The notes beneath the pieces were generated by a model. That model saw only the letters and a program-made list of their open reading frames with translations, was not told the DNA's origin and ran no database searches. The position numbers and the translations under genes were made by a program. Of a stretch of DNA of 64,000 bases, positions 1 to 64,000 are shown piece by piece; the stretch's first letter is position 1; every line of letters starts with the position of its first letter. The stretch covers positions 90,150,001 to 90,214,000 of the forward strand of contig NC_086108.1 of the NCBI RefSeq assembly GCF_963921235.1, written 5' to 3'. Origin of the DNA: Mobula hypostoma (taxonomy: Eukaryota).

Positions 1-914
1 TTTACAAATCTATTTAAGAAAGGTAACAACTTACTTCTTCAAGATACATTCATCGGAATTGTATTAAAAAAGGATGAAATACACAACGTAAACAATGATT
101 AGTTTTTAGTTTTCCTGCTAAGTTTCTTGAACAAAGGCTTCAAACATTATTTCAGTTTGTCCAGACATGAGTGCTGTTGTTATATGTTTTATCTCCGAAA
201 GTCTGTGATGTTTCTTAAAAGTTATGAGGCTTATTTTATTGTGCAAACAGGATCATCAAGTTATAGAAGTACCAAGTTCTCCTTTGATGAATCTATTCAC
301 CATAATATTTTTGTCTTCTTTACTGGAATTTTCATAAACTAATTGATCTTCAATTTTATTTTACCAAATTATTGTTCTAAAATTATTTGACAGCATTGTT
401 AGGCAGATGGTTATTGACTAGACTTAAATGTTGAAGGGAATTTTTATAATGCTATTATATTAAATAACTCAAGAAAGGGAATTAACAATAATATCTCTAC
501 TGGTTTCTTCTATTGCTGTATGAACAACAAGTGGTGGTGCCAATAGTAAAATCTGCTTGGAGAACCTCATGAGTTTATCAGTAAAAGTAAACACACTCAA
601 AATGTATTGAAGCATTCATCAACTTGGCTGTTTCAGGAACATCCTGAAGGACCTTTGTGTTCAAATATTTGGCACAGTCTCACCAATGTCTTAAGAATGA
701 CTGATGAGGGAAATAACAATGTTTCCAGTAGTATGGTAACATTAATTTGTCATGAAATTACAACCAGTTGAATGAAGTAAATTTAAGGCTGAACTAAAGT
801 GCTTCATTTGGGTCTCGTATAACCATGAGTTAGCTTTTTCTTTCCATTGTGATTGAAATCACAAAGTATTATAAATATTTTATACTATTCCTTACCCAGC
901 TCATTAAGATATAG

Positions 915-1090
915 AGTCATAGAGCAATGCAGCACAGAAACAAACTCCTCAGCCCGTACAGACCATGTTGAAGTATAATTCTGTCTATCCCCATCAACTT
1001 GCACCAACCATAGCCCACCATAGCCATCCCATTCATTTACCTATCCAAATTGCTCTTAAATGTTGAAATCAAACCTGCATCCGCTAGTTC
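915..1090 (-). mobile_element. Old CR1 LINE 3' end fragment
   Basis: Degenerate reverse-complement CR1 3' tail (agagtcatagagcaatgcagcacagaaaca...ctcttaaatgttgaaat), similar to 52485-52680. Confidence 0.55.
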
Positions 1091-1205
1091 TGGGTTCGAT
1101 TTCAACAATATATGGATGAAAGCTGGGCTAATAGTAACAGGGATTGAGTGACCATTTCCAAAACAATGTAAGAAATCAAGATTAGTTAAGAATCAATTAA
1201 GAAAT

Positions 1206-1300
1206 CAGTCCTGGCGAAGGGTCTCGGCCTGAAACGTCGACTGTACCTCTTCCTATAGATGCTGCCCGGCCTGCTGCGTTCACCAGCATTTTTATGTGTG
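1206..1300 (+). mobile_element. Penelope-like terminal repeat fragment with mutated hammerhead motif
   Basis: cagtc-ctggcga-agggtctcggcct-gaaacgtc-gactg followed by gatgctgcccggcctgctgcgttcaccagc; same repeat as 22308-22440. Confidence 0.75.
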
Positions 1301-3894
1301 TAGTAAGCAATCAAGAAGTTACTTGGCAGATTTATGAGCTACTTCCAGAATTTCCTAATTAAAAATGAATTATGGAAGTGGCTGTAATATGTAGAGACAT
1401 CAAGATCTCCACCTGAAACTACCTCCTGTTTATTTCAGGGGAATTGATAAACTGGATTTGCAACAATGTTGTACAGTGACAGTAATAGATGTTACTGATT
1501 TTAATATTTTCATTTTTTTTAAAGTTCTAGGTTTTTTAGAGATTGTCATCATCAAAGGAACATCGTAAACAGTGTGTTTTGTCTGCAAAACAAGCTATTG
1601 CACCTGTAATGTTTATATTTAATCTTAAGGAGATCCTGCATTAAATAATACAATGTAAATATAAAATAATTAACATGAAAGTAATTTAATATTTTTATGC
1701 TGTGATCAAAATATACTGTAGTTTGTGAAATTGTAGTTTTAGGTACAGTAAAGTGAACAACATGTTCTTTCCATTTTGCTCTTTGATTTGGGGCCATTGT
1801 GACATATATCATATGTCAGTCTTCCACTACTGAGATGTTAATATATCAATGCGTTATGATGTCATTAAGAGTGGATCTGATATCAAACAACTGGTCATTA
1901 TTCCCAATAGAACTGTAATGTAATGTAACTGTAATGTAGATTACATGGATCCTTTCACATTTCAGACTGTCTTCCAGTTGTGACGTGCCAAGGATACAAA
2001 TTTAATATAGAAAATGCCTATTTGAATTGTGGCTTATCCTTCAGAATATCTATGCTGTGACAAAAGCAAAGGAAAGATGAGGAAATGTATTTTTCATTGG
2101 AATTTTATTGTGCAAGATCAATGCACCAATTATAACACATTACCATTGAATATCCTGGTAGCATTGAGCAACCTACTCCTTCCATCCTTGCCAAGTCTGC
2201 ATTTATCTGGAGCAGATCTTCATGCAGCATCAATCCCAGCAACACCAGGTCAAATGTGGTCAGCACAAGGCCATTTGACCATAAGTGGCATGCCCTAGCC
2301 ACAACATTTTCATGGTAGCTGACTTAAATCAAACTTGAGTCATACCGACTGTCAAGATTGTCAAAGAATTGGAGTGCTTGCCTGACCTTCAGTAATATTA
2401 ATACACAAATGTTATTCACACCATACAAATGTACAATCATTAAAAGCAAAGATTAAATCAGTTTAAGTTAATATAATACAGTCAAAAGAGTGTAACTAAC
2501 CCATAGGCTAACCTGATGTAGTTTCTGCGTACTAGGAAAACTGCAGGAAGCTGGCATATAATTTCTGAATTCCATGAGGCATAGAACATTGGAATGTAGT
2601 CCAGAAATTGCCCTTAGAATATTAGTCAGGAAGTCTGGCCTTCAGTGGGTGCACACTGCTGGCATTTGTCAAGAAAATCTGGGCCAATAATGAATGATAA
2701 TTTTGTTTTATCTTTATTAACAGAAGCATTTAAATGTAATGGATCTCATTAGCAAAAGCTAAGGATGCTGAATGGAACAGCATTTAGTTGTTTAAGAAGC
2801 CTTTTGCTCAATTGCTGTTGCATGTGTAATTCTCAAAACACTGTTAGTCTCCAGAGCTATGCGTATCCTGTAGAGTTCTTAGTTGAATTATTGAAGCAAT
2901 AATGTAGAGATAGTAAGTGTGGGGTTATTTTCTGTTCTCCAGGAAACTGGAAGTAGGACTATAGTTTCTATCTAAGGGATTAAGTAGCAAAGCAGATTCA
3001 AGGTCAACTTTGGGATAAGCAATGATTTGACAAAATGGTTCCATTTTCCTGTTATATTGCCATAAATCTGATTTAACTAAAGTTCAGTTTCCACAGTTCT
3101 CTTGGGTAGAAAATCACAAGATTTAAAGTGCTGTAATGCAATAAATTTCTCCTCATTTCAGTCTGAAATGAAAAATCCATTATCCTGAGAATATAGCGCT
3201 GGTTCTAGATTTCCTGTGGAAGATGAATCATCCAGAACAGGTTAGATCTGATAAAGATCCCATATCCTGTTCATTGCAAAGCAGCTTGATGGGCTGTGGG
3301 TCGAGCATTGAAAGCAACTACAGCTGCAGAATGATTACAGCATGGGGGTTGTAAGCCATCCAGTTTCTACACAGCCTAAGGAAAAGTACTCCATGTAATG
3401 CCAACCCCCTGCCTCAGGCCCTAACCAATTGCTGTGTAAATATATGTTTCTCATGTCATCTTCAGTGCTCTTGACCATCACCAATGGGAATCGTTTCTGC
3501 CTATCTACAGTATGTTGAATATTCTCTTAATGACTTTATACACCTCTAGCAGAAAGGTAAGTTACTTATCTTTAATTTGCTTTAGTTTAGTGTAATGTTC
3601 TAATTATGTGTCTCAGCTCTTTTTAGGGATGCTTTTTTTTGCCTTTGAATAAATTTTTTAAAAATATTTACAATTCTAAACATTTAAATGTCTCAAAATA
3701 CTAGGGATTAAATACAATATACGGTATTGACAGGTTTACAGCCAGCAGAACTGAGGAATGGGCTTTGCCAGGTGTCAAAGCTCTAGGGAAAGTTCCAAGG
3801 CTTAGGCTTTCGAGCAGACTTGCCAGAGTTACTGCTGCCAGTGATGAAGTCTGCAATGATTCAGCCAACACGGTTAGCACTACTCATCTGAACC

Positions 3895-4025
3895 TGAGAA
3901 GACACAGGAGATTCTACGGATGCTGGAAATCTTGAGCAACATGCACAGAATGCTGAAGGAATCAAGGTCAGGCAGCATCTATGGAAGGAAGTAAACGCTT
4001 GATGTTTTGGGTCAAGACCCTTTAG
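3895..4025 (-). mobile_element. Penelope-like terminal repeat fragment (old)
   Basis: gatgctggaaatc...ggtcaggcagcatctatgga...gtcaagaccct resembles the reverse complement of the repeat at 22308-22440. Confidence 0.6.
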
Positions 4026-4039
4026 GATGGGAAGAGACA

Positions 4040-4330
4040 GAAGTTACTCCTTTTTCCCAGCATGGAAATAGCTAATATGAGAGGGCATAATTTAAGGTGA
4101 TTGAAGGAAAGTATAGGGGATGCTAGAGGTAGTTTTTTTTACACAGTGAGTGCCAGAGATAATGTTAAAGGCAGATACATTATGGACATTTAAGAGACTC
4201 TCAGACAGGCACATGGATGAGTGAAAAGTGGAGGGCACTGTGGCAGGGAAGCATTAGATTTATCATGAAGTAGGTTAAAAAGTCAGCACGGCCTCATGGG
4301 CCCAAGGGCCTGCACTGTGCTGTTCTGTTC
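4040..4330 (+). mobile_element. Old CR1 LINE 3' fragment
   Basis: Degenerate ORF2 C-terminus (gagagggcataatttaagg) and 3' hairpin gggcccaagggcctgcactgtgctg. Confidence 0.65.
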
Positions 4331-4726
4331 AGAATACTCCCCTGCACTATTGCTGCCAGACCTAACAAACCAGATTTCAAAAAAGGGTTGGGGACACCGA
4401 GCCAGTAAATACCAAATTGAGTTAGCATAATCTGCCTGAAAATATACCTGTACTTTCCAATAGTCTTCAGTTATTTAGTATTTTAAATTTTTAGTCTTTA
4501 GTTTTTAATATATTAATATAGCTTCCCAACAGTATTCAGTTGGTATATTAATATCTTATCATGTCAAAGTGTTCTCCTGATCAACTGTTTTTGAAAGATG
4601 GTGAGATTTCGTAACGAAAAAGTGATAAAGCAAATTGCAACATGTATTATATAACAACACGTGGAGGAATTGCTGTTTTTTTTCCATGATTGCTAGAAAA
4701 CTGCACCCAATATACAGATAATTCAG

Positions 4727-4875
4727 GCAACACACACAAAATGCTGGAAGAACTTAGCAGGCCAGGTAGCATCTATGGAAAAGAGTATAGTCTACATTTC
4801 AGGCCAAGACCCAAGGTGACTTCCTCCAGCATTTTGTGTGTGTTGCTTGGTTTTCCAGCATCTGCAGATTTTCCT
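4727..4875. mobile_element. Short fold-back Penelope-derived element
   Basis: caacacacacaaaatgctgga ... tccagcattttgtgtgtgttg inverted arms. Confidence 0.7.
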
Positions 4876-5479
4876 TTATTTAACTTGTGATTTAATTTTA
4901 ATGTTGTAAAATACTACATAAATATTTATATAAAGACTGTTAGGTAGCAGAGAGAATGACAAGAATGGAATACCAGAAGCATCAGTAATCCAATAGATGG
5001 GCTTTCAGAAATAAAATTGGAAGTTCTCTATTAGAATTATTCAGCAAGCCAGGCAGCATCTGTAGAAAAGAAGACAAAGTAAATGTTTCAGGCCATTCAG
5101 CCAGTGGACTGGCAACAGACATCGTACTAGAAGACTTGCTTCTTATAGTTTCAACATTTAGGTTCAATTTCAAATTTGGTTTCTATCTTTGTGAAATTTG
5201 CATATTCTTCCTGTGACCGCATACATAGTTGTTCCAGTTTACTTTCATTTTTGAACAATGTGCAAAAAAAAAAGCCAAACTGATTGAGAAGCTCAGCAAT
5301 TCGACCAGCATTTATCAGGAGAATGGAATTGTAATGCTTCAGGTTTAATCCCTGCATCAAGACTGAGAGTGGAGAGGGAAGATGGGCACTCTCCTCTTTA
5401 TACCAGCTGTCTTCCCTGCCCACTATCAGTCCCATTGCAGGATCTCAGCTTGAAATATCAACAATTGAGATGGTATACC

Positions 5480-8446
5480 AAACACGGATGGTTGATACCT
5501 TCCAGGTGCCAGGGTCCGGGATGTTTCTGATTGCATCCACGATACCCTGAAGTGGGAAGGTGAACAGGCAGAGGTTGTGGTACATATTGGTACCAACGAC
5601 TTAGGTAGAAAAAGGGAGAAGGTCCTGAAAACAGACTACAGGGAGTTAGGAAGGAAGTTGAGAAGCTGGACCTCAAAGGTAGTAATCTCGGAATTATTGC
5701 CCGTGCCACGCAACAGTGAGTATAGGAATAGAGTGAGTTGGAGGACAAATGCGTAGCTGAGCGATTGAAGCGGGGGCAAGGATTCAGATTTCTGGGTCAT
5801 TGGAACCTCTTTAGGCAGGCGTGACTTGTACAAAACGGACAGGCTACACTTGAATCCAAGGGGGATCAATATCCTTGCAGGGAGGTTTGCTAAGGCTATT
5901 GGGGAGAGTTTAAACTAGGATTGCTGGGGGTGGGGTAGGAACTGAAGTGAAGAAATGGATGAAGAGGCTGTTGGCTCATAAATAGAGAAAGCTTGGAGAC
6001 AGTGCAAGAGGAGGATAGGCAGGTGATAGAGAAGGGATGTGCTCAATCAGATGGTTTGAGATGTGTCTATTTTAATGCAACAAGCACCATGAACAAAGTG
6101 GAGGAGCTTAGAGCATGGATCAGTACTTGGAGCTATATTGTTGTGGCCATTACAGAGACTTGGATGGCTCAGGGGCAGGAATGGTTACTTATGGTGCCAG
6201 GCTTTAGATGTTTTAGAAAGGACAGGGAGGGAGGCAAAGGAAGTGGGTGTGTGGTACTGCTGATCAGAGATAGTATCATGGCTGCAGAAAAGGAGGAAGT
6301 CATGGAGGGATTGTCTACTGAGTCTCTGTGGGTGGAAGTTAGAAACAAGAGGGGGGTCAGTAACTCTACTGAGAGTTTTTGTGGACCACCCAATAGTAAC
6401 AGGGACATCAAGGATCAGATAGGGAGATAGATTCTGGCAAAGCGTAATAATAATAGGGTTATCGTGGTGGGAGATATAATTTCGCAAATATTGATTGGCA
6501 TCTCCCTAGAGCAAGGGGTTTAGATGGAGTGGAGTTTGTTAGGTGTGTTCAGGAAGGTTTCCTGACACAATATGTAGGTAAGCCTACAAGAGGAAAGGCT
6601 GTACTTGATCTGGTATTGGGAAATTTATCTGGTCAGGTGTCAGGTCTCTCAGTGGGACAGCATTATGGAGAAAGTGATCACAACTCTATCTCCTTTACCA
6701 TTGGAGAGGGATAGGAACAGACAAGTTAGGAAAGTGCTTAATTGGAATAAGGGGAAATATGAAGCTATCGGACAGGAACTTGGAAGCATAAATTGGGAAC
6801 AGATATTCTCGGGGAAATGTATGACAGAAATGTGGCAAATGTTAAGGGGATATTTTTGTGGAGTTCTGCATAGGTATGTTCCAATGAGATAGGGAAAGGA
6901 TGACAGAGTACAGAAACCGTGGTGTACAAAGGCTGTTGTAAATCTAGTCAAGAAGAAAAGAAAAGCTTATGAAAGGTACAAAAAACTAGATAATGATAGA
7001 GATCTAGAAGATTATAAGGCTGGCAGGAAGGAGCTCAAAAATGAAATTAGGGGAGCCAGAAGGAGCCATGAGAAGGCCTTGGCAGACAGGATTAAGGAAA
7101 ACCCCAATGCATTCTACAAGTATGTGAAGAGCAAGAAGATAAGATGTGAGAGAATAGGACCAACCAAGTGTGACAGTAGAAAAGTGTGTATGGAACAGGA
7201 GGAGATAGCAGAGATACTTAATGAAAACTTTGCTTCAATATTCACTATGGAAAAGGATCTTGGCAATTGCAGGGATGACTTAGAGCAGATTGAAAAGCTT
7301 GAGCATATAGACATCAAGAAAGAGGATATGCTGGAGCTTTTGGAAAGCATCAAGTTGGATAAGTGTCCGGAACAGGACGAGATGTACCCCAGGCTACTGT
7401 GGGAGGTGAGGGAGGAGATTGCTGAGCCTCTGGCAATGATCTTTGCATCATCAATGGGGACAGGAGAGGTTCCGGAGGATTGGAGGGTTGTGGATGTTGT
7501 TCCATTATTCAAGAAAGGGAGTAGAGATAGCCCAGAAAATTATAGACAATGTGTCTTACTTCAGTGGTTGGTACGTTGACGGAAAAGATCCTGAGAGGCA
7601 GGATTTATGAACATTTGGAGAGGCATAATAGGATTAAGAATAGTCAGTATAGCTTTGTCAAAGGCAGGTCATGCCTTATGAGCCTGATTGAATTTTTTGA
7701 GGATGTAACTAAACATATTGATGAAGGAAGAGCAGTAGATGTAGTGTATCTGGATTTCAGCAAGGCATTTGATAAGGTACTGCATGCAAGGCTTATTGAG
7801 AAAGTAAGGAATCGTGGAATCCAAAGGGACATTGCTTTGTGGATCCAGAATTGGCTTGCCCACAGAAGGCAAAGAGTGGCTGTAGACGGGTCATATTTTG
7901 CATGGAGGTTGGTGACCAGTGGTGTGCCTTAGGTGTGCCTAATTTCAAGTTCTGGGTCCCTTACTCTTAGTGATTTTTATAAATGAGCTGGATGAGAAAG
8001 TGGAGGGATGGGTTAGTAAATTTGCTGATGACACAGAGGTTGGGGGTGTTGTGGATAGTGTGGAGGACTGTCAGAGGTTACAGAGGGGCATCAAAAGGAG
8101 GAGAAACTGGGCTGAGAAATGGCAGATGGATTTCATCCCAGACAAGTGTGAGGTGTTTCATTTTGGTACATCAAATATGATGGCAGAATATAGTGTTAAT
8201 GGTAAGAGTCTCAGCAGTGTGGAGGATCAGAGGGATTTTGGGACCCGAGTCCATAGGACACTCAAAGCTGCTGCCCACATTGACTGTGTGGTTAAGGTGG
8301 CATAAGGTGCATTGGCCTTCATCAACCATGGGATTGAGTTTAAGAGCTGAGAGGTAATGTTACAGCTACATAGGCCCTGGTCAGACCCCACTTGGAGTAC
8401 TGTGCTCTGTTCTGATCACCCCACTACGGAGAAGAATGTGGAAACT
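5480..8446 (+). mobile_element. CR1 LINE, decayed, 5' part: esterase ORF1 C-half plus APE and RT remnants of ORF2
   Basis: ORF1 remnants HIGTND and DRLHL; fragmented ORFs with YFNA, ITETW, SDH, PENYR, YLDFSKAFDKV and KFADD; many stops and frameshifts; interrupted by the HERO-like element. Confidence 0.92.
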
Positions 8447-9710
8447 ACACTTGCTACAAACACTTGTTAGGGTGCATTCTCCAGTTACCCTATAAGGTAA
8501 CCGTAGCCTTCAGCCAGGAGCAGATGCCATCGGGTGGTTCCCAACCTTCACCGAGTGTTTCGACCCTTAACCACAACACTCTACAGTTGGTGGGCCGGCA
8601 GTGGTGGCCAAATCACTGCCCATCTGCTCCTGGCTTCCAGCTTCCCTCCTCTCGCCTACTCCAAATCCAACAAGAGGCTCATTCTGCCTCTTCCCCCATC
8701 CTATGAGCTGCTTGTTTTTTGCTCCTTTCGTCCAGGCCCAGATCTGACAACAACCGCCATGCTGATTTGGCTGGGAAACCCCTGCAGCCGATCTCCACAG
8801 GGAACAACCATGCCTGCCATCCCTTGTCTTTACACTCCTGCACTAAGGGCTGGTACTTAAAGGCCTTTCTCTCGTGGGCCTCTTCCCATACCTCCTCCCA
8901 CGGCACAGTCAGCTCAACCAGAATTATTTTCCTGTCTTTGGTTGACCACAGTACAATGTCCGGGCGTAGGGTTGTGTGCACCACATCCGGGAACTGCAAC
9001 CTTCTTCCCACATCGACCCTCATCTCCCAGGACCTGGCCGTTAGCAGCAGATTGGGCTTTGGTTGTTTGCTTACGAAAGACCTAGCTCCTTCTTTGATGA
9101 AGGTGATGGCCTTCCTCAGATCTGTGCCAGCCGTCCTCTTCTTGCATCTCTCTCGCTCTAGTGTGTCAGCAAGAGCCAGAAGCACCTTATCATGGCGCCA
9201 CCTATACCGTCCTTGAGTTAGAGCTGTTTTACACCCGGACAGTATATGAGCCAGTGTCCCCTTTGGACCACAGAGCTTACAGTTCGGGTCCTCTCTCATC
9301 CCCCATGTGTACAGATGTAATGGTGAAGGAAGGGTGTCATACACAGATCGCAAGAGGAAGGAAATACGGAAGGGCTCCAGTCTCCATAACTCTGCCCATG
9401 AGATCTTGCGCTTAGGCAGATCCTATTTTGTCCAGGCACCCTGGGACCCTTGTTCCACTGCCTTTGAAATCCACTTCTCTTCCTCACGGATCCGTACTTC
9501 TGCCTGTATCATGTCTCGCCTGTTCCTTATGCTTGCGTTTCCCCACTTCTGGAAGTGAACTGAGCCGAGGCCTTGCCACCCGACGCAGGGGTTGCCGATG
9601 ATATCTTACTGCTTCAGAGAACACACTGCCTCCTCCACAGCTGTGTTGGCTGCCCACTTGCGCCCAGATCTGGTTGTAACACCTGCTTGCTTTACCAAGA
9701 CATCATTCCT
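8447..9710 (-). mobile_element. HERO-like non-LTR retrotransposon with restriction-like endonuclease, 5'-truncated
   Basis: ORF 8679-9353 has a CCHC knuckle (CKLC...HILSGC), RWRHDKVL and RPDIVLW...ILVELTVPWEE...ERK..KY (PD-(D/E)xK-type REL); upstream remnant RSGRKW...QGLG. Clade assigned by motif recall. Confidence 0.8.
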
Positions 9711-10221
9711 GTCGCCTCACTACAGGAAGGACGTGGAAACCATAGAAAGGGTGCAGAGGAGATTTACAAGGATGTTGCCTGGATTGGGGAGCATGCCTTA
9801 TGAGAATAGGTTGAGTGAACTTGGCCTTTTCTCCTTGGAGCAACGGAGGATGAGAGGTGACCTGTTAGAGGTGTATAAGATGATGAGAGGCATTGATCGT
9901 GTGGATTGTCAGAGGCTTTTTCCCAGGGCTGAAATGGCTAGCACGAGAGGGCACAGTTTTAAGGTGCTTGGAAGTAGGTACAGAGGAGATGTCAAGGGTA
10001 TGTTTTTTACACAGTGGTTGGTGAGTGCGCGGAATGGGCTGCCGGCAACGGTGGTGGAGGTGGATATGATAGGGTATCTTAAGAGACTCCTGGATAGGTA
10101 CATGGAGCTTAGAAAAATACAGGGCTATGGGTAACACTAAGTAATTTCTAAAGTAAGTACATGTTCGGCACAGCATTGTGGGCCAAAGGGCCTGTATTGT
10201 GCTGTAGGTTTTCTATGTTTC
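9711..10221 (+). mobile_element. CR1 LINE 3' part, continuing the element at 5480-8446
   Basis: SPHYRKDVETIERVQRRFTRMLPG...TRGHSFK...IQGYG, then gggccaaagggcc hairpin and tttctatgtttc tail. Confidence 0.9.
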
Positions 10222-10919
10222 TGATTCCATCCCCACACTCACAGACACCGATTTCCTCCAACAGTTTTCTTTTGCACCAGATTGCAGCATCTATAGACTC
10301 TTCTGTTTCCAGAGTTTGTCGGGTTAATGCCCACAGTTATTGCCCCTACTGCTGTGGTATATGGGGGAGCGGTGAGGCAAGTGATAATTAGGATCACAAT
10401 TAGGATTAGTGTAAATGGGTCAGCATAAACTCAGTGGGCCAAATATCCTGTTTCCAAGCAGTATGACTCTGAATCTGAGTGATAAATAATGTGCCAAGCA
10501 ACTGAAGCCTGGCTTTTGCTGAGACTGGTAAAATGACACTACTCATCACTGACCTTGGGCAATCCTTAATTTGCAACCTTAGACAGCACCACAAAATCAC
10601 AGAACTGAACAAGGCCATTCAGCCCATTATGTCAGTGCCATCTGCATGCATGAGCCATTAAGGTAGTCCACCATACCCATTATCTTCCCCAACCCTACGA
10701 AGTCATTCCTTTCATTCTTTTTACTTATTTATTTGGCTTTTAATTGCCCCATTTGAATCTGCCTTCAAGGAAGGAAGCAGAAAAGATAAAGATTAGCATT
10801 ATTTGCCACACGTACATCGAAACATACAATGAAATGCGTTATTTGCACCAAATCAAATCAGTGGGGATGGGCTGGGCAGCCCACAAGTGTTGCCACACTT
10901 CTGGTGCTAACATAGCATG

Positions 10920-11575
10920 CCTGCAACTAGGAAGCTAGAATCAGACAGGACTATTGAGAGTTATAAATTAGCCAGGAGTGAGTCTAAGACTGGGATTAGA
11001 AGAGCTAGAAAGGGACATGAGAATGTATTGGCCAGTAGGATTAAGGAAAAACTCAAGGTGGTCTATACGTACATGAAGAACAGGAGATTGACTGGAGTGA
11101 GAGTAGGAGCAATCAGGGATGAAAGAAGAAACATGTGCCTGAACTCAGAGGAGGCAAGGGAAGCCCTGAACAATGTGCTTTGCCATCAATTTATTCACCA
11201 GTGAGAGGGACATTGATGAATAAAGGGGTCATCATAGAATATGTCGACATTTGGAAAGAAGATATGCTGGAATTATTGAACAGATAAGTCGCTGGGATCG
11301 GGTGAGAAGTACCCCAGGTTACTACAGCTGTGAGGGAAAGAAACTGCTGTGCCTTTAGCGATGATCTTTGCTTCTTCACTAGCCACAGAGGTAGTACCAG
11401 ACGATTAGAGGATAGCAAATGTTATTCCTTTGTTCAAAGAAGGTAATAGGGATAATCCTGGAATTTTAGACCAGTGAGCCTTACATCAGTGGTAGACAAA
11501 CTATTGGAGAGGATCCGTAGAGACAGGATTTACAAGCATTTGGAAAGCATAGTCTGATTAGGGATAGTCAACATG
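10920..11575 (+). mobile_element. Old CR1 ORF2 internal fragment
   Basis: IRRARKGHE..LASRIKE..YMKNRR linker and degenerate PDD*RIANVIPLFK..RDNPG. Confidence 0.7.
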
Positions 11576-11653
11576 TTCTGTGATCTATGTTCATTAGGAT
11601 CCCAGTACTGTACCTCATCCCTTCACAACTAGCTGCCTTAAAATATTTTACTT

Positions 11654-12412
11654 AGAAACATAGAAACATAGAAAACCTACAGCACAGTGCAGGCCCTTCG
11701 GCCCACAAAGCTGTGCCAAACATGTCCCTACCTTAGAACTACCTACGCTTTACCCATAGCCCTCAATTTTTCTAAGCTCCATGTACCTATACAGGAATCT
11801 CTTAAAAGACCCCATTGTTTCTGCCTCCACCACTGCCACTGGCAGCCCATTCCACGCACTCACCACTCTCTGCATAATAAACTTAGCCCTGACATCTCCT
11901 CTGTACTTAGTTCCAAGCACCTTAAAACTATGCCCTCTCATGCTAGCCATTTCAGCCATGGGGAAAAGCCTCTGACTATCCACATGATCAATGCCTCTCA
12001 TTATCTTGTACACCTCTATCAGGTCACCTCTCATCCTCCGTCGCTCCAAGGAGAAAAGGCCGAGTTCACTCAACCTATTCTCATAAGGCAGGCTCCCCAA
12101 TCCAGGCAACATCCTTGTAAATCTCCTCTGCACCCTTTCTATGGTTTCCACGTCCTTCCTGTAAGTGAGGCGACCAGAATTGAGCACAGTACTCCAAGTG
12201 GGGTCTGACCAGGGTCCTATATAGCTGCAACATTACCTCAGAACTCTTAAACTCAATTCCACAATTAATGAAGGCCAATGCACCATATGCCTTCTTAACC
12301 ACAGAGTCAACCTGCGCAGCAGCTTTGAGTGTCCTATGGACTCGGACCCCAAGATCCCTCTGATCCTCCACACTGCCAAGTGTCTTACCATTAATACTAT
12401 ATTCTGCCACTT
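11654..12412 (-). mobile_element. CR1 LINE 3' fragment, 5'-truncated
   Basis: (agaaacat)n tail; ORFs with RDLGV, LVRPHLEYCAQFWSP and ERVQRRFTRMLPG. Confidence 0.92.
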
Positions 12413-12959
12413 CATGTCATTTTCTGTTTATGTACCCAGCTCCTTCATTCTATATCCTCTGTAATGGACCCCTGTACTTATGGGAGAAGTTTTTCCATCT
12501 TCTCTGTCAAAAGTTTGTTAAATTCTGATATATCTCATCCTCTTCTATTCCAAGGAGAATAACTCCAGTTTCTCCAGTCCGTTAATAAAAGTAAACTCCC
12601 TCATTTTCAAAATCACTCAGGTTATTCTCTTCTGTATCCTCACTGAGGGCTTTGCATGTATCTGCAAGCACTGTGCCAAGAACTGAATACAAAACTCCAG
12701 ACTGAACCATTATTTTATAAAGAATCATGACAACATCTTAGCTGTTGTTCCTGATACCTCTATCACAGGTTTTAATTATTAGGTTCCTGCATAGTAAGGT
12801 TTGTAAATTATTCTCTTCTGCAAGATACAGGAGGTATCTTGCAGAGTATCCAAAACTAACCATACCCCACAAAAAGTCAATGACATATGACAGCAAACTG
12901 AGTCACACTCAAAAACTCAAACTTGGCCACAACTCTCATGCACATATAGACACGGACAG

Positions 12960-14195
12960 ATTGATGAATTGCCTTGAGAGGATAGTAATTGTGAGAATTA
13001 GCTCCTGCCTGAACAAATACCCACTACAAATTGCCTACTGCCGTAACAGATCTACAGCAAACACAATCTCACTAGCTCTCCACTTGGATTTGGAGAACCA
13101 CAAAACATATGTCAGGTTGCCATTTATCAATTATAGCTTGCAGTCCAAAACTATCATTCCCACACTACTAATCAGCAACCTTCAAAATTTGGGTCTCTGT
13201 GCCTCTCCGTGGCAACTGGATTCTCGACTTCCTTGTTGGGAGACCACAGTCAGAGTGGATTGATAATAACATCTCCTCCTCACTGACTATCGACACAGGC
13301 ACACTTAAGGATCTGTGGTTAGTCCACCTCTACTTTCTCTACGCTTATAACTGTGTGTCTAGGTAGAGCTGAAATACCATCTATAAATTCACTGATGGCC
13401 CAGCTGTTGTTGGTGGAATCTCAGATGGTGATGAAGAGACATACAGCAATGAGATAGTTCAGCATGTTGAGTGGTGTCGCAATAACAACTTCACACTCAA
13501 TGTCAGCAAGACCAGAGAATTCATTGTGGACTTCAGAAAGGGGAAGTTGGGAGAACACACACCAGACCTTATTGAGGATTCAGTGGTAAAAAAGGTGAGC
13601 AGCTTTAAGTTTCTGGGCGTTAACCTCACAGAGCCTTTATCCTGGGTCCAACGTACTACTACACACTAATGGACCTACTTCATTAGGAACTTGAGAAGGT
13701 TTGGCATGCCACTAAAGACTTCTGAAAATGTCTACAGATGTAAAGTTAAGCATTCTAACTGGTTGCATCACAACCTGGTATGGGAGCTCCAATGCACAGG
13801 AATGGAAGTGGCTACCAAGCGTTCTAGATTCGGGCAATTCCATCATGGTCACAACCATCCCCACTATATCGAATATCTTAATATCTTTAAAGCGCAATGC
13901 CTCATGAATCCATCATTAAAGACCCTCACCATCCAGGACATGTTTTCTTTGTGTTATTACCATAAGAAACAAGAGCCAGAAGCTCCACAATCAACATTAT
14001 AAGAACAGCTTTTTCCCCTCTTGTGTCAGATTTCTGAATGGATCATGAACCGTGAACACAATCTTGTTATTCATCTTTTGCACAATTTATTTATTTTTGT
14101 AACTTGTAGTAATTTTTATGTCTTGTGCAGTACTACTGTTGCAAAACAAGTTTCACAACATATGTCAATGATAATAAACTGACTCTACTTCTGGT
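12960..14195 (+). mobile_element. Rex1/Babar-like LINE RT fragment, decayed
   Basis: PLQIAYCRNRSTANTISLALH...YVRLPFINYS; KFTDG equivalent of FADD; tail ataataactgactct. Confidence 0.75.
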
Positions 14196-15049
14196 TCTTT
14201 TTAAAATGAATGGTTTTAATTATCGGAGGCATAAGTCACTAAGAAATATTCACAAACAGCAGACAATGTTTGTAGAATTTTAAAAACTAAGTAACACAAT
14301 ACTTCACAAGCTTTTATAAGGCCATAGATTGAGAGGGATATGGGCTGACATCTTGATCGGCATGAAAGAGTTGGGCTGAAGGGTCTGCTTCTGTGCAGTG
14401 CAACTCAATGACTCCTTGTCACCACTCCAAGCCCACTACCAACATCGAGAGTGCTGATTTACCATAGGGATTGAAACATCAAGTCCTAGTAGCTCTACAT
14501 ACAATGCTCTGGAATTCCAAAACACATTGTAACTTTTTTAAAAAGTTAAATTAACTCACAATGAAAGAGAGTATTTCTTGAAAAGTATAGGTCTTGGAAA
14601 TATTTTAAAAGGTCTTTCGAAGTTTGTAAAGCTTATTAATGATGCCAATTTCATTAATGCTATCAACTGAAAAATATTTGTAAGTCTTTTTGTGTCTTTT
14701 GAAATCTATTGCATCATTCTCTTCCACAAATACCAATGTGGAAGCATTCCTTATGCATCTTTGGACCAGTGCAAAAGAACTTCACGTAAGTTCTTTCTGT
14801 AAATAGTGGACAATCAGTCTTGCTTCTTCTTTGCTAGAATTCCACATGCAATATGCTCCTCAAACTTGCATTCAATTTCTGTATTTCCCTGTTCAAATGC
14901 ACAAGTACACAAATACCAAACTTATTAACATTTTCAAGTATCATCATGCTTATCCTATCATCACTCCCACAAAATCTCGATCAATGTACTTTGTAAGATG
15001 AGGCAGTGATAACTTCATATCCTTCTTCAAAGTGTGTGAAAAGGGAATA

Positions 15050-15440
15050 GTGTAATGACAGAAAGTGTTCTATAGAAAGTCAATGAAGACTGGTTTTCAT
15101 GATGTGATGACCTGTGTCCTCAACCGTGCAGATTCTTGCAGTCATGGGCAAAGCAGTTGCCAAACCAAGCCATGGTGAATCTAGATAGGATGCTTTCTAT
15201 AGCGCATCAATAAAAATTGATGAGGGTCAAAGGAGGCATGTCAAATTTCTTTAGTCTGTTGAGGAAGTAGAAGTTCTGGAGAGGTTTCTTGTCCATGGTA
15301 TCAACATGGTTAGACCAGAACAGGTTATCAATGTTGAGTATAATAGTGGTGGAGTTGTTGCTACCTATCCTTACTGACTATGGTCTATTGATCAGGAAGT
15401 CAAGGGTCCAGTTGCATGGGGAGGTGTTGAGTTCCAGGTT
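15050..15440 (-). mobile_element. Rex1/Babar-like LINE fragment (old)
   Basis: Resembles 61130-61350 (ccaaaccaagcc...ggatgctttct...aggaagtagaag). Confidence 0.5.
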
Positions 15441-15914
15441 TACAACATTGGACAATGTTGTTTATTGATTGTAAGTAATGGCACAATGAATTTTAATGCT
15501 TGATTCACCTTACATATGCAGTAAGCAAATCTTATACTGGAGGCAAAAGCAGTTTAGTCTAGTGTACAAAACTGTATTTCATTCCTTCAGGTATGAACTT
15601 GTGCAGTTTCATCTTGTATCAGTTAATTGTATTTGTTTGTACTTAAGTATGAATATAAATTGTTTTGCATCCAACATTATGAAGCAATGGCAACTCAACA
15701 TTTGAAGAACCTAAATGTCTCCCCTGCAAATTAAGATAAACATCCTTCTAGTACCAGAAGGACTCGCCCAGTGCATTATTCCTTCCTGGAATGACAAAGG
15801 GAATATTTACTTTATGCCCGAAAATAGCTAAAGTAAAGAATATTATGGACCACCTGGTTAATAATTGCTAATGGTACAAGAGTGGAAGATTTTTCACATA
15901 ATTCAATGTCAACC

Positions 15915-16095
15915 AGCACAAAATGCTGGAGGAATGCAGTGGGTCAGGCAGCATCCTGATGAAGGATCTAGATGAAGAGTCTTGGCCTGAAATGTCGATT
16001 GTTCATTTTAATCCATAAATACTGCCTGATCTGCTGAGTTCCTCCAGTATCTTTTGCATGTTGATACAGGTTTCCAACATCTGTAGTCTCTCTTC
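15915..16095. mobile_element. Fold-back Penelope-derived element with degenerate hammerhead motif
   Basis: aaaatgctggagga...tcaggcagca / gatgaagagtcttggcctgaaatgtcga...tgcctgatctgctgagttcctccagta. Confidence 0.7.
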
Positions 16096-16811
16096 TGATT
16101 CAGTATCATACTCCTGTTGCTATTATCCTAGAAGGAGACATATAGCCTACTTAGGGCACTGTAGTTACCCAGAGTGACAGTGATTGGATAATTCCCCTAT
16201 CAATCAATCTTGGAAACAGATTCAGATTTATAATTTTATTTAATTCTTTTATGACTGTTTCTAACTTGCTAGACATTCTGGAATTTTATTGAGAAGTGGG
16301 ACTTTTAGAGTGTAAGAGGATTTAGCGGGGGCAGAATTTGTTGCATCCAGGAGGGTTTGTTACATCAATACATAGATAGTCCAACAAGAAGAAAGGCTGT
16401 AATGGACATTGTGTTTTTATAATGAGCCTGGCCAGGTGACCAACCACTCAGTGGGTAAGCAGTTAGGGAACAGTGACCAGAACTCCTTAAGTTTTCAGAC
16501 AGCTATGGATAAATAAAGAATGGACTTTGCAGGAGATTGGAGGAGGGCAAATTACAAGAGAGTTAATTGGGAATAGCTGTTTTTGAGCAAGTCCACATGT
16601 GGAGAGTGTTTAAAGACCAAATACACAGAATATAGGACAGGTATATTCCAATATGAAGGAAGGACAACAATGGCAAGGTAAGAGAACCTTGGATGTCGAG
16701 AGAGGTGATAAATTTAGTCAAGAAGAGAAAAGGAACATATTTAAAACTTAGGAAGCTAGTATCAAAAAGAGCCCTTGAGGATTATAAAGAAGCTAGAAAA
16801 GAACTCAAGAA

Positions 16812-17230
16812 TTGGTTGAGTGAACTTGGCCTTTTCTCCTTGGAGCGACAGAGGATGAGAGATGACCTGATAGAGGTGTATAAGATGATGAGAGGCATTG
16901 ATCGTGTAGATAGAGGCTTTTTCCCGGGGTTGAAATGGCTAACATGAGTGGGCATAGTTTTAAGCTGCTTGGAGGTAGGTACTGAGGAAATGCCAGGGGT
17001 AAGTTTTTTATGCAGAGAGTGGTGAGTGCGTGGAATGGGCTGCCAGCGACGGTGGTGGAGGCGGATATGATAGGGTATTTTAAGGGACTCCTGGATAGGT
17101 ACATGGAGCTTAGAAAAATAGAGGGCTATGCATAACCCTAGGTAATTTCTAAAGCGAAAACATGTTCGGCACAGCTTTGTGGGCCAAAGGGCTTGTATTG
17201 TGTTGTAGGCTTTCTATGTTCTATGTTCTA
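16812..17230 (+). mobile_element. Younger CR1 3' fragment nested in the older CR1
   Basis: LSELGLFSLERQRMRDDLIEVYKMM; closely similar to 9810-10221; host reads gaactcaagaa|aggagttaggag across it. Confidence 0.85.
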
Positions 17231-17298
17231 AAGGAGTTAGGAGAGCCAAGAGGGGCCACGAAAAGTCCTTGGTAAGTAGGATGAAAGAAAATCCCAGG

Positions 17299-17393
17299 AC
17301 GAAGGGTTTCGGCCCGAAACGTCGACTGTACCTCTTCCTAGAGATGCTGCCTGGCCTGCTGCGTTCACCAGCAACTTTGATGTGTGTTGCTTG
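17299..17393 (+). mobile_element. Penelope-like terminal repeat fragment with partial hammerhead motif
   Basis: gacgaagggtttcggcccgaaacgtcgactgtacctcttcctagagatgctgcc. Confidence 0.8.
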
Positions 17394-18117
17394 AGCTGAG
17401 TTTAACAGGTGTCATTCGTTCATTAGCATAGCTAACGTTATTTAAACTAGCTGGCTCGCTGCTAAGGAGCTACTCTATTGCAGACATCCCACCTCTCCCA
17501 GGAGTCTCCCGCAAATTGATGGTGCTACCTCCCTGAAATGAGTTTTTGCAGGGTGGGATGTCTGCAGATGATTAAGATGCATGAGATCAGTGGTGAATTG
17601 ACTTGTCCCTTTGGTGGTCAAAGGGCCTTATTCTAGCCAGAGGTCTGAGATTAGTAATATTCTGCAAGGATCTGTATTGGCACCTCTGCTGTTTGTGATG
17701 CATATAAATGACCCAAATAAAAATGTAGATGGGTAGGTTATTAGGTTTGCAGATTATACAAAGATTGATAGTGTTGCGGTTAGCAAGGCTGACGGGCAAA
17801 AAAAATAGCGACATATAAATCAGTTGCAGATATGGGCAGACAAATGGCAGATGGAGTTTAACCCAGCCACCTTGATATGTCAAATATAAAGAGACAGTAC
17901 ACTTTTGAAGTTGATGAGCAGAGGGATCTTGAGATCCAAGTTCATAGCTCCCTAAAAGTGGCTGCACAGATTGATAGGATGGTTAAGAAGGTATATGGCA
18001 TACCTGTCTTTATTTTCAAGACACTGAGTTCAAAAGTCAGGAAGTTATGTTGTAGCTTTGGAGATGGTGCAGAAGAGGTTTACCAGGATGCTACTTGGAT
18101 TAGAGGGCATGTGCTAT

Positions 18118-19378
18118 GGGACTTGTTCTGGAGCTGCTCCGGCCTATGGTTAGGCCACACTTAGATCCCCTCCAGTTCGCTTACCAGCCCCGACTAGGAA
18201 TTGAGGATGCCATCGTCTACCCGCTGAACCGCGTCTACGCCCACCTGGACAAGCCAACGAGCACTGTGAGGGTCATGCTTTTTGACTTCTCCAGTGCGTT
18301 CAACACCATCCGCCCTGCTCTGTTGCGGGAGAAGCTGACAGTGATGCAGGTGGATGCTTCCCTGGTATCATGGATTCTTGATTACCTGACTGGCAGACCA
18401 CAGTACCTGTGCTTGCAACACTGTGTGTCCGACAAAGTGATCAGCAGCACTGGGGCTCCATAGGGACTGTCTTGTCTCCCTTTCTCTTCACCATTTACAC
18501 CTCGGACTTCAACCGCTGCACAGAGTCTTATCATCTTCAGAAGCTTTCTGATGACTCTGCCATAGTTGGACGCATCAGCAAGGGAGATGAGACTGAGTAC
18601 AGGGCTACAGTAGGAAACTTTGTCACATGGTGTGAGCAGAATTATCTGCAGCTTACTGTGAAAAAGACTAAGGAGCTGGTGGTAGACCTGAGGAGAGCTA
18701 AGGCACCGGTGACCCCTGTTTCCATCCAGAGGGTCAATGTGGACATGGTGGAGGATTACAAATACCTGGGGATATGAATTGACAATAAACTGGACTAGTC
18801 AAAGAACACTGAGGCTGTCTACAAGAAGGGTCAGAGCCGTCTCTATTTTCTGAGAAGACTGAGGTCCTTTAATATCTGCCGGACGATGCTGAAGATGTTC
18901 TATGAGTCTGTGGTGGCCAGTGCTATCATGTTTGCTGTTGTGTGCTTGGGCAGCAGGCTGAGGGTAGCAGACACCAGCAGAATCAACAAACTCATTCGTA
19001 AAGCCAGTGATGTTGTGGGGATGGAACTGGACTCTCTGACGGTGGTGTCTGAAAAGAGGATGCTGTCCAAGTTGCATGCCATCTTGGACAATGTCTCCCA
19101 TCCACTACATAATGTACTGGTTGGGCACAGGAGTACATTCAGCCAGAGACTCATTCCACCGAGATGCAACACAGAGCGTTATAGGAAGTCATTCCTGCCT
19201 GTGGCCATCAAACTTTACAACTCCTCCCTTGGAGGGTCAGACACCCTGACCCAATAGGCTGGTCCTGGACTTATTTCCTGGCATAATTCACATATTACTA
19301 TTTAATTATTAATTGTGCAACTGTAACGAAAACCAATTTCCCCCGGGATCAATAAAGTATGACTATGACTATGACTAT
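18118..19378 (+). mobile_element. Rex1/Babar-like LINE, 5'-truncated RT region
   Basis: LDPLQFAYQP...DAIVY...VRVMLFDFSSAFNTI, GAP*GTVLSP, LSDD, YKYLG; tail aataaag(tatgac)n; flanked by ctat. Confidence 0.88.
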
Positions 19379-21352
19379 AACAAGAGGCTGGATTGTACTC
19401 TCTGGAGAGGCAGAGGCTGAGGGGAGATCTGTCAAAGGTTTATAAGATTATGACAGGCATCGATAGAGTCAACAGATTGTATCTTTTTTCCATAGTTGAA
19501 TATCGAATATCAGAGACCATACATTTAAGGTGAAAGAAATCATTTCAAAGGATATGTGAGGGGCAAGTTCTTATTTCAAGAGTGATGGGTTCCTGGTATG
19601 TGCTGCCTGGGGTGGTGTTCGAGACAGATTAAAGAATTTTTAGAGACATTAACGTAGGCAAATGAATGTGAGGAAAATGGAAGGATATGGACATTGTGTA
19701 GGCAGAAGAGATTAGTTTAGTTGGTGATTGAATTACTAATTTAACTGATTTGGCATATAATTGTGTGCCGAAATGCCTGTTCCTGTGCTCTACTGGTCTA
19801 TATTCTATATTCTGTGCCTCTGTGATTCTACTTTGTCTAAATTGTAAGTAGAGTTTATTTCTGTGTAACTTGACTTTGTTTGCTGAGCCGGAGATAGCTT
19901 ACTGTGAGTCATAAATCCTACCCTATCTCTAATTACTTGCTGAGTGTTGTCAATAAATATGCCTTAGAATAAGTCTAATTTCCTGATGGGCAAACCATGA
20001 AGTGAAGAGCAAGTTTTGACGTTTCTGACAACACTCTACAATGTCAATGTCCACATTGGCATTCAAGATTTAGTATATTCATAACTTAGAATAGAGTCAA
20101 GACTCAAAGCTGAAAATTCAATATTCTGTCAGTGAAGCCATGTCGCTTACAAAAATCTAACAAAAGAAATAGCCAGCCAGCTTTGTACTGGATTCCAGAA
20201 ATTTTTGGAACTGGATTTGCTTCACAGAAAATATTGAATTCACAATCAACCTATTATGGCTCAGATTCAATCCTTCTGCAAGAAAAATGGCAATCCAAAA
20301 CACATTGTCCATAAAGAATGGAGATGAATGATCCATTAAAAAATATACACCCATTTGATAAACAATTTTCAGTCCTTCACTTATTTATAAAAAGATATTA
20401 GTATCACAATTGGTCAATTTTCTCTTATCTCTTCAGCAAGAATTGATGTGCTGTGGAGCATAAATCCACTGTTTCTGATCAATCTCCAGGAGCTTGTTGA
20501 ATTTGTCATTACAGTCGGTAATAGCAAGCTTTAACCTAATGGGTTATCACAGTCAAGCTAATCTTATTCAAGCCATTCATTTCTTTTTTACTTCTGACAC
20601 TGGTTGTTACATCACAATTAGCAACAGGAACTCTGGATAGACTTCGTTTCACTTAGAAGCATAGGTCCAATTGCTATAACACTCACACAACCTCAGTATA
20701 CACCAGGGATTAAACCTTGTTTCTACAAATTATTTATTCATTGAATTAATCCATTAGGCTATAACAAAAGCTATAAAAATATGTTCCAAATAATTTCCCA
20801 TCTAAATGCCTTCACTTACAGTAAATTGTGAACCAAATTATAATTCTAATATTTAATTAAAATGAACAAATATTTCTGTTCTCTTCCAAATAAATGCTTT
20901 ATGGTTTTAAAAATTATTGATTGAAGACAATTATCATGGTCAGTGGAAATTATATCCTATTCAGACATACCTGAGTGAATACATCAATCAATGGAAAGCA
21001 GCCTAAGATGCATCTAAACTTCGCATGCTAAAATTTAGACCAGTGCGCATGCTATAATTAGAGTTAAGAAACCATGCAGCTAAGTATCTGATCTTACCCC
21101 TTCTGAATGCGATTCTGGATGGTAGTGAAAATATTTTTAAAATAACAAACAAGAAAAAGAGAGCAGTCAGAATAATGACAAAAGCCAACATATGAGTGCA
21201 AAAACAGGGATAATGCATTTGCAGCCAAGATACAGATAAATTCATTTCGCAGCCCATGTGACTACACATTCCAGATATAGACTTTTACGAGCTACACGCA
21301 TCAAAGTTGCTGGTGAACACAGCAGGCCAGGCAGCATCTCTAGGAAGAGGTA

Positions 21353-21390
21353 CAGTCGACGTTTCAGGCCGAGACCCTTCGTCAGGACTA
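21353..21390 (-). ncRNA. Minimal hammerhead ribozyme motif (Penelope type)
   Basis: Minus strand reads tagtc-CTGACGA-agggtctcggcct-GAAACGTC-gactg. Confidence 0.65.
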
Positions 21391-22308
21391 ACTGAAGGAA
21401 GAGCGAGTAAGAGATTTGAAAGTGGGAGGGGGAGGGGGAGATCCAAAATGATAGGAGAAGACAGGAGGGGGAGGGGTGGAGCCAAGAGCTGGACAGGTGA
21501 TTGGCAAAGGGGATATGAGAGGATTACGGGACAGGATGCCCAGGGAGAAGGAAAAGGGGGAGGGGAGGGATAAATCCTGAGGATGAGCAAGGGGTATAGT
21601 CAGAGGGACAGAAGGAGAAAAAGAATGAGAGAAAGAATGTGTGTATATAAATAAATAACGGATGGGGTACGAGGGGGAGGTGGGGCATTAGTGGAAGTTA
21701 GAGAAGTCAATGTTCATGCCATCAGGTTGGAGGCTACCCAGACAGAATATAAGGTGGTGTTCCTCCAACCTGAGTGTGGCTTCATCTTTACAGTAGAGGA
21801 GGCCGTGGCTAGACATGTCAGAATGGGAATGGGATGTGGAATTAAAATGTGTGGCCACTGGGAGATCCTGCTTTCTCTGGCGGAGAAATATCCTGCTTTC
21901 TCCTCTACTGTAAAGATGAAGCCACACTCAGGTTGGAGGAACACCACCTTATATTCTGTCTGGGTCACCTCCAACCTGATGGCATGAACATTGACTTCTC
22001 TAACTTCTGCTAATGCCCCACCTCCCCCTCGTACTCCATCCGTTATTTATTTCTATACACACATTCTTTCTCTCACTCTCCTTTTTCTCCTTCTGTCCCT
22101 CTGACTATACCCCTTGCCCATCCTCTGGGTTCCCCCCTGCCCCTTTCCTTCTCCCTGGGCCTCCTGTCCCATGATCCTCTCATATCACTTTTGTCAATCA
22201 CCTGTCCAGCTCTTGGCTCCATCCCTCCCCCTCCTGTCTTCTCCTATCATTGTGGATCTCCCCCTCCCCCTCCCACTTTCAAATCTCTTACTAGCTCTTC
22301 CTTCAGTT

Positions 22309-22344
22309 AGTCCTGACGAAGGTTCTCGGCCTGAAACGTCGACT
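22309..22344 (+). ncRNA. Minimal hammerhead ribozyme motif (Penelope type)
   Basis: agtc-CTGACGA-aggttctcggcct-GAAACGTC-gact. Confidence 0.6.
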
Positions 22345-22547
22345 TTACCTCTTCCTAGAGATGCTGCCTGACCTACTGCGTTCACCAGCAACTTTGATGT
22401 GTGTTGCTTGAATTTCCAGCATCTGCAGAATTCCTCGTGTTTGACTTTTACGAGCTGTCTGTATACCTAAAATGCTTGTATCTACCAAAGAAAGTGAAAA
22501 TATTCTCTAGCCCATGTCCATAGACTTATCTCCCAGCAGCAAGAGTG

Positions 22548-22741
22548 AGCAACAAACAAAATGCAGGAGAAACTCATCAGGTCAAGTAGTATCTGTGGAA
22601 GGGAATAAACAGTCAACGTTTCAGGCCGAGACACTTGATCGTTTATTCCCCTCGATTGATGCTGTCTAAACTGCCAAGTTTCTCCTGCATTTATGTATTG
22701 CTCTGGATTTCCAGCATCTAAAGAATCTCTTGTGTTTTCAT
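22548..22741. mobile_element. Short fold-back Penelope-derived element
   Basis: aaaatgcaggagaaact ... agtttctcctgcattt arms; flanked by aagagtg at 22541 and 22742. Confidence 0.7.
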
Positions 22742-22873
22742 AAGAGTGGTTTAAGTTATCTTCAAACAAGACTAGTCATTTGCAGCACATAAGCAGCACT
22801 TAGTCATTACAGCAACAGACACAAAAATTGCCAAAGAAACTCAGCAGGTCAGGCAGCATCTATTGGAAAGAGT

Positions 22874-23086
22874 TGTAAAGTAAGATAATTAGGAGAAATG
22901 TACATATTTCACAACCACCAATGTTGAGTTGGGGTTTTGCTTTAAGAGGCTGGTCTGACGTGATGACATTGTTACATAAGGATTTTTAGCGCACTTTTGT
23001 GTTTAGATTTTGGGGTTCAATAAAATTTGTTACAGCTTTCATTAAACATAAAATGACTCACTTTGTTTTATTTGCAAATACCTATA
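22874..23086 (+). repeat. 5' LTR
   Basis: TG start; shares gaggctggtctgac, gttacataagg, ttcaataaaat and cattaaacataaaatg with the 3' LTR; ends TA instead of CA. Confidence 0.88.
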
Positions 23087-26000
23087 TTGGTGACTCTGAC
23101 GCTCTAAGATGATTCCAGAGTTATTAAACATGTTGGCCAACATAGCAGCTTTGAAGCTGTCGGTGTTTTGGGAGCAAAATGCTCTGTGAGAGATCTCCGC
23201 TGATGACAACAAATTCTACGACGTGGTATCATCGTTCAGCGGTTCCATTGCTGCACGAGTGGTGAGTTTGCTGAGCACCAGTCTGAACACGATAAATACC
23301 ACTTGCTGAAAACTCACCTTTTACAGACTTCAGGACTATCGGCGTCTGAGCGCATCAAACAGTTACTGCCCTTATCCGGTTTCAGCGATGCTTGGCCTTC
23401 AAAGCTAATGGACTACCTGCTATCTCTCCTGGGAAAATACAATCGTTGTTTTATTCTTAAAGAACTCCTCATGCAGCAAATGTCTGATCAAGTTTGCAAA
23501 GCCCTCGCTAACGCACCGGTGATGAACTGCAGGTAGCTTGCTAAAATGACTGATAGTCTACACTCCTCTAGGCAGTGGTGCACCATTCTTCCTCCTTTCT
23601 CTACCTATAAGCCTGGTCAGCACAGCCCCCAACATAAGGACTCTTGCAGCTGTGAAACAGGCAATGCCAGGTCTGTGTTTTTACCATGCATGCTTTGGTA
23701 GGAACACTAGGAAGTGCCAACCACCTTGCATCTTTGACAGTGCCAGCACATGGAGACATCAGAGGTCTATGAACACCATGGGTTCTAGCGACCTGAGTCA
23801 TCTATTGTACATTACAGGCACCCTTTCAGGACTTACGGGTGATGTTCTGCTTCAGTGGGTGACGTTACACATGGGACCTCGTCCTGGCTAAAGTGGCTAG
23901 ACTTCTTCTCGGTGCAGATTTCCTGTATGCCCAAGGACTGTTGGTTGATCTTAAGAACTGTTGGCTTGTGGATGTCAAGTATTTTAGGTCCTTACCCTAC
24001 TCTCCAAGTAAGTTCCCCACAATGACTCTGTCAAGTACACACACCACTGCTTGTGGGTTTACATAACTGCTGGGCGAATTCCCAGACATCACCGGGTCCA
24101 CATTCTCCACAACAGTCACAAAACATGGAGTCGAGCACCACGTTCCCACAACTGGCCCACCAGTCCATGCCCGCACGCATAGACTGGACCCAGAAAAGCT
24201 GGCAACCGCGAAGGCTGGGTTACCAACATGAAAAGACTGGGAATTGTACGCTGGTCAAGTATCACCTGGGCTTTACCCCTCCATATGGTCCCTAAGTCAG
24301 ATGGTGGTTGCTGCCTGTGCAGTGATTACCAATGCTTTAATGAGGCCACCTCCCCTTATCTTTACCCGGTCCCACAATCCAAGACTTTACGGCATGTTTA
24401 GCCAGAAAATAATTTTTTTCCAAAGTCGACCTAGTTAGGGGCTAGCATCGGGTGCCTGTGTGTTCAAAGGACATTCCCAAATCAGCTAAGATCACCTTGT
24501 TTGGCCTTTTTGAGGTTCTGTGCATGCCGTTTGGACTGAAAAATGCTGCACAGACTTTCCAACAGCTGATGGACTCTGTATTAAAATACTTAGATTTTCT
24601 TTTTGTTTACTTGGATGACATACTTGTGGCCAATATGTCCAAATCGGAACACATATCTCATCTCTGCACACGTTTCAAACACTTAAGCCAATACAGATTG
24701 ATTAAATGCCAGTTTGATTGTGAACAATTGACTTTTCTTGGCCAACAAATCTCCATAGAAGGTGCAAAATCCCTCCCATCAAAGATAGCCACTATTATGG
24801 ATTTCCAACTGCCTTGCACCACTAAAAAACTACAGGACTTTTAGGCACGGTGAATTTTATCACCACTTTACTCCAGGATCTGCTGAACTTGTGCACCCCA
24901 TTGCTTAAAGGCAATACCCCTAATCAAATGCTTGACAGGACAGTGGATATGACCAGGGTATTTAATGATATTGAACAAGCTCTTCCTAATACAACCCTAC
25001 TGGCACACCTGCTCTCCAGTGCACCCATAGCCATTACTACTGATGCCTCAGACTATGCTGTGGGTGCTGTGCACGAACAGTCGTTTGGAGGCATGTGGCA
25101 GCCGCTTGCCTTCTTCAGCCGGCGGCTCTGTTCGCCCAAAACAAAGTGTAGCACATTGTCCTTGAGCTTCTTGATTTCTATCTGGCTATCTGCTAGCTTT
25201 GTTTTCTTCTAGAGGGCCACCATTTCACAGTGCCTGTCGACCACAAACTCCTCGTGCATGTGATGGCCAAAATATCAGACCCTTGGTCTGCATGGCAGCA
25301 ATGCCACCTGGCTTACATCTTGGAGTTCACAATGGATATACCAGTTATCAAGTGGAAAAATAATGCCATGGCTGGTTGCCTCTCACCGCCAGTCACTGAG
25401 GCTGTTCACAGAGGAGTTGACTACGCTGGCATAGCAGCCAACCAAGTTACTGACCCAGAACTCCAGTCTTACTGAACAGCAATCATGGGCCTGTTGTTGG
25501 CTGTGATTAAGTTCAGGAAAATTGGGGTTTCTCTCATGTGCAATGCGTCAACCAGTTGCCCTCGCCCCATCGTGCCCGCAAACTGCAGACGGATTGTTTT
25601 TGACTCCATACATGGCATCTCGCATCGGGGTTGGAAGGCCTCACAGAAACTGGTCGCACTACAGTTTGTTTGGCATGGCCTCAGAAAGGATGGGTGTGAT
25701 TGGCCTACAGCCTGTGTGGAGTGCCAGCGGGCAAAAATTATCCATCTTGTTCAGGCAGCATTGGCAGCTTTCGAGGTCCGTGAGCGATGGTTTGACCATG
25801 TCAATGGGGACATTGCTGGTTCTTCCTCCCCTCCTGCAGTTTCACACACCTCCTTACCATGGTGGACTGTACCATCAGGTGGCCAAAGGTCATCCCTCTA
25901 GCATTGATAACAGCCGTAAATGTGGCTCAGGCATCCATCAGCACCTGGGCTGCTCTGTTTGGCACCCACCTGATATTTCCTCAGTTCACTCTGGACTTAT

Positions 26001-26755
26001 GGGCTGCGATGGCCCAGAATCTCGGTGTTAAGCTACATCACACTATGGCGTATCACCCGCAGTCCAATGGCCTGTGCGAGCAGTTTAACCACTCTTTAAA
26101 GGCTGCTGTGAGGGCTTCCCTGACCAATGAATGTTGTCATGATCGGCTCCCTTGGGTCCTGTTGGTGCTCAGAAATGCTCCAAAAGAGAACCTTCAGTCA
26201 TCTGTGGCTGAGTTGGTATATGGGCAGCCATTACAAGTGCCTGGGGATTTCATTCCTGATGCCACAACAACCTGGTCGGCCTCTGAACACCATTCCACCC
26301 TCCTCAGTAAATTCAATTCCTTTTCACCTATTCCAACCTTCCACCTATTCCTACCTCCCATCATGGCGTACAGTACTGTTGGGTTCTTATTGACCTACAT
26401 TCCGCCTTGTTTGTCTTTGTCTATCATGACACACACCAACATCCCCTTAGCGCCCCCCCCCCCGCCTTTCGTGTTTGGAATGGGGAGAAAAGACTTTTAT
26501 AGATCAGTGGGATACACCTGAAAGTATTTTGGTAGATTGCCTTAAACTGGCCCACCAAGGTTTGGAGGATTGTGCCACCATGCCACTGGCATCTCAACAT
26601 GACCACGAGCATGTCAAAGCACCTCTGCACGAGTTAGAGGCACCTGCGGTTCCTCCACCCTTGGAACGCAAGACCCAAACCAGGCAGCTTGCCTGAGCTC
26701 CAGACAGGCTCTTAATGCTGGTTTTAATGAATTCTTGGTGGGGGTGGGGGGGTCC

Positions 26756-26971
26756 TGTGAAGGGTAACCTAATTGGGAGAAACGTACGGTATCCACGACC
26801 ACGGACATTGAGTTGTGGTTCCGCCTTGTGAGGCTGGTCTGACATGATGATGTTGTTACATAAGGTTTCTCGGTGCGTTTTTGTGTTTGGGTTTTAGGAG
26901 TTCAATAAAATGTGTTACGGGCTTCATTAAACATAAAATGCCTGACTTCATTTTATTTGTGAAACCCTACA
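26756..26971 (+). repeat. 3' LTR
   Basis: TG...CA termini, follows a purine-rich tract, contains AATAAA. Confidence 0.88.
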
Positions 26972-27863
26972 GAGTGAACAGTCAACATTTCAGGCCAAGA
27001 CCCTTCTTCAAGTTCTGAAGAAGGATCTCGGCCCAAAACATTGACTGCTTACTCTTTTCTATAGATGCTGCCTGACCTACTGACACATCTTTTGTGTGTT
27101 TTGGCTTAGTCATTACAAATTGCTATGACTGGATTCTCTATGGTTATCTCAGTTACGGATCTCAATACCACTTTACTCCAAACAAGAACAAACCAGCTGC
27201 GTTTTTGAACTCATTTGACATAAGGCACCATTTGAAAAAGTACACCACTGTATATCTTTGGTAAGTTAGTGGTGTAAAGAGGAAAAAAATCTCCAATAGC
27301 TGGAGCCATAACCAGCATTAAGGAAGAAAATTGTACCTTGGAGATCAATCATTTCACCCCAGAAATACTTTGAAAGAGTTCCTCAGGAAAGTGTGGTTGG
27401 CCAGCAATTTCTAGCTGCTTCAACGAAGGCACAATCTTTGCTGTAAAGTTATAAATGAAGCTGTTGACTAAAGAATTCTGTGGGAATACCATTACATGGC
27501 CATGGTTGTTCAGAAAAGATAATCATCATCCCTGTATAGATCAAAATAGGCAGTAAAACCTTCCCAGTGACACCCTATCCTAAGAATGAAAAATAAACTT
27601 TTATTTCTTCTTGATGTTGTGTTCTTAGTTGTTGGAAATAAGATGCTTCATTTGTTCTTCAAGCTCTTTGATATGTTTTTCATCCACACTGGCATCATAA
27701 ATTACCAGAATAGGTAAGGCGCAGACTGGAAACCAAATTATGAGCGTTTTCATCCGCCGACATCCATTCTCTGTGTGAATTTAGGATGCTAACTTGTGCT
27801 GAATATGTGCTTTCTGCTACAAGCTCACTTCATGTGAGACAATGGAAAGATACTTTCATTCTG

Positions 27864-28075
27864 GGGGTGGCACAAGAGCATAGCGGTTAGCACAACACTG
27901 TTACAATGCCAGAGAGCCGGATACAATTCCTATTACTGCCTGTAAAGAGTTTGAACCTTCTCCCCGTGACCATGTGGATTTCCTCTTGGTGTTCGGTTAA
28001 TAAGTTCATCGGCCACCTGGGCTCCTTGGAAGGGCCTGTTACCGTGCTTTATCTCTAAATAACTTACTAAATAAA
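27864..28075 (+). mobile_element. tRNA-derived V-domain SINE (HE1-like), internally deleted
   Basis: tRNA-like head (tagcggttagcac...ccggatacaattcc), V-core tgtaaagagtttgaaccttctccccgtgaccatgtggatttcct, tail ggaagggcctgttaccgtgctttatctctaaat. Confidence 0.7.
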
Positions 28076-28287
28076 AATGTGTTGGCTTATCTGGGGCACA
28101 AACTAAGTGAGCAAAACAACTTTCCAACTTAGTATGAGGCAGCTCTTCACGGCAGTATCCTAAGCCTAACTGTAGAAACTCCTGACTAATATCCCCATCC
28201 CCCCCAACACCCTTCCATCACCTGCTTTATAACTCAGAACTCAGTTTGTTACTCTCAACTGATCTGTATTCAGCTTCGTTTGCATTA

Positions 28288-28680
28288 TAGAACATAAAAT
28301 AATGCAGCACGGTACAGGCCCTTTGGCCCATGATGTTGTGCCAAACTTTTAACCAACTCTGGGATCACTCTAACCTTTCCCTCCTACATAGTTTTTCTAC
28401 TCATCCATGCGCCTATCCAAGAGGCTCCTGAAAGCTGCTGATATATCTGCCTTTACCTCTCCCCTTGGCAGCATGTTCCATGCAATCACCAGTCTCAGTG
28501 TAAAAAAAATACCACAGCCATCCCCCCATTCTTCCTTCCAATCAAATCCCCTCATATTAGCTATTTTCGTCCTGCCGAAAAGTCTCTGACTGTCCACTCA
28601 GCCATGCCTTGCATCATTTTGTAAACCTCTATCAAGTCATCTCTTATCCTTATTCACTCCAAAGAGAAAAATCTGAGCTA
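28288..28680 (-). mobile_element. Old CR1 3' fragment
   Basis: tagaacataaaa...acaggccctttggccca tail; ORF remnant MDSQRLF...FFTLRLVIAWNMLP. Confidence 0.75.
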
Positions 28681-28749
28681 TTATCTCAGATCTATTATTA
28701 ACCATTGTCTTCGTTCTTCATTCTTCATCTGTTAGTACATAGTTAGAAC

Positions 28750-31700
28750 AATGACAATGGCTCCAGGGGCTGTATTGTGTTCCTTGTGTGAGATGTGAGA
28801 ACCCTGGGAGACCTCCAGCCTCCCAGATAACCACATCTGCACCAGATGCACTGAGCTGCAGCTCCTCAGAGAACATGTGCAGGAACAGGAGCTGCAGCTC
28901 GATGACCTTTGCTTATACAGGAAACCGAGGAAGGGATGAAAGGAACTACAGGAAAGGTAGTCACCCCTAAGTTGCAGGATGCAGGTACCTGGGTGACTGT
29001 CAGGGGAGGGAAAGGGAATAGGCAGTCAATGCAGAGTACCCCTGTGGCTGTTCCACTCAAGAATAAGTATACCGCTTTAGATACTGGGACGACCTTCCGG
29101 GGAAGCCACAGTGACTGGGTCTCTGATATTAAGTCTGACTCTGTGGATCAGAAGGGAAGGGGGCAGAAGAGGAGAGCAGTAGTGATAGGAAATTCCATAG
29201 AGTAGACAGGAGATTCTGTGGACAAAAAAAAGAGACACCCAGATGGTATGTTGCCTCCCAGGTGCCAGGGTCAGGGATGTCTCAGATCAGGTCCCTGGTA
29301 TTCTAAAGGGGAAGGGTGAGCAGCAAGAAGTCTTGGTACTTATTGCCACCAGTGACATGGGTAGGAAAAGAGAGGAGGTCCTGAAGAGAAAATTTAGCGA
29401 GCTGGGTAGAAGACTGAAAAGCAGAACCTCCAGCGTAGTAAACTCTGCATTGCTACCTGTGCCAGACAGCAGTAAGGGTAAGAATAGAATGATTTGGCAG
29501 AGGAAGCATGGCTGGGGAATTAGTGCAAGAGACAGCATCTCAGATTTCTGGATCATTAGGATCTATTCTGGGAAAGGCATGACCTGTACAAACAGAGTGG
29601 GTTACGCCTGAACCTGAGGGGGACAAATATCCTTGTAGGCAGGTTTGTTAGAACTGTTGGGGAGGGTTTAAACTAATTGAGCAGTGGGATGGGAAACTGA
29701 GTGGTAGGGCTGAGGATGGGGCAGTTGGTATTAAGCAGAGGCAGCGTGTCGTGAGGCTGTCAGGAAGGACTGGCAGATGGTAGGGCAAAATTGCAGTCAG
29801 TAGAATGAGTTGCAATATAACAGGGACCAAATCAAAAAGGGTGATGAGTACAGGACCAGAAGTGTTATATTTGAATGCATGCAGTACACAGAATAATGTA
29901 GATGATCTTGTAGCACAGTAAGAGATTGGCAGGAATGACGTGGGGATTATTGAGTCATGGCTGAAAGAAGATCATAGTTGGGAGCTTAACATTCAGGGAC
30001 ACATATTGTGTCAAAAGCACAAGCAGGTAGTTGGAGGGGATGGGTTGGCTCTAGTAAAAAATGAAATCACATCCTTACAAAGAGGTGACATAGGATCAGA
30101 AGAAGTAGAACTGTTGGGGATAGAGCTAAGGAACTGCAAGGGTGAAAAGATCCTGATGAGGGTTATATACAGGCCTCCAAACAGTAGCCATGATGTGGGA
30201 TACAAATTACAATGGAAGATAGAAAATGCATATCAAAATGGCAATGTTACGAGAGTCATGGGGAATTACAATATGCACGAAGATTGGGAAAATCAGGTTT
30301 GTGCTGCTTTTTTTCCCCAAGAGAGAACATTTGTAGAATGCCTATGAGATGGCTTTTTAGAGCAGCTTCTGGTTCAGTTCACTAGAGCATCTACCATCTG
30401 CTTAAGTAAGTAGCCCAAGAAATAGTGGATGCAATAGTGATAATTTTTCAAAACTCTTTAGATTCTGGACTAGTTCCCGAGGATTGGAGGGTGGCTAATG
30501 TAACCCCGCTTTTTAAAAAAGGAGGGAGAGAGAAACCGGGGAATTATAGACCGGTTAGCCTGACATCGGTGGTGGGGAAAATGCTAGAGTCAGTGATCAA
30601 AGATGTGATAACGGCACATTTGGAAAGCGGTGAAATCATCGGACAAAGTCAGCATGGATTTGTGAAAGGAAAATCATGTCTGACGAATCTCATAGAATTT
30701 TTTGAGGATGTAACTAGTAGAGTGGATAGGGGAGAACCAGTGGATGTGCTATATTTGGATTTTCAAAAGGCTTTTGATAAGGTCCCACAGAGGAGATTAG
30801 TGTGCAAACTTAAAGCACACGGAATTGGGGGTATGGTATTGATGTGGATAGAGAATTGGTTGGCAGACAGGAAGCAAAGAGTGGGAATAAACGGGACCTT
30901 TTCAGAATGGCAGGCAGTGACCAGTGGGGTACCGCAAGGCTCAGTGTTGGGACTCCAGTTGTTTACAATATATATTAATGACTTAGACGAGAGAATTAAA
31001 TGCAGCATCTCCAAGTTTGCGGATGACACAAAGCTGGGCGGCAGTGTTAGCTGTGAGGAGGATGCTAAGAGGATGCAGGGTGACTTGTATAGGTTAGGTG
31101 AGTGGGTAAATTCATGGCAGATGCAATTTAATGTGGATAAATGTGAGGTTATCCACTTTGGCGGCAAAAACAGGAAAACATATTATTATCTGAATGGTGG
31201 CCGATTAGGAAAAGGGGAGGTGCAATGAGACCTGGGTGTCATTGTACACCAGTCATTGAAAGTGGGCATGCAGGTACAGCAGGCGGTGAAAAAGGCGAAT
31301 GGTATGCTGGCATTCATAGCAAGAGGATTTGAGTACAGGAGCAGGAAGGTACTACTGCAGTTGTACAAGGCCTTGGTGAGTCCACACCTGGAGTATTGTG
31401 TGCAGTTTTGGTCCCCTAATCTGAGGAAAGACATTCTTGCCATAGAGGAAGTACAGAGAGGGTTCACCAGATTGATTCCTGGGATGGCAGGACATTCATA
31501 TGATGAAAGACTGTATCGACTAGGCTTATACTCGTTAGAATTTAGAAGATTGAGGGGGGATCTTATTGAAACGTATAAATTCCTAAAGGGATTGGACAGG
31601 CTAGATGCAGGAAGATTGTTCCCGATGTTGGGGAAGTCCAGAACGGGGGTCACAGTTTAAGGATAAAGGGGAAGCCCTTTAAGACCGGGATGAGGAAAAA

Positions 31701-34232
31701 CTTCTTCACACAGAAAGTGGTGAATCCGTGGAATTCTCTGCCACAGGAAACAGTTGAGGCCAGTTCATTGGCTATATTTAAGAGGGAGTTAGATATGGTC
31801 CTTGTGGCTAAAGGGATCGGGGGTATGGAGAGAAGGCAAGTACAGGGTTCTGAGTTGGATGATCAGCCATGATCATACTGAATGGCGGTGCAGGCTCGAT
31901 GGGCCGAATGGCCTACTCCTGCACCTATTTTCTATGTTTCTATTCTGGATTGGATGTTTTATAATGAATTGGATTTGATTGGGGTGCTGAAGGTAAAACA
32001 ACCCTTAGGAGGCAATGATCATAATATGATAAAATTCACTCTGCAGTTTGAGGAGAAGCTGAAGTCAATTTATCAGTTATTAAAGTAGAGTAAAGGGAAT
32101 TACAGAGGTATGAGAGAGGAGCTGGCAAAGTTAATGGGAAAGGAGCACTACCAGGGATGATGTAAGAGCAGCAATGGCTGGAGTTCCTAGGATCAATTCA
32201 GAAGGTGCAGGATAGATACATCCCAAAGAAGAAGTATTCTAAAGCCAGCATGACACAAGGGATATCAAAGCCAACATAAAAGCAAAAGAGAAGGCATTTT
32301 ATGGAGCAAAAAATATTGGGGAATTAGAGGATTGGGAAGGTTTTAAAAACCAACAGATAACAATTAAAAAAGTCATAAGGAATGAAAAAAATGAAATGAA
32401 GGTAAACTAGTCAATAATATCAAAGAGGATACCAAAAGTGTTTTCAGTTATATAAAAAGTAAAAGTGAGGTGAGAGTAGATATTGCACTGCTGGAAAATG
32501 ACACTGGAGAGGTAGTAATTAGGACCAAGGAAATGGTGAATGAACTAAGTATTTTGCAACAGTTTCTGTTGTGGAAGACACTAGCCGTATGCCAGATGTT
32601 TGAGAGTGTCAGGGGTCAGATCTGAATGTAGTTGCTATTACTAGTAAGAAGGTGATTAGGGAGCTGAAAGGTCTGAAGGAAGATAGTTCACCTGGACCAG
32701 ATGGACTACACACAAGAGTTCTGAAAGAGGTAGCTGAAGAGATTGTGGAGCAATTATTCATGGTCTTTCAAGAGCCACTACATTCTGGCTTAGTTCTGGA
32801 GGACTGGAAAATTGCAAATGTCACTCCACTTTTCCAAGAAGTCAGTGAGGCAGACGAAAAGAAATTATAGGCCTGATCTCAGTGGTTGGGAAGATGTTGG
32901 AGTTGATTGTTAAGGATAAGGTTTCTAGGTACATAAGGGAAAATGATAAAATGGGCAAAAGTCAGCATGGTTTTCTTAGGGAAAAATCTTGCCTGACAAA
33001 TATGTAGGAATTCTTTGAGGAAATAGAAAGCATGATAGATAAAGGAGAATCGGTGAATGTTGAATACTTGGATTTTGAAAAGCCCTTTGACAAGGTGCTA
33101 CGCATGAGGCGGCTTAGTAAGATAAGAGCCCATTGTATAACAGGAAAGATGGATAGAGCATTGGCTGATTGGCAGGAGGCAAAAAGTGGGGACAAAAGGA
33201 GACTTTTCTGATGAGCTGCCAGTGGTTAGTGGTGTTCCACAGGGGTCAGAGTTGGGACACTTTTTTTTTAACATTGTTTGTCAATTATTTAGATGATGGA
33301 ATTGATGCCTTTTTGGTCAAGTTTGCAGATGATACAACGATAGCTGGAGGTAAGGTAGTGTTGAGGAAGCAAAGAGTCTGCAGAAGGACTTGGGCAGATT
33401 GGGAGAATGGGCAAAGAAGTGGCAGATGGAATACAGTGTCAGGAAGTGTATGGTCTTGAACTTTAGTAGAAGAAATAAAAGCATAGGCTATTTTCTAAAC
33501 ACGGAGAAAATTAAAAAATCTGAGGTTCAAAGGGACTTGGATGTCTTCTTGCAGGATTCCCTAAAGGTTATCTTGCAGGTGGAGTCTGTGGTGAGGAAGA
33601 CAAATGCAATGTTAGCATTCATTTCAAGAGGAATGGAATAGAAAAACAAGGATGTAATGTTGGGGCTTTCAAAGGCACTGTGAGACCTCATGTGGAGTAT
33701 TGTGATCAGTTTTGGCCCACAAATCAAAGAAAATATTTGCTAATATTGGGAATGGTTCAAAGGAGGTTCACAAAAAATGATTCCAGGTTTGAAGGACTTA
33801 ATCATACAAGAAGCATTTGAAGGGTCTAGGCCTTTACTCACTGTAATTTAGAAGAATGAGGGTTATTTCACTGAAACCTATCAAACGTTGAAATGCTTTG
33901 ATAGAGCCGATGTGGAGAGGATGTTTCCTATAGTAAGGGAGTCTATGGCCAGAGGGCAGAACCTCAGAATAGAGGGATGTCCATTTAGAACAGAGATGAG
34001 GAGAAATTTCTGAAGCCAGAGGGGTGGTGAATCTGTGGAATTTATTGCCACAGGCAGCTTGGAAGGCCAGGTCATTGAATTTATTTAAGGTGGAGGTTGA
34101 TAGATTCTTGATAAGTCAGGGTTTCAAAAGTTATGGGGAGAAAGGTGGAGAACGGGGTTGAAAGGGAATTGGCTCAGCCAAGATAAAATCACACAGAACT
34201 CAATGGGCCAAATGGCTCCAAGGTCTTATGTC
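28750..34232 (+). mobile_element. Old near-full-length CR1 LINE, with a younger CR1 nested at 30394-31942
   Basis: ORF1 remnants (CSLC, W.TVR.GKG, VIGNSI, CLPGARV, ending GEGLN*); ORF2 remnants (IIESW, IYRPP, NDH, SPGPDG, KFADD); degenerate 3' tail. Confidence 0.85.
30394..31942 (+). mobile_element. Young CR1, 5'-truncated, same subfamily as 44254-48555
   Basis: ORF 30425-31228 closely matches the RT part of ORF 45428-48460; CGA>TGA stop at 31226-31228; host reads gcatcta|ttctggattgg across it. Confidence 0.92.
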
Positions 34233-34299
34233 ATAATTTGTAGTCTGCAACATCTAGATATTTATTTATAAGTATGCTAGATATTCAATATCACAAAGC

Positions 34300-35845
34300 T
34301 GAGAAGACCTGCAGGTGCTAGAAATCCAAAGCACACACACAAAATGCTGGAGAAAGTCAGCAGGGCAGGCAGCATCTATGGAAAAGAGTAAGCAGTTGAT
34401 TTTTCTTGCTGAGACCCTTCATCCAGACTGTAAAGAGGAGGGAAACAGGAAAAGGGAATAGTGAAGGGGTGGAGCGCAATTGTCAAAAGTTCGAGAAATC
34501 GACTGATCATGCCACCAGACAAAATATTAGGTGGCACTCCTCCAGCCTGTGTGTCATCTCAGTGTGGCAGTGGAGGGAGCCCATGGACTGACATGTTAGA
34601 GTGGGAATGGGAAGTAGAATTGAAATGGGTGTCTATGGAGAGATCCCACTTTTTCTGGTTGATAGAGCATAGGTACTCAGCGAAGTGGCCTCCCAAACTA
34701 TGTTGGGTTTCACCAATATACAGGTCACATCAGGAGCACTGGATGCAGTGGATGACCCTTACAGGCTTCTCTTCCTCCACCATCAACGCTGCCCTCACCC
34801 GCATCTCTTCCATTTTATGCTTGTCTGCCCTCACCCCATCCTCCCACTACCAAACCAGTGATAGGGTTCCTCTTGTCCTCAGCTACTGCCCCACTAGCCT
34901 CCATGTCCAGCACACAATTCTGTATAAGTTTCATCATCTCCAATGGGATCCCACCACCAGGCACACCTTTCCCTCGCCCCCACTTTCCACAGGGATTATG
35001 CCCTTGTCTTCACTTGTCTCTCCATACTAATCTCCCTCCTGGTACATATCCTTGCCGGCAGAACAAGTGCCACATCTGCCCCTACACCTCCTCCTTTATG
35101 ACCATTCGGGCCCTGAACAGTCCTTCCAGGTAAGGCGACACTTCACCTGTGAGCCTGTTGGGGTCATCTACCATATCTGGCGCTCCTAGTGTGGACTTCT
35201 GTATATTGGTGAGATCTGATGTAGATTGAGAGGCCACTTTGCCAAGTGCCTACGCTCCATCTACCACAAAAAGCGGGATCTCCCTGTAGCCACCCATTTG
35301 AATTTTACTTCCCGTTCTCATTCCGACATGTCAATCCATAGCTTCCTGTACTGCCACAGTGAGGCTGCGCTGAGGCTGGAGGGAGCAACACCTTAATTTC
35401 CATCTGAGTAGCTTTCAACCTGACAGCATGAACATTGATTTCTCAAACTTCTGGTAATTCCCCCCCCCCCCCACTTTCACTATTCCCTATTCCTTTCTCA
35501 GCTTATCTCCTTACCTTCCTATCACTTTCCTCTGGTGCTCCGCCTCCTTCCATTGTCTTTGATCCTCTCCTATCAGATTCCCCCTTCTCTAGTCCTGTAC
35601 CTCTTTCACCAATCAAAGATCCCAGCTCTTTACTTCACCCTCTCCCCCTTTCCTGGTCTCATCTATCACCTACCACCTTGTACCTCTTCCTCCCCTCCCC
35701 CCACACCCCCACCTTCTTTGTCTGACTTCTTCTCTTTCTGTTCAGTCCTGATGAACGGTCTCAGCCGGAAACGTCGACTCTTTACTCTTTTCCCGAGATG
35801 CTGCCTGGCCTGCTGAGTTCCTCCAGCATTTTGTGTGCGTTGCTT
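34300..35845. mobile_element. Penelope-like element, 3' portion, with inverted 5' segment
   Basis: 34300-34760 is inverted repeat/endonuclease sequence; 34760-35845 on + encodes PGTYPC..NKCHICP and GVIYHI..CGLLYIGE (GIY-YIG), then a pyrimidine tract and terminal repeat. Confidence 0.85.
35744..35779 (+). ncRNA. Minimal hammerhead ribozyme motif (Penelope type)
   Basis: agtc-CTGATGA-acggtctcagccg-GAAACGTC-gact with intact core; predicted cleavage after C35775. Confidence 0.7.
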
Positions 35846-36147
35846 TAGATACTGAATGTCTATTTTACAATACAATCTCTCATCACCAACATATTTGGAG
35901 AGCCATTGTCTAGAAATGCAACTGTAACGGTTATACACATGCTATAGCTACTAGAGCAGAAAGTCTGTAGTGAATAGTTCACCTTCTGATTCAAAGCCAC
36001 TTGATTGCAAATGAAGTGAAGTCCTCATTAGGAAACTCTTCACTTACTGGAGTGGTGTAGCTGCAACAAATCTTGGAAGCTCAAAAGCTCTTATTGTCAT
36101 CTTTTAAGTGACATGGTATGATTTTCTATTTTAAAGCAAATGCATAA

Positions 36148-36390
36148 ATAGAACATAGAACATCACAGCACAGGAAAAGCCCTTTGGCCTATGATGTTGA
36201 ACTGACCTTTTTACCTAGTCTAACAACAATATAACCCTTCACTCCCGCATAGCCCTCAAATTTCTAGCATTCATTTGCCTATCTAAGAAGATGTCTCTAA
36301 TATATCTGACTCTATCATCATTCTTTGTGTGTATAAAAATGTTGTGTCTGACATCCTCTATATACTTTCCTCCAATCATGTTAAAATTAT
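36148..36390 (-). mobile_element. Old CR1 3' fragment
   Basis: atagaacatagaacatcacagcacagg...gccctttggcct tail. Confidence 0.6.
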
Positions 36391-37084
36391 CCCCTACCTT
36401 TATAAAAATAGATCGTTGTTATTAGTGTTTATAAGATATCACTAAAGTTCCTTCAGTAACCAATGGGAACGTACTATAATAAAAATTATGTGTGTTCAAA
36501 ATAGTTCACTTATTTTTCATTAGTTGACTTTATTATATGAAAAGTTTCATTCTGAGTCACAAATTTCAGTTTGATTTGCTTTTTAGCACTTTCTATTAAT
36601 AGTAAACCATTTACAGTGCACAGACATTTAGACCAACAGCTTTGAATTCGTTATGCAATGATATTCACTGAGATCCCAGGTGGTACAGGCATTTATCTTA
36701 CATTAATTTCTACAACATACCGACAGCAAACAGTTTCTTCAGCTGTAGTCCTCAGAAAATTTCCATATTTATATATTTAAATGACAAAATACATAAGCAC
36801 TGTGATACAATTAATGTTAGTTCATTGAATAATAATTTATGGCAGACTGCCAGAAAATTATGTAATCATACATTAATTCAAATTAACATGCAATTAGCTG
36901 CATTATATTATGTTAAAAAATCAATATCTGTCTCATGATTATGTGTAACAAGTGTTAAAATCTTGCAGCATAGTTAGTGCATAAGACGCTGCTTTTCAGT
37001 TGATTTTCATCTCAGTTAACTATTGCTTCCTCTTTCTGTTTACTACTTCCTTGGTTTCCAAATCTTCACAAATTCTCCACTGCA

Positions 37085-37370
37085 GTTGGGTGAGAGTAGA
37101 AGTAGAGGTCATGGGTTAAAGGTGAAAGGTGAAATATTTAAGGGGAACATGAGGGGGCACTTCTTCATTTAGTGAGTGGAGAACAATCTGCCACCATAAG
37201 TGGTGGATGCGTGTTTGATTTCAACATTTAAGAGAAGTTTGAGTAAGTACATGGATGGGAGGTTTCTGGAGGGTTATGGTCTAGGTGCAGATCAATGGGA
37301 CCAGGCAGAATAATTGTTCAGTAACTGAATGGGCTGAAGGACTTGTTTGTGTAGTGTTCCATGAATCTAA
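37085..37370 (+). mobile_element. Old CR1 3' fragment
   Basis: agaggtcatgggttaaaggtgaaagg...gggctgaaggac. Confidence 0.65.
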
Positions 37371-38899
37371 GTAGATACTGAAATTGTTAAAACAACCAGC
37401 AAACCCTTGCATTGTGGAATATGACAGAATGTTATACCAACCCTACATTATTAACATCTAGAGGAATGGTTGTGCTAAACAAAAAATATTTGGGAAATTA
37501 GCCAAAGCATTAGCAAATATAATCAAACACTGCATGCAACACCTCCAGTTTGGAACAGAATTGATTCTAATAGCATTGCTGTGATTACATTATATTTGTT
37601 AAAGGCTTTTATGGGATTTTCCTGGGACAAATCCCAGTGATAAGAAATCCAACTTCAATTCTCCTCCTTTTGTCACAAAATTCATTTGGTGATCTGCCGG
37701 CTGAGTAAAGCATCTGCTGCCTGGCTCATACAGTTTGATGTGGTAGACCAGCCAGGATTGATATTGACACAGAACAGAACAATAGAAGGGTGCGAATAGC
37801 TGTTACTTCTTCCACCACTAAGAAGGGCATGCTCTTTCTGAAGTTTGTGTGCAAATCATACCTGTAATCTTAACAATGGTCAAATTTAATGACCTGCCAT
37901 AGGAGGTGATGGAGCCAGAAACAGTAACGACACCTAAAAGGTTTCAGGTCAGGTACTTGACAGGGCATAACAGGATGTAGAATTAATGCAATCAATCAGG
38001 ATTATTGTTGACATGATGATTGGCATATGGACATGGTGGGCTGAGAGGTCTGTTTCTATGTCAAACAACTCTATAACTCGATATTGTTAGGTGAATTGTT
38101 AGATTATAACACTTAATTGGAATTGAATGACCCAAGAATGAATATATCACCGCCCTGATTTCTTTCTCATTTCCACCTCAAATGTATTCAGAAATAAAGT
38201 TTTTTTTTCTTAACTGCAATGATACATAGTCATTTAAGTATTGCAATAGTTAAAAAAAAATCAAGGTAATTGTTGCCATAAGAAGTGATCTCCTGGATGT
38301 TGTGAAGTTCAGTACAAAAATAACACTAATTGGAGTGTTTTGCCACATTATAGAGGCTCTCCGTTGCAGATCGTTCCTCTCCACGGGGAGCCACTCAGAT
38401 GACGTCTGCTACAAGTCTAAATGGAAGCAACACTGTTGGAATCACACAGGCCAGCATCCTTTCACTTCCCTGATATCAATCAGGAGGTAACAAAATGAGT
38501 TCATTTCAGCCAAGTACACAGATGTAGGAGCTGACAGAAAATTGCACCCTGAATAAGAATGATTTCCTATGCAGCTACTCACTCATACGACACTACTAAT
38601 GTTTTCTGTGAAAAAGGCTGATTAGTGTTACATAATCTTAAGGAGGAAAGCTAATAGCAGGAACAATTACCTTTACATTAACTCTGTGCATCTCAGCAGG
38701 TGGAATCTGGTCAGGAGGAAAGCAGAGATTACGTCCGTACATGCACTCCAGCAAGCAACTCAATATGCTCTTCAACAGGCAGTCCTTTTTTAAGTTTAGA
38801 AATAAGAAAAAAAATAAAAGAGGTGTGGTGACAATTGAGGGCTGCCTACCACAATACTCCCCGATCTGATTTCACACAAATGATGCATTTCACTGTATG

Positions 38900-41640
38900 G
38901 TCAGAGTTCAGAGTACATTCATTATCAAAGTACATATATGTCGCCATGTACAACCCTGAGGTTCATTTTTCTTGCCTGCATATTCAATAAATCCTTAATA
39001 GAATAATAACCATAATAGAATCAATGAAGGACTGCACCAACTTGGGCATTCAACTAGTGTTCAGAAGACAACAAACTGTTCAAAACAGAAAGAAAGAAAT
39101 AATATTAATACATAAATAAGCAATGAATATTGAGAACATAAGATGAAGAGTTCTTGAAAGTGAATTCATGGGTTGTGGGAACGCTTCAATGATGGGGCAA
39201 GTGAAGTTAAGTGAAGTTATCCCCCTTTGTTTCAAGAGCCTGATAGTTGAGGGGTAATATCTGTGGTGTAAGTCCTGAGGCTCCTGCACCTTCTTCCTGA
39301 TAGCAGCAGTTAGAGGAGAACGTGACCTGGGTGGTGGGGTCACTGATGATCGATGCTGCTTTCCTGCGACAACATTTTGTGCAGATGTGCTCAGTGGTGG
39401 GGAGGGCTCTACCAGTGATGATTTCTATTCAAGGGCATTGGTGTTTCCATACCAGCCAGTGATGCAGTGTCAATATACTCTCTACTACACATCCACTGTA
39501 TAGTTTTAGATGTCATGCCTAATCTTCGCAAACTCCAAAGGAAGTAGAGGCATTGCTGTGCTTTCTTCATAATTGCAATTACATGCTGGTCTCAGGACGG
39601 GTCCTCCACAATTTGAAGTTTCTGACCCTTTCCACCCCTGTTCCGCTGATGAGGACAGACTTGTGGACATCTGGTTTCCTTCTCCTCAAGTCAATAATCA
39701 AGTCAAGTCAAGTCGTTACGTTTTATTGTCATTTCTACCATAACTGCTGGTACAGAACATAGTAAAAATGAGACAATGTTTTCCAGGACCATGGTGCTAC
39801 ATGAAACAATACAAAAACTACACTGAACTACATAAGAAAAAACACAAAAACTACACTAGACTACAGACCTATCCAGGACTGCATGAAGTGCACAAAACAG
39901 TGCAGACACTACAATAAATAATAATAAATAATAAACAAGACAGTAGGCACAGTAGAGGGCAGTAGGTTGGTGTCAATACGGGCTCTGGGTATTGAGGAAT
40001 CTGATGGCTTGGGGGAAGAAACTGTTACATAGTCTGGTCGTGAGAGCCTGAATGCTTCGGTGCCTTTTTCCAGATGGCAGGAGGGAGAAGAATTTATATG
40101 AGGGGTGTGTGGGGTCCTTCATAATGCTGTTTGCTTTGTGGATGCAGCGTGTAAATGTCTGTGATGGCGGGAAGAGAGACCCCGATGATCTTCTCAGCTG
40201 ACCTCACTATCCGCTGTAGGGTCTTGTGATCCGAGATGATACAGTTGCCAAACCAGGCCGTGATGCAGCTGTTCAGGATGCTCTCAATACAACCTCTGTA
40301 GAATGTGGTGAGGATAGGGGGTGGGAGATGGACTTTTCTCAGCCTTCGCAGAAAGTAGAGACGCTGCTGGGCTTTCTTTGCTATGGAGCTGCTGTTGAGG
40401 GACTAGGTGAGATTCTCCGCCAGGTGAACACCAAGAAATTCGGTGCTCCTTGGTCTTGCTGACATTGAGTAAAAGGTTGTTGTTATGGCACCACGCAACC
40501 GGATTTTCAATCTCCCTCCTATATGCTGATTTCTCTCTGATTGAATGTCTCTGATCTGATCCTCAGCAGATTGTGGATCTCATTTGATTTGGCCCATGAA
40601 AGTGCTGTCATCAGCAAACGGGAATATGGCTTTGGAGCTGTGCTTAGGCACTCAGTCATAAGTGTAAATCGAGTAGAGTGGTGGGGGGGGGGATGCTAAG
40701 CACAGCCTTGTGGTGCACCTTTGCTGATGGAGATCGTGGAGGAGATGTTGCTAATTCGGTCTACAGGTGACGAAATTGAGGATCCAATTGCACAAGGAGG
40801 TATTCAGGCCAAGGTCTTAAAGTTTATTGATTACTTTTGAGGGGATGATGGTATTGAATTCTGAGCTGCAGTTAATGAAGTGCTTCCTGATGAATGCATC
40901 TTTGCTGTCCAGATATTCCAAGATTGAGTGAAGAGCCAGTGAGTTGGTACCTGCTGTCGACTTGTTGCTCAGGTAAGCAAATTGAAGTAAATCCAAGTTG
41001 CTTCTCAAGCAAGAGTTGATATTTTTCATCACCAACCTCTCAAAACACTTCATCACAGTGGATGTAAATGCTACTGGATGATAGTTTTTGAGGCAGGTTT
41101 CCAGGTTCTTCTTAGGCGCCAGTTTAATTGAAGCTGATGGGTACCTTAGACTGCCAAAGCAAAAGGTTAGAGATCTTAGTGAACACTGCAGCCAGTGGAT
41201 CAGCACTGATTTTTAGTACTTCGCCAGGTAACCTGTCTGGGCTGGATGGTTTTGGTGAGTTCACCCTCCTGAAAGCCAGTTGCACGTCAGCCTCAAAGAC
41301 TGAAATCGCAGGATCATTAGGGCTATGGGAGCTCACGATGGTTCCTCCATGCTTTGATGGCCAAAGTGAGCATAGGAGGCATTGAGCTCATCTGGAAGCA
41401 AAGTCCTGTTGTTGCATATGTCACTTGATTTAACTTTATAAGGGGTAAGAGTATTCAAGCATCCTTCATTGATTCAAATTTAGTCTGGAAATGCCACTTC
41501 GCCTGTGAGATGGCTTACTGGAGATTGTACCTAGACCTCTTGTAACTCTCCTAGTCACCAGACTTGAATGTCTCTAATCTGACCCTCAGCAGATTGCGGA
41601 TCTCATGGTTCATCCAGGGCTTCTGGTTGAGGAAGACTCT
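38900..41640 (-). mobile_element. Rex1/Babar-like LINE, decayed, with nested copy
   Basis: ORF 40817-41206 has NYHPVAFTSTVMKCFERLV...LDLLQFAY...FINCSSEFNTI; 41124-41336 has VNSPKPSSPDRLPG; tail near 38900. Confidence 0.8.
39701..40444 (-). mobile_element. Rex1/Babar-like 3' fragment nested in the element above
   Basis: (agtca)n tail at 39701; host reads tcaataatca|gctccttggtc across it. Confidence 0.7.
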
Positions 41641-42594
41641 AAATGTACATTTGACAAATAAAGCTAATCTTTAAAAATCTTTAATCTCCTTCATCATGCC
41701 TCACTCGTTCATCCCAACATGGCCTCCAACATCCATCCATTGCCCTTTTTGAGTAGATCTGCTGTCCAGTGGTGGCAAGCTTCATTAACATATTAAAATT
41801 ATGCTCTTATTTTGTGAATATTTGAGATTCATTGTTGCTATGTGAATTTTCCATGGGTCAATCAAAACTACAAGATTGCAGACTCCATTCTACCATTGTA
41901 GTTTTTTGCCTCTTTTCTGATCATGGAATTTCTCCCCAATCCCAAACTTGGCATTGACGTCTCTTTCTAATCGCAGCTCCATTTAAACCCCGATTGTCAC
42001 TTTGGCTTCTCCTGCATGTTTGCCAACTACTCTGTGCTTGCTGGATCTCAAATTGTGATTCAGATTCAGATTTATTTATTACATGTGCATGAGACGTGTT
42101 GTTTGTGTTAACCATCAACACACATAAGGATGTGCTGGGAGCAGCCCGCAAGTGTCTCCGCACGTTCTGGCACCAAAGCTGCATGCACACGTGCTCAGCA
42201 GAACAACACAGAACAAAGCAAGCAAGAAAACAACAGCAAAACAAGCTCCTTTCCTCCCTCCCTCCCAACTACACACACACACACACCCGCGCACCATCAG
42301 GATCGATTCTTTGGTATTAACCCCTGGGCTAGCCGATGACGGGACCTGAACGCCAAGCTCACACTCCAGGCTTGCTGACTGATCAGCCCTTGTGCTTCCT
42401 CATGTGTTCTGCTTTCTCAGACCTATCTGATTCCAGGACCCACTAATCATGGACATCCCAACATCCACGGATGACCATTTGTCACCGTTCAGTCGCTGGC
42501 CTTCAAGTGTGAAGCGGAGGCGTAGACTCCAGATGTCCTTCGTCCCATGTCCAAATCGCATGCCAATGAGAGCAAAACAAAGCCCTCAACACAA

Positions 42595-42722
42595 ACAACA
42601 GGAATTCTGCAGATGCTGGAAATTCAAGCAACACACATCAAAGTTGCTGATGAATGCAGCAGGCCAGGCAGCATCTGATGCTGCCTGGCCTGCTGCGTTC
42701 ACCAGCAACTTTGATGTGTGTT
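42595..42722. mobile_element. Short fold-back Penelope-derived element
   Basis: Near-perfect hairpin 42628-42724; 13-bp TSD gccctcaacacaa at 42582-42594 and 42723-42735. Confidence 0.85.
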
Positions 42723-44269
42723 GCCCTCAACACAAGATGCCCCTCCTCAACTCTCCATGCTGCTGACCTTCAAAAGCAGAGTGGATGCCTCACTCCTAAC
42801 CCCTCCATACCTCTGTCCCTAAACCTTATTCTGACCTCTAACTCTCTCATATCAATGTCCCAGAACCTAATCTGACCCCTATCTCCCCTCTCAGTCCCCA
42901 AAACCATCTCTATGAACTGCTAAAACAACTAAGCTCGCGCCGCGATCTTAAAAGAGGCTGCACCTTGGCACCATTTTAACCATGTACTGTATTCAATTGG
43001 AACATTTCCCCTCTTTCAATTGCATATCTCAATTCTATGATTATTTCTCTAATTTCACCTAAAATATAGAAGGGGACATTGTCCCGTTATCTAGACTTTC
43101 ACTCAAGCAATCCAATTAATTTCATTCTTTCCCTGTAATGTAATCTAATTTATATGCCTATAAATCCCTCCATTCTCTTCCACCTTTCACAGAGTTTTTT
43201 TCATAGGGAAGTACTGCACAGAATCAGGCCTTTCACCCATCTACTTCATGCTGAAACCATTTAAGCTGCCTACTTGCACCCATCGACTTACACCGGGACC
43301 ATAGCCCTCCATACCCCTCCTATCCAAGTAAATATTCAAACTTCTCTTAAACATTGAAATTGAGCTCACATGTATCATTTATGCTGGCAGCTCATTTCAC
43401 AACCCCCAGAGTGAAGAAGTTCCCCCTCATGTTCTCCTTAAACTTCTCACCTTTCACCTGTGGTTGCAGTCCGACCCAACTTCGGTAGTAAAAGTCTGCT
43501 TGCATTTACCCCATTTATACACCTCATAATTTTGTATAGCTCTATTAAATCTCCTCTCAACCTTCTACATTCTAAGAAATAAAGTCCTAATCTATTCAAT
43601 CTTTCCTTATAATTCAGGCCCTCCAGACCTGGCAACATCCTTGCAAATTTTCTCTGTACTCTTTCAATCTTATTTACATCTTTCCTGTACATAGGTGACC
43701 AAAACTGCACAAAATACTCAAAATTAGGCCGTATTAACATCTAATACAACTTCAACATAACATCCCATTTCCTGTACTTAAAACATTGATTTACGAAGGC
43801 CAATGTGCCAAAACCTTTCCTTATGACTCTATCTGTGACACCACTTTCAATGAATTATGGATCTGTATTTCATGATCCCTTTGTTCTACCGCACTTCTTG
43901 GTGCCCTGCTTTTCACTGTGTAAAACCTACCCTGGCTGCTCCTACCAAAGTATAAAACCTCACACTTGTCTACATTAAATTCTATCCACTGCCTTGCCTT
44001 CACCCATTTTCCTGGTAACTTTCTCAAAAAACTGTATAAGATTGATTAATTACGATCTAACATGCACAAAGCCATGCTGACTATCGTTAATCAGTCCACG
44101 TCTATCCAAATATATATCCAGTCCTTTAGAGTACCTTCCAATAACTTTCCCACAACTGACAAACATATAATTTCCTGGTTTCTGTTTAGAGCCTTTTTTA
44201 AACAGCTATCCTCCAATCCTCTGATACCTGTCGTGTCATTTAGAATGATTTAACTATTTATTTACGGCT

Positions 44270-44455
44270 TTCTGAGAGGCGGGACTGCGCAGGCGTGTGA
44301 CGTCGGGCAGTGCAGCGCGGCAGATTTAAAAGGAACAAAGCCTCATAGAGCGGGCAGCGTGGTTTGCGGGCTGCAGAGTGAGCCGGGAGCAGAGTGAAGA
44401 CTTAAGGGCTTCGGCTCACCGGGCTTAGGCGGAAGCGGGCGAGGCGAGGAAGGTT
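44270..44455 (+). promoter_or_regulatory. Putative internal Pol II promoter in the CR1 5' UTR
   Basis: CpG-dense stretch with GC box gaggcgggac, NRF1-like tgcgcaggcg, CRE-like tgacgtc and tttaaaa. Confidence 0.5.
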
Positions 44456-44495
44456 TGACATTCATTTTCTGTTGCTATTTGAGGAGAGGGGCATT

Positions 44496-45422
44496 ATGAT
44501 TGTGAGGGCAGTTTGCTGTTCTCGGTGTCGGATGTGGGAGGCCCTGGAGTCTCCAAGCCTCCCGGACGTCTACATCTGCGCCAAGTGCATCGAGATGCAG
44601 CTCCTAAGGGACCGCGTTACGGAACTGGAGCTGCAGCTCGATGACCTTCGTCTGGTCAGGGAGAGCGAAGAGGTGATAGAGAGGAGTGGAAGGCAGGTGG
44701 TCACGCCGGGGCCATGGGAGGCAGACAAGTGGGTCACGGTTAGGAGGGGGAAGGGGAAAAGGCAGGTGATGGGGAGTACCCCGGTGGCTGTGCCCCTTAA
44801 CAACAGGTACTCCTGTTTGAGTACTGTTGGGGGGGACAGCTCACCCGGGGGAAGCGACAGTGGCCGTGCCTCCGGCACAGACTCTGGCCCTGTAGCTCAG
44901 AAGGGTAGGGCAAGGAAGAGGAGGGCAGTTGTGATAGGGGACTCGATAGTAAGGGGGTCAGATAGGCGATTCTGTGGACGCAGTCCAGAGACCCGGATGG
45001 TAGTTTGCCTCCCTGGTGCCAGGGTCCGGGATATTTCTGATCGTGTCCAAGATATCCTGAAGTGGGAGGGTGAGGAGCCAGAGGTCGTGGTACATATAGG
45101 TACCAATGACATAGGTAGGAAAAGGGATGAGGTCCTGAAAGGAGAATATAGGGAGCTAGGAAGGGAGTTGAGAAAAAGGACCACAAAGGTAGTAATCTCG
45201 CCTGTGCCACGCGACAGTGAGAGTAGGAATGCGATGAGGTGGAGGATAAATGCGTGGCTGAGGGGTTAGAGCAGGGGGCAGGGATTCAAGTTTTTGGATC
45301 ATTGGGACCTCTCTTGGCGCAGGCGTGACCTGTACAAAAAGGACGGGTTACACTTGAATCCTAGGGGGACCAATATCCTGGCGGGGAGATTAGCGGGCGC
45401 TACTGAGGTGACTTTAAACTAG
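44496..45422 (+). pseudogene. CR1 ORF1 (CxxC...CxxC zinc finger, leucine zipper, SGNH esterase) with one premature stop
   Basis: ATG at 44496; CSRC..CAKC; LRDRVTELELQLDDL; VIGDS and HIGTND; in-frame TAG at 45267-45269; the frame then continues DHWDL..KDGLHLNPRGTNILAG..TLN* to 45422. Confidence 0.9.
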
Positions 45423-48400
45423 AATGGTTGGGGGGTGGGAATCAAATTAAAGAGGCTAGGCGTGAGGAGGTTAGTTCACAACAGAGGGATGGGAACCAGT
45501 GCAGAGAGACAGAGGGGTGTAAAGTGAGCGTAGAAGCAAAAAGTACAAAGGAGAAAAGTAAAAGTGGCAGGCCGACAAATCCAGGGCAAGCATTAAAAAG
45601 GGCCACTTTTCAACATAATTGTACAAGGGCTAAGAGAGTTGTAAAAGAGCGCCTGAAGGCTTTATGTGTCAATGCAAGGAGCATTCGTAATAAGGTGGAT
45701 GAATTGAAAGTGCAGATTGTTATTAATGATTATGATATAGTTGGGATCACAGAGACATGGCTCCAGGGTGACCAGGGATGGGAGCTCAACGTTCAGGGAT
45801 ATTCAATATTCAGGAGGGATAGACATGAAGGAAGGGGAGGTGGGGTGGCGTTGCTGGTTAAAGAAGAGATTAACGCAATAGAAAGGAAGGACATAAGCCG
45901 GGAAGATGTGGAATCGATATGGGTAGAGCTGCGTAACACTAAGGGGCAGAAGACGCTGGTGGGAGTTGTGTACAGGCCACCTAACAGTAGTAGTGAGGTC
46001 GGAGATGGTATTAAACAGGAAATTAAAAATGTGTGCAATAAAGGAACAGCAGTTATAATGGGTGACTTCAATCTACATGTAGACTGGGTGAACCAAATTG
46101 GTAAAGGTGCTGAGGAAGAGGATTTCTTGGAATGTATGCGGGATGGTTTTTTGAACCAACATGTCGAGGAACCAACTAGAGAGCAGGCTTTTCTGGACTG
46201 GGTTTTGAGCAATGAGGAAGGGTTAATTAGCGATCTTGTCGTGAGAGGCCCCTTGGGTAAGAGTGACCATAATATGGTGGAATTCTTCATTAATATGGAG
46301 AGTGACATAGTTAATTCAGAAACAAAGGTTCTGAACTTAAAGAGGGGTAACTTTGAAGGTATGAGACATGAATTAGCTAAGATAGACTGGCAAATGACAC
46401 TTAAAGGATTGACGGTGGATATGCAATGGCAAGCATTTATAGATTGCATGGATGAACTACAACAATTGTTCATCCCAGTTTGGCAAAAGAATAAATCAAG
46501 GAAGGTAGTGCACCCGTGGCTGACAAGAGAAATTAGGGATAGTATCAATTCCAAAGAAGTAGCATACAAATTAGCCAGAGAAAGTGGCTCACCTGAGGAC
46601 TGGGAGAAGTTCAGAGTTCAGCAGAGGAGGACAAAGGGCTTAATTAGGAAGGGGAAAAAAGATTATGAGAGAAAACTGGCAGAGAACATAAAAACGGACT
46701 GTAAAAGCTTTTATAGATATGTAAAAAGGAAAAGACTGGTAAAGACAAATGTAGGTCCCCTGCAGACAGAAACAGGTGAATTGATTATGGGGAGCAAAGA
46801 CATGGCAGACCAATTGAATAATTACTTTGGTTCTGTCTTCACTAAGGAGGACATAAATAATCTTCCAGAAATAGTAAGGGACAGAGGGTCCAGTGAGATG
46901 GAGGAACTGAGTGAAATACATGTTAGTAGGGAAGTGGTGTTAGGTAAATTGAAGGGATTGAAGGCAGATAAATCCCCAGGGCCAGATGGTCTGCATCCTA
47001 GAGTGCTTAAGGAAGTAGCCCAAGAAATAGTGGATGTATTAGTGATAATTTTTCAAAACTCGTTAGATTCTGGACTAGTTCCTGAGGATTGGAGGGTGGC
47101 TAATGTAACCCCAATTTTTAAAAAAGGAGGGAGAGAGAAACCGGGGAATTATAGACCGGTTAGCCTAACGTCGGTGGTGGGGAAACTGCTGGAGTCAGTT
47201 ATCAAGGATGTGATAACAGCACATTTGGAAAGCGGAGAAATGATCGGACAAAGTCAGCATGGATTTGTGAAAGGAAAATCATGTCTGACGAATCTCATAG
47301 AATTTTTTGAGGATGTAACTAGTAGAGTGGATAGGGGAGAACCAGTGGATGTGGTATATTTGGATTTTCAAAAGGCTTTTGACAAGGTCCCACACAGGAG
47401 ATTAGTGTGCAAACTTAAAGCACACGGTATTGGGGGTAAGGTATTGGTGTGGGTGGAGAATTGGTTAGCAGACAGAAAGCAAAGAGTGGGAATAAACGGG
47501 ACCATTTCAGAATGGCAGGCGGTGACTAGTGGGGTACCGCAAGGCTCAGTGCTGGGACCCCAGTTGTTTACAATATATATTATTGACTTGGATGAGGGAA
47601 TTAAATGCAGCATCTCCAAGTTTGCGGATGACATGAAGCTCGGCGGCAGTGTTAGCTGTGAGGAGGATGCTAAGAGGATGCAGGGCGACTTGGATAGGTT
47701 GGGTGAGTGGGCAAACTCATGGAAGATGCAATTTAATGTGGATAAATGTGAAGTTATCCACTTTGGTGGCAAAAATAGGAAAACAGATTATTATCTGAAT
47801 GGTGGCCGATTAGGAAAAGGGGAGGTGCAACGAGACCTGGGTGTTATTATACACCAGTCATTGAAAGTGGGCATGCAGGTACAGCAGGCGGTGAAAAAGG
47901 CGAATGGTATGCTGGCATTTATAGCGAGAGGATTCGAGTACAGGAGCAGGGAGGTACTACTGCAGTTGTACAAGGCCTTGGTGAGACCACACCTGGAGTA
48001 TTGTGTGCAGTTTTGGTCCCCTAATCTGAGGAAAGACATCTTTGCCATAGAGGGAGTACAAAGAAGGTTCACCAGATTGATTCCTGGGATGGCAGGACTT
48101 TCATATGAAGAAAGACTGGATGAACTGGGCTTGTACTCGTTGGAATTTAGAAGATTGAGGGGGGATCTGATTGAAACGTATAAGATCCTAAAGGGATTGG
48201 ACAGGCTAGATGCAGGAAGATTGTTCCCGATGTTGGGGAAGTCCAGAACGAGGGGTCACAGTTTGAGGATAGAGGGGAAGCCTTTTAGGACCGAGATTAG
48301 GAAAAACTTCTTCACACAGAGAGTGGTGAATCTGTGGAATTCTCTGCCACAGCAAACTGTTGAGGCCAGTTCATTGGCTATGTTTAAGAGGGAGTTAGAT

Positions 48401-48460
48401 ATGGCCCTCGTGGCTACAGGGGTCAGGGGGTATGGAGGGAAGGCTGGGGCGGGGTTCTGA
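45407..48460 (+). CDS. CR1 ORF2: AP endonuclease plus reverse transcriptase, uninterrupted
   Basis: APE motifs VNARS, ITETW, VYRPP, MGDFN, SDH; RT motifs PGNYRPVSL, QHGF, YLDFQKAFDKV, GVPQGSVLGP, FADD, RDLGV. Frame is open from 45407; the called start 45428 is TTG; first ATG is at 46058. Confidence 0.95.
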   Translation, partial: GDFKLEWLGGGNQIKEARREEVSSQQRDGNQCRETEGCKVSVEAKSTKEKSKSGRPTNPGQALKRATFQHNCTRAKRVVKERLKALCVNARSIRNKVDELKVQIVINDYDIVGITETWLQGDQGWELNVQGYSIFRRDRHEGRGGGVALLVKEEINAIERKDISREDVESIWVELRNTKGQKTLVGVVYRPPNSSSEVGDGIKQEIKNVCNKGTAVIMGDFNLHVDWVNQIGKGAEEEDFLECMRDGFLNQHVEEPTREQAFLDWVLSNEEGLISDLVVRGPLGKSDHNMVEFFINMESDIVNSETKVLNLKRGNFEGMRHELAKIDWQMTLKGLTVDMQWQAFIDCMDELQQLFIPVWQKNKSRKVVHPWLTREIRDSINSKEVAYKLARESGSPEDWEKFRVQQRRTKGLIRKGKKDYERKLAENIKTDCKSFYRYVKRKRLVKTNVGPLQTETGELIMGSKDMADQLNNYFGSVFTKEDINNLPEIVRDRGSSEMEELSEIHVSREVVLGKLKGLKADKSPGPDGLHPRVLKEVAQEIVDVLVIIFQNSLDSGLVPEDWRVANVTPIFKKGGREKPGNYRPVSLTSVVGKLLESVIKDVITAHLESGEMIGQSQHGFVKGKSCLTNLIEFFEDVTSRVDRGEPVDVVYLDFQKAFDKVPHRRLVCKLKAHGIGGKVLVWVENWLADRKQRVGINGTISEWQAVTSGVPQGSVLGPQLFTIYIIDLDEGIKCSISKFADDMKLGGSVSCEEDAKRMQGDLDRLGEWANSWKMQFNVDKCEVIHFGGKNRKTDYYLNGGRLGKGEVQRDLGVIIHQSLKVGMQVQQAVKKANGMLAFIARGFEYRSREVLLQLYKALVRPHLEYCVQFWSPNLRKDIFAIEGVQRRFTRLIPGMAGLSYEERLDELGLYSLEFRRLRGDLIETYKILKGLDRLDAGRLFPMLGKSRTRGHSLRIEGKPFRTEIRKNFFTQRVVNLWNSLPQQTVEASSLAMFKRELDMALVATGVRGYGGKAGAGF

Positions 48461-48840
48461 GTTGGATGATCAGCCATGATCATAATAAATGGCGGTGCAG
48501 GCTCGAAGGGCCGAATGGCCTACTCCTGCACCTATTTTCTATGTTTCTATGTTTCTAAATATCTCTGCTCAGGCCCTGGAAATTTATGCACGTAGGGTCC
48601 AAAGGAATACCTTGTCAGGCCCTAGGGATTTATCCATTGCCTCATGGTAGCAAACACCTCCTTGTCTGTAATCTGCGCAGGGTCCATGAAGCTGATGGCA
48701 CTTCGTCTCACCTCTATAGACTGTGTATCTGTCTCCTTAGTAAATACAGGTACAAGGAATTTATTTATGATCTCCTCAATTTCTTTTGGCTTCACACGTG
48801 GATTAGCTTTCTGGTATTCCAAAGGACAAATTTTGTCCCT

Positions 48841-48995
48841 TGCAATCCTTTTGCTCTTAATATACTTGTAGAATCCCCTAGGATTCCTCTTCACCTTGTC
48901 TGCTGGAGTAACTTCATGCAATCCTTTTGCTCTTAATATACTTGTAGAATCTCCTAGGATTCCTCTTCACCTTGTCTGCTGGAGTAACTTCATGC
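48841..48995. repeat. 76-bp tandem duplication inside the old CR1
   Basis: tgcaatccttttgctc...gtaacttca repeated at 48841 and 48917 with one visible mismatch. Confidence 0.9.
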
Positions 48996-51164
48996 CTTCT
49001 TTCAGTCTTCCTGATTTCTTTCTTTGGTGTTCTCTTGCATTTTTTATGCTCCATAAGCACCTCATTTGTTCCTACTTGCCCATTCCTGCTATGCAGCTCT
49101 TTACTTCTCTTAACCAGGGCCTCAATATCTCTTAAAAACCAAGGGTCTCTACACTCATTATCTTTACCTTTCATTCTGACAGGCACATACAAGCTTTGTA
49201 CTCTCAAACTTCTGATTCTGAAGCCCTTTGCCAGAAAACAACCCTGTCCTAATCCACAATTGGTAGGTCATTTCGGATACCATCAAAATTGGCCTTTCTC
49301 CAATTTAGAGTCTCAACCCGCAGACTAGACTTTTTGCACATTTACTTTGAAACTAATAGCATTGTGGTCACTAGATACAATGTGTTCCGCTACACAAATT
49401 TCTGTCATCTGCCCTGTCTCATTCCCTAATAGCAGATCCAGTATCGCACATTATCTTGTTGGGACCTCTGATGAAGGAAACTTTCCTGAAACATAAGACG
49501 AACTCTATCCCATCTAGTCCTTCTACAGTATGAGATTCCCAGTCAATATGTGGAAAGTTAAAATTGCTTGCTATAACAACCTTATGTTTCTTGCAACAGT
49601 CTGTGACCCCTTTACAAATTTGTTCCTCTAAATCCCACGGACTGTTGGGTGGTCTGTAATATAGCCCCATTAATGTGGTCGTATGTTTCTTTAATCCCTC
49701 CCGCTCTGTTGCATCAAAGCAACTGAACCCCTGAACACTGAGCTGGCAGTCCCGCCCCTCCTGTAACCTAGTCTCGCTAATGGGTACAGTATTATAATTC
49801 CATGTTAGTCCATGCCCTGAATTCATCCGCCCTTCCTACGATATTTCTTGCATCGAAGTACACACAGCCCAGGGCACTAGTCGTGCTATGCTCACCCTTT
49901 TGATTTCTGACTTTGACTCAGGTTTTACCAATATCTGCCTCCACAACGTCTCTACTAACTGTTGTTGCACTCTGGTTCCCATCCCCCTGAAACTCTAGTT
50001 TAAACCCCACTGTGCTGCATTAACAAACTTTCCCTCTAGGATTTTAGTCTCTATCCAACCCAGGTGCAAACCGTCTCTTCTGTACAGGTCCCACCTTCCC
50101 TGGAAGGGAGCCCAATGATGGAAAAATCTTATGCTCAATGATCCAAAAAGCTTATGCCCTCCCTCCTACACCAACTCCTTACCCACATGTTAAACTGTAT
50201 AAACTTCCTAGTTCTGGCCTCTTCAGCGCATGGCACTGGTAACAATCCTCAGATCACAATCCTGGATGTCCTGCCCTTTAACTAGCACCTAACTCCCTGA
50301 ACTCCCTGGCCAGAACCTTATCACTCGTCTTATCCCTGTCTTTGGTACCTACATAGACCACAACTTCTGGCTGTTCATCTTCCCACTCAAGAATGCTGAG
50401 GACTCCATCGGAGATGTTCCAGATACTGACACCCGGGAGGCAACTTACCATCTGGGAATCTTGTTCTTGCCCACAAACCTCCTGTCCATTCCCCTAACTA
50501 ATGAAACCCCTATCACCACAGCTCACCTCTTCTACTTCTTCCCTTCTGAATCACAGAGCCAGACTCAGTGCCAGTGAACCAACCACTGTGACTTTCCTCT
50601 GTTAGATCGTTTCCCCTAACATTATCCAAAGCGATATACCTGTTGTTGAGGGGGATGGCCACAAGAATACTCTGCATTGGCTGTTAAACGGCTTTCCCCT
50701 TCCTGACTGTCACCCACTTCCCGTGTCCTGTACCTTGGGTGTAACTACCTTTCTATACGTCCTATCTATAACCCCCTCAAGCCTCCCGAATGATCCAGAG
50801 TTCGTCCAATTCCAGCTCCAACTCCTTAACACAGATCATTAAAAGCTGCAGCTGGATGCACTTCTTGAAGTTGGAGTCATCAGGGACCCTAACGGTCTCC
50901 CAGCTTTTCTACATCCAACAAGAAGTGCATTCAACTATCCTGCCTAGCATCTCGGCTGCCCCTAACTGAGCAGATATAACGAAGGGAAGGGGAAATAATG
51001 CTTTACCCAGAGCTTTCTGTTTTTTGCTTTCTCTGACTGAAGCCTCCCTTTGCTGAAGCCTTGAAGAGCTCAGGACAAGATCACCACTCCAACTCTGTCC
51101 ACGCCGACAATGGCCGCAGCGCTCACTCCGTCCTTTCGTTTGCTCTTGCTAATCAACCCTAATG

Positions 51165-51425
51165 CCAATTTGTCACTGGTCAGGGCTCAGTTACGCTGCC
51201 GCGATCTGATGCTGCCTTTTTCTATTCCGTCAATGGACCTGAGTGAAATCCTGTCCTCTCAAAAACTTCTGATGTCGGATTGGTCATTGGTCACAGCTCG
51301 GTTATGCTGCTGCTATACACTGCTGCCTTTTTCTACTCGGTTTGTGAACCTGAGTGAAGCCCTCTCCTCTCAGATTTCTGACGTCCAGATTGATCGTTGG
51401 TCAGAGCTCAATTACACTGCTGCAA
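51165..51425 (-). repeat. About 110-bp tandem repeat (about 2.3 copies) at the 5' end of the old CR1
   Basis: tggtca..gctc..tta..ctgc at 51177, 51288 and 51398; tgctgcctttttcta and acctgagtgaa each occur twice. Confidence 0.8.
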
Positions 51426-51429
51426 ATAC

Positions 51430-51592
51430 GTTGGGAGTATTTTACAGTTGACAATTAACCTGCCAACAGCTTGTCTTTGGGGTGTGGGAGAAAACCAGAG
51501 CAGCTGGAGAATGCACGCACAGAGGGAGTTTGTGGACAGCAGTGGGGGCAAACCTGTGGAACACTGGTAGCTGCAGCTCCATTGTGCCACCC
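51430..51592 (-). mobile_element. V-domain SINE fragment
   Basis: caattaacctgccaac...gtctttggggtgtgggagaaaaccagagca is the reverse complement of the V-core. Confidence 0.6.
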
Positions 51593-51639
51593 TTGTCTTC
51601 ACCATCTCAGTCAAAGTCATTTCCCTCTCACCACCCCCT

Positions 51640-52193
51640 CCACCTGCCCATTGCTGGGAATGATTCTCAGGAAACACAACTACGGCCTCCCGCATGATCT
51701 CCTTCACATGTTCTGCCGGTCTGTTGTCGCCAGTACAATCTTCTCTGTAGTGGTGGGCTGAACCAATGGCATATACATGGGTGATGCCGACAGGCTCAGT
51801 AAACTGATTAGAAAGGCTGGCTCTGTTATAGGAGTCAAACTGGACACACTGAAGGCTGTGAAAGGACCCTCAGGATATTCTGGCAATGCAATTCTGAACA
51901 ATATTTCTCACCTTCTGCATGCCACCTTGGCTGGACAGAAGGGTACATTTAGTAATAGACTAAGATAACTACACTGCTCCAAAGAGCGCTATATGACGTC
52001 ATGCTTACCCTCGACCTTTAGTCTCTATAATGAGTCAACCTATGGCTGGGTAAGTGATGACCCCTCTTGTTAGAATGCTTGTGGTAACTTATTTTTTATT
52101 CTTTCTACTTCTCTTCTAATATTTATATCTGTGCACTTGTAATGCTACTGTGACACTGTAATTTCCTTTGGGATCAATAAAGTATCTATCTAT
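51640..52193 (+). mobile_element. Rex1/Babar-like 3' fragment
   Basis: LLHMFCRSVVASTIF, RLSKLIRKAGSVIG; tail gggatcaataaagtatctatctat. Confidence 0.75.
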
Positions 52194-52481
52194 TTGGTAG
52201 TTCAGTCCCACTCTGCTCTCCGCTTCATGCCCATCACCAGATTAGCTGCCAGATTGTCCATTTTACCACCTGCCAGACTGGCACAGGATTTGAAATATGC
52301 AGATGAGGTACTGACGTTAGATTAAGCAGGAACTCTCCATGGCTGGCTGCATTTGTTTGGTATTCCTGTCATTACCTGCATCTTGTTACCTCATGTGACT
52401 TAAAATTAAGATGTTCCAAGTGCTTCACTTTCGTCAACTGGATGTAGGAAATTCTTTCTATTGAAATTATTTCTATAATCG

Positions 52482-53035
52482 AGTCATAGAATTCTACAGC
52501 ACCGAAACAGGCCCTTCAGCCCATCTAGTCCATACTGAACTATTATTCTGCCCATCAATCTATACCCGGACCATTGCTCTTCATACCCCTCCCATCCATA
52601 TACTTATCCACATTCCTCTTGAATACTGAAATTGAACCCACATCCACCACTATCGCTGGAAGCTCATTCCACACTCTCACTACCCTCTGAGTGAAGAAGT
52701 CTTCCCTCATGTTCTCCTTAAACATTTCACCTTTCACCTTTAACCAATGAACTCCTTTTGTATTCTCACCAACCTCAGTCAAAAAAGTCTGCTTGCATTT
52801 ACCTTGTCCATACCCGTCATCACTTTGTATACTTCTGTCAAATCTCTGTTCGTTCTCCTATGTTCCAGGGAATAAGGTCCTAATCCTAGTCAATCTTTTC
52901 CAATAACTCAGGCCCTCAAGTCCCAGCAACATCCTTGTAAATTTTCTTTGCAATCTTTCAATCTTATTGATTTCCTGCCTGTAGGTATGGGACCAGAACT
53001 CCACACGATACTCCAAATTAGGCCCCACCAAAGTC
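52482..53035 (-). mobile_element. Old CR1 3' fragment
   Basis: LVGPNLEYRVEFWS...ERLQRKFTRML and FFTQRVVRVWNELP; tail acaggcccttcagccca. Confidence 0.8.
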
Positions 53036-54695
53036 TCCATGAAATGTAAAACCAGCCCACAGTAGCTATTTTGCACAAACTTGCAAAGGAAAATTTTTAT
53101 AATATTGCTCCTAATATATTTGTATGGACTTTTAATTGATCTACGTGTATATGCCAATCATCAGTCAGATGGGGAAACCAAACTCCAAATATGTTTTTTA
53201 AATTACTTGGCAAGTTCATCTGTATGATAGCTTGCCACAGATATATACAACAGCGCAAGAAAAAAATAATCATTCTGTACCATATTGCTTTGCACCATAT
53301 TTCAATAAAATGAAGGACTACTTTGTTATTCATGGAATAAAACACAGAATATGGAACATTACCACACAGTACAAGCCCTTCATCCATGATGTTGTATTCA
53401 GATAGTAGGATAATTGGTAACGTGTGTAATTGGGCAGTACGGACTCACTGGGTCAGAAGGGCCAGTTATCATGATATTTCTCTAAATAAATAACCAAATA
53501 AAAGTTTATTGGCTTATGTGGGGCACAAACTAAATGAGTAAAATAACTTTCCAACTTAGTATAAGGCAGTTCTTCAAGTCAGTATCCTTAGCCTAACTGT
53601 AGAAACTCTTCACTAATATACCCCTCCAACTCTCCACCTGCTTTATAACTCAGAACCCAGTTTGTTACTCTTAACTGATCTGAATTCATCTCCATTTGCA
53701 TTATAGAACATCGAACAATGCAGCATAGTACAGACCCTTTGGCCCAGGATGTTGTGCCAAATTTTTAACCAACTCTAACCCTTCCTTCCCTCATAACCTT
53801 CCATTTTGCTTTCATCCATGTGCCTACCTAATAGTCTCTTAAATGTCCCGATCTATTCTGCCTTTCATTGCTAAAAGTGATGCTTAATCCTTTGCTCATC
53901 CTAATCAAAATAAATTTCATTAGAAAACTAAGGAGTGACATTTTCAGAAAATAGTGCCTACACCATTCAATTAGCGTACTAATTGGTAGAACGTTGATGG
54001 AGCAAGGACAACTTATTTGTAAAATCAGATTAAGTGAGAACAAAAACATGACTTTAACCAATGCAAATGAATTAAATAAAGTATGCTTTCATTTTAATTT
54101 ACTAAACAAACCAGATCAGCACATAAAAATTAAAATAGATTTTTTCAAGTATATTAATTTGGCTTAGGATTTTTTTCCCTGAAGGAAAAATAGTTGGAAA
54201 AAAATCAATTCTTCTAATATAATATATTTTGTATCTTAAAAATAACTTAATATATTTCTAGGTTTGCAAGAGAGAAAGTACTGCATTTGCCACATATTAT
54301 ACAAGACACAGTAAATAGCAAGAAATCTTCCATACTCTGTTTTCATACAGAGCAGAATCGATGGGCCAATTGGCCTAATTCTGCTCCTGTATCTTACGGT
54401 CTCATTAATGATTTATGTCTGCTCCTATATACTACCACCTATCGATTCACAATTAAAAACCACAAACCCTTAATTGAAACCACAAATAACACTCTATGAC
54501 AGATAAATATTTGTAGCATACATCTAATTGGGAGGTAAATGAAGCAGATTATATCATATTGAAATATAATTTAATTTTAAGTTAATATTTTTGCCATGTC
54601 TCATCTCAGTCCAGTCTATTAGTTTAGGCACCAGTTAGTCTACTCTAAATAATAGGAAAAGAAATTAAAAAATAAATCTATTATGAGAAAGATGA

Positions 54696-54966
54696 GGGTG
54701 GTACAGAAGTGTGGTGTTTAACATAATGCTGTTACAGGTCCAGCAATGAAGGTTCTATTCCCATCGCTATAAGGAGTTTGTACATTTTTCCAGTGACTGC
54801 GTGGATTTCTTTTGGGTGCTCTGGCTTTACTCCCATATTCCAAAGACGTACAGGTTAGTAGGGCAAATGCTCATATGCGTGTAATTAGGCGCTGCAGGCT
54901 CATTGTCCAGGAAGGACTTGTTACAATGATGTATCTCTAAATAAAATAAATAAATGATAAAATAAA
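54696..54966 (+). mobile_element. tRNA-derived V-domain SINE (HE1-like)
   Basis: V-core aaggagtttgtacatttttccagtgactgcgtggatttct...tcccatattccaaagacgtacaggttag; A-rich tail. Confidence 0.75.
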
Positions 54967-55841
54967 AAGTTACTCTATCGTATCTTCAAGCCTGAAGCAA
55001 ATGCATGGTCCAAGAATCTCTTGATATCTAATACCGGACATTGGGCATAATATTACATATCTATAAGGTTTGAATAACTTGTATCATTTTAAATGACTGT
55101 GGTTCTGGTTTCCATTTTGCATGTTTTGATAGAAGCTTTTTATCAGTGGAAACTTCAATGACTGTTCAGACTGCTTTCCTATCTCCATCTTTTCCTCCTC
55201 ATCTCAACATTAGGACATTATTTCATCCCGTCTGTAAGATCACATGGCAAAGTTTCTGCAAACAATTACTTCTGTTTCAAACTCACACTGTGTCAGAAGG
55301 AAAAAAACAAAAAAAGTCTGTAGATGCAGCATCTGAAAATAAAGCGTAAATACTGGAAGAACTCAGTCAGTCAAACGGGTTAATAGAGAAAGAAACAAGT
55401 TGATCGTTCAGATCAGGTTTTTTCTTTGCACAGATGCTGCTTGACTGGTGAGTTCTTCCAGTATTTCTAATTCGTGTTTCATGGAGGTGAATCAAATTTC
55501 AAACCAGGACTTGAAAACTTCAACTCAATTAAAATGCATAGAGAAATGGTGGTACCTCTCAGTAAGGTAAGAACTTTAGTTGAAAGAGATACAGACTTAC
55601 TCTTTAAGGTTAGTAAAAGAAAATTAAGAATGAAACTGTAAATGCCAGAACTCTAAGGACATTTTTTTTTTCTCTTCATTCCGTTTTCCCGATTATGCTT
55701 CATGGTTTTGACCTTCTGGACTTGGCTAATGCATCCAGTGGTGGTGTTTCTGAGCCAATCTGGATAATGAAGATTGAAATCCATTGCCCAGAATGTGATC
55801 TATGATCTTGTTCTCCTCAGTCCTTTTCTAAGTAATGTTAA

Positions 55842-58800
55842 CATAGAAACATAGAAACATAGAAACATAGAAAATAGGTGCAGGAGTAGGCCATTCGGCC
55901 CTTCGAGCCTGCACCGCCATTTATTATGATCATGGCTGATCATCCAACTCAGAACCCAGCCTTCCCTCCATACCCCGTGACCCCTGTAGCCACAAGGGCC
56001 ATATCTAACTTCCTTTTAAACATAGCTAATGAACTGGCCTCAACAGTTTGCTGTGGCAGAGAATTCCACAGATTCACCACTCTCTGTGTGAAGAAGTTTT
56101 TCCTAACCTCGGTCCTAAAAGGCTTCCCCTCTATCCTCAAACTGTGACCCCTCATTCTAGACCTCCCCAACATCGGGAACAATCTTCCCGCATCTAGCCT
56201 GTCCAATCCCTTTAGGATCTTATACGTTTCAATCAGATCCCCCCTCAATCTTCTAAATTCCAACGAGTACAAGCCCAGTTCATCCAGTCTTTCTTCATAT
56301 GAAAGACCTGCCATCCCAGGAATCAATCTGGTGAACCTTCTTTGTACTCCCTCTATGGCAAGGATGTCTTTCCTCAGATTAGGGGACCAAAACTGCACAC
56401 AATACTCCAGGTGTGGTCTCACCAAGGCCTTGTACAACTGCAGTAGTACCTCCCTGCTCCTGTACTCGAATCCTCTCGCTATAAATGCCAGCATACCGTT
56501 CGCCTTTTTCACCGCCTGCTGTACCTGCATGCCCACTTTCAATGACTGGTGTATAATGACACCCAGGTCTCGTTGCACCTCCCCTTTTCCTAATCGGCCA
56601 CCATTCAGATAATAATCTGTTTTCCTATTTTTGCCACCAAAGTGGATAACTTCACATTTATCCACATTAAATTGCATCTGCCATGAGTTTGCCCACTCAC
56701 CCAACCTATCCAAGTCACCCTGCATCCTCTTAGCATCCTCCTCACTGCTAACACTGCCACCCAGCTTCGTGTCATCCGCAAACTTGGAGATGCTGCATTT
56801 AATTCCCTCATCCAAGTCATTAATATATATTGTAAACAACAGGGGTCCCAGCACTGAGCCTTGCGGTACCCCACTAGTCACCGCCTGCCATTCTGAAAAG
56901 GTCCCGTTTATTCCCACTCTTTGCTTCCTGTCTGCTAACCAATTCTCCACCCACACCAATACCTTACCCCCAATACCATGTGCTTTAAGTTTGCACACTA
57001 ATCTCCTGTGTGGGACCTTGTCAAAAGCCTTTTGAAAATCCAAATATACCACATCCACTGGTTCTCCCCTATCCACTCTACTAGTTACATCCTCAAAAAA
57101 TTCTATGAGATTCGTCAGACATGATTTTCCTTCCACAAATCCATGCTGACTTTGTCCGATCATTTCACCGCTTTCCAAATGTGCTGTTATCACATCCTTG
57201 ATAACTGACTCCAGCAGTTTCCCCACCACCGACGTTAGGCTAACCGGCCTATAATTCCCCGGTTTCTCTCTCCCTCCTTTTTTAAAAAGTGGGGTTACAT
57301 TAGCCACCCTCCAATCCTCAGGAACTAGTCCAGAATCTAACGAGTTTTGAAAAATTATCACTAATGCATCCACTATTTCTTGGGCCACTTCCTTAAGCAC
57401 TCTGGGATGCAGACCATCTGGCACTGGGGATTTATCTGCCTTCAATCCCTTCAATTTACCTAACACCACTTCCCTACTAACATGTATTTCGCTCAGTTCC
57501 TCCATCTCACTGGACCCTCTGTCCCTTACTATTTCTGGAAGATTATTTATGTCCTCCTTAGTGAAGACAGAACCAAAGTAATTATTCAATTGGTCTGCCA
57601 TGTCCTTGCTCCCCATAATCAATTCACCTGTTTCTGTTTGCAGGGGACCTACATTTGTCTTTATCAGTCTTTTCCTTTTTACATATCTATAAAAGCTTTT
57701 ACAGTCCGTTTTTATGTTCTCTGCCAGTTTTCTCTCATAATCTTTTTTCCCCTTCCTAATTAAGCCCTTTGTCCTCCTCTGCTGAACTCTGAATTTCTCC
57801 CAGTCCTCAGGTGAGCCACTTTCTCTGGCTAATTTGTATGCTACTTCTTTGGAATTGATACTATCCCTAATTTCTCTTGTCAGCCACGGGTGCACTACCT
57901 TCCTTGATTTATTCTTTTGCCAAACTGGGATGAACAATTGTTGTAGTTCATCCATGCAACCTTTAAATGCCTGCCATTGCATATCCACCGTCAATCCTTG
58001 AAGTGTCATTTGCCAGTCTATCTTAGCTAATTCATGTCTCATACCTTCAAAGTTACCCCTCTTTAAGTTCAGAACCTTTGTTTCTGAATTAACTACGTCA
58101 CTCTCCATGTTAATGAAGAATTCCACCATATTATGGTCACTCTTACCCAAGGGGCCTCTCACGACAAGATCGCTAATTAACCCTTCCTCATTGCTCAAAA
58201 CCCAGTCCAGAATAGCCTGCTCTCTAGTCGGTTCCTCGACATGTTGGTTCAAAAAACCATCCCGCATACATTCCAAGAAATCCTCTTCCTCAGCACCTTT
58301 ACCAATTTGGTTCACCCAGTCTACATGTAGATTGAAGTCACCCATTATAACTGCTGTTCCTTTATTGCACACATTTCTAATTTCCTGTTTAATACCATCT
58401 CCGACCTCACTACTACTGTTAGGTGGCCTGTACACAACTCCCAGCAGCGTCTTCTGCCCCTTAGTGTTACGCAGCTCTACCCATATCGATTCCACATCTT
58501 CCCGGCTTATGTCCTTCCTTTCTATTGCGTTAATCTCTTTTTTAACCAGCAACGCCACCCCACCTCCCCTTCCTTCATGTCTATCCCTCCTGAATATTGA
58601 ATATCCCTGAACGTTGAGCTCCCATCCCTGGTCACCCTGGAGCCATGTCTCTGTGATCCCAACTATATCATAATCATTAATAACAATCTGCACTTTCAAT
58701 TCATCCACCTTATTACGAATGCTCCTTGCATTGACACATAAAGCCTTCAGGCGCTCTTTTACAACTCTCTTAGCCCTTTTTAATGCTTGCCCTGGATTTG

Positions 58801-58892
58801 TCGGCCTGCCACTTTTACTTTTCCCCTTTGTACTTTTTGCTTCTACGCTCACTTTACACCCCTCTGTCTCTCTGCACTGGTTCCCATCCCTC
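55842..58892 (-). mobile_element. Young CR1, 5'-truncated just inside ORF2, inverted relative to 44254-48555
   Basis: (acatagaa)n tail at 55842; similarity to the + copy ends at 58892 (equivalent to 45484); possible TSD ttaa. Confidence 0.96.
55949..58891 (-). CDS. CR1 ORF2 (APE plus RT), uninterrupted but orphaned
   Basis: Same motifs as 45407-48460, including FADD; the first codons of the called ORF (MNTPSYL) come from flanking DNA. Confidence 0.9.
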   Translation of the reverse strand, partial: RDGNQCRETEGCKVSVEAKSTKGKSKSGRPTNPGQALKRAKRVVKERLKALCVNARSIRNKVDELKVQIVINDYDIVGITETWLQGDQGWELNVQGYSIFRRDRHEGRGGGVALLVKKEINAIERKDISREDVESIWVELRNTKGQKTLLGVVYRPPNSSSEVGDGIKQEIRNVCNKGTAVIMGDFNLHVDWVNQIGKGAEEEDFLECMRDGFLNQHVEEPTREQAILDWVLSNEEGLISDLVVRGPLGKSDHNMVEFFINMESDVVNSETKVLNLKRGNFEGMRHELAKIDWQMTLQGLTVDMQWQAFKGCMDELQQLFIPVWQKNKSRKVVHPWLTREIRDSINSKEVAYKLARESGSPEDWEKFRVQQRRTKGLIRKGKKDYERKLAENIKTDCKSFYRYVKRKRLIKTNVGPLQTETGELIMGSKDMADQLNNYFGSVFTKEDINNLPEIVRDRGSSEMEELSEIHVSREVVLGKLKGLKADKSPVPDGLHPRVLKEVAQEIVDALVIIFQNSLDSGLVPEDWRVANVTPLFKKGGREKPGNYRPVSLTSVVGKLLESVIKDVITAHLESGEMIGQSQHGFVEGKSCLTNLIEFFEDVTSRVDRGEPVDVVYLDFQKAFDKVPHRRLVCKLKAHGIGGKVLVWVENWLADRKQRVGINGTFSEWQAVTSGVPQGSVLGPLLFTIYINDLDEGIKCSISKFADDTKLGGSVSSEEDAKRMQGDLDRLGEWANSWQMQFNVDKCEVIHFGGKNRKTDYYLNGGRLGKGEVQRDLGVIIHQSLKVGMQVQQAVKKANGMLAFIARGFEYRSREVLLQLYKALVRPHLEYCVQFWSPNLRKDILAIEGVQRRFTRLIPGMAGLSYEERLDELGLYSLEFRRLRGDLIETYKILKGLDRLDAGRLFPMLGRSRMRGHSLRIEGKPFRTEVRKNFFTQRVVNLWNSLPQQTVEASSLAMFKRKLDMALVATGVTGYGGKAGF

Positions 58893-59784
58893 CTTAAATA
58901 TGAAGGAGTGTTCATTTATCATATTGATGATTAAGAGTAGATGGTAAAGAATCCGATTTTTAATCTGTGATGGAGATTTTACCATGAGATTTCAGGTGAT
59001 CAAGATAACATCCACATATCATCATGTTCAAAGATTCAAAGTACATCTATTACCAAAGCATGTATACAGAATATAGCTCTGAGATTCATCAGCTCACAGG
59101 CAGCCACAAAACAAAGAAACAACATGGAACACATTCAAGAAAATATCAAGCAAACAATGCCCAAAAAAGAACAAATTGCGCAAACAGCAAAAAATGGGTG
59201 AACAACGCATAGGGTATCACCATCATAGCAGGAGTCTGGGAGTTCAGTTCAGTTCAGTTCAGTGCCACTAGCCAGCTGCAGGCCGCAGAGCCTGTCTGCA
59301 CCGAAGCACCCTAGTCATCACCGAGTGCCCCGATCAAACTGCTTAAAGACAGCAAAACAAAAGAGTAACCAGAATCCAGTAACACGTGCAACATGAACAT
59401 CAAAGTCCCCCCCTCTAAAACAAGTACATAGCCACAAGCCTCCCCGATCAATCCTTGCAACATGGATCCCAAGAATCCTGCAAGAGGGAGAGGAAATCTG
59501 GCTAATCATAGGCAGACGGTGCCAAACACATGCCCGTCCTCTGCTCTCGTCGTCATTGACTTCAATCTTTGACGCCTCAGTCGCAGAGAAACAAGGGAGT
59601 CAATCATGGGCCTGTCCCCCCCCATCTCCAAGCTTCCAGGCCACCAGGCCGTACACTCTGCTCCCACTCTCACCGAACTCCCTTGGAAACGACAAAGCAT
59701 CAGATTGCTCAATTGGCCCAAACACACACCATCAGAAAGTAAGTCACAGGTTCCAACCATACACAGCTTGGCAGTAGAATCATA

Positions 59785-60190
59785 CAAGGGGTGATTGATA
59801 AGTTTGTGGCCTAAGTTAGAAGGAGTCAATTTTAGAAAACCTAACACATTTTCAACATAGTCCCCTCCTACATTTACACACTTAGTCCAGCGGTCGTGGA
59901 GCACACAGATCTTGGACCTCCAGAAAGTGTCCACTGCAGGAGTGATTGAAAAGTTTGTGGCCTAAAGTAGAAGGAAATGAGTTACACAGCTCTCGTTACC
60001 GGCACTTGCAGTTCAACTCTTTGAGTGATTGTGCAGAAAGTTTGAGGTTAATAACATCAGTTAATAATGAGTTATTAACTTCAAATTTTCTGCATAATCA
60101 CTCAAAGAGCTGAACTGCATGTGCATGTAACGAGAGACGTATAACTCATTTTCTTCTACCTTAGGCCACGAATTTAGCAATCACCCCTCA
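59785..60190. mobile_element. Mariner/Tc1-derived non-autonomous element (MITE)
   Basis: TA flanks at 59783 and 60191; TIR aggggtgattgataagtttgtggcctaag...cttaggccacgaatttagcaatcacccct; minus-strand LHDRWTKCVNVGGDYVE resembles a mariner transposase C-terminus. Confidence 0.8.
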
Positions 60191-60670
60191 TATTTGAAGG
60201 CCGCAGTAGTTTTGTGAAATCTCTGCAAGACGTTGCCATTAGTTGCATTGTTTGCTGTTGCTATCTGGAAGCCTTCCTCTATATTGTTTTGTTGTTTTTT
60301 TTATTTTTAAGATCCAGGCCAAACAAACATGCCCAAAATTTATTGCCTATCACATGATGTCCTTAAGAAGACTGCCATCTTAAACCACTGGAGTCCTTTT
60401 GCTGAAGGTACTTCGACTTGGTTCAGTCAAGAGTTACAGGATTTAGACCAAGTAACAATGAAGGGTGTTTCTAAGTCAGGCTGGTATGCAACCTGTAGGG
60501 AAAATGAAGGTGGCTATTTTCCAAATCACCTGAATCACCCTCATCAGAATCAGGTTTATTATCACTGATATATGTCATGAAATGTATTGTTTTGCAGCAC
60601 AGTACAATACATAAAAATTACCATAAGGTACAATAAAAATATATAAACAAATGTGCAGCATAAGAAAATG

Positions 60671-62028
60671 AATCAGAATCAGAATCAGGTTTATTGTCAC
60701 CGGCATGTGATGTGAAATTTGTTAACTTAACAGCAGCAGTTCAATGCCATACATAATCTAGCAAAGAAAAAAAATACAAAATAAAATAAAAATAACAATA
60801 ATAATAAATAAACAAGTACATCAATTATGTATATTGAATAGATTTTTTTTTAAGTGCAAAAATGGAAATACTGTATATTTTTAAAAAAGTGAGGTAGTGT
60901 CCAAAGATTCAGTGTCCATTTAGGAATCGGATGGCGGAGGGGAAGATGCTGTTCCTGAATCGCTGAGTGTGTGCTTTCAGGCTTCTGTACCTCCTGCCTG
61001 ATGGTAACAGTGAGAAAAGGGTGCTGGAAGTCCATAGTAATGGATGCTGCCTTTCTGAGACACCGCTCCCTAAAGATGTCCTGGGTACTTTGTAGGCTAG
61101 TACCCAAGATGGAGCTGACTAGATTTACAACCTCCTGCAGCTTCTTTTGGTCCTGTGTAGTAGCCCCTCCATACCAGACAGTGATGAAGCCTGTCAGAAT
61201 GCTGTCCATGGTACAACTGTAGAAGTTTTTGAGAGTATTTATTGACATGGCAAATCTCTTCAAGCTCCTAATAAAGTATAGCCGCTGTCTTGCCTTCTTT
61301 ATAACTACATCGACATGTTGGGACCAGGTTAGATCCTCAGAGATTTTGACACCCAGGAACTTGAAGCTGCTCACTCTCTCCACTTCTGATCCCTCTATGA
61401 GGATTGGTATGTGTTCTTTCGTCTTACCCTTCCTGAAGTCCACAATCAGCTCTTTCGTCTTACTGACGTTGAGTGCCAGGCTGATGCTGCGGCACCACTC
61501 CACTAGTTGGCATATCTCACTCCTGTACGCCCTCTCGTCACCAGCTGAGATTCTACCAACAATGGTTCTATCATCAGCAAATTTAAAGATGATATTTGAG
61601 CTATGCCTAGCCACACAATCATGGGTATATAGAAGGTAGAGCAGTGGGCTAAGCACATACCCCTGAGGTGCGCCAGAGTTGATCGTCAGCGAGGAGGATA
61701 TGTTATTACCAATCCACACAGATTGTGGTCTTCCGATTAGGAAGTTGAGGCTCCAATTGCAGATGGAGGTACAGAGGCCCAGGTTCTGCAACTTCTCAAT
61801 CAGGATTGTGGGAATGACGGTATTAAATGTTGAGCTATAGTTGATGAACAGCATCCTGACTTAGGTGTTTGTGTTGGCCAGGTGGTCTAAGGCCATGTGG
61901 AGAGCCATTGAGATTGCATCTGCCATTGACCTATTGTGGCGATAGACAAATTGCAGTGGGTCCAGGTCCTTGCTGAGGCAGGAGTTCAATTTAGTCATGA
62001 CGGACCTCTCAAAGCATTTCATCACTGC
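60671..62028 (-). mobile_element. Rex1/Babar-like LINE, 5'-truncated RT region
   Basis: MKCFERSV..LDPLQFVY; ORF 60850-61854 [33 protein letters not shown]; (aatcag)n tail. Confidence 0.88.
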
Positions 62029-63604
62029 ATTTTGCAGATGGTACGCACATTCTCCAACCATTGCTGTCTAGTGTTGTTGAATTGAATGTAAAAGTTTGTG
62101 GATGGGATGTCAGTCAAGTGGGCTGTTTTGTCCTGGATGCAATTAAGGCTCATGGGAGTTGCTGGAGCTGCACTTATCAAGCAAATGGAGAATTTTCCAT
62201 AATTCTCCTGATTTGTGCTCTGGAGATATGAGGATAATTACATTTGAGAAGAATGCTCCATAGAATCTCACACACCACCTCAAAGCAAAGGCTGTGGCTC
62301 TCACAAGGACCACAGCAAACACCTGAAAATCCATGGAACTGTTGTGGAAATGAGTCACTTTCAATGCAGAGGTACTGATTAAGTTGTGGAGTACAAGACT
62401 TAATGCGAGTTGATTCAATGCCAAAGATTCCCAGCTCCAATCCCTGCTGATTCCACATGCCTCCAACTGTTCTGGGGTCAGATCCACCAGATGTGGATAG
62501 AGGTGTTTGTGATATAAACTTAAATATATGATTCTGAGACCATGGACCATATCAGTTGCTTACCTAGCCCAATGAGTAGTTCTCCATGTTGTGTACGTAT
62601 CCAAATTTTAGTGAGGAGGCTATGCCTGGTCACCAGGGACTGGAGGGCCTTCCTCACATCCAAATTTGGTGTCTGTATAATGAGGATTAATTGTTGAACT
62701 CTAATGTATTTGTTCAGATCCAAGCCTTATAATTGATGTTTCCTTCTTAGCTGTGCATACCCGTTCTGATGGAGATCTTGATATAGCTTTAACTGAACTA
62801 TTCTGTTCATTATTTTCTGAGAAAGATGCACTTCCTACATCCCCAGCACCTGGGGTGATGGGGATATAGCAGCACTGCTTTTTGAAGCAGCCTAGACTCC
62901 TTCTTCCAGGTGCTTCTTCTGCCACATTCGTCAGTCAACCACTCATCAGGGCAGCCATAAATCTTTAGTGCTGTATTCACAAAGGTTGAAGAATCTTTGT
63001 TTTACTTAGTCAAAGAAAAAAGGAAAGAAAACTACACTAATCTGAAGAACAGTGAGTTCTCATAGTGGGAATTGCTGGAGTGCACTACTTTATTACAACT
63101 TGTTTGAATCAGGAAATATAGTCCTTGATCTTGTTAATGTTCAGCTAATATGTGATGTCAATCATTTTATGTTGCACATCAATGCCAAGAATGAGGAAGC
63201 TGCCTTAAAGCTCTTGTGTAGTAATCTATCATAACTCAAAGCTGCAATTGATTGGCATACTGGGCTATTGCCTGCAGCCATGGCTGGATGACTCCTGTAA
63301 AGTTTACTTTGGAAGAACTGGAAGATGCCTGAAGGCAGATGCCGTCGTAGGAAATGCTGTGGATTCAAAGATCTCTTTTAGATGCCTGAATAATTGGGGG
63401 GGTGGGTGGCCTGAAGTGTATGCTGGCCAAGGTCTCAACATTGGCATTTCAAATAATATAGCACTAAACGTAGCCTTTCCATAACTGAAAGATGAAACCA
63501 AGAATTATGAGAGAATGGAGAGGCCTCCAAGCCATCATTATGAGGATGGCGCACAAGATGTAGGAAAGAACAGTTAACAGCTGGAGGAGAAGTGAATCAT
63601 AAAG

Positions 63605-64000
63605 TCAGAGAACACTACAGCACAGAAACAGGCCCTTTGGCCCATCTAGTTTGTGCCAAACCATTAATCTGCCTCGACCCATCAGCCCACAACTGGGTGA
63701 TAATGTTCCACACCCCTCTCATACATTATCCTACCCAAATTCCTAGCCACACTCTCACCATCCACTGAGTGAAGAAGTTCCCTCAAAGGAACTTCCAATG
63801 GAATAATTGCTACCCCAAGGCTTTCAATTAAAGGTGCATTAGGATTTTTTTTTCCTTGGATAGGACTTTTTTGTTTGGAGCATAGGTGAATGAGGGGAGA
63901 TTTGATAGAGGTATACAAAATAATGAGGGGTATAAATACACTGAGGTTCAGTGAGACTAGAACTAGAGGTCATAGGTTAAGTGTGAAAGGTGAAACACTT
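63605..64000. mobile_element. Two old CR1 3' fragments (63605-63790 minus; about 63870-64000 plus, running off the window)
   Basis: cagcacagaaacaggccctttggccca tail; gaatgaggggagatttgatagaggtatacaaaataatgagggg. Confidence 0.65.

What the first reader, a model, noticed from the sequence alone, without database searches (positions are those of the whole stretch)
45407..45440. CR1 ORF2 appears to be expressed by programmed -1 ribosomal frameshifting at a conserved U_UUA_AAC site
Seen: ORF1 of the young CR1 ends ACT TTA AAC TAG (heptamer 45413-45419). ORF2 is in the -1 frame, overlaps it (open from 45407) and has no ATG until 46058 (codon 211), inside the endonuclease. The same heptamer in the same phase, immediately before the ORF1 stop, occurs at the three other divergent CR1 junctions here: 5909-5915 (AGT TTA AAC TAG), 29667-29673 (GGT TTA AAC TAA) and minus-strand 49998-50004 (GGT TTA AAC TAG). 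The preceding residue varies (T, S, G), but its wobble T, Leu=TTA and Asn=AAC do not. In the minus-strand copy the -1 frame runs Met-free, with one stop substitution, into the endonuclease start (CVYFDARNI). Established: UUUAAAC is the X_XXY_YYZ slippery site of coronaviruses, and -1 frameshifting is typical of retroviruses and LTR elements, whereas L1 ORF2 uses termination-reinitiation. Inference: these LINEs make a gag-pol-like ORF1(esterase)-ORF2(APE-RT) fusion, with the ratio set by slippage. I do not know of this being demonstrated for CR1, but I cannot search the literature.
Basis: partly seen in the sequence, partly recalled or inferred. Interest (0 to 1): 0.9.

Follow-up and report, generated by a model that had tools for sequence, protein, structure and literature searches.

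The report
Conserved frameshift signal in CR1 LINEs
CR1 jumping genes of rays and birds keep the same virus-like seven-letter slippery site, followed at a fixed distance by a G-rich box, where their first gene ends, which suggests that ribosomes make the second (copying) protein by slipping back one base, a mechanism not found described for these elements and not yet shown by experiment.

Summary
Observation confirmed and extended. All four CR1 junctions read T_TTA_AAC_stop in ORF1 phase. ORF2 lies in the -1 frame, and in the young family its first ATG is inside the endonuclease. The exact heptamer is present in 15 of 16 in-register CR1 lineages (9 ray, 7 bird-like). The last Leu codon is TTA in 16 of 16, while other conserved Leu codons vary. 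ORF1 homologues from sharks to amphibians, turtles, squamates and birds end Leu-Asn; some distant ones end Gln-Gly-Asn or Ser/Ala-Lys-Asn, matching G_GGA_AAC and A_AAA_AAC. No local hairpin was found. This layout resembles the protein-stimulated PRRSV signal. Best reading: programmed -1 frameshifting giving an ORF1-ORF2 fusion (0.75), untested. Main rival: reinitiation, since 6 of 16 lineages have an AUG just past the stop. Ten literature searches found no report for CR1, but the original CR1 papers were not held. The scan noted a similar slippery-stop junction in a LINE of another genome (e1-7350016).

The parts
44255..48557 (+). Young, near full-length CR1 LINE (family C here): 5' UTR, esterase ORF1, APE-RT ORF2, 3' stem-loop, (TTTCTATG)n tail, no poly(A)
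   Evidence: 5' ends of family copies cluster at 44255 (7 of 30) and 44287 (10 of 30); 40 of 1087 genomic candidates scored, all 99-100% identical over 45200-45700
44496..45422 (+). ORF1: Cys-rich N-terminus, coiled coil, SGNH esterase, ending ...EVTLN-stop; this copy has a nonsense codon at 45267-45269
   Evidence: Pfam Lipase_GDSL_2; ZfL2-1 ORF1 esterase 4C1B by sequence and by fold of homologue P0057
45413..45419 (+). Slippery heptamer U_UUA_AAC in ORF1 phase, directly before the ORF1 stop
   Evidence: 15 of 16 lineages
45420..45429 (+). ORF1 stop (TAG) plus 7 variable nt: a spacer fixed at 10 nt
45430..45439 (+). G-box GGGGG-NN-GGG, candidate frameshift stimulator (function inferred)
   Evidence: positions +19 to +22 are G in 16 of 16 lineages, +18 in 15, +25 to +27 in 15, 16 and 14; no local fold; no Rfam family
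45413..48460 (+). ORF2 in the -1 frame: 83-codon linker, APE endonuclease from about 45662, reverse transcriptase; first ATG at 46058 within IMGDFN
45484..45493 (+). Second, degenerate G-box: the point where family C joins the ORF2 of the L169-type family
48494..48532 (+). 3' UTR stem-loop before the tandem tail
   Evidence: predicted fold; its role as the RT recognition site is recalled, not tested
5909..5935 (+). Junction of family A copy: heptamer, TAG, spacer, G-box
29667..29693 (+). Junction of family B copy: heptamer, TAA, spacer, G-box with one substitution
49978..50004 (-). Junction of family D copy: heptamer, TAG, spacer, G-box

Best explanation
Vertebrate CR1 elements express ORF2 by programmed -1 ribosomal frameshifting. 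Most ribosomes translate ORF1 and stop at the codon after U_UUA_AAC. A minority, paused with Leu-tRNA on UUA and Asn-tRNA on AAC, slip back one base to UUU and AAA, read CUA next, and continue through a variable 36-108-codon linker into the endonuclease and reverse transcriptase. The product is an ORF1p-linker-ORF2p fusion (predicted junction ...EVTLN-LEWLGGGNQ in family C). The pause is most likely supplied by the adjacent stop together with the G-box 10 nt downstream, probably through a bound protein and not a local pseudoknot. Shown: the sequence layout, its phase, its conservation and the lack of an AUG in the young family. Inferred: slippage, the fusion protein, and the role of the G-box. 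Lineages with an AUG after the stop may also make free ORF2p by reinitiation.
For: (1) Heptamer exact in 15 of 16 lineages; the wobble T before it is T in 16 of 16, Leu is TTA in 16 of 16 and Asn is AAC in 15 of 15, whereas upstream conserved Leu positions use TTG/CTG or CTG/CTT/CTA; TTA is 16 of 114 Leu codons in the element. (2) 133 of 254 ORF1 homologues end in Leu-Asn, including named ray, shark, coelacanth, frog, turtle, squamate and bird proteins. Only 2 of 117 distinct tails have, before Leu-Asn, a residue that cannot be encoded with a third-position T, against 168 of 936 at the eight positions further up. (3) Of 155 homologues with a scorable tail, 106 end LN, 10 GN and 3 KN; 9 of 11 GN ends follow Gln, fitting G_GGA_AAC. 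[quoted passage not shown] (4) The endonuclease start was in the -1 frame in 29 of 30 family C copies where it was found, and in most copies for 9 of the 12 other lineages where it was found; 30 of 31 family C copies are open through codon 90, and 24 of 31 have their first Met at codon 216, behind the VNARS, ITETW and VYRPP motifs. (5) The -1 reading Phe-Lys-Leu also appears in frame-broken database proteins from a stingray, a stork and an unnamed distant lineage. (6) G-box at a fixed spacer: 22,790 matches genome-wide against 16 for the reversed pattern; 1,710 start one base earlier and 590 one base later. PRRSV uses a 10-nt spacer to an unstructured, protein-bound motif (PMC4937337). (7) Family C shares ORF2 with the L169 family (90% over the first 40 endonuclease residues) but not its ORF1 tail (53%); it carries its own heptamer in -1 register and lacks the L169 AUG.
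Against: No translation data of any kind. No local stimulatory structure in 10 of 10 folded segments (z from -0.50 to 1.30), so the signal is not canonical. An ATG sits in ORF2 codons 4-6 in 6 of 16 lineages (5 of 7 bird-like, 1 of 9 ray), two as UAAUG, and each of the other 10 has a near-cognate codon there. 35 of 155 homologues, mostly distant ones, end in dipeptides not compatible with a slippery site. Lineages are related, so counts are not independent; 6 of the 7 bird-like lineages rest on one genomic copy, and one of them (L096) lacks the heptamer. One upstream synonymous site (third base of the Leu in GLHL) is also fixed in 16 of 16. The GN and KN heptamers are inferred from protein only; no DNA was obtained. 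No clearly intact in-frame ORF1-ORF2 fusion was found among 9 longer homologues.
Confidence: 0.75

Rival explanations
1. ORF2 is made only by termination-reinitiation. Ribosomes stop at the ORF1 stop and restart at an AUG or near-cognate codon 1-7 nt further on, as in SART1 (UAAUG) and as proposed for L1. The heptamer and G-box would then be part of the reinitiation signal.
For: ATG in ORF2 codons 4-6 in 6 of 16 lineages, UAAUG in 2 of 16, near-cognate codons in the other 10. UGGGA occurs 69-110 nt upstream in the first copy of 12 of 16 lineages. SART1 coupling is described in PMC3708506, and AUG-independent L1 ORF2 initiation in PMC5009743 and PMC1965478.
Against: It does not explain an in-phase X_XXY_YYZ with fixed wobble bases, or the apparent switch to other shifty heptamers. 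Codon 5 is TGG in 3 lineages, GAC in 2 and AGT in 1. The UGGGA copies sit at varying positions and derive from Trp codons of the esterase. The youngest family lacks the AUG of its ORF2 relative.
Confidence: 0.15
2. A spliced or internally initiated transcript supplies ORF2, using an AG at or just after the ORF1 stop.
For: Two bird gene models jump from mid-ORF1 into the -1 frame at this place (P0279, P0281; these look like predicted introns). 15 of 16 lineages have some AG within +8 to +18.
Against: The AG position varies and is missing in one lineage, and 7 of 16 stops are TAA or TGA. No polypyrimidine tract precedes it. None of the 15 joints shown (of 49) in four runs is a GT-AG joint at the junction (contigs only, RNA status a guess).
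Confidence: 0.04
3. The conservation reflects protein needs: Leu-Asn closes the last esterase helix and Gly-x-Gly is needed in ORF2.
For: The model of homologue P0057 has a helix running to the penultimate residue.
Against: Synonymous positions are fixed: TTA 16 of 16, AAC 15 of 15, first Gly GGG 16 of 16, while GGG is 40 of 117 Gly codons in the element. It offers no route to ORF2 translation.
Confidence: 0.03
4. The heptamer and G-box are an RNA or DNA signal for another step (packaging, reverse transcription, or pairing with the 3' tail), and ORF2 is made by an unrelated route.
For: The G-box is complementary to the C-rich arm of bird-type 3' ends (6 of 6 pairings with 1-5 of 200 shuffles as good). 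One 5'-truncated copy starts at the second G-box.
Against: In ray families only 1 of 8 own-tail pairings stood out (3 of 200; the others 54-144 of 200), and the best pairing in family C was no better than shuffles. It does not explain the reading phase.
Confidence: 0.03

Closest known systems
Canonical -1 programmed frameshift at U_UUA_AAC (coronavirus 1a/1b; retroviral gag-pro-pol type)
   Same: Identical heptamer in the right phase, enzyme ORF in the -1 frame without its own start, structural ORF upstream (PMC5009743 passages).
   Different: Host is a non-LTR element with no protease. No hairpin or pseudoknot was found within 100 nt. The spacer to the conserved 3' element is 10 nt.
PRRSV nsp2 -2/-1 frameshift (nsp1beta plus PCBP on CCCANCUCC)
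   Same: No obvious downstream structure; a short low-complexity motif of two runs split by two bases; wild-type spacer of 10 nt, efficient at 9-11 nt (PMC4937337 passages).
   Different: The motif here is G-rich, the slip site differs, and no binding protein is known or tested.
Dictyostelium TRE5-A / TRE3-A LINEs
   Same: APE-type LINEs stated to need a -1 frameshift for ORF2 (PMC5911963, figure legend passage).
   Different: Unrelated ORF1 and host. I did not see their slip site or the primary evidence.
SART1 and L1 ORF2 termination-reinitiation
   Same: ORF2 begins next to the ORF1 stop; UAAUG occurs in 2 of 16 CR1 lineages (PMC3708506).
   Different: Gives free ORF2p and needs no slippery site; no heptamer constraint is expected.
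CR1 subgroup 7 with type IVB esterase ORF1 (Metcalfe and Casane 2014); chordate canonical CR1
   Same: ORF1 with zinc finger, leucine zipper and esterase; ORF2 with APE and RT; vertebrate range (PMC4120745; bioRxiv 2026.01.13.699120).
   Different: Word searches in PMC4120745 found no 'frameshift' or 'overlap', and the bioRxiv survey has no 'translat'.

Membership tests
CR1 LINE with esterase ORF1 | ORF2 with APE endonuclease then reverse transcriptase | tested here: met
   Pfam Exo_endo_phos 100-286 and RVT_1 570-790
CR1 LINE with esterase ORF1 | ORF1 with SGNH esterase | tested here: met
CR1 LINE with esterase ORF1 | 3' stem-loop and short tandem tail, no poly(A) (feature recalled) | tested here: met
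CR1 LINE with esterase ORF1 | RT falls in the canonical CR1 clade, not L2 | not tested
   No RT tree with reference elements was built; the ORF1 hits are sauropsid, amphibian and shark proteins without clade labels. PMC-external preprint says chondrichthyan L2 lack ORF1, which favours CR1.
Programmed -1 ribosomal frameshift | X_XXY_YYZ heptamer in the zero-frame phase | tested here: met
Programmed -1 ribosomal frameshift | Downstream ORF in the -1 frame, open from the slip site, no own start needed | tested here: met
   for family C; an AUG is present near the stop in 6 of 16 lineages
Programmed -1 ribosomal frameshift | Conservation of the slip site at synonymous positions | tested here: met
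Programmed -1 ribosomal frameshift | Stimulatory hairpin or pseudoknot a few bases downstream | tested here: not met
   no fold better than shuffles in 10 of 10 segments; no common structure in 16 segments; pseudoknots were not modelled explicitly
Programmed -1 ribosomal frameshift | Transframe product demonstrated | not testable with these tools
   no ribosome profiling, proteomics or reporter data
Protein-stimulated frameshift (PRRSV type) | Short unstructured motif at a fixed 9-11 nt spacer | tested here: met
   PRRSV range
Protein-stimulated frameshift (PRRSV type) | A trans-acting protein binds the motif and is required | not testable with these tools
   no binding data
Termination-reinitiation (SART1 type) | AUG overlapping or adjacent to the ORF1 stop | tested here: inconclusive
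   AUG in 6 of 16, UAAUG in 2 of 16, absent from the youngest family

The most novel reading that the evidence does not exclude
CR1 uses a protein-directed -1 frameshift: the G-box 10 nt behind U_UUA_AAC is bound by a trans-acting factor, either ORF1p itself through its Cys-rich and basic regions or a host G-tract-binding protein. Reverse transcriptase would then be made only as an ORF1p fusion and only once ORF1p has built up. This would be a frameshift switch of the arterivirus/cardiovirus type in a transposon, kept since sharks and birds diverged.
Probability: 0.3. Interest if true: 0.92.

Novelty: new variant of a known kind. Interest (0 to 1): 0.82.

Why it matters
CR1 is the most abundant transposed element of birds, crocodilians, turtles and snakes (PMC4316615, search listing), and CR1-group elements cover 22-34% of shark and ray genomes. 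How LINE ORF2 is translated is called unclear in PMC3708506. A retrovirus-like frameshift would mean the catalytic protein is an esterase-endonuclease-RT fusion, that ORF2 start sites annotated at the first Met are wrong, and that constructs which separate the two ORFs miss the natural product. It would also add a very widespread natural frameshift signal with no structural stimulator, and it makes the question testable with a 60-100 nt reporter insert.

Tried and rejected
Local hairpin after the slip site: none in 10 of 10 segments. G-quadruplex: predicted in 3 of 16 segments only. Rfam: one chance hit, E 4.3. Pairing of the G-box with the rest of the element: not above shuffles in family C; 1 of 8 ray tails stood out; bird-type pairings used unlinked copies, so inconclusive. 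The ATG one base after the stop in family C opens only an 8-codon frame outside ORF2 and is not shared by other families. Two recurring genomic variants that looked like non-slippery CR1 junctions were checked on one copy each; both translate as C-termini of other ORFs with no credible ORF1 match, so they are not counter-examples. Non-T wobble (1,562 matches, control 147) and CTN-Leu (179, control 23, longer pattern) variants are spread over the same family spacers and look like decay after insertion (only the first 100 rows of each seen). The fifth TTTAAACTAG at 17441 has no esterase upstream and no G-box. Sequencing runs: no RNA holder listed on record; contigs of four runs showed no GT-AG joint at the junction. 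Viral contigs gave no relatives and prokaryotic contigs only two weak hits. The endonuclease had no PDB sequence match at E 0.001. The open-linker test on 13 chosen copies is circular, because open copies were picked, and is not used as evidence. Of 169 loci, 50 could not be anchored (mostly cut before the ORF1 end); of 22 clusters, 6 were dropped as off-register or damaged. Four papers were not held.
Full report
Observation. The window holds a young LINE at about 44255-48557 and three older relatives with ORF1/ORF2 junctions. At all four, ORF1 ends T_TTA_AAC followed at once by a stop (5909, 29667, 45413 and minus 50004). In the young copy ORF2 is open for 1017 codons in the -1 frame, and its first ATG is at 46058. 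That ATG lies in the motif IMGDFN, behind VNARS (45668), ITETW (45746) and VYRPP (45968). From my own knowledge these are catalytic motifs of APE endonucleases, so starting at that ATG would give a broken enzyme.

What the element is. ORF1 carries an SGNH esterase (Pfam; PDB 4C1B by sequence, and by fold of a homologue). ORF2 carries APE and RT domains. The 3' end has a stem-loop and a TTTCTATG tail. This matches the vertebrate esterase-type CR1 of PMC4120745 (passages). I built no RT tree. The 3.48-Gb genome is ray-like; the best named ORF1 hit is a Mobula protein at 96%.

Conservation at the DNA level. I collected 169 loci from this genome and from animal DNA in metagenome contigs. 119 could be anchored on the esterase tail without using the last three residues; 93 have the exact heptamer at the predicted place, 7 within 3 nt, and 19 are mutated. 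They form 22 clusters, of which 6 were dropped as off-register or damaged, leaving 9 ray and 7 bird-like lineages. Among the 11 representatives compared, ORF1 tails share 21-79% identity and most linkers 12-54%. The heptamer is exact in 15 of 16; the exception is one single copy. The wobble base before Leu is T in 16 of 16 although the residue varies, Leu is TTA in 16 of 16, and Asn is AAC in 15 of 15. Conserved Leu positions upstream use TTG/CTG or CTG/CTT/CTA. One upstream third position is also fixed, so fixed wobble bases are not unique to the heptamer. Lineages are related and 6 of the 7 bird-like ones are single copies.

Conservation at the protein level. Of 254 ORF1 homologues, 133 end in Leu-Asn, among them named proteins of rays, sharks, coelacanth, frogs, turtles, squamates and birds. 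The residue before Leu-Asn is E, Q, K, M or W, which cannot end in T, in only 2 of 117 distinct tails, against 168 of 936 at the eight positions before it (not independent, and helix position could contribute). Of 155 homologues with a scorable tail, 106 end LN, 10 GN and 3 KN, and 35 end in dipeptides that fit no slippery site. The query alignment itself ended in LN, which slightly favours such hits. Gly-Asn follows Gln in 9 of 11 cases, as G_GGA_AAC would require a G-ending codon. [quoted passage not shown] No DNA was found for those lineages. The -1 reading Phe-Lys-Leu shows up in frame-broken database proteins of a stingray, a stork and an unnamed distant lineage.

A second element. After the stop come 7 variable bases and then GGGGG-NN-GGG, so the box begins exactly 10 nt after the heptamer. 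Four of its positions are G in 16 of 16 lineages. In the genome the pattern heptamer-TRR-7N-GGGGG occurs 22,790 times against 16 for the reversed control; G-runs starting one base earlier or later give 1,710 and 590. These are copy counts, not independent events. No local structure beats shuffles in 10 segments, a G-quadruplex is predicted in 3 of 16, and Rfam has nothing. The PRRSV signal has no obvious structure either, and a C-rich protein-binding motif at a 10-nt spacer (PMC4937337 passages). Pairing with the 3' tail was tested and is inconclusive.

A natural swap. From 45481 on, family C aligns closely with the L169 family, starting at that family's G-box (90% over the first 40 endonuclease residues), while their ORF1 tails are 53% alike. 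L169 has UAAUG at its stop. Family C has its own heptamer, G-box and 21 extra codons in -1 register, and no AUG, yet its scored copies are 99-100% identical, so it was recently active. The direction of the exchange is inferred, not tested with a tree.

Mechanism. Most likely a fraction of ribosomes slip -1 on U_UUA_AAC and make an ORF1p-linker-APE-RT fusion, with the stop and the G-box providing the pause (0.75). The layout and conservation are shown; slippage, fusion and the role of the G-box are inferred.

Evidence against. An ATG lies in ORF2 codons 4-6 in 6 of 16 lineages (5 of 7 bird-like), and each of the other 10 has a near-cognate codon there. SART1 uses UAAUG coupling (PMC3708506 passage), and L1 ORF2 can start without its AUG (PMC5009743 and PMC1965478 passages). 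Reinitiation alone (0.15) cannot be excluded and may coexist with frameshifting, but it does not predict an in-phase slippery heptamer. Splicing is unlikely: no fixed acceptor, and no GT-AG joint at the junction among 15 of 49 joints shown in four contig sets whose RNA status is a guess. No clearly intact in-frame fusion was found among 9 longer homologues.

Literature. Ten full-text searches listed no paper on frameshifting in CR1. I read passages only, by word search, of 15 papers: PMC11835228, PMC5009743 (first 300,000 of 449,034 characters; no 'CR1'), PMC3708506, PMC13708176, PMC4937337, PMC3905857, PMC4255032, PMC1965478, PMC5405496, PMC5911963, PMC8665684, PMC4120745, PMC2734521, PMC11303007 and bioRxiv 2026.01.13.699120. 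Precedents in other LINEs: a -1 frameshift is stated for Dictyostelium TRE5-A and TRE3-A, and +1 frameshifting or reinitiation is suggested for Paramecium elements. Kapitonov and Jurka 2003, the SART1 paper and two recalled identifiers for the original turtle and chicken CR1 papers were not held. Repbase and Dfam notes and all supplements were not seen, so an earlier mention of the overlap cannot be excluded.

Verdict. New variant of a known kind; interest 0.82. The boldest open reading is a protein-directed frameshift in a transposon (probability 0.3).

Noticed in passing
window 55852-58892 (-): 5'-truncated family C copy, 97% identical to the young element, begins exactly at the second G-box; an ATG in the flanking DNA happens to open a 988-codon frame over its ORF2.
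   Followed up: partly
window 45481-45500; L169: Family C looks chimeric: a different ORF1 and junction joined to an L169-type ORF2 at the G-box, which may act as an exchange point between CR1 families.
   Followed up: partly
window 30399-31943 (+): A 5'-truncated family C-like copy (94%) with its 3' tail is inserted inside the older family B element, which resumes at about 31924.
   Followed up: no
L143:1410-1490, L139:950-1030: The C-rich arm of bird-type CR1 3' ends is complementary to the bird-type G-box (about -21 kcal/mol); not linked on one element and not general in ray families.
   Followed up: partly
ORF1 homologues P0112, P0114, P0116, P0120: Several bird-like ORF1 proteins have lost the His of the esterase DxxH motif but still end Leu-Asn.
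   Followed up: no
window 24446-26518 (+): Broken reading frames resembling an LTR-retrotransposon pol (RT- and integrase-like motifs, label recalled) seen in the six-frame listing.
   Followed up: no
window 8682-9422 (-): A 247-codon open frame with a Cys/His motif (CKLCG...HI) of another retroelement type, inserted behind the family A copy.
   Followed up: no
P0021, L148: CR1 ORF1-like sequences filed under bacterial names (Pseudomonas, Providencia), probably animal DNA contamination.
   Followed up: no
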